DNA of 53,460 bases from a virus. Its lineage: Duplodnaviria > Caudoviricetes. Both the position numbers and the translations under genes were made by a program. How positions within the stretch are numbered: position 1 is the stretch's first letter; every line of letters starts with the position of its first letter. Location of the stretch: IMG/VR virus record IMGVR_UViG_3300001534_000001, positions 1-53,460 of that record. One strand, written 5' to 3'. The notes under the pieces are model-generated. The model made no database searches, was not told where the DNA came from, and saw only the letters and a program-made list of their open reading frames with translations. Shown one piece after another: positions 1 through 53,460 of this stretch.

Positions 1-374
1 CCTTTTTTTGCTATAAAAATATTACCGTAAGATCCTATAGTATTCCCAATCTCAAATATATGGTCGTTAGTATTAATGACTGTATTTGACGCTAAATTCC
101 CCCCAAACCCTACCACACTACCTACCTTTACAAGGCCGTTGGTGAAGGTGAGGGTGTCGGTTTTTAGTGCAGCCAATTCAACACTATCAACATCTTGTGT
201 ATAGCCATAAGCTACTCCATGATACGTGTACCATCTATGGGTTATTGGATTGTAATATCTGGTAAATGTTGTAACAGGCCCTACAGTACAACACGGTGTT
301 TGCGCCATTGCCGGCAATGAACACCCGGCCATTAAGGTGATTGCAGCAAGTAAAAGGTTGATTAGTTTTTTCAT
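1..374 (-). CDS. Partial ORF running off the window; signal-peptide-bearing, tail-fibre/adhesin-like protein
   Basis: Not in the ORF track. Manual translation from ATG 374: MKKLINLLLAAITLMAGCSLPAMAQTPCCTVGP...TLTFTNGLVKVGSVVGFGGNLASNTVINT..., open to the window edge. Basic N-terminus, hydrophobic core, AMA-Q cleavage-like site. Confidence 0.65.
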   Translation of the reverse strand, partial: MKKLINLLLAAITLMAGCSLPAMAQTPCCTVGPVTTFTRYYNPITHRWYTYHGVAYGYTQDVDSVELAALKTDTLTFTNGLVKVGSVVGFGGNLASNTVINTNDHIFEIGNTIGSYGNIFIAKK

Positions 375-380
375 ATTTCT

Positions 381-962
381 TTAAGTTGTAGGCTGTACGC
401 CTGATATAAGCACATACCCACTTGTTACCACGCCATAAGCCCATGTTATTGATGTAATACCACTGGCCGGGTTGCCTGGCGTAACGTATGTATAGTCCGG
501 CGCTGTCCCGTTATCCTGTGCAAAACCACCAACGCCATCTGCAACAAATATCTGAACGTATGGTGTATTACCATACGTAGGGTAATAAGTGGCCTGGTAT
601 CCAGCCAATAAAATAACGGTTTGATTATTAAATGGAATAATTGCACTATTAACCTTTGACCCGCCTCCCGAAATAATTATAGTTGTACCTGGAATAATAA
701 CTGAAGGATCAATTGTATAATTTGAATTAAACCCGGCCAATGTTTTAAGAAGACAATTGTACAGGGTGTTGGTATCCGTATCAACTACGTTGGCGTTGAT
801 TTGGAAAGTAAGGCACCTGATAATTCTTTTTAAAGCGGTAATGTTTTTTATCCCAGGCGCGCATTGCCCGTTCTTTTGTAGTATCAGGTTAATCCCCGAT
901 TGCTGAATGGCATAAACCTTAGCACTATTAACGTCCGCAGTAATTTGTCCGATAGTAGCCAT
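381..962 (-). CDS. Hypothetical virion (tail-associated) protein
   Basis: 193-aa ORF, T/G/I-rich C-terminal half, tightly coupled to neighbours downstream of the structural block. Confidence 0.55.
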   Translation of the reverse strand: MATIGQITADVNSAKVYAIQQSGINLILQKNGQCAPGIKNITALKRIIRCLTFQINANVVDTDTNTLYNCLLKTLAGFNSNYTIDPSVIIPGTTIIISGGGSKVNSAIIPFNNQTVILLAGYQATYYPTYGNTPYVQIFVADGVGGFAQDNGTAPDYTYVTPGNPASGITSITWAYGVVTSGYVLISGVQPTT

Positions 963-963
963 A

Positions 964-1455
964 TTAAGGAGTGGTTAATAATTGGTAAGCGGCATTAATG
1001 TTATTTTGATAGTCTGCGGCACCCCCCGTAGGTAACGCAAATTCAACCCCTACAACGTACTTTGTATCCACATCGGCCATATCTATGCGCTGCATATCCC
1101 GGCACCCGCAGGCGTTCTTATTCGCGGAAATGTAAGCTAATTGGAAGTACCTGACAAACCCATACTTCTGTGTTAATGTCAACGTTAGCAGTATTCCTGC
1201 CGATACCGCACTAAACTCTATGCTTATATACGGATTTGTGCCAACAGGAACAGTATAGGTAGCCACATAAACGCCGGTAGCCATTGCAATGGTTGTAATT
1301 GGATTGCCTAAATAATCCGTAAGTATAAAACTCTTTACGAACTGGCTTTCTGTATAGCCCGATGAGTTTCCTACCCAATTACTCAAATCCGTTATGGTGA
1401 CAGTTTTACCATCTCCTGATTGAGTTGCTGAAAATGCTAACGCTAATACTGCCAT
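964..1455 (-). CDS. Hypothetical virion protein (tail hub/ring-like)
   Basis: 163-aa ORF with beta-rich N-terminus and CGC motif; AT-rich promoter-like region upstream; function inferred from position. Confidence 0.5.
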   Translation of the reverse strand: MAVLALAFSATQSGDGKTVTITDLSNWVGNSSGYTESQFVKSFILTDYLGNPITTIAMATGVYVATYTVPVGTNPYISIEFSAVSAGILLTLTLTQKYGFVRYFQLAYISANKNACGCRDMQRIDMADVDTKYVVGVEFALPTGGAADYQNNINAAYQLLTTP

Positions 1456-1491
1456 AACTTAATTTTTGATAAATATAAGTAAAAAAAAATA

Positions 1492-4400
1492 TTATTTATT
1501 TTCATGCTCTTTTTTTATTGTCGTTTCAATAGCATTCGCATTAGCTTTTATTGATTTAGCTTTCTTAGCATCATTTCCATGTGGCGACATTAATTGTGGA
1601 GCGGCAATATTCAATATTGATTTTAAAAACCTACCAGATTCATAGTCTTTCTGGTTGTAATCATCATCCAGCGATCCGCTTATTGGATTAGCCATTTCAA
1701 ACATGGGATTAATACCAAATAAACCCTGGGCAAGATTCTCCGGCATCTGCAATCCCGCAGGTGCTGTTTTTGACTTACGCAGGAATGATGGCTCTACCTG
1801 TCCCCTGAAGTTATGTATGCGGCTTAAATAAGGTGCATCTCCGGTAGTTCCGGTAAATGGTATGGAAACCAACGGGGAAGCCGTGTACTGGCTTAAATAG
1901 GTGTTTACAGCTTGTATTTCTGAAGATTCAATAACCTGGCCAATATTACCACCAAGTTTAGCAGTTTCATATCCTTTATATGCCCCAACAGCTTTTAACC
2001 CGCGATCTGCAACAATATTGGTAAACCCTATACTGAAATCATCCCAACTATTTGTGCGCTTGTTGTAATAAAACTTTTTAATGAAAGCATCTTTTTTCCA
2101 TTCTTCAGGAATGGGTACTTTTAACAGTTTTGCATGCGGATCGTCTGATGGCCACTTGCCGGTTACTTCTTTATGGATAAGCATCCAGTAGCCGATAAGC
2201 CCCAAAATACCACCTGTCATTATTTGCGCCAGCTTGTAATAAATAAACTTCCCGGCTTTTCCTGGATCATCAAATCCGCCGCCTCCTTTACTAAAAGGAT
2301 TATCAATTGGCATCTGTGTCATCATAAGCAAGTTCTTTAACCCAGCGCGATAATATGCCCTGGAGAATGTAGCAAACGGCGCAATCCCATTTTCTTTAAT
2401 AAACTTCTCTAACTTACCCTGCAATGACGATGTGTATTGTCCCATATCGGCAAGCATTTTAACGTACTGTTCAGGAGTGGCGTTCGGATTCATTGCCCGT
2501 ACCAGCCGAAACATTGTTACCCTGGCTTTCAGGTCTATCCCGTTCTTACCGTAAAGCAATGGAGAAAAGTCAAGAAATTTACCCTTGTTAAATACCTTTT
2601 TGAAATTACCGGCAAGCAGGTCCTTCCATGGTAAAGGAAATTGTGTCGGTTCAACTCCCATTGATTTTGCAAACTCATGGCTATAGGTATGTGTCCAGGT
2701 CTTTTCAGGAATTAAACCCATTGCAGCCATTTGCTGAACGTCCTGTGCAAATTCATCTGAAGATGGACTGGTAAATAAAACTTTACCCATGGCTCCGAAT
2801 ATTTTAACAATAGGGTTATTCAGCACTAATCCGGCTGCATGACCTAATATGCCATTCTGATAAGCCCATTCCTGCATATAAGGCATTGAGTTGATAATCC
2901 CCGATAATAAGCGGTATGAGTGACCTACGGCCTCCGCAGGGCCACCCAGCATAAAGTTAACCGTGGCGTTCAATATATGCCCGAACGCGGTATAATGGTC
3001 GTGATCTGAAATATCGCCCTCTATTATCGGTTTAATTTCCTGATACAGCCAATTAGGCACAAGCACATATCTTGTTGGTGTATGAATTATCTGGTTGTTT
3101 GTAATAATGGTCCTGGCATCCGCTACAGGTACTTTGGTAGCTTCGTAGGTTACGCCATTGATTGAAATATATTTGTCGCTGCTATCGCCGGAAACATGCG
3201 CTACTAACCCAGCATCATACAATGCCCTGATTGCGGCAGCTTTATTATTGGTTTTAAATGACGCTGATAGCTTCTTAGCCAGCGCTGATATTTCTGAACT
3301 ATACAAATCAGCGCTCCCTTTTGTAAAATGGTTATTTATATTGGCGGGCTCATTGTATTTTGTCTTTGCAGGCATAACAACCTTATGTGCATCCTTTCCA
3401 ACAGGTGACAATGGATAATAAGTATCAAGCGGCCCCAGCGCATCGCTGAATATACCCTCATTGGTAACGTGACTTTCCCTGAATGGTTTTTCGATTAATT
3501 GCTTGTATTGCTGTAAGGATTCCTGATATTTTGGATTAACAAACGATAAATTACCGGTACCATCCGGCTGCGTCATTTCATCAAACGTTTTCCCGTTGGA
3601 TAACTTACCAAAGAAAGAAACGTTGTCAGCTGCATTATCAAACATCTGGCCAAGGTAATCCCGCGCATCGTCATATTCCTGATTATCCAATAATGCCAGT
3701 ATGCTCTGCGCGGGGTTCTCGTCATCATCGTAGCCTTCCAGGTCTTTTATGATAGAATAAACTGCGGATGATTTGCCAGCGTCAAACAAGTCAGATAATT
3801 CAGTATCATCCATCGCCCTGATATCCCTTGCAAAGTTTTGCCACCGTTCCCGTGTACCGCGTAGCCTGCTTTCCATCAATGCTTCGCGCAATACTTTATA
3901 ACCATCTTCGCCGATCAGTTTATTTATTTTATCATTGGATAGTTTAATATTAACATTAGCTTCTGATTTTGAAGCAGCAAAATGAAGCATAGCGCGGAAT
4001 GCCGTCATATCGGTCATATCTTTGCCATAGAATTTAAGTTGCTCAAGGTTACGCACATGAACATCTTTTAACTTGCCCCATAGGCTATAATTCTTTTTAA
4101 CACCATCTGGTTCATCCGGGCTTTCTGATTCCGGCGCATCGATCAACTCCATTGGTATCTTTTCCTTTTTGGGTATCCGACGATTTGGCTCACCATCTTC
4201 CCCCCCGGTAGTTACGGGCGGAGTAACCGGAGGTTTTGGCGGAGGAATAGCGCCGCTTAAATCTGAACTCAACACACCATCCGGGTCCGCAGCCATTACT
4301 GCGGCCACTTCGATGTATTTATGCAATTGCTTTTTGCTTAGGCCAATCAAAGGCAATTTTGCAAATGTTTTTTCATCCGGCGAACTGGCTTTTATTTTTG

Positions 4401-7400
4401 ACTGCAATTCTATGGCCGCTTTCACCAGGTTGGCTTCAGTATCAGTATCGTTGGTATCCGGCGCAGTATGCCTTTGAGGAATAGTAGTTTTTGCCAGCAT
4501 TTCATTAATACTCTGCTCAAAGTCGCTTGCCTGTGCAGTATCGCCGCCCCTATCAATGATATACTTTACTGCTATTCTAACTGCCTTCTGTGTACTGTTG
4601 GTTGCTTTAACCACGTTCTTCAGTATATCAATTGCCCCGTTCCATACAGCCGGAGGTATTGGTACAAGCAACCCCATCATTTGACCACCAGGTTTAGCCT
4701 TTAGCTTATCCATAGCGTCCAGTATCGGCTTAACGTTGCTTTGGTCTAATATTTCATCAATGGCAGGAAGCCGCTCATTTTCGCTTTTTTCTTTTTCAAC
4801 CCCTTCTTCAATCATTAACCCTTTTAAAGTTTCAGACCGTACTTCAAGTTCTTTTAAATGGGTATCGTCGAATTTTTGATCAATATCATGACCAAGTTGC
4901 TCGATATTATTTGTGTTTTGGGATATAAGCGCTTTTGTCTTACCAGGCTTTTCAATAACATCTTCCAATTTTGAACGTAGTGACGATAACAAGCCAACAC
5001 CCTTACCACTCGGAACGGCTATACCTTTGCCTGTATAATAAGGATCTTTTATTCCGAGATCCAGTATGGTATATTCAAGTACCGAACCGCCTAATCCCTC
5101 ATGTAATGACAGTTGAACAGGGACACCGTTTATCTTTATTTCACCAGTGGAATATTTGGTAGGACTTTCCTCATACTTTTTATTCAGCCGGTCTAAATAA
5201 CCATCAACAGCAGCAGGGAACTTTTCGGTAGCTTCCGGCTGGCCACTAACCTCTACTTTCAATATTTCTCCATCAGGGAATGATTTTTCTACTTTGGCTG
5301 CATTAAACTCGTCCTTATTTAAAGCGGCTTTATTGCGGTTCAAATTAGACTGCGCTGATTGTAAGTCGCGTTTCGCCTGGATAACCCTGCCAAAGAAAAT
5401 ATCCTTTTTAGTTTTTTCTCTTTTTATGTTAGCGTCTGTTTTTATTTTTTCAATGGCATATTTGCTCCCGGATAGCCTGGCCATCATTTCATCAAAGGTC
5501 GGCACATCTTCGCCGGCCGCATCATCAATAACGCGCTCAACTGTCCCGGTAGTCATAAGTTGCTTGATGAACTTCTCTTTATTCATCAGAACATTATATG
5601 CCATCGCATCTGCGGTGCCTTCCATGCCGTTGTTTGAAACCTCAACTATTTTATTTTCATTACCAGGCCTTAAAATACGTCCCTCCCTCTGAACCATATC
5701 CGAAGGACGGTTGGGAACGTCAAGATGATGTTCGGCGACTAAGTGTTTTTGAGCATTTACACCTACTCCCATTTTTTCGGTACTCCCAAACACTACACGT
5801 ACCAACCCCTCGTTTACCGCTTCAAACAATGCTTGTTTACGTTCCTGTTTATCATATTTAGGGTCGGTAGCAATAGCTATCTCATTTTCAGGAATCCCGG
5901 CAGCGATTAACTTCTTCTTCATATCCTCAAAAAGATGAAACTGTTTTTTACCGTATGCCGGATTTAAAAACTCCTCATTTTCATCAAGATATTGCCGTTC
6001 GCCTGTCATGCTATTTTGACGATCTGAAAATATCATCTGCGTACCTTTAATAGCTTTGGTATCTGCGTGTTTCTTTACAATTACCTTAATAAGATTATTA
6101 ACCTTACTGTCGGGATGGTCCTGCGCCTCCGGGTTGTACATACGCGGATCAATACTGGCAACCTTAGCGTGCCCATAAAGCACCACCGGGATACTTCTGT
6201 TCCGGCCTAACCGTTTTTCTTGCGAAGATAGATTGCCCCAGGCTTTTAATTGCCTTACGATGCTATCTAAAATTTCCTTTACTGGCGGTGTAAGCGGGAT
6301 TATGTTTTTAGTCTTCTCGCCGTTTAACAATTTAGGAACAGAACCACTGTCGGTTATTTCCTTAACATCATCTTTTAAAACCACATGAGCAATCGACCTG
6401 AAGGCGGTCAATAGTTCAGGAGCATTCTTAAAGCTACGGAACCTGTTTACGTTTTTAAAAGAACCGGTAGCATTAAATTCAATATCATTTGCTATAACGC
6501 CAAATGTATTTACAAACTGGTCAAAATGCGTTATGCCTAATCGCTCAACTAATTCCGGCCTGATAAACCGCATCCATGTCCATACTTCGGCCATGGTATT
6601 GGTGATCGGGGTACCGGTGAAGAAGTTTACATTTTTACCGCCTGTCTTTTCCTGAATATGCCGGGTTTTAAGATAAAGCGATTGAGCCCTCTTTGATGCT
6701 GTCTGGTCAATTCCCTTTATGTTTTGTAGCGAAGTGGTTAGGCCAAGTTTTTTGTAGGCATGGCAATTTGATACTAAGATGCCAGCGGCGAAGTAATTAT
6801 GGTTGTCGGCAACTGTAAGGTCATAAACTCGGTCACTTGGCGAATTACTAAATCCAAATCCTGCGTCACTTGCTCGTTCGTAAACCTCAATACCTTCCAC
6901 CCTAACGCATTCAAAATTTCCGTTTTCCGCCTGTCCAAAAACTTCCATTTCTTCAACCTGTGTGTTTTCCCGTCTACCTCTATAGCTATCATCAGATCGG
7001 GCATACCAATATCCACCTTGTAATGATTTGGCAACGATGGGAATTGTCCCCATACAGGCCTCGTCGCTATCCCCCACTCCATATTGTCCTCCGGCAATCC
7101 CAATGCTTTGCATAGGGTAATTTGCTGCGGGGTTAAAGTCCCATTGCCTCCCCTTGACAAAAATGTTTTCCCCTGCATACTGGCTTTCATTTTTGCTACA
7201 GATTTCGGGTTGCTCATTGGATTGTTTAATTTCATTCTGGCTGACGAACTTGGACTTGGTATCCCCAAAGACTTTTTCCCCAACCAAATTCCGTGAAGTC
7301 TCTTTTGCTCTTGAATATGTGGCAAACTGTTCCGATACTTCGCTGCACAATGTCCCGAACAAAATCTTTTCGACCGTACTTTTACTGGATTTATTTTGCA

Positions 7401-10400
7401 CCATTCGCATATCGGCATTGGATTCAGATTTCTCCCTGTTGGATTGTCCTGTGTGACTTGGGTTGCTTTGTATAGAGACGCACATCTCGTGCTGCAAAAT
7501 ACATACTTCTCCTTTTTGACCGGGACTTTCTGACACCACCTGCAAAGTGGTAAATATAATTCTGTCGTTATTGGTGAGGTCTTTTGCTCGGATGTATCCA
7601 TTTTCGGTTAATATATGGTGGTTGGACGTACATACAAAAGTACCGTATTTATGCCTCACTTTCAACATTTTATTTACAATTGGTTTCCTCAGCCAATTGG
7701 TTATTCTTTTTGTCTCATACGTCCCCGATAATACATTATAGCTTAATACTTGCAAGTCTAATTTTTGCTCAACTATCAGCCCTATTGGTAACCAACCTTT
7801 GGTTGTTAAGACCGGGGTTTCGTAAGGGAAACACTCGTCTAAGATTAAGTTATCAATCCCCATGTCCTCAAAATGCAAGGCCGACCTATCAGTATGACGA
7901 TTTAGCAACCTTTCCATTTTAGCTTCTGTACTCAAAGCCTTTTTAGCCTCATTCTTTACATTTTTACCCTTCTTTTCAATATACTCACCCTTTGCGTTCA
8001 TTTTAAGCGCATCCGGATCATCCACCAGGCGCATCTCGTGATCAAGGTCACGTAGCTTGCTTTCGATAGCTTTTTTATCGGCGCCATTATCAGCCTCGTC
8101 GATGGATTTTTGAAGATTATCTATTTTTTCCTGAATATATGCCTTGCGCCGCTCCGGCTTATCAGGGATCATATCAAATTGAGAATGCGGCATGATGATA
8201 GCATCCCAATCCTGCGTAGAAATTTTCGCATAAAGTTTAGCCCTGTTCTCTGCGGAGAAATCTGCTTCGGATGGCGCCAGTATTTTAGCCGTAGGATACA
8301 TTCTGCGGAAACTGGTAACATATTGCCCCAGCGTTGCTTTCTGTACCACCACCATCGTCTTTTTAGCCAATCCAAGCCTTTTAGCTTCCATGGCCAGGAT
8401 GTGCTGCACGAAGCTCTTACCGAAGCCAACCTCTTGCGCTCCGAGCGTACTTTCAGCAAGCCCCCTGGCTACTGATCTCTTTTGCTCATCGTATAAACTG
8501 ATTGTTTTAGACTGCCCCGGATAATAATCAATATTAGGTGTCTGCCAATTTCGCTCAACAAAATTGTTGTAGATTTTATTATATATCGGTTCGGTAATAT
8601 CCTGTGCCTCTTTATTTGACCGCATGAAAGTCACAAACTCATCCTCGATCTGCGCTTGCCTTTCCCTTGCTTCTTCAGTTGCATGAGCATCAATACCACC
8701 GCCGTCTGCTTTTGGCATACTAACGGTTGTCTGAATGTTATTTAAAGCGTTTTCTAACAGCCGTACACCATCAACACCACCACCTGCATAGGTGGTTCTA
8801 TTCCTTGAATCATGCAGGCCATAACTTGAAGCAATATCCCATTTAGCAAGGGCCTCTTTATATTTTATTGTTGAATCAACTCCTAAAAGTGATTTAACAA
8901 AATCTTCATAAATAGCAGGGGGAACCCAGGTTGAACCAAGTGAATATTGAATAAGTGATGCTGGTATATCTTTTGGAATAACTTTTTCAAGTTCAGCTAC
9001 GTTCCTATTAAACTTTTCATCAGTTTCAACAGCCGCTTTAGCCTGATCCAGTTTGTCACGCACATAGCCAGACAAGTATTCTTCCGGGCTTTCCAATAAA
9101 CCTGTATTCGGATTTTCAAAGGCAAGGTTTTCGTTTATTAACGTATTTTTAACATCAGCTACCGGCTGACCTAACAGTTTTGAAATATAATTCAGGTCAA
9201 GGCCGTTTCTGTAATTAAATGAAATATTTATAGCATCCTTAATATTTTCTGCTGCATCCGGTTCGGTACGGGGAAAGTTTATCCGCTTTTTAAATAATGC
9301 TGATTTTTTTATTTCGGTAACTTTTTTACCACCTCCCTTACCATCATCTACAAATTTATCCTTTGCTTCCTCTAACGATTGAACCAAAGGATAGTCAACG
9401 TCATCTTCAAGAAACTTTATTGCCCTATTTTTATGCAGGGCTTTATTCTTTTCAACAAAAGCATCGTATTCTTTATTTAATTCTTTTCGGAGGGCCTCAA
9501 TATTAGCTTCTGCATTTACCGGAGATAATTCCTGCTTGATCAATTCAAGCAACGTGGTTTTAAGTGCGATATATGCTTTGGCTATTTTTACCTCGGCAGG
9601 CTTTTCATTATACTTAGCTACTCCCTCACCATCCCTCACCATATAAATCTTACCGCCCTTTTCAAACATGCTGCCCTCTTTTTTGTCAATGGCCTCTACA
9701 GTTTCCTCAACAGGCTTTTCAACCTGTGCTGATTGTTCCTGCTGCATAATATCAGATGGGAAAGACTTGATAGCTTTATTTAAGTTTGAGATAACGTTGT
9801 ACCCCGATGGCGCATGTAACGTGGCATCCTTACCTCCATATAAGCCGCCTGATCCAGCTTCATCGGCTGTCATCATCTTACCAAGCATATTTTCAGGATG
9901 CTGATGATAATATTCATTTACATTTATAGGTACCTGGTTGCCCTCTTTATCAAAATGCTTTTCTTCTATTGGATAGGTGTACCTAAACTCATTCTCCAGT
10001 GGATTAATTTTATTATTATCCCGTTTACGGAATACTACAATATCAGTCGTAACCTGTGTGCCTGCGTTCTCTGAAAATGCGTTATTTGGTAGCCTCACAG
10101 CCCCCACAAGCACGCTATTGCCACCGTCCGGGCTTGACATCCATTCGCGGAATTTTGGGTCGCCATCAAGCGTGCTTTTCGATGTGATAACCATTGCAAC
10201 ACCGCCAGGCTTTAACAACCGCATACTTTTACCGATAAAGTAATTGTGCATGTTGAATTTGGAGATGTCAGGATAGTTTTTATCGAATGGCGCTTTCTGT
10301 GCAAATGGCACATTACCGATAACAAGGTCCTGGCTATTGGGCTGCACGTTTGATTTTTCAAAACCTGACACGGTTATCTTAGCTTCCGGGTAAAGTTTTT

Positions 10401-13400
10401 TAAGCATACGCCCGGTGATACTGTCGAGCTCATAGCCGGTTAGCTTTGTGCTGTCACGCAGGTCTTTCGGCATCAGGCCAAAGAAGTTTCCTATACCGGC
10501 AGATGTTTCCAGCGTATTCCCACCTTTAAAGCCCAACTGCTTTGCCAGTTCCCACATTTTATTGATAACCTGGCGTTCGGTATAGTTCGCGTTGATAGTT
10601 GAGTTTTTAGCCGCATTCAATTCATCATTGGTAAACAATGAGCTAACCAATGATTTGCGCACTTCATCTATACCGATTGGATAACCTGAATTATTTAGCT
10701 TATTCTTTATCTCATTGGCAAGTTCGCTGAATGAGGAATAAGAAGGTGCGTTAATGGGCCCGTCTTTTGAAAAGTCCAAAATTTTATTATCCCACCGGTT
10801 AAGGCGCACCACTTCGCGCTTCCCGGCTATGGCCGCATTTACAGCCTGCTCATTGGAGTATTCACCGCCTTTAAGGTATTCAGCCAAGCCCCCCCACCCG
10901 ACAAATTGTGCCAGTACCTTCTTTTCTTCCGGGGATGGGTTACGGTCTTCACTTTCCAGTTTTTTAAGCAGGAAAATGGCATCCATGTTTTTGTTGAACT
11001 TTTCAATAGGGGAGCCTTCACCTATTTCATCATCCTGCCGGATATAGTGATTTTGATCTTCAGGCTTTAAACTACGCTTTTCAGTATTTTTTGGTACTCC
11101 TGATCCGGCATTTTTGGAACGTCCTCCCTGTCTGTCAGGTCCACTTCCGGTGCCAGCAGGGCTTCCGTTATCATCGCTTCCACCTGGTCGTACTTCAGGG
11201 ACGGTTTGTTTTCCATGATCTGCATTTCCATTTTCACCGCTGTTGTTGTCAGGTCGTCCAGGTACTTCTTCAGTTTGTTTTCCTGGTACAGCATTTGCAG
11301 CCTTTCCGGGTAATTGTCCCGCAGGAATTGAAGGTGTATTTCCTTCCACTCGCTGTCGTTCATTGTCTGTTCCATTTTCTTTCTTGGTTATATAATCCTC
11401 AAATTTTGCTTTACGTACTTCTTTGAGGTTGGTCATGGCCTCTATTTCTTCATCGGTAGCATCTGCGCTGGTGGCAAATGCTCCGTATGCGGCTTTTAAT
11501 CCATCAAAAACTTCGCCAGCTTTTTCACCGAGATCTTCGTACAGGTCTTTAACTATCTCTCCAAAGTCGTGTATGCCTATTTTAGCGTAGATGGCCAGTA
11601 GTTTGATACCTTTCTCAATGGTTTCTGGATTAATGCCGGACATGGCCTTATTGAAGGTGTCCATAAAGGCTTTCTTTGCCTTTTTAAGCTCATCTTCGTA
11701 TTGGGCACGCTTGGACTGCTTTTCGGACTTCGGTTCTTCTTTTGGCTGCTCCGGTTCAGGAGCCTTTTCATCGGTAGTTTTAAAATCATCCTCGCGTGGC
11801 TGTAATCCAACCGTTACGCCTTGCCGGGTCGGGATGATATTTACTTTTTCCTGACTGAATATGCCATTACCCTCATCTTTAGCGCGAACACCATGCTCAT
11901 TTTCGTACAAATCCTTTCCTGCGGCATTTGTACCGACATGGGTATAAGGTGTGCGGTCTTTACCAAGCGTAATAACAGAGGGCGATTCTTTTGATGGTTG
12001 CGGTAACCCGGCATTAGCCAGTTCTTTGTCAACTTCATCAATAGATGCGTCTATTTCATTAATGACCCCTGCTGACTTGGCACTTCCTCTTGTTGTAGCC
12101 TTTGCTTTTCCAACTGTAACTGTCGCTTTAGCGATAACAGCTTCAGTATTTTCGGTATCGGTGTTTTCACCTTCGGGTTTGATTGTTCCTCGTGGGGATT
12201 TAAGGCCAGATTCATAAGATTGATCTATTTTTGCCTGCAACTCTGCTGGCGTTAGTTTTGATAAATTACGTTTATATGCTTCAATAGCATCTTCTTTGGT
12301 TTTTCCTTTTCCTAAAGATAGTCCGGTAGAACCCTCTGTGACACCATATCCGTCAGTACCATGAAGTTTATGAGTAAAAACATCTAATTTATAGTTGTTT
12401 TTTAAATTCAATGGTTCACCCTCTACCTGAACATATTCAGGTTTTTCGGCAGTCCCCATGGAAACATAGTACGGATTTTCGGCTACTTTTTGGTCATTAC
12501 CTTGTACTTGCCCGGCTTCATTTTTGGCTGCACTTTCTCCGGCAGGGACTTCTGATCGGTTTTCGCTGCCCAATCCTTCGCCCATGGCTGATGATTCGCG
12601 AATGCCCACTTTTCCTGTGCTTTGCTCTGAAATGGCATTTGTTGGTTCCTCCTTATTTGTTAATGTATAAAAATATTCTTTAGCCCTGAACGGAACTTTC
12701 CAACCGCTTTCCCTGGCATCAAGCTGTAATTGTCCGTTCTTATCAATTTGCCTAATCGTAGCAATATCTTGGCCTGTTTGACTTTTTGCAGTGATTAATG
12801 CAATATTGTTCCCGTCTTTATCAACATGCTGATCAAATATTTTAGCTGTCCCCTTTTTTATTGGCTCTATCGATTGATCGGGAGATAAAAATTTATTAAC
12901 ATCAGTTGTTTCGGTTTCTGCAACTACCGGCTTATTTTCAACAGTTTTATTAACTGGCGCAATAGCTTTTCCCGCGCCTGCTGTTTCATCTGCCGGTTGT
13001 TGAGCAGATATCTCCGTATTTGTTTTGGCTTGTTCATTTTTAGGTATAGTTGCTTTGATTATTCTATCAGGATTAGCGGCCACAACCTCGTCCAGCTTTT
13101 CAGCGTTGGTTTGGGCTGGTGCCTGCTGCTGTTTAAACGCATCCAGTTCATTATCCAGGTCATCAAGCTGTGAAGCATCAACCGCTGGTGATGCAGCTAC
13201 AGGCGCAGGTGGATTAGGCTGTACTGATTCAGCAGGCGCAGCTATTTGAGCGGCTCGTTTCTTTTCCTGTTCTTTCTCGTAATCTTCAAGATCAGCCCTG
13301 TCCTTTGTTATCTCAATCGGTTCCTCGCCGTTCTGCTGCTTCCAAAACTTACCTTCCTTCTCAAAATAACGGAATGACTTATCTGTAGCCAATTCGGTCA

Positions 13401-14838
13401 ATTGATCATTAGCCTGCTCAATCTTAGCCGTTACCAGGTTCTTTAAACCCTCTACCTTTGGCTGCATTGCCGGATCAATACCTGATTCATTATTTGCAAT
13501 ACCTTCCTGTACACCTTCCAATTGCCGCCTACCCAATATCAAGCTAACTGCGGCATTGAATTTATTTGGCTGCAAACCCTTTGGTATTGAATTAACCACA
13601 TCTGCGATTTCATCGACCTTTCCTTGTGTGTGTAAAATATCAGTAGCGCTCCATCCTTTTTGTTTCCCAATATTACCTAACTGAACTTTTATTGCCTGAA
13701 CTGTTTGTGGTGAACCATCCTTTTGCAAAACATCTACCACCGGATTAAGATATGGCGACTTATCGTACAGCATACCATCCGTAGAGGCCGCGTGTAGCAA
13801 TGAAAACCCAGCGGCAGGGGTATTTATCATATTTAAGGCAAATTGCCCTAATGAGCCGTTAGCTGGTGTGCTGTCATTGTAAACTGGTGAGGAAATATCC
13901 TTTACAATTTCATCACCGGTAACACCTGGAAAAGGTGCCTTATTATTTAAAGCATTAACACCTGCCTTTAAAGCACTCCTGGCAAGATTAGCCCCGGCGA
14001 AGTCAAGCGCAATATTAGGATATGCTTTTAAATATCCCAAACCAACCTGTCCAAACTTTTGAGAAAAGGATAATGTTTTGGCAAGGGCCTGCTGGCTGTA
14101 ATATTGTGAAATATCATCAGCCGTAGCATTTGCCGGTAAATCAGCAAGTGATCTTGTAGCATCAGCGGCTAATGAAGCGGTAACCTCATTCACAAGCGGC
14201 TGTCCCCCTACTTTACTTAATATTGTGCCGGTTACTGATTTACCTAAAGCGTAGCTGATAAGGCCGCTCCCATAAATCATCAACCTGTCTGTGCCATTAT
14301 CAAACTTAACTCCCTGTGCTTTTAGGTTATCAACGGTTCTTGACATATTGCCAACGGCCTGTAACCCCATGATCTTTGCGCCCTGTGATTCACCCCCCAA
14401 TAGCATGGGTATCATTTTACCTACAGATGCGGCAGAACTATTATTTATAAAATCCTGATTATATCCAAGGTTAGCGCCTTGGTCATACTTTGCCAAAGCA
14501 TCCATTTCGCCCTGCTGTATGTTTTGTTCATGGCCCGGATCAATAAAGCCAGCCTTAACACCCAAATCACCAATATCTGAATGTACTTGTTTTAATGCGT
14601 GTAACCCTTCACCAACGGCGTTCAATACACCAGCGTCAAACGGAATAACAACGTTTCTTACATGATCTGAAAAAGAGGGCTCACCTGCGGCAACCCTATC
14701 CGGCTTTTGTTGCGGGATATTGCCTACATTCTTATCTGCGTTTAGAATATTATTAGCATTTGGATCATAGATAGGAATTAACCCTGATTTAGCATCCGAC
14801 TCTGATTGCTGTTTGGTGTAAACAGGAGGGGACGGCAT
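1492..14838 (-). CDS. Giant polyvalent virion cargo protein with DarB-like N6-adenine DNA methyltransferase and SNF2-type helicase; intein-containing
   Basis: 4448 aa. Pre-methylase motif NMDAIFLLKKLESEDRNPSPEEKKVLAQFVGWGGL; SAM-binding LETSAGIGNFFG; motif IV IGNVPF; Walker A-like QEVGFGKS; Walker B ILDE^CH split by an intein; TGTPITN; helicase C motifs GSTEKMGVGVNAQ and QREGRILRPGN. Follows ejection-protein-like genes. Confidence 0.85.
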   Translation of the reverse strand: MPSPPVYTKQQSESDAKSGLIPIYDPNANNILNADKNVGNIPQQKPDRVAAGEPSFSDHVRNVVIPFDAGVLNAVGEGLHALKQVHSDIGDLGVKAGFIDPGHEQNIQQGEMDALAKYDQGANLGYNQDFINNSSAASVGKMIPMLLGGESQGAKIMGLQAVGNMSRTVDNLKAQGVKFDNGTDRLMIYGSGLISYALGKSVTGTILSKVGGQPLVNEVTASLAADATRSLADLPANATADDISQYYSQQALAKTLSFSQKFGQVGLGYLKAYPNIALDFAGANLARSALKAGVNALNNKAPFPGVTGDEIVKDISSPVYNDSTPANGSLGQFALNMINTPAAGFSLLHAASTDGMLYDKSPYLNPVVDVLQKDGSPQTVQAIKVQLGNIGKQKGWSATDILHTQGKVDEIADVVNSIPKGLQPNKFNAAVSLILGRRQLEGVQEGIANNESGIDPAMQPKVEGLKNLVTAKIEQANDQLTELATDKSFRYFEKEGKFWKQQNGEEPIEITKDRADLEDYEKEQEKKRAAQIAAPAESVQPNPPAPVAASPAVDASQLDDLDNELDAFKQQQAPAQTNAEKLDEVVAANPDRIIKATIPKNEQAKTNTEISAQQPADETAGAGKAIAPVNKTVENKPVVAETETTDVNKFLSPDQSIEPIKKGTAKIFDQHVDKDGNNIALITAKSQTGQDIATIRQIDKNGQLQLDARESGWKVPFRAKEYFYTLTNKEEPTNAISEQSTGKVGIRESSAMGEGLGSENRSEVPAGESAAKNEAGQVQGNDQKVAENPYYVSMGTAEKPEYVQVEGEPLNLKNNYKLDVFTHKLHGTDGYGVTEGSTGLSLGKGKTKEDAIEAYKRNLSKLTPAELQAKIDQSYESGLKSPRGTIKPEGENTDTENTEAVIAKATVTVGKAKATTRGSAKSAGVINEIDASIDEVDKELANAGLPQPSKESPSVITLGKDRTPYTHVGTNAAGKDLYENEHGVRAKDEGNGIFSQEKVNIIPTRQGVTVGLQPREDDFKTTDEKAPEPEQPKEEPKSEKQSKRAQYEDELKKAKKAFMDTFNKAMSGINPETIEKGIKLLAIYAKIGIHDFGEIVKDLYEDLGEKAGEVFDGLKAAYGAFATSADATDEEIEAMTNLKEVRKAKFEDYITKKENGTDNERQRVEGNTPSIPAGQLPGKAANAVPGKQTEEVPGRPDNNSGENGNADHGKQTVPEVRPGGSDDNGSPAGTGSGPDRQGGRSKNAGSGVPKNTEKRSLKPEDQNHYIRQDDEIGEGSPIEKFNKNMDAIFLLKKLESEDRNPSPEEKKVLAQFVGWGGLAEYLKGGEYSNEQAVNAAIAGKREVVRLNRWDNKILDFSKDGPINAPSYSSFSELANEIKNKLNNSGYPIGIDEVRKSLVSSLFTNDELNAAKNSTINANYTERQVINKMWELAKQLGFKGGNTLETSAGIGNFFGLMPKDLRDSTKLTGYELDSITGRMLKKLYPEAKITVSGFEKSNVQPNSQDLVIGNVPFAQKAPFDKNYPDISKFNMHNYFIGKSMRLLKPGGVAMVITSKSTLDGDPKFREWMSSPDGGNSVLVGAVRLPNNAFSENAGTQVTTDIVVFRKRDNNKINPLENEFRYTYPIEEKHFDKEGNQVPINVNEYYHQHPENMLGKMMTADEAGSGGLYGGKDATLHAPSGYNVISNLNKAIKSFPSDIMQQEQSAQVEKPVEETVEAIDKKEGSMFEKGGKIYMVRDGEGVAKYNEKPAEVKIAKAYIALKTTLLELIKQELSPVNAEANIEALRKELNKEYDAFVEKNKALHKNRAIKFLEDDVDYPLVQSLEEAKDKFVDDGKGGGKKVTEIKKSALFKKRINFPRTEPDAAENIKDAINISFNYRNGLDLNYISKLLGQPVADVKNTLINENLAFENPNTGLLESPEEYLSGYVRDKLDQAKAAVETDEKFNRNVAELEKVIPKDIPASLIQYSLGSTWVPPAIYEDFVKSLLGVDSTIKYKEALAKWDIASSYGLHDSRNRTTYAGGGVDGVRLLENALNNIQTTVSMPKADGGGIDAHATEEARERQAQIEDEFVTFMRSNKEAQDITEPIYNKIYNNFVERNWQTPNIDYYPGQSKTISLYDEQKRSVARGLAESTLGAQEVGFGKSFVQHILAMEAKRLGLAKKTMVVVQKATLGQYVTSFRRMYPTAKILAPSEADFSAENRAKLYAKISTQDWDAIIMPHSQFDMIPDKPERRKAYIQEKIDNLQKSIDEADNGADKKAIESKLRDLDHEMRLVDDPDALKMNAKGEYIEKKGKNVKNEAKKALSTEAKMERLLNRHTDRSALHFEDMGIDNLILDECFPYETPVLTTKGWLPIGLIVEQKLDLQVLSYNVLSGTYETKRITNWLRKPIVNKMLKVRHKYGTFVCTSNHHILTENGYIRAKDLTNNDRIIFTTLQVVSESPGQKGEVCILQHEMCVSIQSNPSHTGQSNREKSESNADMRMVQNKSSKSTVEKILFGTLCSEVSEQFATYSRAKETSRNLVGEKVFGDTKSKFVSQNEIKQSNEQPEICSKNESQYAGENIFVKGRQWDFNPAANYPMQSIGIAGGQYGVGDSDEACMGTIPIVAKSLQGGYWYARSDDSYRGRRENTQVEEMEVFGQAENGNFECVRVEGIEVYERASDAGFGFSNSPSDRVYDLTVADNHNYFAAGILVSNCHAYKKLGLTTSLQNIKGIDQTASKRAQSLYLKTRHIQEKTGGKNVNFFTGTPITNTMAEVWTWMRFIRPELVERLGITHFDQFVNTFGVIANDIEFNATGSFKNVNRFRSFKNAPELLTAFRSIAHVVLKDDVKEITDSGSVPKLLNGEKTKNIIPLTPPVKEILDSIVRQLKAWGNLSSQEKRLGRNRSIPVVLYGHAKVASIDPRMYNPEAQDHPDSKVNNLIKVIVKKHADTKAIKGTQMIFSDRQNSMTGERQYLDENEEFLNPAYGKKQFHLFEDMKKKLIAAGIPENEIAIATDPKYDKQERKQALFEAVNEGLVRVVFGSTEKMGVGVNAQKHLVAEHHLDVPNRPSDMVQREGRILRPGNENKIVEVSNNGMEGTADAMAYNVLMNKEKFIKQLMTTGTVERVIDDAAGEDVPTFDEMMARLSGSKYAIEKIKTDANIKREKTKKDIFFGRVIQAKRDLQSAQSNLNRNKAALNKDEFNAAKVEKSFPDGEILKVEVSGQPEATEKFPAAVDGYLDRLNKKYEESPTKYSTGEIKINGVPVQLSLHEGLGGSVLEYTILDLGIKDPYYTGKGIAVPSGKGVGLLSSLRSKLEDVIEKPGKTKALISQNTNNIEQLGHDIDQKFDDTHLKELEVRSETLKGLMIEEGVEKEKSENERLPAIDEILDQSNVKPILDAMDKLKAKPGGQMMGLLVPIPPAVWNGAIDILKNVVKATNSTQKAVRIAVKYIIDRGGDTAQASDFEQSINEMLAKTTIPQRHTAPDTNDTDTEANLVKAAIELQSKIKASSPDEKTFAKLPLIGLSKKQLHKYIEVAAVMAADPDGVLSSDLSGAIPPPKPPVTPPVTTGGEDGEPNRRIPKKEKIPMELIDAPESESPDEPDGVKKNYSLWGKLKDVHVRNLEQLKFYGKDMTDMTAFRAMLHFAASKSEANVNIKLSNDKINKLIGEDGYKVLREALMESRLRGTRERWQNFARDIRAMDDTELSDLFDAGKSSAVYSIIKDLEGYDDDENPAQSILALLDNQEYDDARDYLGQMFDNAADNVSFFGKLSNGKTFDEMTQPDGTGNLSFVNPKYQESLQQYKQLIEKPFRESHVTNEGIFSDALGPLDTYYPLSPVGKDAHKVVMPAKTKYNEPANINNHFTKGSADLYSSEISALAKKLSASFKTNNKAAAIRALYDAGLVAHVSGDSSDKYISINGVTYEATKVPVADARTIITNNQIIHTPTRYVLVPNWLYQEIKPIIEGDISDHDHYTAFGHILNATVNFMLGGPAEAVGHSYRLLSGIINSMPYMQEWAYQNGILGHAAGLVLNNPIVKIFGAMGKVLFTSPSSDEFAQDVQQMAAMGLIPEKTWTHTYSHEFAKSMGVEPTQFPLPWKDLLAGNFKKVFNKGKFLDFSPLLYGKNGIDLKARVTMFRLVRAMNPNATPEQYVKMLADMGQYTSSLQGKLEKFIKENGIAPFATFSRAYYRAGLKNLLMMTQMPIDNPFSKGGGGFDDPGKAGKFIYYKLAQIMTGGILGLIGYWMLIHKEVTGKWPSDDPHAKLLKVPIPEEWKKDAFIKKFYYNKRTNSWDDFSIGFTNIVADRGLKAVGAYKGYETAKLGGNIGQVIESSEIQAVNTYLSQYTASPLVSIPFTGTTGDAPYLSRIHNFRGQVEPSFLRKSKTAPAGLQMPENLAQGLFGINPMFEMANPISGSLDDDYNQKDYESGRFLKSILNIAAPQLMSPHGNDAKKAKSIKANANAIETTIKKEHENK
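6766..7833 (-). mobile_element. Intein (356 aa) inserted in the helicase DExH motif
   Basis: Starts CFPYETPVLT (block A); block B CTSNHHILT; ends VYDLTVADNHNYFAAGILVSN followed by extein Cys. Removal restores LILDE-CHAYK. Penultimate residue is Ser, not His. Confidence 0.92.
6774..7601 (-). CDS. Out-of-frame endonuclease nested in the intein: two CxxC/FCSxxC Zn motifs plus DUF559/Vsr-like PD-(D/E)xK domain
   Basis: 275 aa in the +1 frame relative to the host ORF. CRWC..FCSTRC, CEWC..FCSGHC, then YKVDIGMPDLMIAIEVDGKTH...ILNALGWKVLRFTNEQV. Confidence 0.85.
   Translation of the reverse strand: MDTSEQKTSPITTELYLPLCRWCQKVPVKKEKYVFCSTRCASLYKATQVTQDNPTGRNLNPMPICEWCKINPVKVRSKRFCSGHCAAKYRNSLPHIQEQKRLHGIWLGKKSLGIPSPSSSARMKLNNPMSNPKSVAKMKASMQGKTFLSRGGNGTLTPQQITLCKALGLPEDNMEWGIATRPVWGQFPSLPNHYKVDIGMPDLMIAIEVDGKTHRLKKWKFLDRRKTEILNALGWKVLRFTNEQVTQDLDLVIRQVTEFMTLQLPTTIITSPLAS
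11067..11375 (-). CDS. Overprinted (+1 frame) TnpV-like small protein inside the giant gene
   Basis: 102 aa. WKEIHLQFLRDNYPERLQMLYQENKLKKYLDDLTTTA resembles the TnpV pattern (W...HL.YL.E..P..Y..L...G.L..YL). The host frame here is low-complexity G/P/N/R-rich. A-rich sequence precedes the ATG. Confidence 0.65.
   Translation of the reverse strand: MEQTMNDSEWKEIHLQFLRDNYPERLQMLYQENKLKKYLDDLTTTAVKMEMQIMENKPSLKYDQVEAMITEALLAPEVDLTDREDVPKMPDQEYQKILKSVV
12483..12638 (-). CDS. Overprinted (+1 frame) 51-aa basic peptide MPFQSKAQEKWAFANHQPWAKDWAAKTDQKSLPEKV...
   Basis: Manual translation. TAAGGAGG (complement of 12648-12655) lies 9 nt before the ATG. Resembles short phage proteins beginning MPFKSKAQ (my recognition, unverified). 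Confidence 0.65.
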   Translation of the reverse strand: MPFQSKAQEKWAFANHQPWAKDWAAKTDQKSLPEKVQPKMKPGKYKVMTKK

Positions 14839-14891
14839 CTGTAATGCCGATGGCGTTGAAAGCCCTGGTATTGTTAAGTTTCTTTGTGTAG

Positions 14892-15101
14892 CTAATTCAC
14901 CAGTTTCGGGCTGAAAAGGTTGAGAAACCTTGTTAGAAGGCGATGAAGTAACGACTTTTTTTTTTGAGGCGTACTACCACCGAATAGATCAATACTATTA
15001 TCTGTAGAAGCGACAACGGGTTTGACCTGATGTGTCTGGATATAATTATCTAACTCATCATCGATACTGGTTTGTCCATCTTCTACGTGTGCCTTTGACA
15101 T
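14892..15101 (-). CDS. Short ORF, probable N-terminus of the giant protein through a -1 frameshift
   Basis: ATG 15101 directly follows the upstream stop (TAA T ATG). Contains CAA AAA AAA AAG. The -1 frame is open from there to the giant ORF. Confidence 0.7.
   Translation of the reverse strand: MSKAHVEDGQTSIDDELDNYIQTHQVKPVVASTDNSIDLFGGSTPQKKKSLLHRLLTRFLNLFSPKLVN
14955..14965 (-). other. Slippery site A10G containing A-AAA-AAG
   Basis: Plus strand shows c followed by ten t. Same heptamer as the dnaX/IS3-type -1 frameshift site. Confidence 0.7.
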
Positions 15102-15102
15102 A

Positions 15103-16878
15103 TTAATCAAGATTTAAATTATACTTCTTTGACAGAAAATCAATTTTTTGTTCCGGGGTTAATCCCTGAAATTTAGGATTAGCCTGTATCGCCTTTAATT
15201 GTTCCGTTGCGTTATCAAAGGTAGTAGTATTTATCTTTTTTATATTACTTCCTTTGATAGCATCGTAAGAAAATTTTATTGGAGTATTAATGGTATGTAC
15301 ATTATTAGCATCATGCTCACTTTTTATACCGTATGCAAATGGCTGAAAGGTGATGTTATTAAGAGAAGCCCCATTTTTATTTGTTCCGGCAATGATCTCC
15401 TTTAATTGCCTTGCAGATATTTCAGAACCATTAAAAGCATCCTTTTGCAACCCCTTAAATACTGGAACCATTTGTATCTGGCTTATCTTAACGTCCATGG
15501 GCTCCGTATTTTTAACTGTTTTTCCTGTTTTCATATCAGTGACCGAAGCTGGCCTAACAACCGTAGAAACTGCTGGCAGGTTAACACCGTACAAAGATGC
15601 TCCCTTTTCAGGCTCGGCCCCGGCTGAACCTCCGTGGTCTTGGTTCACGTATTGCTTCATTACCGGCACATAGCTGTTTTGATTGCCAATTGTTAACGTG
15701 CCCGAATCATTTTGCCTGTCAGCCACATAATCAGAAAACTTTTGCCTATCCCATCCCATACGTATTCTACGATCCTGCGCCTGATTATACTCATCGCTGA
15801 ATGTAGCCATATTTTTTTTATGAACATTATCATCCAACTGTTGTGCGGTATCGGTTATATCGCTTTGTTTCATTTTAGCGGCATTAGCTCTTATTTGCGC
15901 CTCCCTTGTAATTAAGTTATCATAAGCACTTCCTGGTTGAGTTGTTGGCTGCATTGGCGGTCCTGTTTGGTCTGGTATGCCATTGCTGTTACTATTTGCC
16001 GCGCTTCCAAATGAATTACCATAGGTCGTAACCCCCTGCGCCGCTAATGATGGGATATTTGGTAGACTACGGTAATGGTCATCTAATTGCTTCTTTATAA
16101 CAGCGGGATCGGTTTCATCTCCAATCTGATCAAATGACATTCCTGTATTTTTTTCAATACGCGACCTCATTTGCGGGGTATTATTGACAAAATTTGACGC
16201 AGTACGAATATTAGCATCGTGATCTGGCAAAACCATATCCTTCACTACACCATTTTGATCGGGCAATGATTTGGTTTCTATTTCTGCTGATTTTAGTGCG
16301 TCAATACCTTTTTGCATCTGATATGCCTTTTTAGGTCCCGGCATCATATCGCCATTTTTCATGTGATCGGCCAAACTTGTTTTAAAAAATGCATGGTAGG
16401 CATCCACAGAAGCAGGATCAATTTCCCCATTATCCTCGGCAATCATTTTATCGTATTCTGCGGCTTGCTTTGTATATGCGTCCCGCACGTCACCCATTTG
16501 CATGGCTTCTTGCTTATACTGATTATAAGCATCTACGCGGGCTTGTTTGGCTGGATCATTATAATATTGAGTTGGGTCAATCTTATCCTTCATCAACCCC
16601 ATTCCCTCATTGGTTACATCGCTGACCTTTTTATTAATTTCCGGTTGCCATAGTGTACCGCCCTTGATGCTCAACCTATTTGTTTGCCAATCCTTTGCCA
16701 ACTGCTGCGCTTGTTTCTGCGCTGCCGCTTTAGCATTAGCCTCCGCTTGGGCTTTCACGTCGATATAGTCCAATCCCTGCTGTATCCCCTGACTTTGTTG
16801 AGGCAGGATATAAGCGGCTCCTGTGCCTGCTTCGCCGAGAGGAACCGTATCGCCTGAAAATGTTGCAGCGGTTGGCAT
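15103..16878 (-). CDS. Putative internal virion (ejection) protein
   Basis: 591 aa, Q/A/D/K-rich helical N-terminus; lies between the pilot-like gene and the giant cargo gene. Confidence 0.55.
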   Translation of the reverse strand: MPTAATFSGDTVPLGEAGTGAAYILPQQSQGIQQGLDYIDVKAQAEANAKAAAQKQAQQLAKDWQTNRLSIKGGTLWQPEINKKVSDVTNEGMGLMKDKIDPTQYYNDPAKQARVDAYNQYKQEAMQMGDVRDAYTKQAAEYDKMIAEDNGEIDPASVDAYHAFFKTSLADHMKNGDMMPGPKKAYQMQKGIDALKSAEIETKSLPDQNGVVKDMVLPDHDANIRTASNFVNNTPQMRSRIEKNTGMSFDQIGDETDPAVIKKQLDDHYRSLPNIPSLAAQGVTTYGNSFGSAANSNSNGIPDQTGPPMQPTTQPGSAYDNLITREAQIRANAAKMKQSDITDTAQQLDDNVHKKNMATFSDEYNQAQDRRIRMGWDRQKFSDYVADRQNDSGTLTIGNQNSYVPVMKQYVNQDHGGSAGAEPEKGASLYGVNLPAVSTVVRPASVTDMKTGKTVKNTEPMDVKISQIQMVPVFKGLQKDAFNGSEISARQLKEIIAGTNKNGASLNNITFQPFAYGIKSEHDANNVHTINTPIKFSYDAIKGSNIKKINTTTFDNATEQLKAIQANPKFQGLTPEQKIDFLSKKYNLNLD

Positions 16879-16881
16879 TTT

Positions 16882-17061
16882 TTAGCTATTTAATTTTTTG
16901 TAGTTGTTTATTTTATCCCTAATTAAAGACAAATCATCAATAAACCCCTGCTTTTGGGTAATTGGAATATTAGGATTTATTATCATCTTTTCAGTTTCCT
17001 CTTTCGTCTCAATCATTGCTGAAAAGTTATTTTGTAGTGCTAATCTCGCGTTCTGTTCCAT
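16882..17061 (-). CDS. Small hypothetical protein (59 aa, MEQNARLALQNNF...)
   Basis: Manual translation. Fills the intergenic gap; leader TAAACATCAAAAATC-ATG is identical to that of the gene at 52421. Confidence 0.6.
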   Translation of the reverse strand: MEQNARLALQNNFSAMIETKEETEKMIINPNIPITQKQGFIDDLSLIRDKINNYKKLNS

Positions 17062-17084
17062 GATTTTTGATGTTTATTGTTTAA

Positions 17085-17795
17085 CTATATATGTCCCGCT
17101 GAAGGTAAAGGATTTCCATTTGCATCAAATCGGGGAGTGCCATCAGGAAAGGTTGCGTCACTCGTGCCAAAACCCTGCGCTATTCCTGTACCGTTCCCGG
17201 TTTTGCCGCCGTTATTCTTAGTGGTAGCTGCCCCATCGCCCACCTTCGAAAACGCATACTTTGCACCAAGCGCCGAAAGTGAATCAATGGCGCCGTAGGT
17301 GTTTGTCGCCCCGGCCTGTGTTAATGCCGCTTTCTCTCTTAACGCCTGGTCGTACTGCTGACGCTCCCATTCATTCTGATTTTGATATTGCTGGCCAGCC
17401 GACGCATTGCCGTTAAGATACTCGCCCAAAATACTTTGTTTGCCCTGCGCGCCCTGTACAGCCAATTGGTTATTTGCCTCGTTTTTTCCGTAAGCCATCT
17501 TTGTGGCAAGCCCTAAAATATCATTGCCGGATGTAGCGCCCCTTGCACCGTTATTAAAAGCATTGGAAAAGTTTGTATTTATATTTCCCTGAACGGCTGA
17601 ATAGCCGGGGAGTTGGTAGTTACCGTATTGCTGGCTTAATGTCCGGGCATTGTCCAATACGCCATAATTAACCTGATATCCTGGGTTCATAGGTTTAAGC
17701 CTGTTAGCCTGCGCCTGTTGGTCAGCCCCCTGTATTCCTTTATAAGCAGCGGCACCTGCTGATACCACTGTGCCCACAACCATCGCCCAAGCCAC
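17085..17795 (-). CDS. Putative ejection/pilot protein
   Basis: 236 aa; hydrophobic G/A-rich N-terminus followed by Q/N/A/G-rich helical sequence, typical of podovirus internal proteins. Confidence 0.6.
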   Translation of the reverse strand: MAWAMVVGTVVSAGAAAYKGIQGADQQAQANRLKPMNPGYQVNYGVLDNARTLSQQYGNYQLPGYSAVQGNINTNFSNAFNNGARGATSGNDILGLATKMAYGKNEANNQLAVQGAQGKQSILGEYLNGNASAGQQYQNQNEWERQQYDQALREKAALTQAGATNTYGAIDSLSALGAKYAFSKVGDGAATTKNNGGKTGNGTGIAQGFGTSDATFPDGTPRFDANGNPLPSAGHI

Positions 17796-18250
17796 TAATT
17801 ACCTCCTTGTATTAATTTTAAATTCGTATATGGTTCAATTATGCTACGCTCTATCTTTGCCACTGCTTCTTCTATAGCTTCCTTACTGTTATTCTTCGGC
17901 TTTATTCTTGTCGGATGGATATTAAACCAAACCATATTTTCCAATGCTATGCCCATTCTCCGGGTACCTGGTAACGTTATCCCATCGTATGAAGCCTGTA
18001 GTATCACCGCCTCATGCACTCCGTCATAAACCAATATCCTACCGCCTGATACAATAAATGCGCTTTCAGTCTTATGTATCTTGCTGGTTAAAATCGCTCC
18101 TTTTGGCAAGATCATTTTACGAATATAAACACCAGGCGCAAATATATGCTCAATTTTAACGTCAACCGGGGGCAACTGTGATATAAAAACCTCCGCATTA
18201 TCCATGAAGGCGTTTATAATTTCGGTATCGGTTGGTTGAATCAGTTCCAT
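17795..18250 (-). CDS. Cupin-fold phage protein
   Basis: HIFAPGVYIRKMILPKGAILTSKIHKTESAFIVSGG cupin-like pattern. ATG 18250 preferred because a TACATTTG box lies at 18260-18267. Confidence 0.65.
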   Translation of the reverse strand: MELIQPTDTEIINAFMDNAEVFISQLPPVDVKIEHIFAPGVYIRKMILPKGAILTSKIHKTESAFIVSGGRILVYDGVHEAVILQASYDGITLPGTRRMGIALENMVWFNIHPTRIKPKNNSKEAIEEAVAKIERSIIEPYTNLKLIQGGN

Positions 18251-18281
18251 ATTTGTTACCAAATGTAATTATTTTTATTAA

Positions 18282-19199
18282 TTAATACGTATATGCACTC
18301 GGGCTTGATTTAAAATCAACCTCAAACAATAAAACCTCAACTGTGTCAGTATTGGTAAGCAATACGCTCATCACCCTACCGCGCAATGGTTCGGCATTAA
18401 ACAGCGCATTAACCTGACTGCCTGAACTGAACCGGGGATCAAGAATATTCATCAGGAAATCAGCAAAGAAACTTCCCTGGTAATTATTAAACCTGTTCGC
18501 CAATAACCGTGAACTCATACCCAATGGCCTTTCCAGTACCGGATCAATATTAATATCCCCGGAATTGGCGCAAAACCATATCCTGTTAGATTGCACCCGC
18601 ATACTGTACCATATTTTAACAGTAGCAGGATCATAGTTGGCATAAAGCTGTATCTGTGAATTATACTGCACTCCATTGAAGTTATTCCTGATCGGGTTTA
18701 CATTGTGCTGCCACAACCCGCCATTTTTTAATGAAAAGAAATTATCGCCGAATTTGATATAAACCTCCTGCTGGAATGAATATTCACAACCCCATTGCTT
18801 TGTTTTGGAGTTGAAAGAAATGGTCCCCCCTTTTACCAATCCATTCACAGTATCGTAAAATTTTAAATTACTTACAGAAAGTACCCCGTTTGAATAAAAA
18901 CCAACACTGGCAGTAGTTGTACAGGTGATGGTATCAGTATATGTGCCATTTGCAGTACGTGACGCTCCAGCTACCGACCCGCAAATAATATTAACAGATC
19001 CGCTTACAAATCCGCTTACGGTATAGATAAAGGTGTACTGCCGGCCGATAATCAGCCCGTATGAATTTTTTGAGATTATAATACCCAAATTACAGGCAAC
19101 GTGCGAGGCTATCCCACCACTTACTGACCAGCCTGTTGTTAAGGCCGCTACCGATGGTTGAATATAACCGTTTGTTCCCTGTATGATTTGAAATGCCAT
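18282..19199 (-). CDS. Tail protein resembling the C-terminal part of crAss-like muzzle/stabilisation proteins
   Basis: TISFNSKTKQWGCEYSF...FFSLKNGGLWQHN...NNFNGVQY motif; coupled to the 1394-aa gene. Confidence 0.55.
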   Translation of the reverse strand: MAFQIIQGTNGYIQPSVAALTTGWSVSGGIASHVACNLGIIISKNSYGLIIGRQYTFIYTVSGFVSGSVNIICGSVAGASRTANGTYTDTITCTTTASVGFYSNGVLSVSNLKFYDTVNGLVKGGTISFNSKTKQWGCEYSFQQEVYIKFGDNFFSLKNGGLWQHNVNPIRNNFNGVQYNSQIQLYANYDPATVKIWYSMRVQSNRIWFCANSGDINIDPVLERPLGMSSRLLANRFNNYQGSFFADFLMNILDPRFSSGSQVNALFNAEPLRGRVMSVLLTNTDTVEVLLFEVDFKSSPSAYTY

Positions 19200-19200
19200 A

Positions 19201-22200
19201 TTAGAAGCTGTTTATTTGAAGCTGAATCGTAATCGGTGAACTAACTGTTGCTGGTAAAGTAAACGTAAATGCCGGATATGTCGATGTTATTACCTGGCTA
19301 TCAACTACCACACCATTCACTACAAGATCACCTTTAACGTGCCCTGTAGGGTACGGCGTGCCGCTGAACTGAACTATTATAGTCCCGGCAGTTTGTGTTG
19401 TATATATCGCCGATAATGTACTTCCCGATGGCACGTTTGCTGTACCAAAAGCCGAAGGTGTACCTGTCGATGTTCCGTTAACAATACTCACCACTTTAAC
19501 ATTGTAAGAAGCCAGTATTTCCCAATATGACCCAACAGGTGGCGTAGGCAACGGACATGCTGTTAAGTTGGCAATAGGCGCAATATAATTACTATTTACC
19601 GCAGTATCATACAGTGGTGTCCATACCCCTGCTGTCTTTTTGTAAAGTTGGTTTGCAGGCATATTATACCAAACATCACCATTTGAACCACCCGAAGGAG
19701 TCACATTTGTTGCCTGGTTGTAAACTATCCCAGCTGTATTCGGAACCAATGCCTCCGGTGAAATAATTGGGGAATTTGGCATTGTAAGCCCGGTTACAGC
19801 ATTGGTGTCGGTATAATACTGCTGCAATATCGCCCAGCCCTGCTGACCGTTGTTAGCACCTAATCCCTGTAAACAGTAAACACTTGCAGTCATTATCTGC
19901 CATGCGGTAGCCCGTACCGGCGGCACAATAACAGTAAAACAAAAGTTCATTACCGGCGTAAGCGTAGTATCCGGCTTAGTCCCCTGAAATTTAAAGTAAT
20001 CATTACCAAGCGTATTTGTCCCGGTAACTGTAATTAAATCGCCTGTAACTGTTGCGGTGCTGTTGGCTGGCTGTTGTGTGATTGCCCATGTAGTGCCCGA
20101 TGGATAAGCTGCAATAGCTGTCGCCCAATCCGAAACGTTAATGTTATTATTAAACAGGTATTGAATAAAGTCAGGCACCGTCCATATTACCTCGCCGTTT
20201 GGCTTATCAAATCCTCCCGGTATTTGCAATCCGTGTGTTTGAGCAAAACTTAACAATTGCTTTGCCCGTTTATCGTAAAAGAATATTTCAGATATTGGGA
20301 TTGAGCCATCCTGCCCGATACGAAGGAATACACCTGAATTCGCTGATGGGATATACATAAAATCGCCGTCCTCCACAAAACCTTCCGGGTTATCTCCTAT
20401 GCCGCCCTCCCATTCCGAATAACTTAACTCGTTCAATAATTGGTCAGAGGTGGCCAATGTTTGATTCCCGGCATTATCTACGATTATTTTCTGCAATACG
20501 TGCGTCCATGTATTTTTCAGTTGTTTGAATAAATACAATACGCCCCGTTTGAACTTAGCCAGCGTCAAGCCGCCATACGGGTCATTGTAATCCATATAAT
20601 CCAACTCGTCAAAGTCATTCAGCCCGTTTACCTGTGTATCCTGAATAAAGTTGTTGGAGAAGCGCACCCGCTGGTTAAATGTCACCTGCCCGTTACCCTG
20701 CTGCTGCGGGTAAACCTTGCCTATATTATAGAGATTACTTGCATAAAAATCATTAAAATTCGGATCACATATTTTATCAATTATCGTCTGGGGGTTTGGG
20801 TTCTGGTTGTTTGACGGCATCGCCCGGTTACGCACCCATGCGTCGCCGTTGGTAACCTGAATGATTGCAGGTGTAGTTACCGGATTAGCGGGATCCTGGT
20901 TTGGCGTGCCTGAACCATTGGTGAGGTTGCCGATATGAGAAGCGCTGGTTGTTCCCCAATTTAAAATAGGAAACTTCTGCTGAAAGTCCTGAAATATCTG
21001 GAAACTTTGATTATTTATGTTTTGCTGGGGCCGGATCACCTCAACCTTGCACATATTATTTATCGTAATGGTTGACGGTGGTAAATTTATACGCATTACA
21101 CCCCGCGTATCTTTTATGGTATAGTTTGGATAAACTACCGTTGCTAACGGGCTTGAATGGTAGTCTGGATTTGGGTTTATAATTTCATCGAGAACGTATG
21201 TTCCGCCAGATACACTATTTATAGTTCGCTGTATGTTACCGATTATAATGTATTTACCAACAAAACCAGCAACTACACCGTCAGAAGGGGTAACGACTGC
21301 TGTTCCCCCAACAATAGATATACTTGCATTCCTGAATTGTTCTTCATCAATGGTATATCCCAATATTTCCGTTTCAAATATTGGCGTATAGGGTGTCGGC
21401 GGCACGGTGCTTTCATCCGAAATAAGCCTTAGCCTGTCGCCCCTGCTGAACTGATACGCCAATATAGTATCCGGGTGAACCTTCTGATAAGTAAACAAAC
21501 TACCTACAATCAGATCAAGATATGAATTCTCATTTGCTACCTGTACAATATTTACCTGCTGTATTAAAAGCTGAATAAATGTCTGCGGCCCTGCTGTACG
21601 TACCAACCGGTAATATTTAGCCCAAATCGGCGGCAGGTGCATAACAGATATAGTAACTACCGGCAACTGTAACCCTATCGGGGTTGTTTGTCCTGGAAGT
21701 ATAGATGTTTCAAAAGGGATATTCACCAGGCAATTATCGGATGTATTGCCTAATCCTGTCCGCCCGTCATCGTCTTCATAAACAAAAGCATACTTTTCTA
21801 CAGAACCCATTTTTTTAGTGTTCTGTGAACTGCCATTATCAAGCAGTGTTATTCTGTTTACCTTATTAGGAGTTGCCCCGGCAAACGTTATGGCGTTCCG
21901 GCCTTCGTGTGATCTAATACCAAACGTCCATGATACATTGCCGGGTCCATCTGTACTTTCACCCGAGATGCCTGCCCCTCCGGCGTTATCAAGCCCCCGG
22001 AGCCATTGTTTAATTGCGCTGGCTATAGTTGTAGCTGAATCAGCTATTCCCGCCGTAATAGAGAATCTGGTTGTACCACTTTCACCATTAACAAATACGG
22101 TAAAAATATTCCCGCTTATTACGTCATTACCAACAATGAAATAAGTTACCGTAGAAAAATAAGAATTACCCCAAATACCATGGCCTGTACCTGTTACGCT

Positions 22201-23385
22201 CATTGTAGTAACCGTAAGGATTGGGCTGTTTAGCCCTGATACCGTATCAGGTGGCAGGTTAAATGGAATAAATGTGAGTGCTATACTCGCATTAACAGGT
22301 ACGGAGGGGAACCCTTCATAAAAATTACCTTTGATTAGGGCAATCTTTACCAATGCCTGTATTTTAGATACACGCGGATCGAAACTGAATTGTCTGGCAA
22401 CCTTTCCCTGGTCCAGGTCACCATACGAACCATCATTATAAAATGTGTAGGTATAGTTGCCATTATCAGGAATTAATAACTCTGCTTTATTCAGGATAAT
22501 CATGCTCACCCACGGAATAGAAACATTCTCTGTCCCAATAATAAGTGGAGAAATTGAGGTCGATAGCATACCAATCTCAAGTTTAACCACCAGTTTACTA
22601 CCAGTACCTATCATTACCTGTATGGCGTTATTGGTAAATGTTGCACCGCTGGCTCCCTGAAAGTCTTCATTCGGCGCAATAGGCACTCCGCTCATATCAC
22701 TCCAATTGCCAATTTCATTATCATCATAATACGGACGTACAATAAACTTAAATTGCTGTCCGTAAACAAAATTACTCGTCCGGTTGGTATCTGTTAAATA
22801 AACAGCCGTTGGCGCATATACCATTGTTTGCTTATACGCGGTTATAAAGTCTTCGCTAATCACAGGGCCATAGCCTGTCGATGTTTTATCCAGGCACTTT
22901 TGAATATTGGTTTTACGATCTTTATTTAAGCCGTCAACCCAATAGATAAGCGTGTTTTGCTGGTTGGTTACGTCATTCTGTACGTAAGTAAGATCAACAT
23001 GACAAATGGGATGGTTAATGTCGAACTTTAAAATATCAACATTATTGGTATCTATTAGGTTTTGGATAACAGGGGTAACATTCAACGTTAGTGCGTCAAA
23101 CATATAAATGCCGTGATATGCCTGGTCATTGTAATTGAAGTAATAAATCTTGCCGTTCTGTAAATCTACGCCGTATCCAAGCCCTGTGTTATTGCCAGTG
23201 GCATATCCGGCAGCTATCAGTAAATTACCAAGAATGTTTGTGCCGAGCCCTTTATCACCCAATGAGGTGCGCCGGAAGTTTAAGGCATAAGGAGTTCTCG
23301 AATTTCTAAAGTATTCTTTGGCCGTATCGGAATCAGATCCCTCGGTGAACAGGTGAATATCGGTATCTTTCTTAGGTGCTTCCAT
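19201..23385 (-). CDS. Large tail stabilisation/muzzle-like protein
   Basis: 1394 aa, beta-rich; LIYWVDGLN..RKTN, YAFVYEDDDGR and RVRFS..FIQDTQVNGLNDF motifs; follows ring-like genes. Confidence 0.65.
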   Translation of the reverse strand: MEAPKKDTDIHLFTEGSDSDTAKEYFRNSRTPYALNFRRTSLGDKGLGTNILGNLLIAAGYATGNNTGLGYGVDLQNGKIYYFNYNDQAYHGIYMFDALTLNVTPVIQNLIDTNNVDILKFDINHPICHVDLTYVQNDVTNQQNTLIYWVDGLNKDRKTNIQKCLDKTSTGYGPVISEDFITAYKQTMVYAPTAVYLTDTNRTSNFVYGQQFKFIVRPYYDDNEIGNWSDMSGVPIAPNEDFQGASGATFTNNAIQVMIGTGSKLVVKLEIGMLSTSISPLIIGTENVSIPWVSMIILNKAELLIPDNGNYTYTFYNDGSYGDLDQGKVARQFSFDPRVSKIQALVKIALIKGNFYEGFPSVPVNASIALTFIPFNLPPDTVSGLNSPILTVTTMSVTGTGHGIWGNSYFSTVTYFIVGNDVISGNIFTVFVNGESGTTRFSITAGIADSATTIASAIKQWLRGLDNAGGAGISGESTDGPGNVSWTFGIRSHEGRNAITFAGATPNKVNRITLLDNGSSQNTKKMGSVEKYAFVYEDDDGRTGLGNTSDNCLVNIPFETSILPGQTTPIGLQLPVVTISVMHLPPIWAKYYRLVRTAGPQTFIQLLIQQVNIVQVANENSYLDLIVGSLFTYQKVHPDTILAYQFSRGDRLRLISDESTVPPTPYTPIFETEILGYTIDEEQFRNASISIVGGTAVVTPSDGVVAGFVGKYIIIGNIQRTINSVSGGTYVLDEIINPNPDYHSSPLATVVYPNYTIKDTRGVMRINLPPSTITINNMCKVEVIRPQQNINNQSFQIFQDFQQKFPILNWGTTSASHIGNLTNGSGTPNQDPANPVTTPAIIQVTNGDAWVRNRAMPSNNQNPNPQTIIDKICDPNFNDFYASNLYNIGKVYPQQQGNGQVTFNQRVRFSNNFIQDTQVNGLNDFDELDYMDYNDPYGGLTLAKFKRGVLYLFKQLKNTWTHVLQKIIVDNAGNQTLATSDQLLNELSYSEWEGGIGDNPEGFVEDGDFMYIPSANSGVFLRIGQDGSIPISEIFFYDKRAKQLLSFAQTHGLQIPGGFDKPNGEVIWTVPDFIQYLFNNNINVSDWATAIAAYPSGTTWAITQQPANSTATVTGDLITVTGTNTLGNDYFKFQGTKPDTTLTPVMNFCFTVIVPPVRATAWQIMTASVYCLQGLGANNGQQGWAILQQYYTDTNAVTGLTMPNSPIISPEALVPNTAGIVYNQATNVTPSGGSNGDVWYNMPANQLYKKTAGVWTPLYDTAVNSNYIAPIANLTACPLPTPPVGSYWEILASYNVKVVSIVNGTSTGTPSAFGTANVPSGSTLSAIYTTQTAGTIIVQFSGTPYPTGHVKGDLVVNGVVVDSQVITSTYPAFTFTLPATVSSPITIQLQINSF

Positions 23386-23388
23386 AAA

Positions 23389-24144
23389 TTAATACCGACC
23401 CGCACGATCTGTGCTTTTAAAAAGGTGAGCAAGGTACTCCGGGCTTCTCCAACTGTACAGCCTTTTTACCCTGTAATAATCCTCTTTGGCCTTCCGTTCA
23501 AAGTCGGCAGCTAAAGAAGGTTTATCTATTTCGTAAAAATATTTCTTTGCTTCATTTTCCAGGTATGGTACAATTTCAGTCGGCACCAGTTTAAACCCTT
23601 CTTTGGATATTCCATTGCTTTTATACTCAATCACGATTTCAGCGTCAGCGGGGATCTTGCTGCCAATATTCAATACACCATCAACAATATTATACCACTC
23701 ATGTGTGTGGAACCCACAACCCATACCGTACATTTCACCGACAACGGCACCCCCGCGCTGAAGGTTGTAAAACGGCATCCATAAGTCAGGAGTGATTGAG
23801 CCGTCACAATAACCGTTAATGATGTTTTGCGTCTGTGTATCGGTATATTTATTATTTTGTAGCCGCAGGTTTCGGTTTAGGTCAAGTGTGATGAAATGGC
23901 CTTTATGAATGTATCCGACCTTTGTTTCATAAACGAAGTTGCAGGGTAATTCAAATTGAACCTCGCCGTTAACCGGGTATATCTGCCCCTCCACTTCAAT
24001 TTCAGGGCAAACATAAAGGTTCAGCTTTTTATGGGCTTTCAGTAATTTCTTTTGAAAGCGCAGGTGATGGCGCTCCAAAGAATCCCCGATGTCCTCGCAG
24101 AAGTCACTGGCTATAATCGAAATTGATTCAAGGGCTCTGCTCAT
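23389..24144 (-). CDS. Putative tail ring/adaptor protein
   Basis: 251 aa, ELPCNFV...IVIEYKS pattern; position in the tail block. Confidence 0.5.
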   Translation of the reverse strand: MSRALESISIIASDFCEDIGDSLERHHLRFQKKLLKAHKKLNLYVCPEIEVEGQIYPVNGEVQFELPCNFVYETKVGYIHKGHFITLDLNRNLRLQNNKYTDTQTQNIINGYCDGSITPDLWMPFYNLQRGGAVVGEMYGMGCGFHTHEWYNIVDGVLNIGSKIPADAEIVIEYKSNGISKEGFKLVPTEIVPYLENEAKKYFYEIDKPSLAADFERKAKEDYYRVKRLYSWRSPEYLAHLFKSTDRAGRY

Positions 24145-24146
24145 GG

Positions 24147-24767
24147 TTAATTTACGTCAGTTTTATCGTCTGTCTTTTTGGCAAGCGTATTGCGCTGCGG
24201 GGAGAACCATTCAACACATTTATCCAATGCCATGCTTTCAAGGCTGGCAGGTAATGGTAAAATATCTGTATCAAGCAATACATCGCTATCAACTACCATT
24301 ACCAGGTTCACATTTGTAGCAAGGCCACTATTAAACAAATATATGCCCTGTTGCTCCGGCCTGTAATATTTAGCCCCGGTAAATATTTCTTTATAATGAT
24401 TGATTGTCCTTAAACCATTATCAGAAAGTGGCTTGTAGGTATTGCCATCACCGTCCTCAACGGTGCGTATGCCCTCATTGCCCCAAAATGCTATTGTCGC
24501 CTTTGGATAAGCAATGTATTTCCAGTTGTGTCGGTTGGTGTCGGTTAAAATGGTAAGGTTATCGTAGAACCCGTAATACAGCGAAGACATATCCCTGTCG
24601 CCTTCCTGCTGTAAACGGATATTCCTTTCGGCTTGTAGCACATAGTTAACAGCGGTTGGCAAATAGGAACGAATATCAGCCCTGCGAATAACTGAACTAT
24701 CATTAAGCACCCCGCCGTTTAGCTTCAATAAAACTTGCTCAATAAATTTGCCTTTAGTGTAAGCCAT
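24147..24767 (-). CDS. Putative tail ring/adaptor protein
   Basis: 206 aa; coupled to neighbours; function inferred from position. Confidence 0.5.
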   Translation of the reverse strand: MAYTKGKFIEQVLLKLNGGVLNDSSVIRRADIRSYLPTAVNYVLQAERNIRLQQEGDRDMSSLYYGFYDNLTILTDTNRHNWKYIAYPKATIAFWGNEGIRTVEDGDGNTYKPLSDNGLRTINHYKEIFTGAKYYRPEQQGIYLFNSGLATNVNLVMVVDSDVLLDTDILPLPASLESMALDKCVEWFSPQRNTLAKKTDDKTDVN

Positions 24768-24769
24768 AA

Positions 24770-25483
24770 TTAACCTAATTTACGTGCATCGTACCCCTGA
24801 AAATCACTCATTTTTGTGCGGATCATTTCTTTTGTTATACCCATTTCGGCATACTGAATCAACATGTTTTCTTTCACTTCTACGCCGTATTGCTCCAATA
24901 CCATGTACAAAAGCAAATTAAACATTTGTACCGGCCATCCTAAATCTGTACCCACCGTTGGGATGACGTAATCCCCGTTACTGTCAGATGTTGGCGTTAA
25001 TACTATCGTGGCGGCTGGCACCTGCTTGTAATACCGCATATTAACAACTATTGCAGCAACCTCCGGTGAAACATATAATGTCCCCGCCATAAAATAGTAG
25101 TTATTTTCATTGGGTGCTGTTGCATTACTGCCCCGTATAGGGCTTGTAGCACTCATATCAATCTCACTGGTACGTAATTTGATGCCGGGATACTTCTTAC
25201 CGCCCGCCACAAATGAAAGGCTGTCAATGTGCAAATAGTCAGAAGGAAAGGTTATTGAGCCATCGGAAGCGGTAGTTAAATTGCCGGAGGTTTTTTTAAG
25301 CCAACTTAAAGCATCAGATACTTTTTGATTTTCCTCGGCAACCTCAATCAGTAATTCAGCCAATGACTTCTGTACCGAATCTATCTTACCATTAAAGCTG
25401 GCAGCGTCATCCATACCTGAAGTGCCTGCTTTTGCAAGTCCCATCATGCGATACCAAAGGTTAACAATACTCGCAGTTGCCAT
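24770..25483 (-). CDS. Putative head-tail adaptor/ring protein
   Basis: Likely start MATASIV at 25483; FPSDYLH...LYVSP...MRYYKQVP pattern seen in tubular/adaptor proteins. Confidence 0.55.
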   Translation of the reverse strand: MATASIVNLWYRMMGLAKAGTSGMDDAASFNGKIDSVQKSLAELLIEVAEENQKVSDALSWLKKTSGNLTTASDGSITFPSDYLHIDSLSFVAGGKKYPGIKLRTSEIDMSATSPIRGSNATAPNENNYYFMAGTLYVSPEVAAIVVNMRYYKQVPAATIVLTPTSDSNGDYVIPTVGTDLGWPVQMFNLLLYMVLEQYGVEVKENMLIQYAEMGITKEMIRTKMSDFQGYDARKLG

Positions 25484-25554
25484 TAATAGTATTTTTTTGT
25501 TAAAAATAACTACTTTTATTGAATTTATTATCAATTCTTAAAAATCCCATTAAA

Positions 25555-26634
25555 ATGGACGATAAAAACCCACCAACAGGCCCATCAGTTTATAAGTCAA
25601 TGGTACATAAACAACCCATAAAAGATGAATCACAGAAAAAAACAGCCGATGCCGATGATAAAGCCGAAGTTAAACGCGGCCCTGTATCAAAGTTTATCGA
25701 AACAAACTTCCTTCACTTTAATGCAATATCCCTTGTTGAAGCTGCCAAAGCCTACGAAGAACACATAGAGAATGGCGGTAAAATGATGATCACCCTCGGT
25801 GGCGCCATGTCAACAGGTGAGTTGGGTATCACCCTGGCTGAAATGATCCGGCAGGATAAGGTACAAATCATCAGCTGTACCGGCGCAAATCTGGAAGAAG
25901 ATATTATGAACTTGGTAGCGCATAGCCATTATAAGCGCGAACCCGATTACCGTACCTTATCAGCGCCGGAAGAAAAGGGATTACTTAAAGAGGGGTTTAA
26001 CCGGGTAACCGATACCTGTATCCCCGATGGTGCGGCAATGAAGTGGATGGAAGAACATTTAAGCAAGTTATGGAAGGCAAGCAAAGAGCCAAAATTCCCG
26101 CATGAATATATGTATGAGTTGCTTTTAAGTGGAGAAATGAAAAAGCAATATGAAATAGATCCTAAAAACTCATGGATGCTGGCCGCTGCGGAAAAGAACC
26201 TGCCAATAGTCGTTCCGGGGTGGGAGGATAGTTCGGCCGGCAATATGTTCGCGGCGGGCGTTATTCGGAAGGAATTTACACCGGACATTATGAAGGGTGG
26301 TATCGACTACTTTACATGGCTGGCTGACTGGTATCCAAAAAACGCAAAAAAACCAGGGATTGGTTTCTTTCAGGTCGGCGGCGGTATCGCCGGGGACTTC
26401 CCTATCTGCGTCGTTCCGTTTCTGAATCAGGAAATGAAAAAGAAAGATACACCTGTATGGGCGTACTTCTGCCAGGTATCAGATAGTACCACCTCTTATG
26501 GCTCTTATTCCGGGGCCGTGCCAAACGAAAAGATTACCTGGGGTAAGTTAGCCGTCAATACACCAAAGTTTATTGTAGAGAGCGACGCTACTATCGTAGT
26601 GCCATTAATTTTTGCATACGTGCTTAAACAATAA
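25555..26634 (+). CDS. Deoxyhypusine synthase family protein (DHS/homospermidine-synthase-like)
   Basis: ITLGGAMSTGELG, ISCTGANLEED, GFNRV, QVGGGIAGDF, SYSGAVPNEKITWGK with the catalytic Lys position retained. ATG at 25555. Confidence 0.92.
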   Translation: MDDKNPPTGPSVYKSMVHKQPIKDESQKKTADADDKAEVKRGPVSKFIETNFLHFNAISLVEAAKAYEEHIENGGKMMITLGGAMSTGELGITLAEMIRQDKVQIISCTGANLEEDIMNLVAHSHYKREPDYRTLSAPEEKGLLKEGFNRVTDTCIPDGAAMKWMEEHLSKLWKASKEPKFPHEYMYELLLSGEMKKQYEIDPKNSWMLAAAEKNLPIVVPGWEDSSAGNMFAAGVIRKEFTPDIMKGGIDYFTWLADWYPKNAKKPGIGFFQVGGGIAGDFPICVVPFLNQEMKKKDTPVWAYFCQVSDSTTSYGSYSGAVPNEKITWGKLAVNTPKFIVESDATIVVPLIFAYVLKQ

Positions 26635-26638
26635 TCCA

Positions 26639-26773
26639 ATGGGTAAAAAGAAACTTAAAAAAAAGTTTAAGCGGCTTAAAAAAAAACTTGAACTTATTAA
26701 TGAAAATGTGATGGGCATCACAAATTTGCTTCGTCATGTTGATGAACTGGTAAACGAACAAATAAACCCTTAA
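26639..26773 (+). CDS. Lysine-rich 44-aa peptide MGKKKLKKKFKRLKKKLELINENVMGITNLLRHVDELVNEQINP
   Basis: Manual translation; starts 4 nt after the DHS stop and fills the gap to the next gene. Confidence 0.55.
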   Translation: MGKKKLKKKFKRLKKKLELINENVMGITNLLRHVDELVNEQINP

Positions 26774-26785
26774 AATAAAAATATC

Positions 26786-27214
26786 ATGGATGGATCAAAC
26801 TTTGGGCCAAAACCGCCCGACAAAACAGCAATGACGAACGCTGCCACGTATAAAAAGATTAAAACACCGGTAATTGATACCGCTGGTAAAAAACCTGCCG
26901 GAGGACTTGCCAATGACCCAAATAAACCACTGTCACCAACAAACCCGTTGATGGTACAAAAAAAAGACGGTTCAATAGGTCAATGGGGCAATCCTGTACC
27001 ACCAAATACAAACCAGGCTAAAATAACATTAGGGCCTAACAGTGATTTTGCGCCAAATGAGATCACCCAACAACATTATGATTACATAAAAAACAAAGAG
27101 CCAACAATACCTGTTCCTCAAAAACAAGGAGAGGGGTATCAACCATCGCTTCGTAATGAGCAGGCTGATCATGTTAGATCATTAATGAAAAAATACCCAT
27201 TGCCAACAAAATAA
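26786..27214 (+). CDS. Hypothetical Pro/Lys-rich protein
   Basis: 142 aa; A-rich leader AAAATATC-ATG. Confidence 0.6.
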   Translation: MDGSNFGPKPPDKTAMTNAATYKKIKTPVIDTAGKKPAGGLANDPNKPLSPTNPLMVQKKDGSIGQWGNPVPPNTNQAKITLGPNSDFAPNEITQQHYDYIKNKEPTIPVPQKQGEGYQPSLRNEQADHVRSLMKKYPLPTK

Positions 27215-27238
27215 ATTTTTAACTTAATAAAAAAAATC

Positions 27239-27814
27239 ATGCCAACAGAAACAGTACCAGGCGGACAGGAAGTAAACAATAATCCTGACACAACGCCACA
27301 AACTCCGTTTGTACCTGAAACACCGCAGCCGGAAGTACCAACACCAGGTTTTCCACCTATTGAAACTACGCCGCCGCAGGAAACATCTTTCATTCCGGGA
27401 GCACCGCCGATAGATATATCACATGCGGGGTATCCACCAGTGTATAACCAGGATGGCCAACCATTCCATGAGGCGGAAACACCGCTGCCTACTGGAGTGC
27501 CATTTACATACGGATCGCCACAAACTACTAATCCTACGGTTGATCATCCGCTGGCTGAATACCCTGCCGGAGCAGAAATAACTCACGCACCATTTGATTA
27601 TACCAACAAGGTTCGGTTAAGCCAAAACGATGCTGATGCAGTTGATAAACAACTTGCTATTGTAGCGGTTAATGATTCAAGGGTTTTGAATCATTATAAA
27701 CAGAATTTACTCAAAGGGATCAATTTTGATAACCTTGATGGCCAGTATGCCGACCTGCTGCGCCGTATATTAAAAGCGCGTGGTATGGGCGGCGCTTATG
27801 ATGGGGGACTATAA
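27239..27814 (+). CDS. Hypothetical protein with Pro/Thr/Glu-rich disordered N-terminus
   Basis: 191 aa; A-rich leader; followed by terminator hairpins. Confidence 0.6.
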   Translation: MPTETVPGGQEVNNNPDTTPQTPFVPETPQPEVPTPGFPPIETTPPQETSFIPGAPPIDISHAGYPPVYNQDGQPFHEAETPLPTGVPFTYGSPQTTNPTVDHPLAEYPAGAEITHAPFDYTNKVRLSQNDADAVDKQLAIVAVNDSRVLNHYKQNLLKGINFDNLDGQYADLLRRILKARGMGGAYDGGL

Positions 27815-27865
27815 GTAAGGTAATTTTACCTTTTTTTTGTATTTTCAGCTATAAACATAATAAAT

Positions 27866-27893
27866 AAGCCCCGGTAATTTTACCGGGGCTTTT
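27866..27893. terminator. Bidirectional intrinsic terminator between convergent units
   Basis: AAGCCCCGGTAA-TT-TTACCGGGGCTT hairpin with A/T tracts; a smaller AAGGTAATTTTACCTT hairpin with T-tract at 27817-27838. Confidence 0.8.
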
Positions 27894-27954
27894 CTGTGTC
27901 AGACTACGATAGTTTCACGCCTTTCAAGACACATCTTCACGGCTCTACGCCAGT

Positions 27955-29196
27955 TTATGCGTTTGCTTCCATTTTAAATCCCTCCAATGCCTCATTTATA
28001 TTTTCAAGGGTGATGTTCCCGTTTTTTATTTCCTCAATGAACTTTGAAGCCAGCGCCGGAGTTTTCTTGCCGATGTGTACGCCTAAGAACGCCTGTGCTG
28101 ATTTATAGTCGGTGGGTAGTTCGGTAATTTCAGCGCCATTGTCAATATCATTTACCTCTATTTTGTCGCCCTGAACATCTGGAACCGGTGACTGCATAAC
28201 TTGACGCTCATATTCGCGGGGTGACATTTCACGACTTGCCTCACGCATCATAGCCAGCACATCAACACCTTCCAACTCCTTAGTGATATTCACCTTTGCC
28301 GCCATTCCCTTGCGGGTTTCCATTAAAGCAGGCAGGAACTCATTCAACACCCCAGGCATCTGCTGTACGTGCGTAATCAATGCCTGATGGGTATTGCCTA
28401 CGCTGGTTGGCAACTCAACGATAAGCTGGTCCATCTTCGGCCCCAATGCCCATTTCCAGCGTTTAATGTTCTGTCCCTGATCAAGCACGAAGATACCCTT
28501 ATCAATACCGTCCAATATCAAGCCCTCAACCTGGTTAACTGTTGACTGTATCTTTTCCATGTATAACTTAGGGTTGTCATTGGCAAACTGCATCATTGCA
28601 GCACGTACCTGTATTGGCTCCATAGCGTGAACGCCGCCGATACGTAAACCTTTAGCCAGTACGATCATTTCATCAAGTGGCACCTGGCTTGCATGGTTGG
28701 TAGCTTTTATACGCGCTTCAAGTATTGCGATCTGCGCATTAGCTTTAGCCTCGTCGTTCTGGAACTCATATTCAAACGGCTTGTTGAAGTACTGCTGTCC
28801 TTCCAGCCTGAAGGGGCTTTGCTTATTGAAGAAGTGCAGGTAATAATAAACGGCCTTATCCTGATCTTCAGCCAAAAACACAGCCTTACCATCGAATTGT
28901 ACCTTCTTTGGCACATACTTCTCTGTACGGCCTTCGGTAGCCTTGTCCGGGGTAGCATTGGTGCAGTACCGTATCTCTACAACTTCGCCGTTTGCCTTGC
29001 GTACCCGGAACTCTGCCGGGAACTCCATCCCCTGCCGGTTCTTGCGTGACATAGGCCCATTTGCAGGGTCTTTGTAAATTAATTCCGGGTTGATCTCAAA
29101 AAGTGGCTTTTTGAGTATCTTGTCAAGCGGTATCGTTACACCGAGTGTTTTCCCAATTTCACTTAGGATAACTTGTTTTTTGTTAATGAGTATCAA
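27955..29196 (-). CDS. Conserved head-module protein of unknown function
   Basis: 413 aa, TTG start uncertain. The segment MIVLAKGL...VRAAMMQFANDNPKLYM...LILDGIDKGIF resembles proteins encoded after crAss-like capsid genes. Confidence 0.5.
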   Translation of the reverse strand: MILINKKQVILSEIGKTLGVTIPLDKILKKPLFEINPELIYKDPANGPMSRKNRQGMEFPAEFRVRKANGEVVEIRYCTNATPDKATEGRTEKYVPKKVQFDGKAVFLAEDQDKAVYYYLHFFNKQSPFRLEGQQYFNKPFEYEFQNDEAKANAQIAILEARIKATNHASQVPLDEMIVLAKGLRIGGVHAMEPIQVRAAMMQFANDNPKLYMEKIQSTVNQVEGLILDGIDKGIFVLDQGQNIKRWKWALGPKMDQLIVELPTSVGNTHQALITHVQQMPGVLNEFLPALMETRKGMAAKVNITKELEGVDVLAMMREASREMSPREYERQVMQSPVPDVQGDKIEVNDIDNGAEITELPTDYKSAQAFLGVHIGKKTPALASKFIEEIKNGNITLENINEALEGFKMEANA

Positions 29197-29208
29197 AATT
29201 GTATGTAT

Positions 29209-30369
29209 TTAATGGTTAATAATTAAACTATTACTTCCTGTTTCAATGGGTTCGTAACCTACACCCTCCACAGGCACACCGGGTATTTTTAGCCCTGCAT
29301 TTCTTATATTTATTGCCGCATTTATGTCCCTGTCAATAGAAAAACCGCAACAATCACATTTATATACTCGTTCAGATAATAAAAGAATTTCTTTTATGTT
29401 TCCACAATTGGAACAGGTTTTACTTGACGGGAAAAAGGCTCCTACTTTTATTAGTTTCCTACCATACCAGGCCGCTTTATATTCAAGTTGATTAATCAAA
29501 ATATCCCAACTTGCATCGGAAATACTTCGTGCCACTTTGTGGTTTTTCATCATGTTTTGAATTTTTAGCGTTTCAATGACAATCGTTTGGTTCTCACGGA
29601 TTAGTTCGTTGGTTACCTGGTGATAGTAGTGTTCTCTTTGTCTAAATGATTTACGATATAATTTCGCTGTTTTGATGCGAAGTTTCTCACGGTTTTTGCC
29701 TCCTTTTTTTGATTTAGCAAATTTTCTTTTTATTTTTTTAAGTTTAAATTCAGAATTGATAAGGTATTTATTATTTGGGAATGTTACGCCATTAGAAGTA
29801 ATAATCAAATTTTTCAAACCGAGATCAATACCCAAAACATTATTAGTAAGTGATGGTAGCTTTACCGCTTCAGTTTTAATCAGGCAGGTTGCCCAATAAT
29901 CACCCGATTTGTCTTTTTTAAATGTAATTGTCCTTATTTCATTCGTATCCAACAACTTCATATAAAAGTCAGATGTTTTATATTTTATTGTGTTGCCATA
30001 AAATTTAATTTTACTGTCTTTGGATGATAGGCTTTGGTGGGCAAAAAAGGAATTATATTGTTTTTTACTTTTATATCGCGGATACCCCTTTCCGCTAAAA
30101 AAAAACTTAAAAGCAGCATCTAATTTCAAAGCTACCTCTCTTATACATTCAGCCTTACATTCTTTCAAAAAAGGAGTTTCTTTTCTTATTTCAAATAATT
30201 CTTTTTGTAATTGATAAGCTGTAATATTTATTTTATAATCATTCCACAACCATGTTTTATATTGAAGGCATAAATTATAACAAAACCTATAAGCGTTAAG
30301 GTGTTTTTCAAGCACCTCTTTTTGCTTAACAGTTGGGTATAATTTAACTTTTATCCTTTTAAAAACCAT
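29209..30369 (-). CDS. tnpB: IS200/IS605-family RNA-guided endonuclease TnpB (solo, no TnpA)
   Basis: N-terminal KVKLYPT...RFCYN; RuvC-I LGIDLG; RuvC-II IVIETL; Zn ribbon CSNCG...CDCCG; RuvC-III DRDINAAINI. Confidence 0.95.
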   Translation of the reverse strand: MVFKRIKVKLYPTVKQKEVLEKHLNAYRFCYNLCLQYKTWLWNDYKINITAYQLQKELFEIRKETPFLKECKAECIREVALKLDAAFKFFFSGKGYPRYKSKKQYNSFFAHQSLSSKDSKIKFYGNTIKYKTSDFYMKLLDTNEIRTITFKKDKSGDYWATCLIKTEAVKLPSLTNNVLGIDLGLKNLIITSNGVTFPNNKYLINSEFKLKKIKRKFAKSKKGGKNREKLRIKTAKLYRKSFRQREHYYHQVTNELIRENQTIVIETLKIQNMMKNHKVARSISDASWDILINQLEYKAAWYGRKLIKVGAFFPSSKTCSNCGNIKEILLLSERVYKCDCCGFSIDRDINAAINIRNAGLKIPGVPVEGVGYEPIETGSNSLIINH

Positions 30370-30609
30370 TTATTCTTCTTTTAAAGTTTCAAGTGCTTTT
30401 GTTAACTCTTTTGGCAATTCTCCGTCAAGATGGTGGGCTATAAAAGTATTCGGATCTTCGGTAGCTTCAAACCAGTATGGTATGCAATAATAATCCTTGC
30501 CACCGGCAATGATATGAACCGAAATACCAGTAATAACAGCCGATACGCCCTCTGTAACCCGAAGCGTCTGTTTTTTAATTGCAGATCCGTTTAAATGTGC
30601 TTTGTCCAT
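30370..30609 (-). CDS. Hypothetical protein
   Basis: 79 aa; its stop abuts the tnpB ATG. Confidence 0.55.
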   Translation of the reverse strand: MDKAHLNGSAIKKQTLRVTEGVSAVITGISVHIIAGGKDYYCIPYWFEATEDPNTFIAHHLDGELPKELTKALETLKEE

Positions 30610-30827
30610 ACCAATTCTTTTTTATACCCAAAATGAAAAAATAATTTTTCGTAGCTTTCCTCTGATAGTTCGCCGTTGTTGTGGCGATGCTTCAATACCT
30701 GCGCTGCGTTTTTATCACAAAACGGTGTTGGAGGATCAAGTTCCAACCCCTCATACCAGTTTTTTGTAGCTGTTATAACCTGGAATAAATCTCTCGTGTT
30801 AAAAATTAATGCGTGTGGTCCTGCCAT
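30591..30827 (-). CDS. Hypothetical protein
   Basis: 78 aa; immediately downstream of a TATCTTTG box. Confidence 0.55.
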   Translation of the reverse strand: MAGPHALIFNTRDLFQVITATKNWYEGLELDPPTPFCDKNAAQVLKHRHNNGELSEESYEKLFFHFGYKKELVWTKHI

Positions 30828-30831
30828 GGAT

Positions 30832-30839
30832 CAAAGATA
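30832..30839 (-). promoter_or_regulatory. Bacteroidota -7 promoter box (TATCTTTG) for the tnpB-containing operon
   Basis: Matches TAnnTTTG. Similar minus-strand boxes at 18260, 35906, 38491, 41354, 46355, 46483, 47166 and 50741, at or just upstream of gene starts. Confidence 0.65.
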
Positions 30840-30930
30840 AAGCATAAAAATTGATAATTACAAATCTGTAATTAAAATAAAAAAAGCCACCCGATCCCGG
30901 ATAGCTTCAAATCTATAAATAATCAAAAAC

Positions 30931-31470
30931 TTAACTTAAAGTATATGGCGTAGAAACTTGTGCTGCCACGGCATAATACTGCGTAGCGACTGCATTTGCT
31001 AAAATATTGGCTGTCCCAGCACCAACAGGCGTAAGTATATTTCCTGCAATGGTAAATTTAGAAGTATCGCTGGAAGTCCACACAATAGGAAGCCCTGCGC
31101 TATCTGTACCCTGTAAAGCAAATGGAGCGGCGGTGTGTGCAACGCTGGCTGGTGTAACAACTGTAATGGTCTGTGCCAGTTTCGTAGGCGTAGCATAAGC
31201 TTGTGTGCCTGCAAACACCCATCCGAGTAGCACCGTGATAAGGTCGGCCAGTACGGTAGGGGCAGGTGCGCCATTGATTGTAATTGTATCGCCAATGTGT
31301 AATTTTATTTGAAATTCATTGTTTGGGCTTTTGACAATACAACCTGCAAGGTTATCAATCGGCTTAATGATGATATTTACGGTATCATCTATACCTCTCG
31401 GTATCCCACCGTTAACCGTAACGGTTGCCCCTCCGTTACTTAATCTTTCAATATCAACTGTCTTGCTCAT
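30931..31470 (-). CDS. Putative capsid decoration protein with C-terminal Ig-like domain
   Basis: AQTITV...AGLPIVWTSSDTSKFTIAGNILTPVGAGTANI, a Big_2-like pattern. Confidence 0.65.
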   Translation of the reverse strand: MSKTVDIERLSNGGATVTVNGGIPRGIDDTVNIIIKPIDNLAGCIVKSPNNEFQIKLHIGDTITINGAPAPTVLADLITVLLGWVFAGTQAYATPTKLAQTITVVTPASVAHTAAPFALQGTDSAGLPIVWTSSDTSKFTIAGNILTPVGAGTANILANAVATQYYAVAAQVSTPYTLS

Positions 31471-31533
31471 GATTTTCTTAATTTTCAATAAAAGTACATA
31501 AAAACCTTTGGTAAATAAAAATGTTACTGAAAT

Positions 31534-31698
31534 ATGAATATAGAACCGATTTATATTATAGCATCAACGATAGTTTTTACTATAATCACCCTCATCCCTT
31601 TTGCGGTACCGACAATTATTATCAGTTGGGGTATCCGGGGAACATGCGCAGTACTCGCGATAATTGGATGGTTTTTAACCTTCAAAAGTTTCCATTAA
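31534..31698 (+). CDS. Small two-TM membrane protein (54 aa), antisense to the capsid operon
   Basis: Manual translation MNIEPIYIIASTIVFTIITLIPFAVPTIIISWGIRGTCAVLAIIGWFLTFKSFH; the stop runs directly into a terminator hairpin. Confidence 0.6.
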   Translation: MNIEPIYIIASTIVFTIITLIPFAVPTIIISWGIRGTCAVLAIIGWFLTFKSFH

Positions 31699-31732
31699 AA
31701 AAGCCCTGTTACCGGAGAGATAACGAGGGCTT
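31699..31732. terminator. Intrinsic terminator
   Basis: AAAAGCCCT-GTTA...TAAC-GAGGGCTT hairpin between convergent genes. Confidence 0.65.
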
Positions 31733-31765
31733 AACCAATATAAACCTAAATTATGAGAAGACTTA

Positions 31766-32533
31766 TTAAACCATCAACCCGGCGTTTTTCAACGCTGTAA
31801 GTATAGCGTTCTGTTTTGCCGCCAATGTAGCCAAAGCATTTGCTACGCTGGCTGTTGTTGGAGCGCCTGCTGCTGTACCTCCGGCATCTACCAATACAGC
31901 AATAGTATTCCCTCCGCTTGCGCCGCCTGAATTATCGGTTAAAGCTGCAACATCAGCCGCAGGAACAGTCACGTATGATTTTATGGTAGCCGCAGTCGTA
32001 CTGGTGAAGTTAACCTCAAATTGCTGTACACCGCCTGTTGGTACTACAAACGAACCAATACCGTTTTTTGTAAACCCAGCACCAGGGGTAAATATTACAG
32101 GGTTGGCACCGGCGCTATTATCAATGGTGAAAGTGAACTTAGATCCGGCAATAGCCCCGAGCTGTGTGGCAAGCGCAGTGGCTGTAGGTCCGGTAATAGT
32201 TACCGCCGCCGCAGAGGTGCTGGTAATATACTGCTGTGCCAATTGTGCCGCAGTTAATATCCTGGTGGTATTGGCCGCATACGGGTTTGCATTTGAGTTT
32301 ATGTAGGAAGCGGCATTCGTCCATGGAAGGTTCGCAAAGGTAGTCCCCCTGAATGCCGATGGAGTAGCTGAATAAAACCCGTCACCAAGTTTAAACCTGG
32401 TATTGTCGCCTTTTACTACACCGATCTCCCAATGCATTAATGGATGACTGTCGCTATTTGCAATAGCTAATGTTTTGTAAACACGGAACCTGCATTTATT
32501 GTAGGGTGTGTAAAGAGTTGGTAAGTTTGACAT
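31766..32533 (-). CDS. Putative head fibre/auxiliary capsid protein
   Basis: 255 aa, A/T/G-rich; WEIGVVKGDNTRFKLGDG...LPW resembles Mtd-N/hyaluronidase-type fibre N-domains; C-terminal KQNAILTALKNAGLM resembles head-fibre proteins. Confidence 0.6.
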   Translation of the reverse strand: MSNLPTLYTPYNKCRFRVYKTLAIANSDSHPLMHWEIGVVKGDNTRFKLGDGFYSATPSAFRGTTFANLPWTNAASYINSNANPYAANTTRILTAAQLAQQYITSTSAAAVTITGPTATALATQLGAIAGSKFTFTIDNSAGANPVIFTPGAGFTKNGIGSFVVPTGGVQQFEVNFTSTTAATIKSYVTVPAADVAALTDNSGGASGGNTIAVLVDAGGTAAGAPTTASVANALATLAAKQNAILTALKNAGLMV

Positions 32534-32608
32534 GATGTGTTGTCTTTAAATTTTTTAATTAAAATGATGTGATTAATTAGTATAAAGGTATAACTTATTT
32601 TTAAAATA

Positions 32609-32636
32609 AAAAGGCCAACCTCGCGTCAGCCTTTTT
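32609..32636 (-). terminator. Intrinsic terminator after the major capsid gene
   Basis: AAAAAGGC...GCCTTTTT inverted repeat. Confidence 0.65.
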
Positions 32637-32701
32637 ATTTTAGTTAAATGATAAAATATTGAATAAGCGAAATGCTCAATGAATAACAAATATAGTTATT
32701 T

Positions 32702-34240
32702 CTACAATATTGTACTTGTTGGCTTTTCAATGACCATCTGGATGCCATTACCGAAGTGAGGGGCAAGTTCTGAACGTATAAACATTTCAGTGCCATCGTC
32801 TTCCAATGACTTAACAAACGCTCCAACAGAAGCAATACGACCAGCACCGCCGCGTGACCATACCTCGCTCATGCGTGAGTAACCGTCTTTACCTCTCCAT
32901 TCCAAACCAACATAAGGAACCATTGTTTTGTCCTCTGACTGGAACGTACCGATAGGAAGGTCAATCTGAACATCTTTATAGCCAAGCAAAGCCATACCCA
33001 TGATGTCGTTAAACTCTGTCATGGCGGTAGAAACAAAGCTCATGTGGCCCAGGCGATAGCCATTGAACTCAAGGCACATAAACATTGCCTCTGAACTAAA
33101 AGTAGGGTCAATTGTTTTGGCAACTTTCATCCCTTCAGACATAAAGTCTTTGGTCAGGCTATAGCTGATATTGGTATTGTCCTGAAACTCCTTCAGCATA
33201 ATATCCTGGCGGTTGATCATATTACGGCCTTTCAGCTGCATAATCAATGTTGTACCCAGGGCAAGATCATGGAAATAGTTTGATACTGCGAAAGCATCGT
33301 CAATATCATAGCTATCCACATCAGTGAAGTTAATGATGTAGCCAGCGCCTTTGATGAACGGGATTAGAGCCTCTGAACCTATCATTGGAACTGTTTCATT
33401 TAATAACGATGAAAAGTCGGTGATCTGGTCAGATGTTTCACCCCAAATAAACCACTGTGATTTTTGTAGTTCATTACGAACATCTGTATCATCCAACCCT
33501 TCCAGGTAAAGAAGATTAGACTTGCCCGGTACTGGCTCAAACGATACTCCGGTGGTCATGGTAGAACCTGAAAATACTTCATGCTCTGGCAGAATGGTAA
33601 ACCCATTGGTGTATTTAAAGCGTTGGGCTTTTAACGGATCAACTGTTTTAGCGCCCTCGCCACGTTGGGCGTTGATAAATACAGCCTGTGCGCCAACTAA
33701 TATACCTGCATTGGTATTTACGGTTGATTTAAGCGGCTGTAAGGTTAACTGGTGTAATGATGGTACAGTGGTAACATCTTTTGAAAGAATTTTATACGTA
33801 TTACCATCGGAAAACTTATAGTTTTCATAAGGGCGCGGCCTGCTGAAATAGCTGGTATGTGAAAATGTGTCCGTTACGCTGATCATATCTGTTGCCAGAA
33901 TAGATACAACAATAGACTGACCACCTGTACCACCACCTGAAACAATTGCGGAAATCCCGAAAAAGTTTTTGGTACGCGGTTTTTCATAGTGGCCGGTATT
34001 CGGGCTATCCGATTCCATCATGTTCCGTTTCATAAAGCCCATGGCCATTATCTTATTAAGAAACGGAATATTTTTTCCCTGGTTACGGAAGTAAGTGGGT
34101 AAAAGGTGGGGATGGTCAGCTAATAGCTGCGATCCCAAAATAAAGTGGTCACTATATCCACCGTCAACGTGTGATGGTGGTGATGTGGCGGCGTTTCCGG
34201 GAATTTGTGATTGCTGGAGGCCTGTATTAGAGTATGGCAT
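32702..34240 (-). CDS. Major capsid protein (crAss-like, inferred)
   Basis: 512 aa; order portal-scaffold-this gene-terminator; size and C-terminal DGTEMFIRSELAPHFGNG fit large Bacteroidota phage capsids. Confidence 0.75.
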   Translation of the reverse strand: MPYSNTGLQQSQIPGNAATSPPSHVDGGYSDHFILGSQLLADHPHLLPTYFRNQGKNIPFLNKIMAMGFMKRNMMESDSPNTGHYEKPRTKNFFGISAIVSGGGTGGQSIVVSILATDMISVTDTFSHTSYFSRPRPYENYKFSDGNTYKILSKDVTTVPSLHQLTLQPLKSTVNTNAGILVGAQAVFINAQRGEGAKTVDPLKAQRFKYTNGFTILPEHEVFSGSTMTTGVSFEPVPGKSNLLYLEGLDDTDVRNELQKSQWFIWGETSDQITDFSSLLNETVPMIGSEALIPFIKGAGYIINFTDVDSYDIDDAFAVSNYFHDLALGTTLIMQLKGRNMINRQDIMLKEFQDNTNISYSLTKDFMSEGMKVAKTIDPTFSSEAMFMCLEFNGYRLGHMSFVSTAMTEFNDIMGMALLGYKDVQIDLPIGTFQSEDKTMVPYVGLEWRGKDGYSRMSEVWSRGGAGRIASVGAFVKSLEDDGTEMFIRSELAPHFGNGIQMVIEKPTSTIL

Positions 34241-34292
34241 TGTTTTTAGTATTAATGGTTAAAATTCTGTTAACCAATCACTAAAACACTTT

Positions 34293-35441
34293 TTACGAGT
34301 TTACCCGATTTACCTTGTCTGCAAAGAATTTAGCTGTTTTCGCATCGTCAGATTGTGACTGCTGGATAGGATTATCCTGCTGTGGCTTTAAACCTGATCT
34401 GTTCTCATATTTACTTATCATACGTTCCTCTGTCATACTTACGGCTTTATCCCATGTCTGCTGCAATATTTCATGCTGGTTTTCACGGAAGTATTCAGCC
34501 CTGGCATAATTCAATGCCAATAATGTATTTTCAGGAGTAACGGGGGTAAGCCCATCAATGAAGTAATTTTCAACGTATTGACCTAATTTACCTTTGATGG
34601 TATCATCAATCGGTAATTCATAGTCAATACCCGGAGCATCGTCCTTTCCTTTTAGCGCGAATGTGCCTAAGTTGGGGATGCTGGCCATTACATCTTTTAC
34701 GTATGGTTTAACTTTGCCCTGGTGGGCCATGAGTGCTGCTTGTTGCTGTAGCTGTAGTTCTTCCGGTGGGACTTGTGTCACATTGGAAGCCTCTGCTTTA
34801 AATTGCTGTAACCCTTCTCTCGCTGCTTTAGCTGCAATACGCATTTCATCGTCTGCAATTTCGCGATCAATCGGGTCAAGGTCTTCGTTGTTCAGTTTAA
34901 AGTCCCGGTCAACTTTAAGTTCGGCGGTAGATTGCTTGGTGCCGTTGATAACCATGTTCGCTATGATAGCGTCCCGGTCTGGCATTTCAGCGATACTTCC
35001 GTACTCGTTGATTTTGTGGAAACTTTTAATCTGCTCCTTAGTAGCGCCTGCTGCTTTCAGTTCATTAAGTATCCTCACCTCATCATCTGCGAATTTGGGC
35101 GCTTTCGCCATCTCGGCTGATAAGCGTTCCGTTTCTGATTTCAGGGTGTCGTACTCTGCTAACTTTGGCAATACAGCCTTAAAGCCGTCAACATCTTTTA
35201 TAAGTCCGCCTGACATCTCGTCAAAGTACTTGTTATAATCAATTGTTGCCGGTGCGGCTGGTGCTGGCTCCGCTGCTGCCGGAGGTGGCGTATTTTGTGT
35301 TTGTGATTGCGAATTATCTACCGGTGGCGTTCCGCCTTCGCCGGGTGCAGGGGTAATCGGTTGTTCAAGTTGTTGTTCACCTGCTGCGGGTGCGGCTGGT
35401 ATCTCTACTACTGGTTCTCCTAATGCTGCTCCGAAATTCAT
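34293..35441 (-). CDS. Putative scaffolding protein
   Basis: 382 aa, acidic P/A-rich disordered N-terminus and helical body; directly upstream of the capsid gene. Confidence 0.65.
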   Translation of the reverse strand: MNFGAALGEPVVEIPAAPAAGEQQLEQPITPAPGEGGTPPVDNSQSQTQNTPPPAAAEPAPAAPATIDYNKYFDEMSGGLIKDVDGFKAVLPKLAEYDTLKSETERLSAEMAKAPKFADDEVRILNELKAAGATKEQIKSFHKINEYGSIAEMPDRDAIIANMVINGTKQSTAELKVDRDFKLNNEDLDPIDREIADDEMRIAAKAAREGLQQFKAEASNVTQVPPEELQLQQQAALMAHQGKVKPYVKDVMASIPNLGTFALKGKDDAPGIDYELPIDDTIKGKLGQYVENYFIDGLTPVTPENTLLALNYARAEYFRENQHEILQQTWDKAVSMTEERMISKYENRSGLKPQQDNPIQQSQSDDAKTAKFFADKVNRVNS

Positions 35442-35477
35442 ACGCTGATGTTTATTTTTATAGTTATAAATCCTAAA

Positions 35478-35843
35478 TTAGGCAACCAATAATTTTTCTT
35501 CATGTCGCCTATTATATGTCGCTCTACGGTGGCAATTTGCGCACCTAACGTCACATTTTTCAATTTCTTCTTTTATTTTTACAAGTGAGTGTCCGGTTTT
35601 TCTAACCATATCAGAAATGTTGAAACTTTTTTCTCCTCTTACATGGTCAAATTCTAAAACAATAGGATCTGATTCTCCGCAATCAACACAATTATTTTCA
35701 GAAAGATATTTATTAACGTAAGTTGTATGAAATATTCGTGTATTTCTCTTATGAATTATAGACCGTTCTATCACCTTAATTTTATTGTTCTCATAATGTT
35801 TTTTTGCAGATGCTGATTGGTCTTTCTTATTTTTATACGGCAT
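35478..35843 (-). CDS. HNH endonuclease
   Basis: CVDCGESDPIVLEFDHVRG...KCDVRCANCHRRAT; likely start MPYKNKK at 35843. Confidence 0.9.
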   Translation of the reverse strand: MPYKNKKDQSASAKKHYENNKIKVIERSIIHKRNTRIFHTTYVNKYLSENNCVDCGESDPIVLEFDHVRGEKSFNISDMVRKTGHSLVKIKEEIEKCDVRCANCHRRATYNRRHEEKLLVA

Positions 35844-35865
35844 AATCACTGTTTTAATTATATAT

Positions 35866-35891
35866 CGAGCTACCAACTGCTCTACCCTGCG
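35866..35891 (-). pseudogene. 5' fragment of an initiator tRNA-Met-like gene (acceptor 5' strand plus D-arm)
   Basis: CGCAGGGTAGAGCAGTTGGTAGCTCG closely matches the 5' end of bacterial tRNA-fMet; no anticodon or T-arm follows. Confidence 0.7.
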
Positions 35892-35939
35892 ATATTTATT
35901 TACGTCAAATATAAATCTTTTTATTTCACAAATGCAAAT

Positions 35940-38474
35940 TTATGCAGATTGTTGTACTTGTTGTTGCTGTCCCTGTGACGGATCACCTTCGTCCGGTTGC
36001 GCTTGTTGCGGTGACATCTGCTGTGACGCTGGCCCCGGCTGTTGTGGCGGCGGCGGGTTATCCTGCTTCAACACCCCCACGATTTCGAGGTGAGCCTCGT
36101 CAATAATTTTCTGATAAGTTCCCTGCGCTGCCGGGCCCCCCTCCTTCGCGTAATCGGTTATCAACGCGGATGAAGCTGCGGTCATGCGTTTCTCCGCCTC
36201 CTGCACGATAATGGTCATACGTTTTTCTTTTGCCTTAACCGATTCTGTTTGCTGTTTAGCGGCCTCTGCTGCCTGTGCTGACTGTACTTGAATATTACCG
36301 GTCAACTGCTGATTCTTTTCTGACGTTGCCTGCGCCTGTGCAATTTTCTTTTGCTCTACCTTCGCCATCACCCAAAGCGCCTGACGTACATTGCCCGATT
36401 TAATGGTTTCAGACAGATAAATATATTCAGACGTGGTAATACCTTCTGAAAAGTTTGTTTTTACACCCAACGCATTAAGCCCTTCAATTTTCGTCATTAA
36501 AGCAGCCAACTCCTCTTTTGTTGACCCCAATATAAGCGATATGTTCAAATCAGCATTGGTAAACTCTTTATCCAAAGCCAATATCTGCATATTCTTTCTA
36601 CCCAGTGGGCTGTAGTTTAATTTTAGATCACGGTCTTTGGCGATGATTTGCCATTTTTTAACACAATCAGTAAAAGTATCCTCAAACAAATACTGGAAGC
36701 AGTTGAACGTTGGGAACAGCGCGGCATTGGATGACTGTGCGGCAAGCTCTGTCTTGCCTACGCCGTCATATTTCTGCGGCGTAGATCCGTCTGCGCCCTG
36801 GGCAATACCCCATACTTCCCGTAAATTATTTATGCCGGCCAGTATTTGCCCGGTGAAAATATTAATATCTTCCTGTATACCCATTGGCAGGAAATCAACT
36901 AATTTCTGATTTGTGAATATCGGCTTGCCATCATCATCAACGGCGTTCACCATTAAGTAACCCAACTCCCGGAAGGTGGCCATGTTATCTTCCGGCTGTT
37001 GCTTGATGTTATTTAAAAATACATTATCAAGCAATCCGGTCTGTATCACCATGCGCGGGGCCGGGATGGCACTGGCAAGTGAATTACGCAGTTTTGTATT
37101 CGCCAGGTCAATATCATCCTGTACAGCAATGGAACGCTCAACCAAACTGATATTTCCTGTTTTTGTAGCAAAGTAGTCAAGGCCGGGGCAACGGTCGCCG
37201 TCCGGGCCGTAATAGATTATATCCTCGTCAGAACCATACTTCAGCATAACGTTTGTGCCGATTACCCATTCAGCGGCAAACTTCTTGATAACCTTTTTCT
37301 GAATATGCTTGTCGCCGTTCCTTTTTGCTTTAGCGTCCAACTCAAAATCAAAATCCTTTGCAACGAATAAAGTACGGCGGTCGTTTTTTACATAATTCTC
37401 AATATCAACGCCAAGCCATTGGTAATCCAATACCAATACCTTACACCTATTCAGTGGATCAATATTGTAACCATTAGCTGATGAATAAGCGCCCATAATC
37501 AGGTTGCCATATTGCGGATTTAAGTATTGGTAATTCCGGCATAAATCAATTAATTCCTCCGGTCCTAACTCCGGGTTTTTCTGCCTGATTTCTTTAATGG
37601 TTAACGTGCGTATCCAGCCAAACTTGCTAAGATTACTGAAATTATTATCGATGCTGTAAGGGATAAGCACCGGGCAAAGATCAAGTTCAGGATTATATAT
37701 TTCAACTTTTACCAGTTTAACAGTATTGGTTGTCTTGTCAATTTCATTCTTCCATGCGGCAATCCCGTATTTTATTAAATCATCAAACGTGCCATCCTGA
37801 ACTACTTTGTAATTGCTGACAAGTTTTGTTTTGTTGCAGGCCGCTATTGAGGCCAACTCCCTGTCAAATACATAAGCGCCGCACTCAAAGTAAAGATCAA
37901 CATCCGCTTCAGTAGCTAATCCAAGTGCCTGCGGGTCAAGTTTTGTATTGGGCTTAAACTTTGTCCGGCGCATCATTTCCTGCGTGTCCTCGTCCACCAG
38001 GTATTTAAGCATGGCCTTATCGGCCTCTTTTGCCTGTATGCTATCATCGTCAAGGCAAATGGCATCAACATCATACACCTGCCTCATGTTCTTTTCACGG
38101 ACAACATCGTATAGTTTGGAGATAATCGGCAGCCGGTCGAATGATATAGATGTTTTGGTGATGTGCTTTCCGTTTTTCTTTTTGTTCGGGCTTTTGCCGA
38201 TAAAGGTATCTTTTAGCTTTTCTGTGGAGTAGGTGCCTGTCGCATATTGGTGGAGAACCCTGAAGGGTCTCTTTTCAGCACCGAAATTATAGGTTGGGTT
38301 GTTGTAACTTAATTCGTATGCCCCGGAGAGCATTTCTGAAAGCATTGCTTTACCGTACAACATTGAATATTCTTTTTCCTGCTTTAACGCCGCGGAAGTA
38401 CGCTCATCGTTTGGAAATGCGTTGTTAGCCCTTTGATCTTTAAAACTCTCTAACCTTTGAAATGAGTTTGCCAT
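35940..38474 (-). CDS. Portal protein (crAss-like)
   Basis: 844 aa directly after the terminase; LHQYATG...LPIISKLYD and INNLREVWGI...ADGSTP motifs; Q/P-rich tail. Confidence 0.8.
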   Translation of the reverse strand: MANSFQRLESFKDQRANNAFPNDERTSAALKQEKEYSMLYGKAMLSEMLSGAYELSYNNPTYNFGAEKRPFRVLHQYATGTYSTEKLKDTFIGKSPNKKKNGKHITKTSISFDRLPIISKLYDVVREKNMRQVYDVDAICLDDDSIQAKEADKAMLKYLVDEDTQEMMRRTKFKPNTKLDPQALGLATEADVDLYFECGAYVFDRELASIAACNKTKLVSNYKVVQDGTFDDLIKYGIAAWKNEIDKTTNTVKLVKVEIYNPELDLCPVLIPYSIDNNFSNLSKFGWIRTLTIKEIRQKNPELGPEELIDLCRNYQYLNPQYGNLIMGAYSSANGYNIDPLNRCKVLVLDYQWLGVDIENYVKNDRRTLFVAKDFDFELDAKAKRNGDKHIQKKVIKKFAAEWVIGTNVMLKYGSDEDIIYYGPDGDRCPGLDYFATKTGNISLVERSIAVQDDIDLANTKLRNSLASAIPAPRMVIQTGLLDNVFLNNIKQQPEDNMATFRELGYLMVNAVDDDGKPIFTNQKLVDFLPMGIQEDINIFTGQILAGINNLREVWGIAQGADGSTPQKYDGVGKTELAAQSSNAALFPTFNCFQYLFEDTFTDCVKKWQIIAKDRDLKLNYSPLGRKNMQILALDKEFTNADLNISLILGSTKEELAALMTKIEGLNALGVKTNFSEGITTSEYIYLSETIKSGNVRQALWVMAKVEQKKIAQAQATSEKNQQLTGNIQVQSAQAAEAAKQQTESVKAKEKRMTIIVQEAEKRMTAASSALITDYAKEGGPAAQGTYQKIIDEAHLEIVGVLKQDNPPPPQQPGPASQQMSPQQAQPDEGDPSQGQQQQVQQSA

Positions 38475-38517
38475 CTATTGAAAAGTTTCTCAAATGTAAA
38501 TTTTATTTTCCACAAAT

Positions 38518-40731
38518 TTATACCTGAAATTCAGAGTAGTAAATACTTGCTTTTTGTGCAGATGTTTTTGGCTTCCAATTGGTAGGCAGTTTTGAAGCAT
38601 ATTCGCACCAGCCAACGGCTACACCTAAGTCTTTTTGCCCCCTGTTTGCCCAATTCATAGTAAGCAACTGACTGATTATATCCGGGTGATCAAGCGTATT
38701 GGCCCACTTACACGAAAGAGTCATCAGGTATCCGAAATACTCATTGATGGTTTTTTCAGTCGCGGTAACACCATCTTCCTCACTTTTGCCTTTTGCGTTT
38801 TTAGAAAGCTGTACGCCATCCATTTTGTAAAGATTATACTTCCGGTCGTCAACATGCTTCAACAAGCCGCTGGCTTTGTTTTTCTCCGGCATGAACTCAC
38901 AACCGTAGTATAAACAGGTTAAAATACAATCCTCATAAAAGTCTTCCGGGTTGGCATGGCGGTACAAATAAGTGCAGCAGTACCGATTTGTGATGAAATT
39001 GATACCGCCGTCTATCGGGTCGCCCATCTTTATACCTCTGGCTTCATCGTTAAACTGATAATACCTGTCCGGCTTACCATCAATATGCGTATCAAGGCGG
39101 CGCTTAACAGCTATTCCACCCAATGACCAGTCATCAGTAACCAATTTCTTTTGTTCGTATGGGTCAATACCGCAGATGAACGCTTGCGGGTTGCCTGGCT
39201 TCGCCCTCCATATCCCCTCAATCTTTTTATTGGCTTCGTATCCATAATCTTTCGGGTGAGCTGAAATAAGCCAGCGACCTTTTGAGTTTGGCTCCCAAAT
39301 AGCCTCTTTGCTTTCTTTATCATCGTCTTTCCACCTCAGATTACCGCGTACCCATGGTTTAAGATTGGTCCCGGTACGGGGATTTACATAATCATCAGAA
39401 TGTAGGTAGTGCTGACGCTTAGCCAATTTATCAACGTCAAACTGGCTTTCGTCTGTGATAGATGAGAATACTTCCTCAATGGTTAATGGATTGGCTCGCT
39501 GATGTTCCAGCATACCCACCATATCGCCAGATTCAAGGTAGTCTTTAGTTTTTTCCTCAATCCATTTACGTTCAGCCTCTTTTTGTGGCTTGCCAAACTT
39601 ATCGGCTGGTGCCCGGTCAAGTGCTGAACGGAATATGCGGCGCATCCGGTTAAGGCTCGTCATGCCAGTAGGCTTCATTACAGGTTTAGCCTGCGCCCAC
39701 TTTTTCTTAGCCCATAACAATGACTTTCCAGACTTCATTTCCTCAACGGTCGATGTTTCAAGTATCTTTCCTACCTGTCTGTCGAGTATCCTGCTATTGA
39801 TGGCTGGTTGAAAAACTTTTAATAATTTTGAGGGGTCAAACTTTTCAGCCTTACCAAACTCATCAATATACACGCGGCCATAGGTTCCACCGTCAAAATA
39901 ACGCTCGGTATATGGCCCGAAAAGAACTTCTGAATTTAATTCAGGGTATTCATAGTCAATTCCGGATTGTGTATTTGTGCCGGATTCTGCCTGCTGTGCT
40001 TTGATCTTCCCTTTTGTGATTGCTTCTGTAGGATATTTAAACTCCAATCCTTCGGCTGGCGCTGTTGTGCCGCGATTTATTGGCTTGAAATACCAGATCA
40101 TTTCTTTATGTCCGTAAACAAGCCTATCGTATGATTTAGCTACATGCTCATCACCCAGGCATGACTGCATACAACACTTTTGGCCTGATACGCGCGAAGT
40201 GTATTCCCATATCATAAACACAGAAAATTCAGTATCGCCGATCTGCCTGGCTTTAAAATCTGATAGTCCGTCCCAATTCGGATCGCGCACCGTATCAATC
40301 CATATCCACCATAATTCAAGGGCTGAATACAGATAACGAACTTCCTGAAGGGAGATAAGTTTCCAGTAATTTAGGAAAATATAAAATGGACCTGGCAACC
40401 AAAGTTTCTCACCTCCGATAAATATCCAAACTCCGTTATGGCGCCGCTGATATTCTCTATCTATAAAATAATCAACCTGTTCTTCTGTCCATGGGTCCTC
40501 GTGATAACGTCCCGGAAAGCGAACCTGGTCTGGAATAAATGTCTTTCTGAATATTTGTTCATCTATCGGTAATCCATAATTGATACAGTCCTCGTCTGCT
40601 GCTTCTTCAGGCATCAGTACTTGATAATCGTAAAGCTCGATAAACTTTGATTCGGCCCCCCAGCGCAGGTCGTAGGGTTTTAATCCTTGCAGGTCGATGG
40701 TTTGATTAGATTGATCAATTTCGCCCAGCAT
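38518..40731 (-). CDS. terL: Terminase large subunit
   Basis: Walker A-like KARQIGDT, Walker B VYIDEFGK, nuclease ICGIDPY, and Y.YRH..PEDFYED...YYGC...PEKN as in crAss-like terminases. Confidence 0.9.
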   Translation of the reverse strand: MLGEIDQSNQTIDLQGLKPYDLRWGAESKFIELYDYQVLMPEEAADEDCINYGLPIDEQIFRKTFIPDQVRFPGRYHEDPWTEEQVDYFIDREYQRRHNGVWIFIGGEKLWLPGPFYIFLNYWKLISLQEVRYLYSALELWWIWIDTVRDPNWDGLSDFKARQIGDTEFSVFMIWEYTSRVSGQKCCMQSCLGDEHVAKSYDRLVYGHKEMIWYFKPINRGTTAPAEGLEFKYPTEAITKGKIKAQQAESGTNTQSGIDYEYPELNSEVLFGPYTERYFDGGTYGRVYIDEFGKAEKFDPSKLLKVFQPAINSRILDRQVGKILETSTVEEMKSGKSLLWAKKKWAQAKPVMKPTGMTSLNRMRRIFRSALDRAPADKFGKPQKEAERKWIEEKTKDYLESGDMVGMLEHQRANPLTIEEVFSSITDESQFDVDKLAKRQHYLHSDDYVNPRTGTNLKPWVRGNLRWKDDDKESKEAIWEPNSKGRWLISAHPKDYGYEANKKIEGIWRAKPGNPQAFICGIDPYEQKKLVTDDWSLGGIAVKRRLDTHIDGKPDRYYQFNDEARGIKMGDPIDGGINFITNRYCCTYLYRHANPEDFYEDCILTCLYYGCEFMPEKNKASGLLKHVDDRKYNLYKMDGVQLSKNAKGKSEEDGVTATEKTINEYFGYLMTLSCKWANTLDHPDIISQLLTMNWANRGQKDLGVAVGWCEYASKLPTNWKPKTSAQKASIYYSEFQV

Positions 40732-41348
40732 TACATCAATACCCCTTTCTGTGCGTATTTTTCAGGATAGTTCTTTATTTTCCTGATAACCACAAGGGCA
40801 ACAGGTCGCGCCATCTTGCTATCCTTGAAAACAATTGCCTCAATTTCTTTTAAGTCTTTACCAACCAGGCGTATCTGATCGCGCATCTTCACCCGCCAGT
40901 TGGCATATTTCTCCATTGTTTCATCAGTATCCCGCTGGCGGTTACTTTCCGAAAGAAGCATATCGTAGGTTTGTTTGGTCATTGCCCACTCATTAAAATC
41001 AATATTTAACTGCATCTTCAGATAAGCATACCAGCATTCAGCGACCCCTTCATGTTTATATTCAACAACCTTTTTAAAAAAATCCTTCCCTTTTTTATTT
41101 TCAACCCCTATTTCAAGAAAATCAAAAATGCTTTTTATCATTAACTCCCTGTCAGCCCTCATTTTTAAAAATGGGCTATCAGCATCGGCGGTGAATACGG
41201 AAATTTTTATGATATTATCATCCTGCTGCTGTTTAAATTCAGCAAAGGCGTTCAGTTCAGGGAAGTGATCAACAAGGCGCTTACCCTTTGGAACATCCGC
41301 TGGATTGATAAGCAGTTTTGAAAAATCATAGTGTAATGCTGAACTCAT
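40731..41348 (-). CDS. Hypothetical protein, candidate terminase small subunit
   Basis: 205 aa, helical; overlaps the terL start by one base; function inferred from position only. Confidence 0.45.
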   Translation of the reverse strand: MSSALHYDFSKLLINPADVPKGKRLVDHFPELNAFAEFKQQQDDNIIKISVFTADADSPFLKMRADRELMIKSIFDFLEIGVENKKGKDFFKKVVEYKHEGVAECWYAYLKMQLNIDFNEWAMTKQTYDMLLSESNRQRDTDETMEKYANWRVKMRDQIRLVGKDLKEIEAIVFKDSKMARPVALVVIRKIKNYPEKYAQKGVLM

Positions 41349-41361
41349 TGGCTCAAATCTA

Positions 41362-41571
41362 TTAAAATCTTTTCGTTTTTTGTTTTTTTAAGAAATTTTG
41401 TCTTGCTTTTTCAATATCCTGACCTTTATCGATATATATTTTTGTTCTATGATCGATAATAACTTCTATTTTGTTACTTAAATCAAAGGGTATTGTTTTA
41501 AAAACCTTGTCCTGAACCCTTACGGCCTTCACCGCTTTTTGTTTACCGCCATTATGTATTTGTTTTGCCAT
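41362..41571 (-). CDS. Small basic hypothetical protein
   Basis: 69 aa; IDHRTKIYIDKG motif; coupled to neighbours. Confidence 0.55.
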   Translation of the reverse strand: MAKQIHNGGKQKAVKAVRVQDKVFKTIPFDLSNKIEVIIDHRTKIYIDKGQDIEKARQNFLKKQKTKRF

Positions 41572-41575
41572 GATA

Positions 41576-42568
41576 TTAAACTTTTGGTAGTCCGTTAATA
41601 TTCCCAGAAGGGAACCATCCTAAAATATCCTTACGGTGTATCCGGTGCAAAATATTCTTTTTGAAAATTACTCGGTGATGCTCTACTTCCAGCCGCTTCT
41701 TATGCCGGCCATCGAACATAATTTTATCCCCCGGCTTATTCCCCGGCGTATTCTGAACCCCATACTCTCCGCCGCGCCCCGGGAAGTCAGCATACGACTT
41801 AACACCGCAGCCACATGATAATATCGTACCGTACCAAACATTCCCATTATGCACATATTTCGCATCCGGGTGCTTCCCTTCCGGCAAAAACAAATCCATT
41901 TCAGTTTTATAGCCACGTACACCCTGGGCGCTAACCTCTGTCGCATATTCAAGTATGCGTATCAACACAAGCCCATTCAGCATGTACACATCCGGGATCT
42001 GAACATTGTTGAAATCCGTTGTCGGCTTAAACCTCATTAAAAGTAAATCATACGGAACTAAAATATAAACTCCCTCATCGGTTTCTATCCTGCGCCCTTC
42101 CTTGATAGCATCCAGCCTCGTGGTGTACTCAAAGTAAACCCGGTCGCCCTCTTTTACCTCCATAGGTACATCGTACGCCATAGAGGCTCTACGGAGGTCG
42201 GCAATCTCTTTCTGAACGCCGCTTCGCTTATACCGGGAATATTCGGCAAACTCTTTCGATTTTATCTCCCGCTCTTTGTCGGTGGACGTAGTTTCGGTGT
42301 ACTGCTTGAGCGTAGCCATCTGGTAGCCATTGAAAATAAGCTGCTCCGGTGTTTTAACCACTATTCCGGTCAGCCCCAGGTGACTTGCCTGGTTGGCTCC
42401 CCAAGGCGCCACGTACAGGCCGGTATCTTCGCCTGTTTCGCGGTTGTGGTAGCGTTCGTGGTCGCCGTCGAGCTTTATCAGTACGTAATTGAAAGGAATT
42501 TGGATGCGGTTCACATCAATTATCTCGAAACCGTAGCAATCTTTTTTTATTTCGGGTGTGTCTATCAT
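41576..42568 (-). CDS. GroES/Cpn10-like protein with tandem domains
   Basis: PFNYVLIK...TGIVVKTP...EVKEGDRVYF...YILVPYDLL and a second unit LNGLVLIR...GTILSCG...KPGDKIMF...RIHRKDILG. Confidence 0.65.
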   Translation of the reverse strand: MIDTPEIKKDCYGFEIIDVNRIQIPFNYVLIKLDGDHERYHNRETGEDTGLYVAPWGANQASHLGLTGIVVKTPEQLIFNGYQMATLKQYTETTSTDKEREIKSKEFAEYSRYKRSGVQKEIADLRRASMAYDVPMEVKEGDRVYFEYTTRLDAIKEGRRIETDEGVYILVPYDLLLMRFKPTTDFNNVQIPDVYMLNGLVLIRILEYATEVSAQGVRGYKTEMDLFLPEGKHPDAKYVHNGNVWYGTILSCGCGVKSYADFPGRGGEYGVQNTPGNKPGDKIMFDGRHKKRLEVEHHRVIFKKNILHRIHRKDILGWFPSGNINGLPKV

Positions 42569-43287
42569 ATCAAAATTAGTTTTTGTTGAATGTTATTGAA
42601 AGTATTTACTTCGTTGCACCAGATACCCTCGTACTGAATGCCCGTACGCCCTTTATGGGATCCCAAAGGTAAGAAGTCCATCCATGTAGCCCTAAGCGAT
42701 TCGCAAACCATTGTTTGGCCTATTCGGTCCCGGGACCAACCAGCTAAATATTCAAAGTCAATATTTTTTGAACTTTCGGGATAGCAGCCGCCCCCAAATT
42801 GATACGGTGGGTCGATAAACCAAGTAGCTAACTGATTTTCGATATCTTCGTACGATGCACAAATTATTTTCCAATGCCTGATTTTAAAAAGACTTTGTTC
42901 AATTTTTTTGAGAGAGTAATTTAAAAAGTTTGGCCGGAAAAAATGTTTTCTTGTAGCCGTTAGTCGGGGCTTTTCAAGTCCGTATCCAACCAAAAACCCC
43001 ATCAACATCTTTGCTTCTTCACAATCAAAAGTAAATTCTTCTAACGTTTGTCCTGATTTAATTTGATGAGGGAGTTTTTTTATATCATCAACAGAGCACA
43101 ATTGCAACCACTTCCAAATTTTAATAATCACCTCGTACTTGTCAACCAACAAAACATCTTTTTGCCAATATTTCAGTGCATAACGTGCGGTACCCGCAAA
43201 TGGTTCAATTATTTTATCATGCACCGGCGCAGGGTAAAGATCAATCACATTCGTTTTTGCTCCGTAATAACTCCACATATCATTCAA
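42565..43287 (-). CDS. Dam/D12-like N6-adenine DNA methyltransferase
   Basis: SYYGAK, IIEPFAGTA (motif I), FIDPPY (motif IV). Confidence 0.8.
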   Translation of the reverse strand: MNDMWSYYGAKTNVIDLYPAPVHDKIIEPFAGTARYALKYWQKDVLLVDKYEVIIKIWKWLQLCSVDDIKKLPHQIKSGQTLEEFTFDCEEAKMLMGFLVGYGLEKPRLTATRKHFFRPNFLNYSLKKIEQSLFKIRHWKIICASYEDIENQLATWFIDPPYQFGGGCYPESSKNIDFEYLAGWSRDRIGQTMVCESLRATWMDFLPLGSHKGRTGIQYEGIWCNEVNTFNNIQQKLILI

Positions 43288-43537
43288 AATTAGTAATTCT
43301 CCTTATTTTCGTGTACGTATCGTCAAACTCAAAGGGGTAGCCAGCGTCGATGAAGCCCTTCACCGTCTCGCTGATCTTCTCGAAGTCTGCTCGGTTGTCA
43401 ATTCGAAACCATTCAAACTTAGCCATCGTCAGCAAAACATCAAGCAACTTTTGCTCGAAGGTTTTATCCTGGTAAAAATCGGGCTTATTAGAACGGAAGG
43501 TCTTTGCTGTCTTCTTCATTTGATGAAATAAATTCAA
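43280..43537 (-). CDS. Hypothetical protein
   Basis: 85 aa overlapping the dnaB 3' end; FEFDDTYTKIRR C-terminus. Confidence 0.55.
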   Translation of the reverse strand: MNLFHQMKKTAKTFRSNKPDFYQDKTFEQKLLDVLLTMAKFEWFRIDNRADFEKISETVKGFIDAGYPFEFDDTYTKIRRITNFE

Positions 43538-45005
43538 TTTCTGATTCTTTTATGGTTTCGTGGTTTTTGTCAACAGAATATGACGGAGAATACTCCCAGT
43601 CTTTAAACCGCATCTTCGCCCCATTAAAATCAACTATAGCAGTTTCACATTTGCCATTCCTGTTTTTAGCGATAATAACTTCTGCCTTACCAACAGTTGA
43701 AAACCCATTCTTATCCTGATAAATCCCATAATATTCATCCCGGTATAAAAAAAGCACCATATCAGCATCCTGCTCAATGGAACCCGACTCGCGAAGGTCA
43801 GAAAGCATTGGCCGTTTGTTACCCGGCCTCGATTCAACTGCCCTGCTTAATTGTGACAGCGCAATCACCGGCACATTCAATTCTTTGGCAACTCCTTTCA
43901 AACACCTGGTAATACTACTTATTTCCTGTTCCCTATTTCCTGACCTGCCATCTTTTTTACCTTCCATTAGTTGCAGATAATCAACAATAATCAACTGAAT
44001 ATTCTGATCAGCCTTTAAACGACGACACTTCGCCCGGAACTCAAATATATTCAAACCTGCTGTATCATCAATAATTAATTTTGCGTCATTCAGCGGCCCG
44101 ATAAGCTGATCTATCCGTCGTTCATCTTCTTCGGATAAATTATGTGTCAGTAATTTTTCTACGTGCGTATCAGTTTCCCCGGCTATCATCCGGTTGGTTA
44201 ATTGGATATCACTCATTTCAAGTGAAAAGATTACTACCGGTATATCAAAGTTAATTGCAGCACTTTTAGCGCAAGAAACCACGAACGCCGTTTTACCCAT
44301 GCTCGGACGAGCCGCAATGATGATAAGATCTGTTTTCTGCCATCCATGTGTTAACCGGTCTATAGAATCTATCCCGGAAGATATTCCTGTTATCCCATTA
44401 AGAACTGGTTTACTGTATTCTTTACGGCACTCACTAACCAGGTCCCGCACATTCCGGGCTTGTTTTGTTGTTTTATTGTTTGTAAGGGAAAGTACTTCTG
44501 ACTGGTTTTTTTCTATTAAATCAAAAATATCTACAGTATCGTCGTATGCTTCCTGTATGGCGGTAGATGAAATTCGTATCGTTTCCCTGGCCAGGTACTT
44601 CTCATAAATAATTTTTGTATTGAAGTCCCAATTGTTACGGGTTGATTTTGATAATTCAGTAATTGCATAAGCGCCGCCTACTATTTCAAGTTCTCCCTGT
44701 CGACGCAATTGTGTGATCACGGTAAGCTCATCTATCGGATCGTGTTTCTCGTAAAGAACCCGCATCGCTGAAAAAACTTTTTGATGGTTGTCTTTATAAA
44801 AATATTCCGGCTTCATAAATTCCATTACATTGAAAATAGTATGATCATGGTTCATCATTGAGCCCAGCAACGCTTCTTCAGCATCACAAGCCTGCGGTGG
44901 TAACTTTCCTAATCCGGAATACGGAGTGTTTTTGTCATTGCGACTACGCCGTTCATTAGCGCCTTCGTTTTTACGTTCGTAATAATCTTTTGTTGCTTCA
45001 CTCAT
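43488..45005 (-). CDS. dnaB: Replicative DNA helicase DnaB
   Basis: GKLPPQA N-terminus, IIAARPSMGKT, FSLEM, IVDYLQLM, ALSQLSR, DLRESGSIEQDAD, IAKNRNG. Confidence 0.97.
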   Translation of the reverse strand: MSEATKDYYERKNEGANERRSRNDKNTPYSGLGKLPPQACDAEEALLGSMMNHDHTIFNVMEFMKPEYFYKDNHQKVFSAMRVLYEKHDPIDELTVITQLRRQGELEIVGGAYAITELSKSTRNNWDFNTKIIYEKYLARETIRISSTAIQEAYDDTVDIFDLIEKNQSEVLSLTNNKTTKQARNVRDLVSECRKEYSKPVLNGITGISSGIDSIDRLTHGWQKTDLIIIAARPSMGKTAFVVSCAKSAAINFDIPVVIFSLEMSDIQLTNRMIAGETDTHVEKLLTHNLSEEDERRIDQLIGPLNDAKLIIDDTAGLNIFEFRAKCRRLKADQNIQLIIVDYLQLMEGKKDGRSGNREQEISSITRCLKGVAKELNVPVIALSQLSRAVESRPGNKRPMLSDLRESGSIEQDADMVLFLYRDEYYGIYQDKNGFSTVGKAEVIIAKNRNGKCETAIVDFNGAKMRFKDWEYSPSYSVDKNHETIKESEIEFISSNEEDSKDLPF

Positions 45006-45832
45006 GGTCTATCATCGTGATTAATTCTTTGGTTTGTTGGCGCAATTATTGAATTTCCATTAAATGGTTTGTTAATAAATGGTTCTTTCTTTGCCCATGT
45101 TGCAAGTCGTTTAGATAATTCCCATGTTTTTTCAGATTCCCATCTCATACGACTACGTGATTTATTTGGTTCGTTCCAATATTCAAAAAAATCGTGAACC
45201 ATATCTTTTGTGTAAGGGCCTTTGTTTTTACCGTAATTAGTGAATGGAAATAAACTTGTTTTGAATTTTTCTTTTCTATCATCAAAAGTAGAAATCCACT
45301 TATTTATTGGTGGTTTGGACGGAGGCGGTGAAACCGCATCAGGCAACATAACTTTAGTTATGTCTTCTATACTCTTCTCTTCTCTTATATACTCTTCTAT
45401 AGTATGTGGTTTTACGGGTACTTTTACTCCATTAAGTACACCTAAACTGGTTAAAAGTACCCGTAAACCATCAATTGTTATACAATTATTATTTCTTTTC
45501 TTATATGCCTCTTGAATATTGTCGATAAAATACTGACACCAAATTATCTTATACTCCCATAATTCTTTATCAAACTTTCCGAGTTTAGCCAGGTAGGATA
45601 TTATTTCTAAAAGCAATTCTTCAGATACATTACACCTGGATGAAAGGTATATTAATTCATCTTCATTATTAAGATCAAGATAATGATATTCAGTGGAAGC
45701 AAGTTTGTCAAGAATTTTAAAAAAAGCGGCATAGCCGTCATTTTTATATTTTTTATCAAGAGAATACATCTTTTTACCATCTTCAACGATATGAGGATAA
45801 TAATCTACTGTATTACGTTCTGGCCTGGCCAT
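45002..45832 (-). CDS. Phage replication initiator (DUF4373/Lin1244-like N-terminus)
   Basis: MARPERNTVDYYPH...KYKNDGYAAFFKIL; EEYIREEKSIE linker; FFEYWNEPNKS...MRWE.EKTWELSKRLATW C-domain; overlaps the dnaB start. Confidence 0.75.
   Translation of the reverse strand: MARPERNTVDYYPHIVEDGKKMYSLDKKYKNDGYAAFFKILDKLASTEYHYLDLNNEDELIYLSSRCNVSEELLLEIISYLAKLGKFDKELWEYKIIWCQYFIDNIQEAYKKRNNNCITIDGLRVLLTSLGVLNGVKVPVKPHTIEEYIREEKSIEDITKVMLPDAVSPPPSKPPINKWISTFDDRKEKFKTSLFPFTNYGKNKGPYTKDMVHDFFEYWNEPNKSRSRMRWESEKTWELSKRLATWAKKEPFINKPFNGNSIIAPTNQRINHDDRP
45411..45468. repeat. Iteron-like repeats inside the initiator gene (candidate origin)
   Basis: Perfect 16-bp inverted repeat TTTACGGGTACTTTTA (45411-45426) / TAAAAGTACCCGTAAA (45452-45467), with a degenerate third copy AAGTACACCTAAAC between them. 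Confidence 0.7.
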
Positions 45833-45858
45833 AGGATTATTTATTTAAGTTTGTAGTT

Positions 45859-46131
45859 TCAAAATCCGACTATTTGTTTATCAAATTCTACCTGGAATTT
45901 TTGTTTATTATACATTAATTCAGGATAATGTAATGTCAAAAAACAAATAATCGCTTTTTCATAAACCATGGCATTTTGTTTAGATGTATTTCCATAAATA
46001 CGTCTATAACCATTAAATTTCTTATCTCTTTTATGTGCAGTTAATCGTTTAGGTATATTGTCAGAGCAGCCAACATAAACGGGAATACCGTCACTGTAGA
46101 GTACATACACAAACCAAAATCCATTTGCCAT
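45859..46131 (-). CDS. GIY-YIG nuclease family protein
   Basis: FVYVL...PVYVGCS..IPKRLTAH...E..II...YNK. Confidence 0.8.
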   Translation of the reverse strand: MANGFWFVYVLYSDGIPVYVGCSDNIPKRLTAHKRDKKFNGYRRIYGNTSKQNAMVYEKAIICFLTLHYPELMYNKQKFQVEFDKQIVGF

Positions 46132-46170
46132 AGGTTTAATTATTTTTAAAAATTAGGTGGTAGGAAAGCC

Positions 46171-46350
46171 TTAAACAGCAATCTTAGATGCTTGTAATAA
46201 GATGTTTTTAATTTTTGTTTCAATTTCTGCCGACATGGTTGCATTACCAGCCAGCATCATTGATAGGTGAGCTGAACTGATACCTACCTTGTCGGCAATG
46301 AAACTTTTTAAGAGTCCCGACGCTTCAATATCTTTTTTAAGTTTTTCCAT
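46171..46350 (-). CDS. Cro/XRE-like HTH regulator (59 aa)
   Basis: Not in the ORF track. MEKLKKDIEASGLLKSFIADKVGISSAHLSMMLAGNATMSAEIETKIKNILLQASKIAV; TATGTTTG box at 46355-46362. Confidence 0.8.
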   Translation of the reverse strand: MEKLKKDIEASGLLKSFIADKVGISSAHLSMMLAGNATMSAEIETKIKNILLQASKIAV

Positions 46351-46387
46351 GCGACAAACATATTTAATTATTTTTAAATAAACAAAT

Positions 46388-46478
46388 AAAAATAAACCGG
46401 GAGAAACATCAATAACCCCCGGTCTTTATTTCTACAGGATCATAACAACATCCCCTGGCGGGAAAGGTGTATTGCAGA
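46388..46478 (-). ncRNA. Candidate small RNA (about 90 nt)
   Basis: Own TAACTTTG box (46483-46490), no substantial ORF, ends in a GACCGGG...CCCGGT hairpin plus U-tract; complementary to early-gene leaders. Confidence 0.5.
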
Positions 46479-46498
46479 AGCACAAAGTTAAATATATT

Positions 46499-47041
46499 TT
46501 ATGCTTCAACAAGATTTAAATTAGCAAATTCTCCATGATGCACCTTAGCTGCACAGTTATATGCCAAAGCTGCCATTTTTTCATCTTTAAATGTTCCCAA
46601 ATGTATAGATTTTTCAGAGTTTTTTATTTTTGCAATCCATCTTTTTCGATTACTATCAAAATGTACACCTAAATATTTAGAAGTTGATCCAATTTTAGAA
46701 CATTTATTTTTATTATTTTGTGAAATATCAGCATCTCTTAGGTTATCTATAAAGTCATTTAGAGTATTTCTATCCTTGTGATCCACTATAGGTGGCAGAT
46801 AACCATGATGCCATAGAAATATTAATCGAGACGAATGATAATGATCTCTATTAATACCAACAACATATCTAAAACCATACTTACATTTTGCTTTTTTACC
46901 CGCAACTGTACCAATGCTTATATCACTCCTTGGTTTTATTTTCCAATAAAGCCTTCCGTCTTTGTAATCGAAAAGTGTTTTAACAAATTCTTGTGTGATG
47001 CCATTTATTTTTTCTCTGATACCACGTTTTTGATTTTTCAT
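46499..47041 (-). CDS. HNH endonuclease with C-terminal AP2 domain
   Basis: SRLIFLWHHG..P..VDHKDRNTLND.IDNLR..N; SKYLGVH...WIAKI...HLGTF.DE..AALAYN.AA...HGEFANLN. Confidence 0.92.
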   Translation of the reverse strand: MKNQKRGIREKINGITQEFVKTLFDYKDGRLYWKIKPRSDISIGTVAGKKAKCKYGFRYVVGINRDHYHSSRLIFLWHHGYLPPIVDHKDRNTLNDFIDNLRDADISQNNKNKCSKIGSTSKYLGVHFDSNRKRWIAKIKNSEKSIHLGTFKDEKMAALAYNCAAKVHHGEFANLNLVEA

Positions 47042-47051
47042 AATAAAAAGA

Positions 47052-47162
47052 CCCGGCAAATCAATGTGCGTAGTAAATCAATCCGAAAGAAGGAATTACC
47101 ATTGATCTGACCGGGAATATTTTAAGGTGAAATTTTCATTTTAAGAATTGATTAACTACGCA
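47052..47162 (-). promoter_or_regulatory. Structured leader with interleaved inverted repeats (attenuator-like)
   Basis: Pair A: 47052-47066 with 47100-47115, followed by a U-tract on the minus strand. Pair B: 47067-47082 with 47147-47162. TATATTTG box at 47166-47173. Confidence 0.6.
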
Positions 47163-47181
47163 TCACAAATATATAAATAAA

Positions 47182-47796
47182 TTACGCTGTTATCAATTCT
47201 CCCTGAACTTTTTTCAATTTATGCTCCGTGTTCACATGAGGCACATTAGGCAGTTCTATCTGCTGTTGCATCCCGGCGCCGTGCTTCTTGCGTGAATTAT
47301 ACAAATCCGCCTCTGTAAGCAACCTATCTATCTGCTCGTCCAGTATATCCACCAGCGGATAATTATATCCTTCCGGCTCACGTTTAAGTGGTATGGATGG
47401 CGTTTTCAGCTTTACTACCTCGCCTGAACTGGTCGTCTTGGTGCCAAATATCTGCACACCATCCGAAGCGTGCTTCCCCTGGATAAGAATACCGGTAATA
47501 TCCAATCCGCCAAAGCGATCCTTTTCTTCCTCGGTGTCAGCAATGAAATCATTGAAGTGGACCGCCTGTAGATAGTTACCATTGCAGTCGGTAGGCGTAT
47601 GCAACTCACAGGCGATAAGTAGGTGCGGCTTCAGCTTGTCCATGGCCCGTTCAAAGTCTGCATGGCGTGGAAGGTCGCTCCGCTTGATGTTCTTGTCGTT
47701 AATGGGCTCATTGCTGTCCCGAGGTTGCTGTGATTCATCGAAGCCGATGAATGTTTCGTCTTTCTTGAAAACGATGTGTTTGATTTTAATTGCCAT
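47182..47796 (-). CDS. Hypothetical phage protein
   Basis: 204 aa; PRHADFERAM..LKPHL and VKLKTPSI motifs; function unknown. Confidence 0.65.
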   Translation of the reverse strand: MAIKIKHIVFKKDETFIGFDESQQPRDSNEPINDKNIKRSDLPRHADFERAMDKLKPHLLIACELHTPTDCNGNYLQAVHFNDFIADTEEEKDRFGGLDITGILIQGKHASDGVQIFGTKTTSSGEVVKLKTPSIPLKREPEGYNYPLVDILDEQIDRLLTEADLYNSRKKHGAGMQQQIELPNVPHVNTEHKLKKVQGELITA

Positions 47797-47817
47797 AATT
47801 GATTATTTATTTGATTT

Positions 47818-48114
47818 TTATTTATTCGGGTCAAGTCCAAGAGTTTTATTGGCGAACGTGGCATCTCTTAACCATTCACAAAGAGCCGCTTCAATTTCTG
47901 TTAGATAAATTATATCTTTTAAATACACTGGATTATAAACATCCAGTAACACCGCGCTATGATATGATACTGAACCAATATCATCCGGGGTAACATCTTC
48001 TTCTGTTAATAAATCTTCAACATCATCTTGTATGAAGTCTATTAATATTTGCGCTGGTTTAACTTCCATCAAACGGTCACAGATGTCTTTTACTTTTTGT
48101 TTCGATGCTATCAT
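47818..48114 (-). CDS. Acidic hypothetical protein
   Basis: 98 aa; abuts the upstream stop. Confidence 0.55.
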   Translation of the reverse strand: MIASKQKVKDICDRLMEVKPAQILIDFIQDDVEDLLTEEDVTPDDIGSVSYHSAVLLDVYNPVYLKDIIYLTEIEAALCEWLRDATFANKTLGLDPNK

Positions 48115-48285
48115 TTATTTAATTTTTAGATAAAAAGTTACTTCTTTTCCACGGATATTTTTCGGTATTGTACGGGAGTTATCCAGTTTGTACCGCCTGA
48201 AGGCCTCCGCCAAATATGGGTAAAGGTCGCTATCTTCGGTCACTTTTAAAACATCTGCGTCAGGTAATTTTGTTGGTGTTTCCAT
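48115..48285 (-). CDS. Hypothetical protein (56 aa, METPTKLPD...)
   Basis: ATG 48285 follows the upstream stop; shorter than the 87-aa track ORF. Confidence 0.5.
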   Translation of the reverse strand: METPTKLPDADVLKVTEDSDLYPYLAEAFRRYKLDNSRTIPKNIRGKEVTFYLKIK

Positions 48286-48287
48286 TA

Positions 48288-48677
48288 TTAAAATAAAAAA
48301 GGTGAATATCTGAACCCTTGAAACCCTTTCATGGGAATATCGTATGGTGCGGTAATAGTGGGCCCCTGCAGCACACATAGATTGCGATTCTCAAAAGAAC
48401 GGGTCACGCCACCATCGGCAAACTCGCCGGTGCACCCTTTTATAAACTCTCGTATATCGCACCGGTATTGCACTTTACCGCCCCAAATAACATAACAATA
48501 TTGTACTTTAATGGTCGGTATACCCGATCCGCAGAATTGCATCCATTGAAACTGATCGCCGTTATTCATGCGCTCAAGGTAATGGCGGACACGTTTTTCG
48601 CCGCCAGGGTATACTTTGTGTAAAAAATTCTGACCCAATGTAAGGCAAATAGCGTCAATTTTTTCGTTTGGTATCAT
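48288..48677 (-). CDS. Hypothetical protein, possibly ASCH/PUA-like
   Basis: C-terminal IPMKGFQGFRY resembles the P.KG.QG ending of ASCH-like domains. Confidence 0.5.
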   Translation of the reverse strand: MIPNEKIDAICLTLGQNFLHKVYPGGEKRVRHYLERMNNGDQFQWMQFCGSGIPTIKVQYCYVIWGGKVQYRCDIREFIKGCTGEFADGGVTRSFENRNLCVLQGPTITAPYDIPMKGFQGFRYSPFLF

Positions 48678-48687
48678 TGTTTTAGAT

Positions 48688-49128
48688 TTAATATTCTATT
48701 TCAGATTGCTCCCCTGGTGAAGGAATTACAATATTTAGGAAGGTTAATGCCCACCGCTGTATCTCGTCAATGTAATCCATCATGTCGGTAGTTGATAAAT
48801 CGGTTGTTGACTTGGTAAGCGTAATAAACTCTCCGCTATCAACCGCAACATCTTCATGGAGAAACTTATTTTTAAGCAGGTCGTGAACATTTTCATTGGT
48901 AAGTAAACGTTTCTCAAATCCCATACCGACTAACCCATCCATCACGTAAGGAATCACACAACCCCAATAGTAAGCGTTTTGATTATTGCTACGGGACTTA
49001 CGGTACTTCTTGCAGGTGAATATATATCTGCCCGCCGGAGCGCTGTCCATATCGCAGCGCATGGATTTCAAACCCTTCCAGGTCCCATCCTCCCGCTTCT
49101 CTCCGACATATCGCAACTCGCCAGCCAT
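48688..49128 (-). CDS. NinB/YbcN-like recombination protein
   Basis: RSNNQNAYYWG...VHDLLK...STTDLSTTDMMDYIDEIQRWA...IPSP. Confidence 0.75.
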   Translation of the reverse strand: MAGELRYVGEKREDGTWKGLKSMRCDMDSAPAGRYIFTCKKYRKSRSNNQNAYYWGCVIPYVMDGLVGMGFEKRLLTNENVHDLLKNKFLHEDVAVDSGEFITLTKSTTDLSTTDMMDYIDEIQRWALTFLNIVIPSPGEQSEIEY

Positions 49129-49131
49129 AAA

Positions 49132-49257
49132 TTATTTTTTTATAATTAAATAGTACCCACAAAACTCGCACGAAAGAATACTACCAGGTATAAAAAAACC
49201 ATTCTTCCTGCACTTTGGACATTCAACACCCGTGTATAAAAAAAGACAATCAGTCAT
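49132..49257 (-). CDS. Small Zn-ribbon protein (41 aa)
   Basis: Manual translation MTDCLFLYTGVECPKCRKNGFFIPGSILSCEFCGYYLIIKK with two CxxC pairs. Confidence 0.6.
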   Translation of the reverse strand: MTDCLFLYTGVECPKCRKNGFFIPGSILSCEFCGYYLIIKK

Positions 49258-49269
49258 TTAATTTACTAT

Positions 49270-49503
49270 TTACGCTTCCTCAATCTGCTCGTAATCGTCG
49301 TTGATCGGTACGATTACCCGCAACTGTATCTTATGCTCCGGGTGCCGGGCCTTCGCCAGCGGGACGAACTTATGGTAAGCATCCGCTTCATCACTTCCCT
49401 GGGCTATCCCCACCTCGTTCTGTATCGAGATATTCGGCTGGCCATTCTCATGCAGTACCGGCATTACCCGGATCAGCACTACTGAAATTATGTATTTATT
49501 CAT
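49270..49503 (-). CDS. Hypothetical protein
   Basis: 77 aa; ATGA overlap with the upstream gene. Confidence 0.55.
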   Translation of the reverse strand: MNKYIISVVLIRVMPVLHENGQPNISIQNEVGIAQGSDEADAYHKFVPLAKARHPEHKIQLRVIVPINDDYEQIEEA

Positions 49504-49742
49504 ACCATTTTGATGTTTTTAAGTAATCTGAAACAAGTAACCATCGTATCAAACGCCTCTGCTTGTACGTTAATATAATGCCCACCTTCATAAACATTCT
49601 CATAAGCCGCCTTTGCAAGCTCTCCATGTTCCTCGCTGATGATAGCCAGCCCATGAAGTATATCATCAGGCCATACCGGATGTTTTGCCTCCGCTTCTTT
49701 CACGCCACGCAAAAGGATTTCAATAATTTGTTGCTCTTTCAT
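49500..49742 (-). CDS. MazG-like NTP pyrophosphohydrolase fold protein
   Basis: IISEEHGELAKA...AEAFDT acidic motif; likely start MKEQQ at 49742. Confidence 0.65.
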   Translation of the reverse strand: MKEQQIIEILLRGVKEAEAKHPVWPDDILHGLAIISEEHGELAKAAYENVYEGGHYINVQAEAFDTMVTCFRLLKNIKMV

Positions 49743-49750
49743 ATTTAATT

Positions 49751-49966
49751 TTAAATTATATCGTAACCAAATAACCGAAGGCATACCGAGTAGCCAAACA
49801 CCCGTTTGCCCATGTGCCCCTGACGGCGGCTGTATAAACAATCACCAATAGGCTTAATTGATAGCCAAAACTTGATCGGCTTAATTGTAAGTTGCGTCTG
49901 ACCATTTGATTTTTTAACCTTTGTAACCTTTAAATGGGCATTGTTAAACATATCGCCTTTTTTCAT
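49751..49966 (-). CDS. Hypothetical protein
   Basis: 71-aa ORF in a tightly packed run. Confidence 0.45.
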   Translation of the reverse strand: MKKGDMFNNAHLKVTKVKKSNGQTQLTIKPIKFWLSIKPIGDCLYSRRQGHMGKRVFGYSVCLRLFGYDII

Positions 49967-49973
49967 TTGAATA

Positions 49974-50174
49974 CTATTTTACAACTTTTTGATCAACCCC
50001 TGAATTTTCAATTGATATATATCCGTCAATCCTAATACAAAAACCATTCTCAAACTCAATTAATAAATTATTACCCCTATGGGTAGAATTCTTTACCTGT
50101 ACATCTCTAATGTTTTTAACCTGGCTATCCCCAATAGTCGCAAGAAGCTTGGTTATAAAGTTTTCTATAATCAT
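49974..50174 (-). CDS. Hypothetical protein
   Basis: 66-aa ORF in a tightly packed run. Confidence 0.45.
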   Translation of the reverse strand: MIIENFITKLLATIGDSQVKNIRDVQVKNSTHRGNNLLIEFENGFCIRIDGYISIENSGVDQKVVK

Positions 50175-50233
50175 TTTACTTTTACATTATCAGGAAACGC
50201 CTTGATCCGCGAACCGTTGAATAGGAAATACGC

Positions 50234-50743
50234 TCATTTTTTTGTCTCCACGCTAATTTTTGTCTCAACACCAGCCTTAAACTCCATCATATACTTAATC
50301 GACTTAACACGCTCATCATCCCCGGCTTTGAAATATAGATCAGGATTAACCAGGTACATGCCGCGCGCCACGCTCACTAAAAAACCATCGTCTGCCAAAT
50401 TCTGGAATGCCTTTTTAACGGCATGATCGCTATAAACTTTATTCTTTGGCTTTTTCCACTTCGCATAAAATGTAATAAATGCCTTCCTGGTAATTTCATT
50501 ATTATGAACATATCCTCCATCGGTCATATTATTCGTTAGATAGTCCAGCAGGTGGTGATCACATCCTGTAACACCCATCAAAAGGCATATCGCATTATTG
50601 AAACGCTTTACATGGGAGGTACTGGCAAGTACATAATCATATTGATATTCAGAATACTTTTTACCATCTATCACACCCTTGTGCATAATACCCTTCCTAT
50701 ATCGAACCTTTATTATCTTTTCCTCTTTCATATAATACATCAA
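50234..50743 (-). CDS. RepL-like winged-helix protein
   Basis: AVKKAFQNLADDGFLVSVARGMYLVNPDLYFK; true start probably slightly downstream, since the TACCTTTG box overlaps 50741-50748. Confidence 0.65.
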   Translation of the reverse strand: MMYYMKEEKIIKVRYRKGIMHKGVIDGKKYSEYQYDYVLASTSHVKRFNNAICLLMGVTGCDHHLLDYLTNNMTDGGYVHNNEITRKAFITFYAKWKKPKNKVYSDHAVKKAFQNLADDGFLVSVARGMYLVNPDLYFKAGDDERVKSIKYMMEFKAGVETKISVETKK

Positions 50744-51305
50744 AGGTATTTTTAATTATATTAACTTCCAAATTAAAAGTAAAATATTTTATACCGGTGA
50801 TAGAAGGACGTTATACCTCAAATAGAAGGTCTTTACATTAACTTTTGCCATATATGCCCTTTTTAACCCCTACAAGACACTTTTTGATATGAAAGTTACT
50901 ATAATAGACTTGTGGGTATATTTATGCATATACTTTTGCTATATAGTCAGCTATATCAAACGACCTATCCCCCCAAAAGGCACCCGGTTGATTTCCATTT
51001 TTAAAACGCGATTTGGCGGACCGGGTGGCCAGGCAATTCTTTTGGTGTTTGGGCGCGTGATCGTTCGCGTGTAGGCATCCAAAAGCTTGTGTTTGATAAT
51101 CTGATCTTATAATTATATCATAAACCTATAATTGATTATCAAGTGGACCATAATCGCAGGTCATAACGCATTATCCTTGCGTTGTAGCAAAGCAATACCT
51201 ACATTTGTCCATACAACGCAGCCATTAAAGCGTTACAACACGCCAAAAGCTACAAAACATCATTAAACGTAAATGCATTTTAAAGCCCTCTAATCAATTC
51301 ACACC

Positions 51306-51698
51306 TTGCAGACAACAACTAATCCATTAAACACTACGAACGTGTCACAGAGCGCAAACAGGCAGGCAGGAGAAACGGATTATCCATCAAATAAAGTAAT
51401 TAGTCTTTTGGCTCTTGAAACAATTGTAAAAAAATTGAATAAATTCAAGATGCACACCTACTCATTAGAGATCTTGATAAAGATATCAAGGCGATGGGTT
51501 TATGAAAATAAACCAAGTACAATTTATTATATAAGCGATGGTGATAATAACAGGATGGCGGCAAATTACGAGAAGGTAAGCCTATTGATAAAAAAGGGGT
51601 TGATAGAAGTTGTTGCTGTTGGTCGGTACAATTCTAAGTCATACGCGCCGACACCGGCAGGATTGGATGCACTGAAGCCGTTGTGTTCAGTCGCATAG
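51306..51698 (+). CDS. Winged-helix DNA-binding protein (start uncertain)
   Basis: YEKVSLLIKKGLIEVV...KSYAPTPAGLDAL wing pattern; TACATTTG box at 51200-51207. Confidence 0.55.
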   Translation: MQTTTNPLNTTNVSQSANRQAGETDYPSNKVISLLALETIVKKLNKFKMHTYSLEILIKISRRWVYENKPSTIYYISDGDNNRMAANYEKVSLLIKKGLIEVVAVGRYNSKSYAPTPAGLDALKPLCSVA

Positions 51699-51732
51699 AA
51701 AGACGTTCAACAAATCCGCTTCGCTCCTTTGA

Positions 51733-51758
51733 GGCCTTCGGCAGATAGGCCTTTTTTT
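51733..51758 (+). terminator. Intrinsic terminator
   Basis: AGGCCT...AGGCCT hairpin followed by a T-tract. Confidence 0.6.
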
Positions 51759-52045
51759 GTTTTATGCTTCGCATCCTTGATTATTGGTAAATCCAGGCAA
51801 ATTGGCCATTTGGCAATAGAGGGCATTTTCAGGCGATTTGCGGGACTTTGGTGTTTGGACATAAAGTAACACGGCGGAAAAGAGATGATTTGGGGTTGAT
51901 TGGCTGGGGGCTGGTGGTTGAGTTAATAAGCGGTGGCGTGAATAATTATAGCCAGTTCAGGTAATAATTGTGTGCGATGAAAATAAATGTTGCGAAACAC
52001 TTGCGTAAGTAGGAAATAAGTTGCAGGTTTGTATTCGAATTAACA

Positions 52046-52276
52046 ATGCAGTTAATTCTTAAGCTTGACGGCACCGTGACAACTACTCCAATTACCTCTT
52101 TAGGGGATTTCAAAGAAAAATCATTTTACACAATTACCGGACATTGCAAACATGCAAGGTTTGAGGGAACAGAAGTGTTTACTTATGTATTCCGCAAACA
52201 AGATGGAAGCCTTGAATTGATCGTTTGTGATAAATTAAGCAAACTTATTTCAGACGGTAACGTAATAGCGCATTAG
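52046..52276 (+). CDS. Hypothetical early protein
   Basis: 76 aa after a promoter-like sequence. Confidence 0.55.
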   Translation: MQLILKLDGTVTTTPITSLGDFKEKSFYTITGHCKHARFEGTEVFTYVFRKQDGSLELIVCDKLSKLISDGNVIAH

Positions 52277-52420
52277 CCCGATAAGATGCCCGTCAAGCTA
52301 CGGGTTTAATCTGCCAGCCCTGCCTAACACGCGGGGTTTCGGCAGTAGAAGCGCATCCCAACATCAAATCAGGTTATGCGGTTCGGTAAATAAATACAGG
52401 ACAATTAAACATCAAAAATC

Positions 52421-52621
52421 ATGAATGAGATTACCACAAGACCAAAAACAAGGTCAATCACCACAACAGTTAAGAAATTCGTAACATTGTCAGCTATTGC
52501 CGTAGTGTTGTTCGCCAGCACAGCCAGCGCACAGCGTCACAGGAAGGCCACAGGAGGGCCGAAAGCGCCGCGGGAACACAAAGCAAGTGCGCATAAGAAT
52601 CAGGGCGGACACTACGAATAA
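52421..52621 (+). CDS. Small secreted basic peptide precursor
   Basis: KKFVTLSAIAVVLFASTASA-Q signal peptide; 29-aa H/K/R/G-rich mature part. Confidence 0.6.
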   Translation: MNEITTRPKTRSITTTVKKFVTLSAIAVVLFASTASAQRHRKATGGPKAPREHKASAHKNQGGHYE

Positions 52622-52914
52622 CAGCCATTCACCAAAGCCAGGCAGCGCGACATCTAACAAGGTTCGCGCATTTGGCAATACAAAATAGTAGCATTATGAC
52701 AACTAAGGAAATTTTAAAACTAAAAAAAGGTGATATAATTAGGCACAGGCTTAAATGTTCATGCCGTTCGTAAAAAGATCATGGAGAGGCCGGGATGCTT
52801 GTATTGTAGTTCTTTGAATGTTAAAAACGCCAGAAAGAAGTTTTTAAAGATGTATAAAATTTTAGTTCAGGCTGGCATTATAATACAGCCAAAAAAATAA
52901 AAATTAGTAAGTAC

Positions 52915-52945
52915 TTTGTAATTAGAAATAAGTTACTTACATTTG
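52915..52945 (+). promoter_or_regulatory. Consensus Bacteroidota sigma-70 promoter
   Basis: TTTG (52915-52918), 19-nt spacer, TACATTTG (52938-52945). Confidence 0.75.
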
Positions 52946-52983
52946 ACTTACGAAAATACAGGATAACATCAAAACATCAAATC

Positions 52984-53214
52984 ATGGACTTATACAACTT
53001 CTTAGGCGCTTGTTTGCGGCCATTGGGCAGTCAACAGCGTTTATTTAAACTCAAAGATCATTGGGCAGCCATGCTTGTTGATCGGGCCGGTGAAATGTGC
53101 GATGCTTGCATCGAAGCCCAGGACATGACAAAGGCGCTAAAATACAGCGCTATTTCCATCCGGCTGATAAAGTACCGTCAAAACTTAATAGAACGCTACC
53201 CTTTAGGTTATTAA
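52984..53214 (+). CDS. Hypothetical early protein
   Basis: 76 aa after the consensus promoter and an AACATCAA leader. Confidence 0.6.
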   Translation: MDLYNFLGACLRPLGSQQRLFKLKDHWAAMLVDRAGEMCDACIEAQDMTKALKYSAISIRLIKYRQNLIERYPLGY

Positions 53215-53216
53215 TC

Positions 53217-53426
53217 ATGGAAATCACACCAAGCAAATCAGTTATAGAGGGCCGTAACGGTACTGTTTCCGGGCTTAAGGCTTTGGCTGCCTCATTGGAG
53301 CGCACTCAACAGATAGAGCTTTATTCGCAGTATGGGCACCACGTATTTGAATCAATGGAAGACTTTGTTGATCGTATGCGCGAAAACCACGGTTCCGATT
53401 GGATTGATAAATTTATCAGGAAATAA
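53217..53426 (+). CDS. Hypothetical early protein (69 aa, MEITPSKSV...)
   Basis: ATG 53217 follows the upstream stop; another ORF begins at 53428 and runs off the window. Confidence 0.55.
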   Translation: MEITPSKSVIEGRNGTVSGLKALAASLERTQQIELYSQYGHHVFESMEDFVDRMRENHGSDWIDKFIRK

Positions 53427-53460
53427 CATGGAAGAACTAACAGTAGATAATCTGAAAGCT

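Follow-up and report, generated by a model that had tools for sequence, protein, structure and literature searches.

The c4 RNA of phages P1 and P7 is cut from the operon under its control and governs an antirepressor in lysogenic immunity. The 6S RNA of lambda is the leader read through by Q antitermination, whose pR'-tR' transcript normally stops at the terminator. According to the accessible text of a recent review (PMC12197685), c4 blocks translation of a phage mRNA through short complementary stretches, thought to be exposed in loops, which base-pair around its ribosome-binding region, and lambda OOP and P22 sar are short transcripts beside regulatory genes that overlap their targets on the opposite strand. 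As for the Bacteroides phylum, the accessible part of Ryan 2020 (PMC7366714) describes it as having neither Hfq-type seeds nor Shine-Dalgarno (SD) sequences, and gives a promoter plus a terminator without an ORF as the anatomy that marks validated intergenic Bacteroides sRNAs. GibS-type sRNAs of Bacteroides thetaiotaomicron have their own start site and an intrinsic terminator, are AT-rich, and pair with translation initiation regions (Ryan 2020, PMC7366714, same part); GibS itself uses one extended, conserved, single-stranded 5' seed. The Bacteroidota primary-sigma promoter consensus is −33 TTTG / −7 TAnnTTTG, with 4-5 nt between the box and the start (Baez 2019, in the text available).

The locus compared with these systems is a 148-nt spacer (46351-46498) in the window, i.e., the whole 53,460-nt stretch of Caudoviricetes DNA that was analysed (IMG/VR record IMGVR_UViG_3300001534_000001). 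A preliminary description had proposed that about 90 nt of it form a promoter-to-terminator unit for a multi-target sRNA, placed next to a Cro-like gene, that silences early genes as an immunity or timing switch. Like the Rho-independent terminator of a homing-endonuclease cassette, the spacer has a 10-bp GC-rich stem and a U-tract after an HNH gene and before the restart promoter of the next operon. The loop, however, comprises 14 nt in comparison with 4-5 nt in the genome's four other intergenic terminators, and a promoter-like box stands ~55 nt upstream of the stem. As in c4, the complementarity is split into short blocks (three here, of which one lies in a loop and another pairs beside the start codon), but ~6 kb separate the unit from its supposed targets, which are encoded on the opposite strand, its pairing energy is at the chance level, and neither an antirepressor nor a lysogeny gene is seen among 40 proteins scanned. 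The candidate, as read from the sequence alone, would share with GibS a start site of its own, the terminator, the AT-richness, and pairing with translation initiation regions; its blocks, in contrast, are short, split, and half paired. OOP, sar, and 6S resemble it in length (70-200 nt), in running from promoter to terminator, and in lying beside regulatory genes. Unlike OOP and sar, however, no plus-strand gene overlaps the unit, and unlike 6S, a separate promoter follows the terminator.

Flanking genes and relatives

The spacer separates a free-standing HNH homing-endonuclease gene from a 59-aa gene of predicted Cro/XRE fold and marks the border between a block of small ORFs and the replication genes (Table 1). 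In the HNH gene, whose start is set at ATG, the AP2 domain reaches 29.7 bits in Pfam, under its cutoff; the stop codon falls 8 nt upstream of the promoter-like box. Upstream of the same gene lies a second unit, in which the box is followed by a long hairpin closed by CCCGG/CCGGG and by a U-tract abutting the HNH ATG (MFE −31.5 kcal/mol, z −3.29).

Table 1. Positions of the spacer, its flanking features, and the two leaders in the window
Feature	Position	Strand	Details
Candidate non-coding RNA, ~91 nt	46388..46478	-	Independent, or 3' UTR of the HNH mRNA
Intrinsic-terminator hairpin	46394..46425	-	10-bp GC-rich stem, 14-nt loop, U-tract to ~46388; −15.9 kcal/mol
Loop word UUGAUGUUU	46404..46412	-	Complement of AAACAUCAA at four start regions; mean unpaired probability 0.70
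Anti-leader block UCCUGUA	46433..46439	-	Complement of UACAGGA at −26/−27 in both leaders; mean unpaired probability 0.45
Anti-leader block GAUGUU	46447..46452	-	Complement of AACAUC near both start codons; mean unpaired probability 0.38
Bacteroidota-type promoter-like site	46483..46512	-	TTG 46512-46510, 19-nt AT-rich spacer, −7 box TAACTTTG 46490-46483
Conserved Cro-like gene promoter	46355..46377	-	15-mer TTAAAAATAATTAAA, TATGTTTG, 4 nt, ATG
59-aa Cro/XRE-fold helix-turn-helix gene	46171..46350	-	AF2 model pLDDT 89.2; phrog_6831 E 7e-4
Free-standing HNH homing-endonuclease gene (HNH_3 + AP2-like domain)	46499..47041	-	phrog_99 E 2.5e-53; Pfam HNH_3 E 7.9e-8
Second promoter-plus-hairpin unit	47042..47173	-	Upstream of the HNH gene; box TATATTTG at 47173-47166
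Leader 1	52348..52423	+	Upstream of 66-aa gene 52421-52621; TACAGGA...AACATC...ATG at 52395-52423
Leader 2	52938..52986	+	Upstream of 76-aa gene 52984-53214; promoter box TACATTTG 52938-52945; TACAGGA...AACATC...ATG at 52957-52986

The AF2 model of the 59-aa protein has four helices, and its top Foldseek matches are C.EcoT38IS (TMq 0.88), P22 c2 (0.74-0.76), and 434 Cro (0.61), together with C.BclI and SinR (TMq range 0.61-0.88, all with E values of at least 0.076). The lambda-repressor-like (Cro/XRE) helical DNA-binding fold of this neighbour, which the preliminary description had called Cro-like, is thus supported by the predicted structure, with a Pfam score under threshold. A PDB sequence search reports HigA (E 0.6-1) and weak matches to the RecA C-terminal domain (single-domain E 0.02); the RecA reading is dropped because the structure gave the XRE fold. 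An exact 15-mer flanks the gene on both sides, which makes it an operator candidate for the Cro-like protein, and is conserved in the relative L014. Cro-like proteins that are identical or 81-92% identical are present on other contigs, two of which measure 72,582 and 69,303 bp, and tblastn against phage records returns none.

Among the 40 proteins scanned with PHROGs, from a record that may be incomplete, there is no lysogeny gene, antirepressor, repressor-integrase module, or integrase, and no antiterminator gene is recognised. The proposed immunity role is therefore left without a basis. A search for tRNA and tmRNA genes gives none.

Just one relative shares the Cro-like cassette (L014/G001), and it has neither the unit nor the leader motif. 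Its nucleotide similarity to the window covers 46116-46379 only and ends just before the terminator, and a different HNH gene lies 76 nt upstream of the same Cro-like promoter; therefore, the unit belongs to the side of a mosaic junction that varies together with its HNH gene. As for wider searches, blastn of 45800-47200 against INPHARED gives three irrelevant 7% matches only, the exact 24-mer of the unit occurs 0 times in IMG/VR, and blastn-short and nhmmer against 40 loci report nothing under E 0.31. The leader pattern has one match in IMG/VR, in coding-looking sequence of an unrelated 95.6-kb record. Relatives of the replication initiator are found at 5 IMG/VR and 8 metagenome loci (at most 66% amino acid identity, neighbourhoods rearranged) and those of the HNH gene at 22 loci (35-46%), and the 204-aa upstream gene and the terminase have none. 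A TnpB-like gene gives two distant matches in GTDB genomes, which are uninformative on the host. The sequencing runs that contain the stretch are three DNA runs of one soil study, two of them with 87% and 51% of its words; no RNA run is listed, and the three have no bearing on expression.

Terminator and promoter-like box

The minus strand of the unit has no ORF of at least 30 aa, in agreement with the earlier statement that its ~90 nt hold no substantial reading frame, and Rfam at gathering score reports no family in the whole window. At the E-value threshold, the best Rfam match near the unit, RAGATH-22 (21.7 bits vs a gathering score of 120.3), and the sole match in the right-hand region, ALIL (15.2 bits vs 50), are noise. 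A direct-repeat search finds no repeat family that takes in the unit, save weak two-copy matches. The candidate RNA folds with an MFE of −29.4 kcal/mol (z −2.90), and 1 of 200 shuffles is as good.

The GC-rich stem of the hairpin is followed immediately by a U-tract (tail ATTTTTATTT), and among the sites nearby it is the strongest same-sense intergenic terminator-like one, directly after a gene. When the plus strand is read, a T-rich run follows there too. The loop contains a weak 2-bp inner stem and exceeds the 3-8 nt that the terminator scan allows, which is why the scan missed the hairpin.

The promoter-like site, TTG-N19-TAACTTTG, has a −7 box of the form TAHHTTTG with a TTG-type −33 element ~19-21 nt upstream, and its predicted start is 46478/46477. 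Across the whole genome this extended pattern has 15 matches vs 4.4 in shuffles, and 7 of the 15 are intergenic, where intergenic sequence makes up 5% of the genome. The spacer box itself is atypical in having A as its third base and U where the transcript is predicted to start (+1), whereas all six other intergenic boxes of the phage have T/C at position 3 and a purine 5 nt after the box. From the TTG-N19 box, the hairpin, and the U-tract, a promoter-to-terminator reading of 46388-46490 is plausible. A sigma-70 scan reports 41 promoters vs 34 expected, which is uninformative, this being the wrong promoter type for the genome. A separate promoter, just 5 nt away from the ATG and in the same arrangement in L014, serves the Cro-like gene, for which a leaderless mRNA is predicted.

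Complementarity to the leaders

All words quoted in the preliminary description are present where it placed them, in the RNA, in both leaders, and upstream of the genes at 17061 and 35441. The minus-strand RNA 46388-46478 carries GAUGUUGUUAUGAUCCUGUA (46452-46433), which takes in both anti-leader blocks. The terminator loop displays an exact complement to the complex word that recurs most often in the start regions, and through AAACAUCAA the loop word fits those at 17061, 49503, 52421, and 52984. In the predicted fold two of the three blocks are half buried (~60% paired within the RNA), and the four 3' bases of UCCUGUA fall within the 5' stem. On the target side, leader 1 has a hairpin (52348-52384) with AACAUCAA in its predicted loop, then UACAGGA (52395) and AAACAUCAAAAAUC-AUG; no promoter box is found near it. 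Leader 2 carries UACAGGAU and two AACAUCAA words and is unstructured (MFE −0.3 kcal/mol, with 196 of 200 shuffles folding at least as well). Unpaired probabilities are 0.5-0.8 in both leaders.

Part of this complementarity may reflect how genes start in this phage. The word AAACATCAA is an A-rich, SD-less start-site motif, with A at −3, −12, and −13, and also at −6 in leader 1 and in the 17061 leader; A at −3, −6, −12, and −13 is a positive start-site determinant in Flavobacterium, according to the accessible part of Baez 2019. Its two copies outside start regions, vs 1.19 expected genome-wide, show that it is not enriched there. AAACATCA stands upstream of the ATGs at 17061 and 35441, and AAACAUCAA is, as far as the available literature describes it, an A-rich start-site context typical of Bacteroidota. 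Since the AAACAUCAA word also precedes these structural-region genes, it does not mark early genes.

Complementarity to the leaders is discontinuous: instead of a 20-nt duplex there are three short colinear blocks (8/9, 7/8, and 6 nt). Two counts are nominally rare. TACAGGA-N0-14-AACATC, expected 0.03 times, occurs 3 times, in each case on the plus strand. The block chain with leader 1 covers 21 nt in 3 blocks; 0.35% of 2000 shuffles and 0.39% of 10,584 natural windows do as well, with no other window among 878 intergenic-dominated ones attaining it. Given 56 leaders, however, such a chain, nominally at 0.35%, is expected for about one candidate RNA in five, a figure that is an estimate and not a computed control.

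According to energy, the pairing does not stand out. In cofolding, the 52984 leader has a ddG of −11.4 kcal/mol (rank 1 of 56) and the 52421 leader −7.1 (rank 5 of 56), and 65% of 86 shuffled 5'-domain controls match or beat the best value against the same 56 leaders. For duplex energy alone, 50% of 300 shuffles equal the observed best, as do 39% of 300 natural 52-mers, and the claimed leader is only 7th. A genome-wide window scan ranks the claimed sites 1524 and 1798 of 7122, and Smith-Waterman alignment of the spacer with the leaders yields no significant similarity (p 0.49, 0.32, 0.18, 0.67, and 0.12). Hybridisation energy between the RNA and the leaders is at the chance level, and only the exact-block chain is nominally rare. 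The comparisons with chance thus point in different directions. The multi-target silencing of early genes proposed in the preliminary description is not supported: pairing across the 56 leaders does not exceed that of shuffled controls, and structural-region genes are preceded by the same word.

Readings of the spacer

Since the leader matches are no stronger than chance, an ordinary gene-boundary element is the most likely reading; that the spacer closes the HNH cassette, as its intrinsic terminator and downstream boundary, is put forward tentatively, at somewhat short of an even chance. The hairpin and U-tract would stop minus-strand transcription that arrives through the early block of small ORFs and the HNH gene; the Cro-like gene, with the replication genes that follow it, would be restarted from their own conserved promoter, presumably on a leaderless mRNA. 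Transcription may also begin at the box after the HNH stop and end at the hairpin, yielding an RNA of ~90 nt that on this reading has no dedicated trans-acting role; the same sequence would in any case be the 3' UTR of the HNH transcript. The matches to the leaders would then arise because the A-rich, SD-less start-site word that the latter carry is a common one, with a single coincidental 7-8-mer in addition. Several observations fit this poorly, however. In this genome the extended promoter pattern shows fair specificity, and this copy serves no gene; the unusually long loop displays the exact start-word complement; the bipartite motif is in excess and in both leaders falls at −26/−27 relative to the ATG; leader 1 matches the three blocks colinearly, in a chain that few shuffles reach; and the RNA strand with the complement is the one transcribed.

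A trans-acting antisense sRNA of ~91 nt, from its own promoter or from the HNH 3' UTR, with the leaders of 52421-52621 and 52984-53214 as targets, is unlikely. The contacts would be the loop UUGAUGUU(U) with AACAUCAA, UCCUGUA with UACAGGA, and GAUGUU with AACAUC beside the start codon; AACAUCAA in the predicted hairpin loop of leader 1 would permit a kissing contact, and occlusion of the SD-less, A-rich start region would lower translation as a timing switch. The promoter-like box and terminator without an ORF, the rare block statistics, the cofold ranks of the two leaders, their accessibility, and the anti-start-site word in the 14-nt loop are consistent with this. Against it, the energies are at the chance level, the blocks are just 6-9 bp and two of them are mostly paired within the RNA, chains of this kind are expected by the estimate above, the loop word fits structural-region genes too, and the box departs from the phage's own pattern. 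The unit also lies on the variable HNH side of the mosaic junction, is missing in G001, and has no homologue among 40 loci or in IMG/VR. In its full form, a chaperone-independent ~90-nt RNA would dock colinearly, by a loop-loop kiss followed by two linear contacts, on the SD-less, A-rich leaders of the phage's own plus-strand genes and shut off their translation, giving a lytic phage with a Bacteroidota host a timing switch akin to c4; this is doubtful to the same degree.

It is less probable still that the box is a second promoter of the Cro-like/replication operon, whose transcript stops at the hairpin until a phage or host antitermination factor permits later read-through, as in the lambda 6S RNA. 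The promoter-hairpin-U-tract unit before the HNH gene would act alike, and the two tandem units do share one design (a box after a stop codon, ~55-110 nt, then hairpin and U-tract), at the border between small-ORF block and replication genes. Read-through is not needed, however, because a conserved dedicated promoter lies between the terminator and the Cro-like gene, and none of the 40 proteins scanned is recognised as an antiterminator.

The stretch from the HNH stop to the hairpin might also be the remnant C-terminus and terminator of an earlier homing-endonuclease gene, displaced by the present one at a hot spot, as in L014, with the anti-leader matches accidental; this is quite improbable. 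The HNH gene of L014, a different one, ends 76 nt before the same Cro-like promoter, MAFFT aligns its last codons with 46474-46433, and one spacer frame resembles its C-terminus (Y-T-..-A-R/K-G-x-C-F/Y-D/E), but the match is ~9 codons with a 2-codon indel, does not appear among the matches listed by permissive tblastn (E up to 100), and has no upstream remnant. Least probable of all is that a phage regulator recognises TACAGGA-N-AACATC at the two leaders, in the DNA or in the plus-strand RNA, with the spacer copy as another operator or a decoy: the one-strand excess of the motif and the adjoining DNA-binding Cro/XRE-fold gene suit this, but its distance is fixed to the ATG and not to a promoter (leader 1 has no nearby box), it lacks dyad symmetry, no plus-strand gene or promoter follows the spacer copy, and the conserved 15-mer flanking the Cro-like gene is the better operator candidate.

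If the antisense reading were true, no regulatory RNA encoded by a Bacteroidota phage would have been shown before this one, which would also be a case of RNA silencing of translation in a phylum that starts without SD pairing; none was found in the literature searched, and the accessible text of the 2025 review (PMC12197685) does not contain "Bacteroid". On the present evidence, a plain terminator/promoter boundary next to a mobile endonuclease gene is the better reading. In practical terms, the region provides a mapped instance of Bacteroidota-type promoters, leaderless starts, and terminators from a soil phage that is otherwise without annotation.

The spacer between the HNH and Cro-like genes

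The most economical reading of the 148-nt spacer, to which we give somewhat less than an even chance, is that of a boundary element. Its hairpin would end transcription of the HNH cassette and any read-through from the early block, and the Cro-like/replication operon would restart at its own conserved promoter. The Cro-like cassette has endonuclease genes on either side.

Features of the spacer and its neighbourhood, followed by more distant genes (phrog_ numbers, PHROGs families)
Feature	Position	Strand	Remarks
Gene	47182-47796	-	most upstream element of the neighbourhood
Promoter box TATATTTG	47173-47166	-	3' of gene 47182-47796
Leader before HNH gene, about 120 nt	unit 47042-47173	-	long hairpin closed by CCCGG/CCGGG; U-tract abuts ATG; -31.5 kcal/mol, z -3.29
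HNH homing-endonuclease gene	47041-46499	-	phrog_99 E 2.5e-53; Pfam HNH_3
Promoter-like TTG-N19-TAACTTTG	46512-46483	-	
Spacer, 148 nt	46351-46498	-	between HNH gene and 59-aa gene
Candidate RNA, about 91 nt	46478-46388	-	
Stretch of about 55 nt		-	between box and hairpin
Terminator hairpin	46425-46394	-	10-bp GC-rich stem, 14-nt loop, then U-tract
Exact 15-mer TTAAAAATAATTAAA	46363-46377	-	3' of terminator
TATGTTTG, four bases, ATG of Cro-like gene		-	downstream of 15-mer; leaderless mRNA predicted
59-aa Cro-like gene	46350-46171	-	
GIY-YIG domain gene, 90 aa	45859-46131	-	Pfam E 2.5e-5
Replication initiator, then DnaB-type helicase		-	downstream of GIY-YIG gene
Second HNH gene	35478-35876	-	phrog_2255 E 2.7e-26
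59-aa gene	16882-17061	-	leader resembles leader 1
66-aa gene (behind leader 1)	52421-52621	+	
76-aa gene (behind leader 2)	52984-53214	+	

The candidate RNA has a minimum free energy of -29.4 kcal/mol (z -2.9), equalled by 1 of 200 shuffles; it holds no ORF and matches no Rfam family. Its terminator loop compares with loops of 4-5 nt in the window's four other intergenic terminators. The 15-mer recurs exactly at 46135-46149 (-), thus flanking the Cro-like gene on both sides, and likely serves the Cro-like cassette as an operator or promoter element. The promoter regions of the candidate unit and of the unit at 47042-47173 can be aligned, and each unit directly follows a TAA stop; the latter unit might act as a throttle on HNH expression or be another short transcript.

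The AF2 model of the 59-aa neighbour (pLDDT 89.2) predicts a Cro/XRE-type fold. The top Foldseek matches are C.EcoT38IS, 434 Cro, C.BclI, SinR, and P22 c2 (TMq 0.61-0.88), with E-values all at least 0.076, as expected for a domain this short. By sequence alone the best PDB match is the RecA C-terminal domain (single domain E 0.02), which is set aside in favour of the predicted fold. Given this fold, together with the box, the hairpin, and the lack of an ORF, the preliminary description of a non-coding promoter-to-terminator unit beside a Cro-like gene holds.

Promoter-like box, record, and host signals

The extended pattern TTG-N17-21-TAnnTTTG has 15 matches in the genome, compared with 4.4 +/- 2.1 in shuffles. 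Intergenic DNA, 2,858 bases or about 5% of the genome, holds seven of them, every one facing a downstream gene, and 3 more lie in doubtful short ORFs at the divergent promoter region. Because of this excess and concentration, the pattern is a fairly specific promoter predictor for this genome. At box position 3 the 6 other intergenic boxes invariably carry T or C, and the fifth base past the box is always a purine; the candidate departs on both counts, with A at the former place and U at +1. We rate its chance of firing as about even. Whether it fires matters less than it seems, since in either case this stretch, as far as the hairpin, is the 3' UTR of the HNH mRNA.

The window, a whole virus record of 53,460 bp, derives from soil metagenome DNA. 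Open reading frames are truncated at both of its ends, and an identical copy of the Cro-like protein lies on a contig of 72,582 bp, so that the record is probably an incomplete fragment, and further plus-strand genes and leaders may follow to the right. A quarter of the record is taken up by an uninterrupted ORF of 4,448 aa (1492-14838, minus strand).

Shine-Dalgarno sequences are absent from nearly all genes; start regions are A-rich, ending in AAAAATC-ATG or alike, and TAnnTTTG boxes are present in intergenic regions. At the minus-strand genes starting at 46350 and 30827, TAnnTTTG, four bases, and ATG follow one another, which predicts leaderless mRNAs. Baez et al. (2019, PMC6847099) describe for Bacteroidota a -7 box TAHHTTTG with the start 4-5 nt downstream, and for Flavobacterium adenines at -3, -6, -12, and -13 that favour initiation. 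As the signals of the window match this apparatus, we infer Bacteroidota as the host phylum. A search of the TnpB-like gene against GTDB genomes yielded no host genome match. This TnpB/IS605 OrfB-type gene encodes 386 aa (29209-30369, minus strand; phrog_506 E 1.6e-106; Pfam OrfB_IS605, Cas12f1-like TNB, and HTH_OrfB_IS605).

Complementarity to the leaders

The word AAACATCAA is the most recurrent G/C-containing word in the 35 nt upstream of start codons: of 56 start regions, 4 have it as a 9- or 10-mer and 5 as an 8-mer. Adenines thereby fall at -3, -12, and -13, and in leader 1 and the 17061 leader also at -6, which are the positions favourable in Flavobacterium. These last two leaders (52384-52430, plus; 17052-17098, minus) are 72% alike across 47 nt and share an identical 17-mer ending in ATG. 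Genome-wide, 6 copies compare with 1.2 expected. Outside start regions it is not enriched, with 2 copies (the terminator loop and a probable coding frame at 43435) against 1.19 expected genome-wide. The copies noted earlier do precede 17061 and, as an 8-mer, 35441; both, however, are structural-half genes, and the others precede the small early-side gene 49503 and two plus-strand genes, so the word does not single out early genes. Thus, AAACATCAA is most plausibly a strong start-site context rather than an early-gene tag; no selectivity for early genes would be expected of an RNA loop that complements it.

A trans-acting antisense sRNA is improbable, even with its orphan promoter-like box, its unusually large loop, and a three-block colinear match in its favour. 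Three blocks, AACATCAA, then TACAGGA, then AACATC, together 21 nt, are shared exactly and in the same order by leader 1 and the plus strand of the spacer; such a colinear chain is reached in 0.35% of 2000 dinucleotide shuffles and 0.39% of 10,584 natural 91-nt windows. Leader 2 has a chain of 15 nt (0.8% and 0.3%, respectively), and no other among 878 intergenic-dominated windows equals these values. TACAGGA, which starts 26 or 27 nt upstream of ATG in both leaders, has 11 copies (5.0 expected) and AACATCAA has 10 (3.1 expected); TACAGGA-N0-14-AACATC has 3 against 0.03 expected, one in the spacer and one in each leader, always on the plus strand. Since any candidate RNA could match 56 leaders, the nominal 0.35% becomes, by estimate, roughly a one-in-five event. 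Smith-Waterman alignment of the spacer to five leader regions gives unremarkable scores (p 0.49, 0.32, 0.18, 0.67, and 0.12). The first block of leader 1 sits in a predicted hairpin loop and its complement in the terminator loop, which makes a loop-loop contact conceivable.

Regarding cofold energy, the 52984 leader ranks first of 56 (-11.4 kcal/mol), with -8.0 for the 17061 leader and -7.1 for the 52421 leader (rank 5). Among 86 controls with the 5' 52 nt shuffled and the terminator retained, 65% find an equal or better leader (mean best -12.9 +/- 2.9). By duplex energy alone, the observed best is reached by 50% of 300 shuffles and 39% of 300 natural 52-mers, and the claimed leader is only 7th; a scan of 7122 windows across the genome puts the claimed sites at ranks 1524 and 1798. 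Mean unpaired probabilities in the RNA are 0.38 and 0.45 for two blocks (largely paired) and 0.70 for the loop. Of the antisense complementarity to two leaders proposed in the preliminary description, the nominally rare colinear blocks stand, but the pairing energy is at chance. The suggested immunity role finds no support, as an integrase or repressor-antirepressor module is absent from the 40 proteins scanned of a possibly incomplete record.

The closest known analogue of an antisense function is the c4 RNA of P1/P7, whose short complementary blocks, thought to be loop-displayed, bind around the ribosome-binding region (review PMC12197685). Within the host phylum the nearest are GibS-type sRNAs, whose pairing partners are translation initiation regions (Ryan 2020, PMC7366714). 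Among the papers listed by full-text search, none was on a small RNA from a Bacteroidota phage, and "Bacteroid" occurs nowhere in the 2025 review (PMC12197685).

Before the 66-aa gene, whose small protein product has a signal-like hydrophobic segment, lies a GC-rich structured inter-cistronic stretch (52277-52395, plus) with three hairpins (-41.2 kcal/mol for 164 nt, z -2.37) and no Rfam match.

The junction in a relative

The complete virus record G001 (73,355 bp) is the sole relative found to share this neighbourhood; its Cro-like protein is 71% identical. Nucleotide similarity (78%) is confined to 46116-46379, a span that takes in the Cro-like gene, its promoter (15-mer included), and the following intergenic 15-mer, and stops just short of the terminator's U-tract. 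The corresponding locus, L014, keeps TTAAAAATAATTAAA (about 2470-2486 and 2700-2716) and the TAnnTTTG-four bases-ATG arrangement. Upstream, an unrelated HNH gene (BLASTP E 0.058) stops 76 nt short of the shared promoter; box, hairpin, and anti-leader blocks (stretches complementary to the leader words) are all missing there. The bipartite leader motif is also absent from G001, as is anything matching the window's right-hand 2.8 kb; this co-absence of unit and leaders is compatible with every hypothesis.

A terminated leader (attenuator), to which the lambda 6S/pR'-tR' transcript offers a parallel, is distinctly unlikely. It is more doubtful still that the spacer is what remains of an older, decayed HNH gene, and a shared protein-binding site is the least credible reading.

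G001 carries a different HNH gene, and similarity ends before the terminator; the site is thus a hot spot for homing-endonuclease genes, with the unit on the variable side of the junction.
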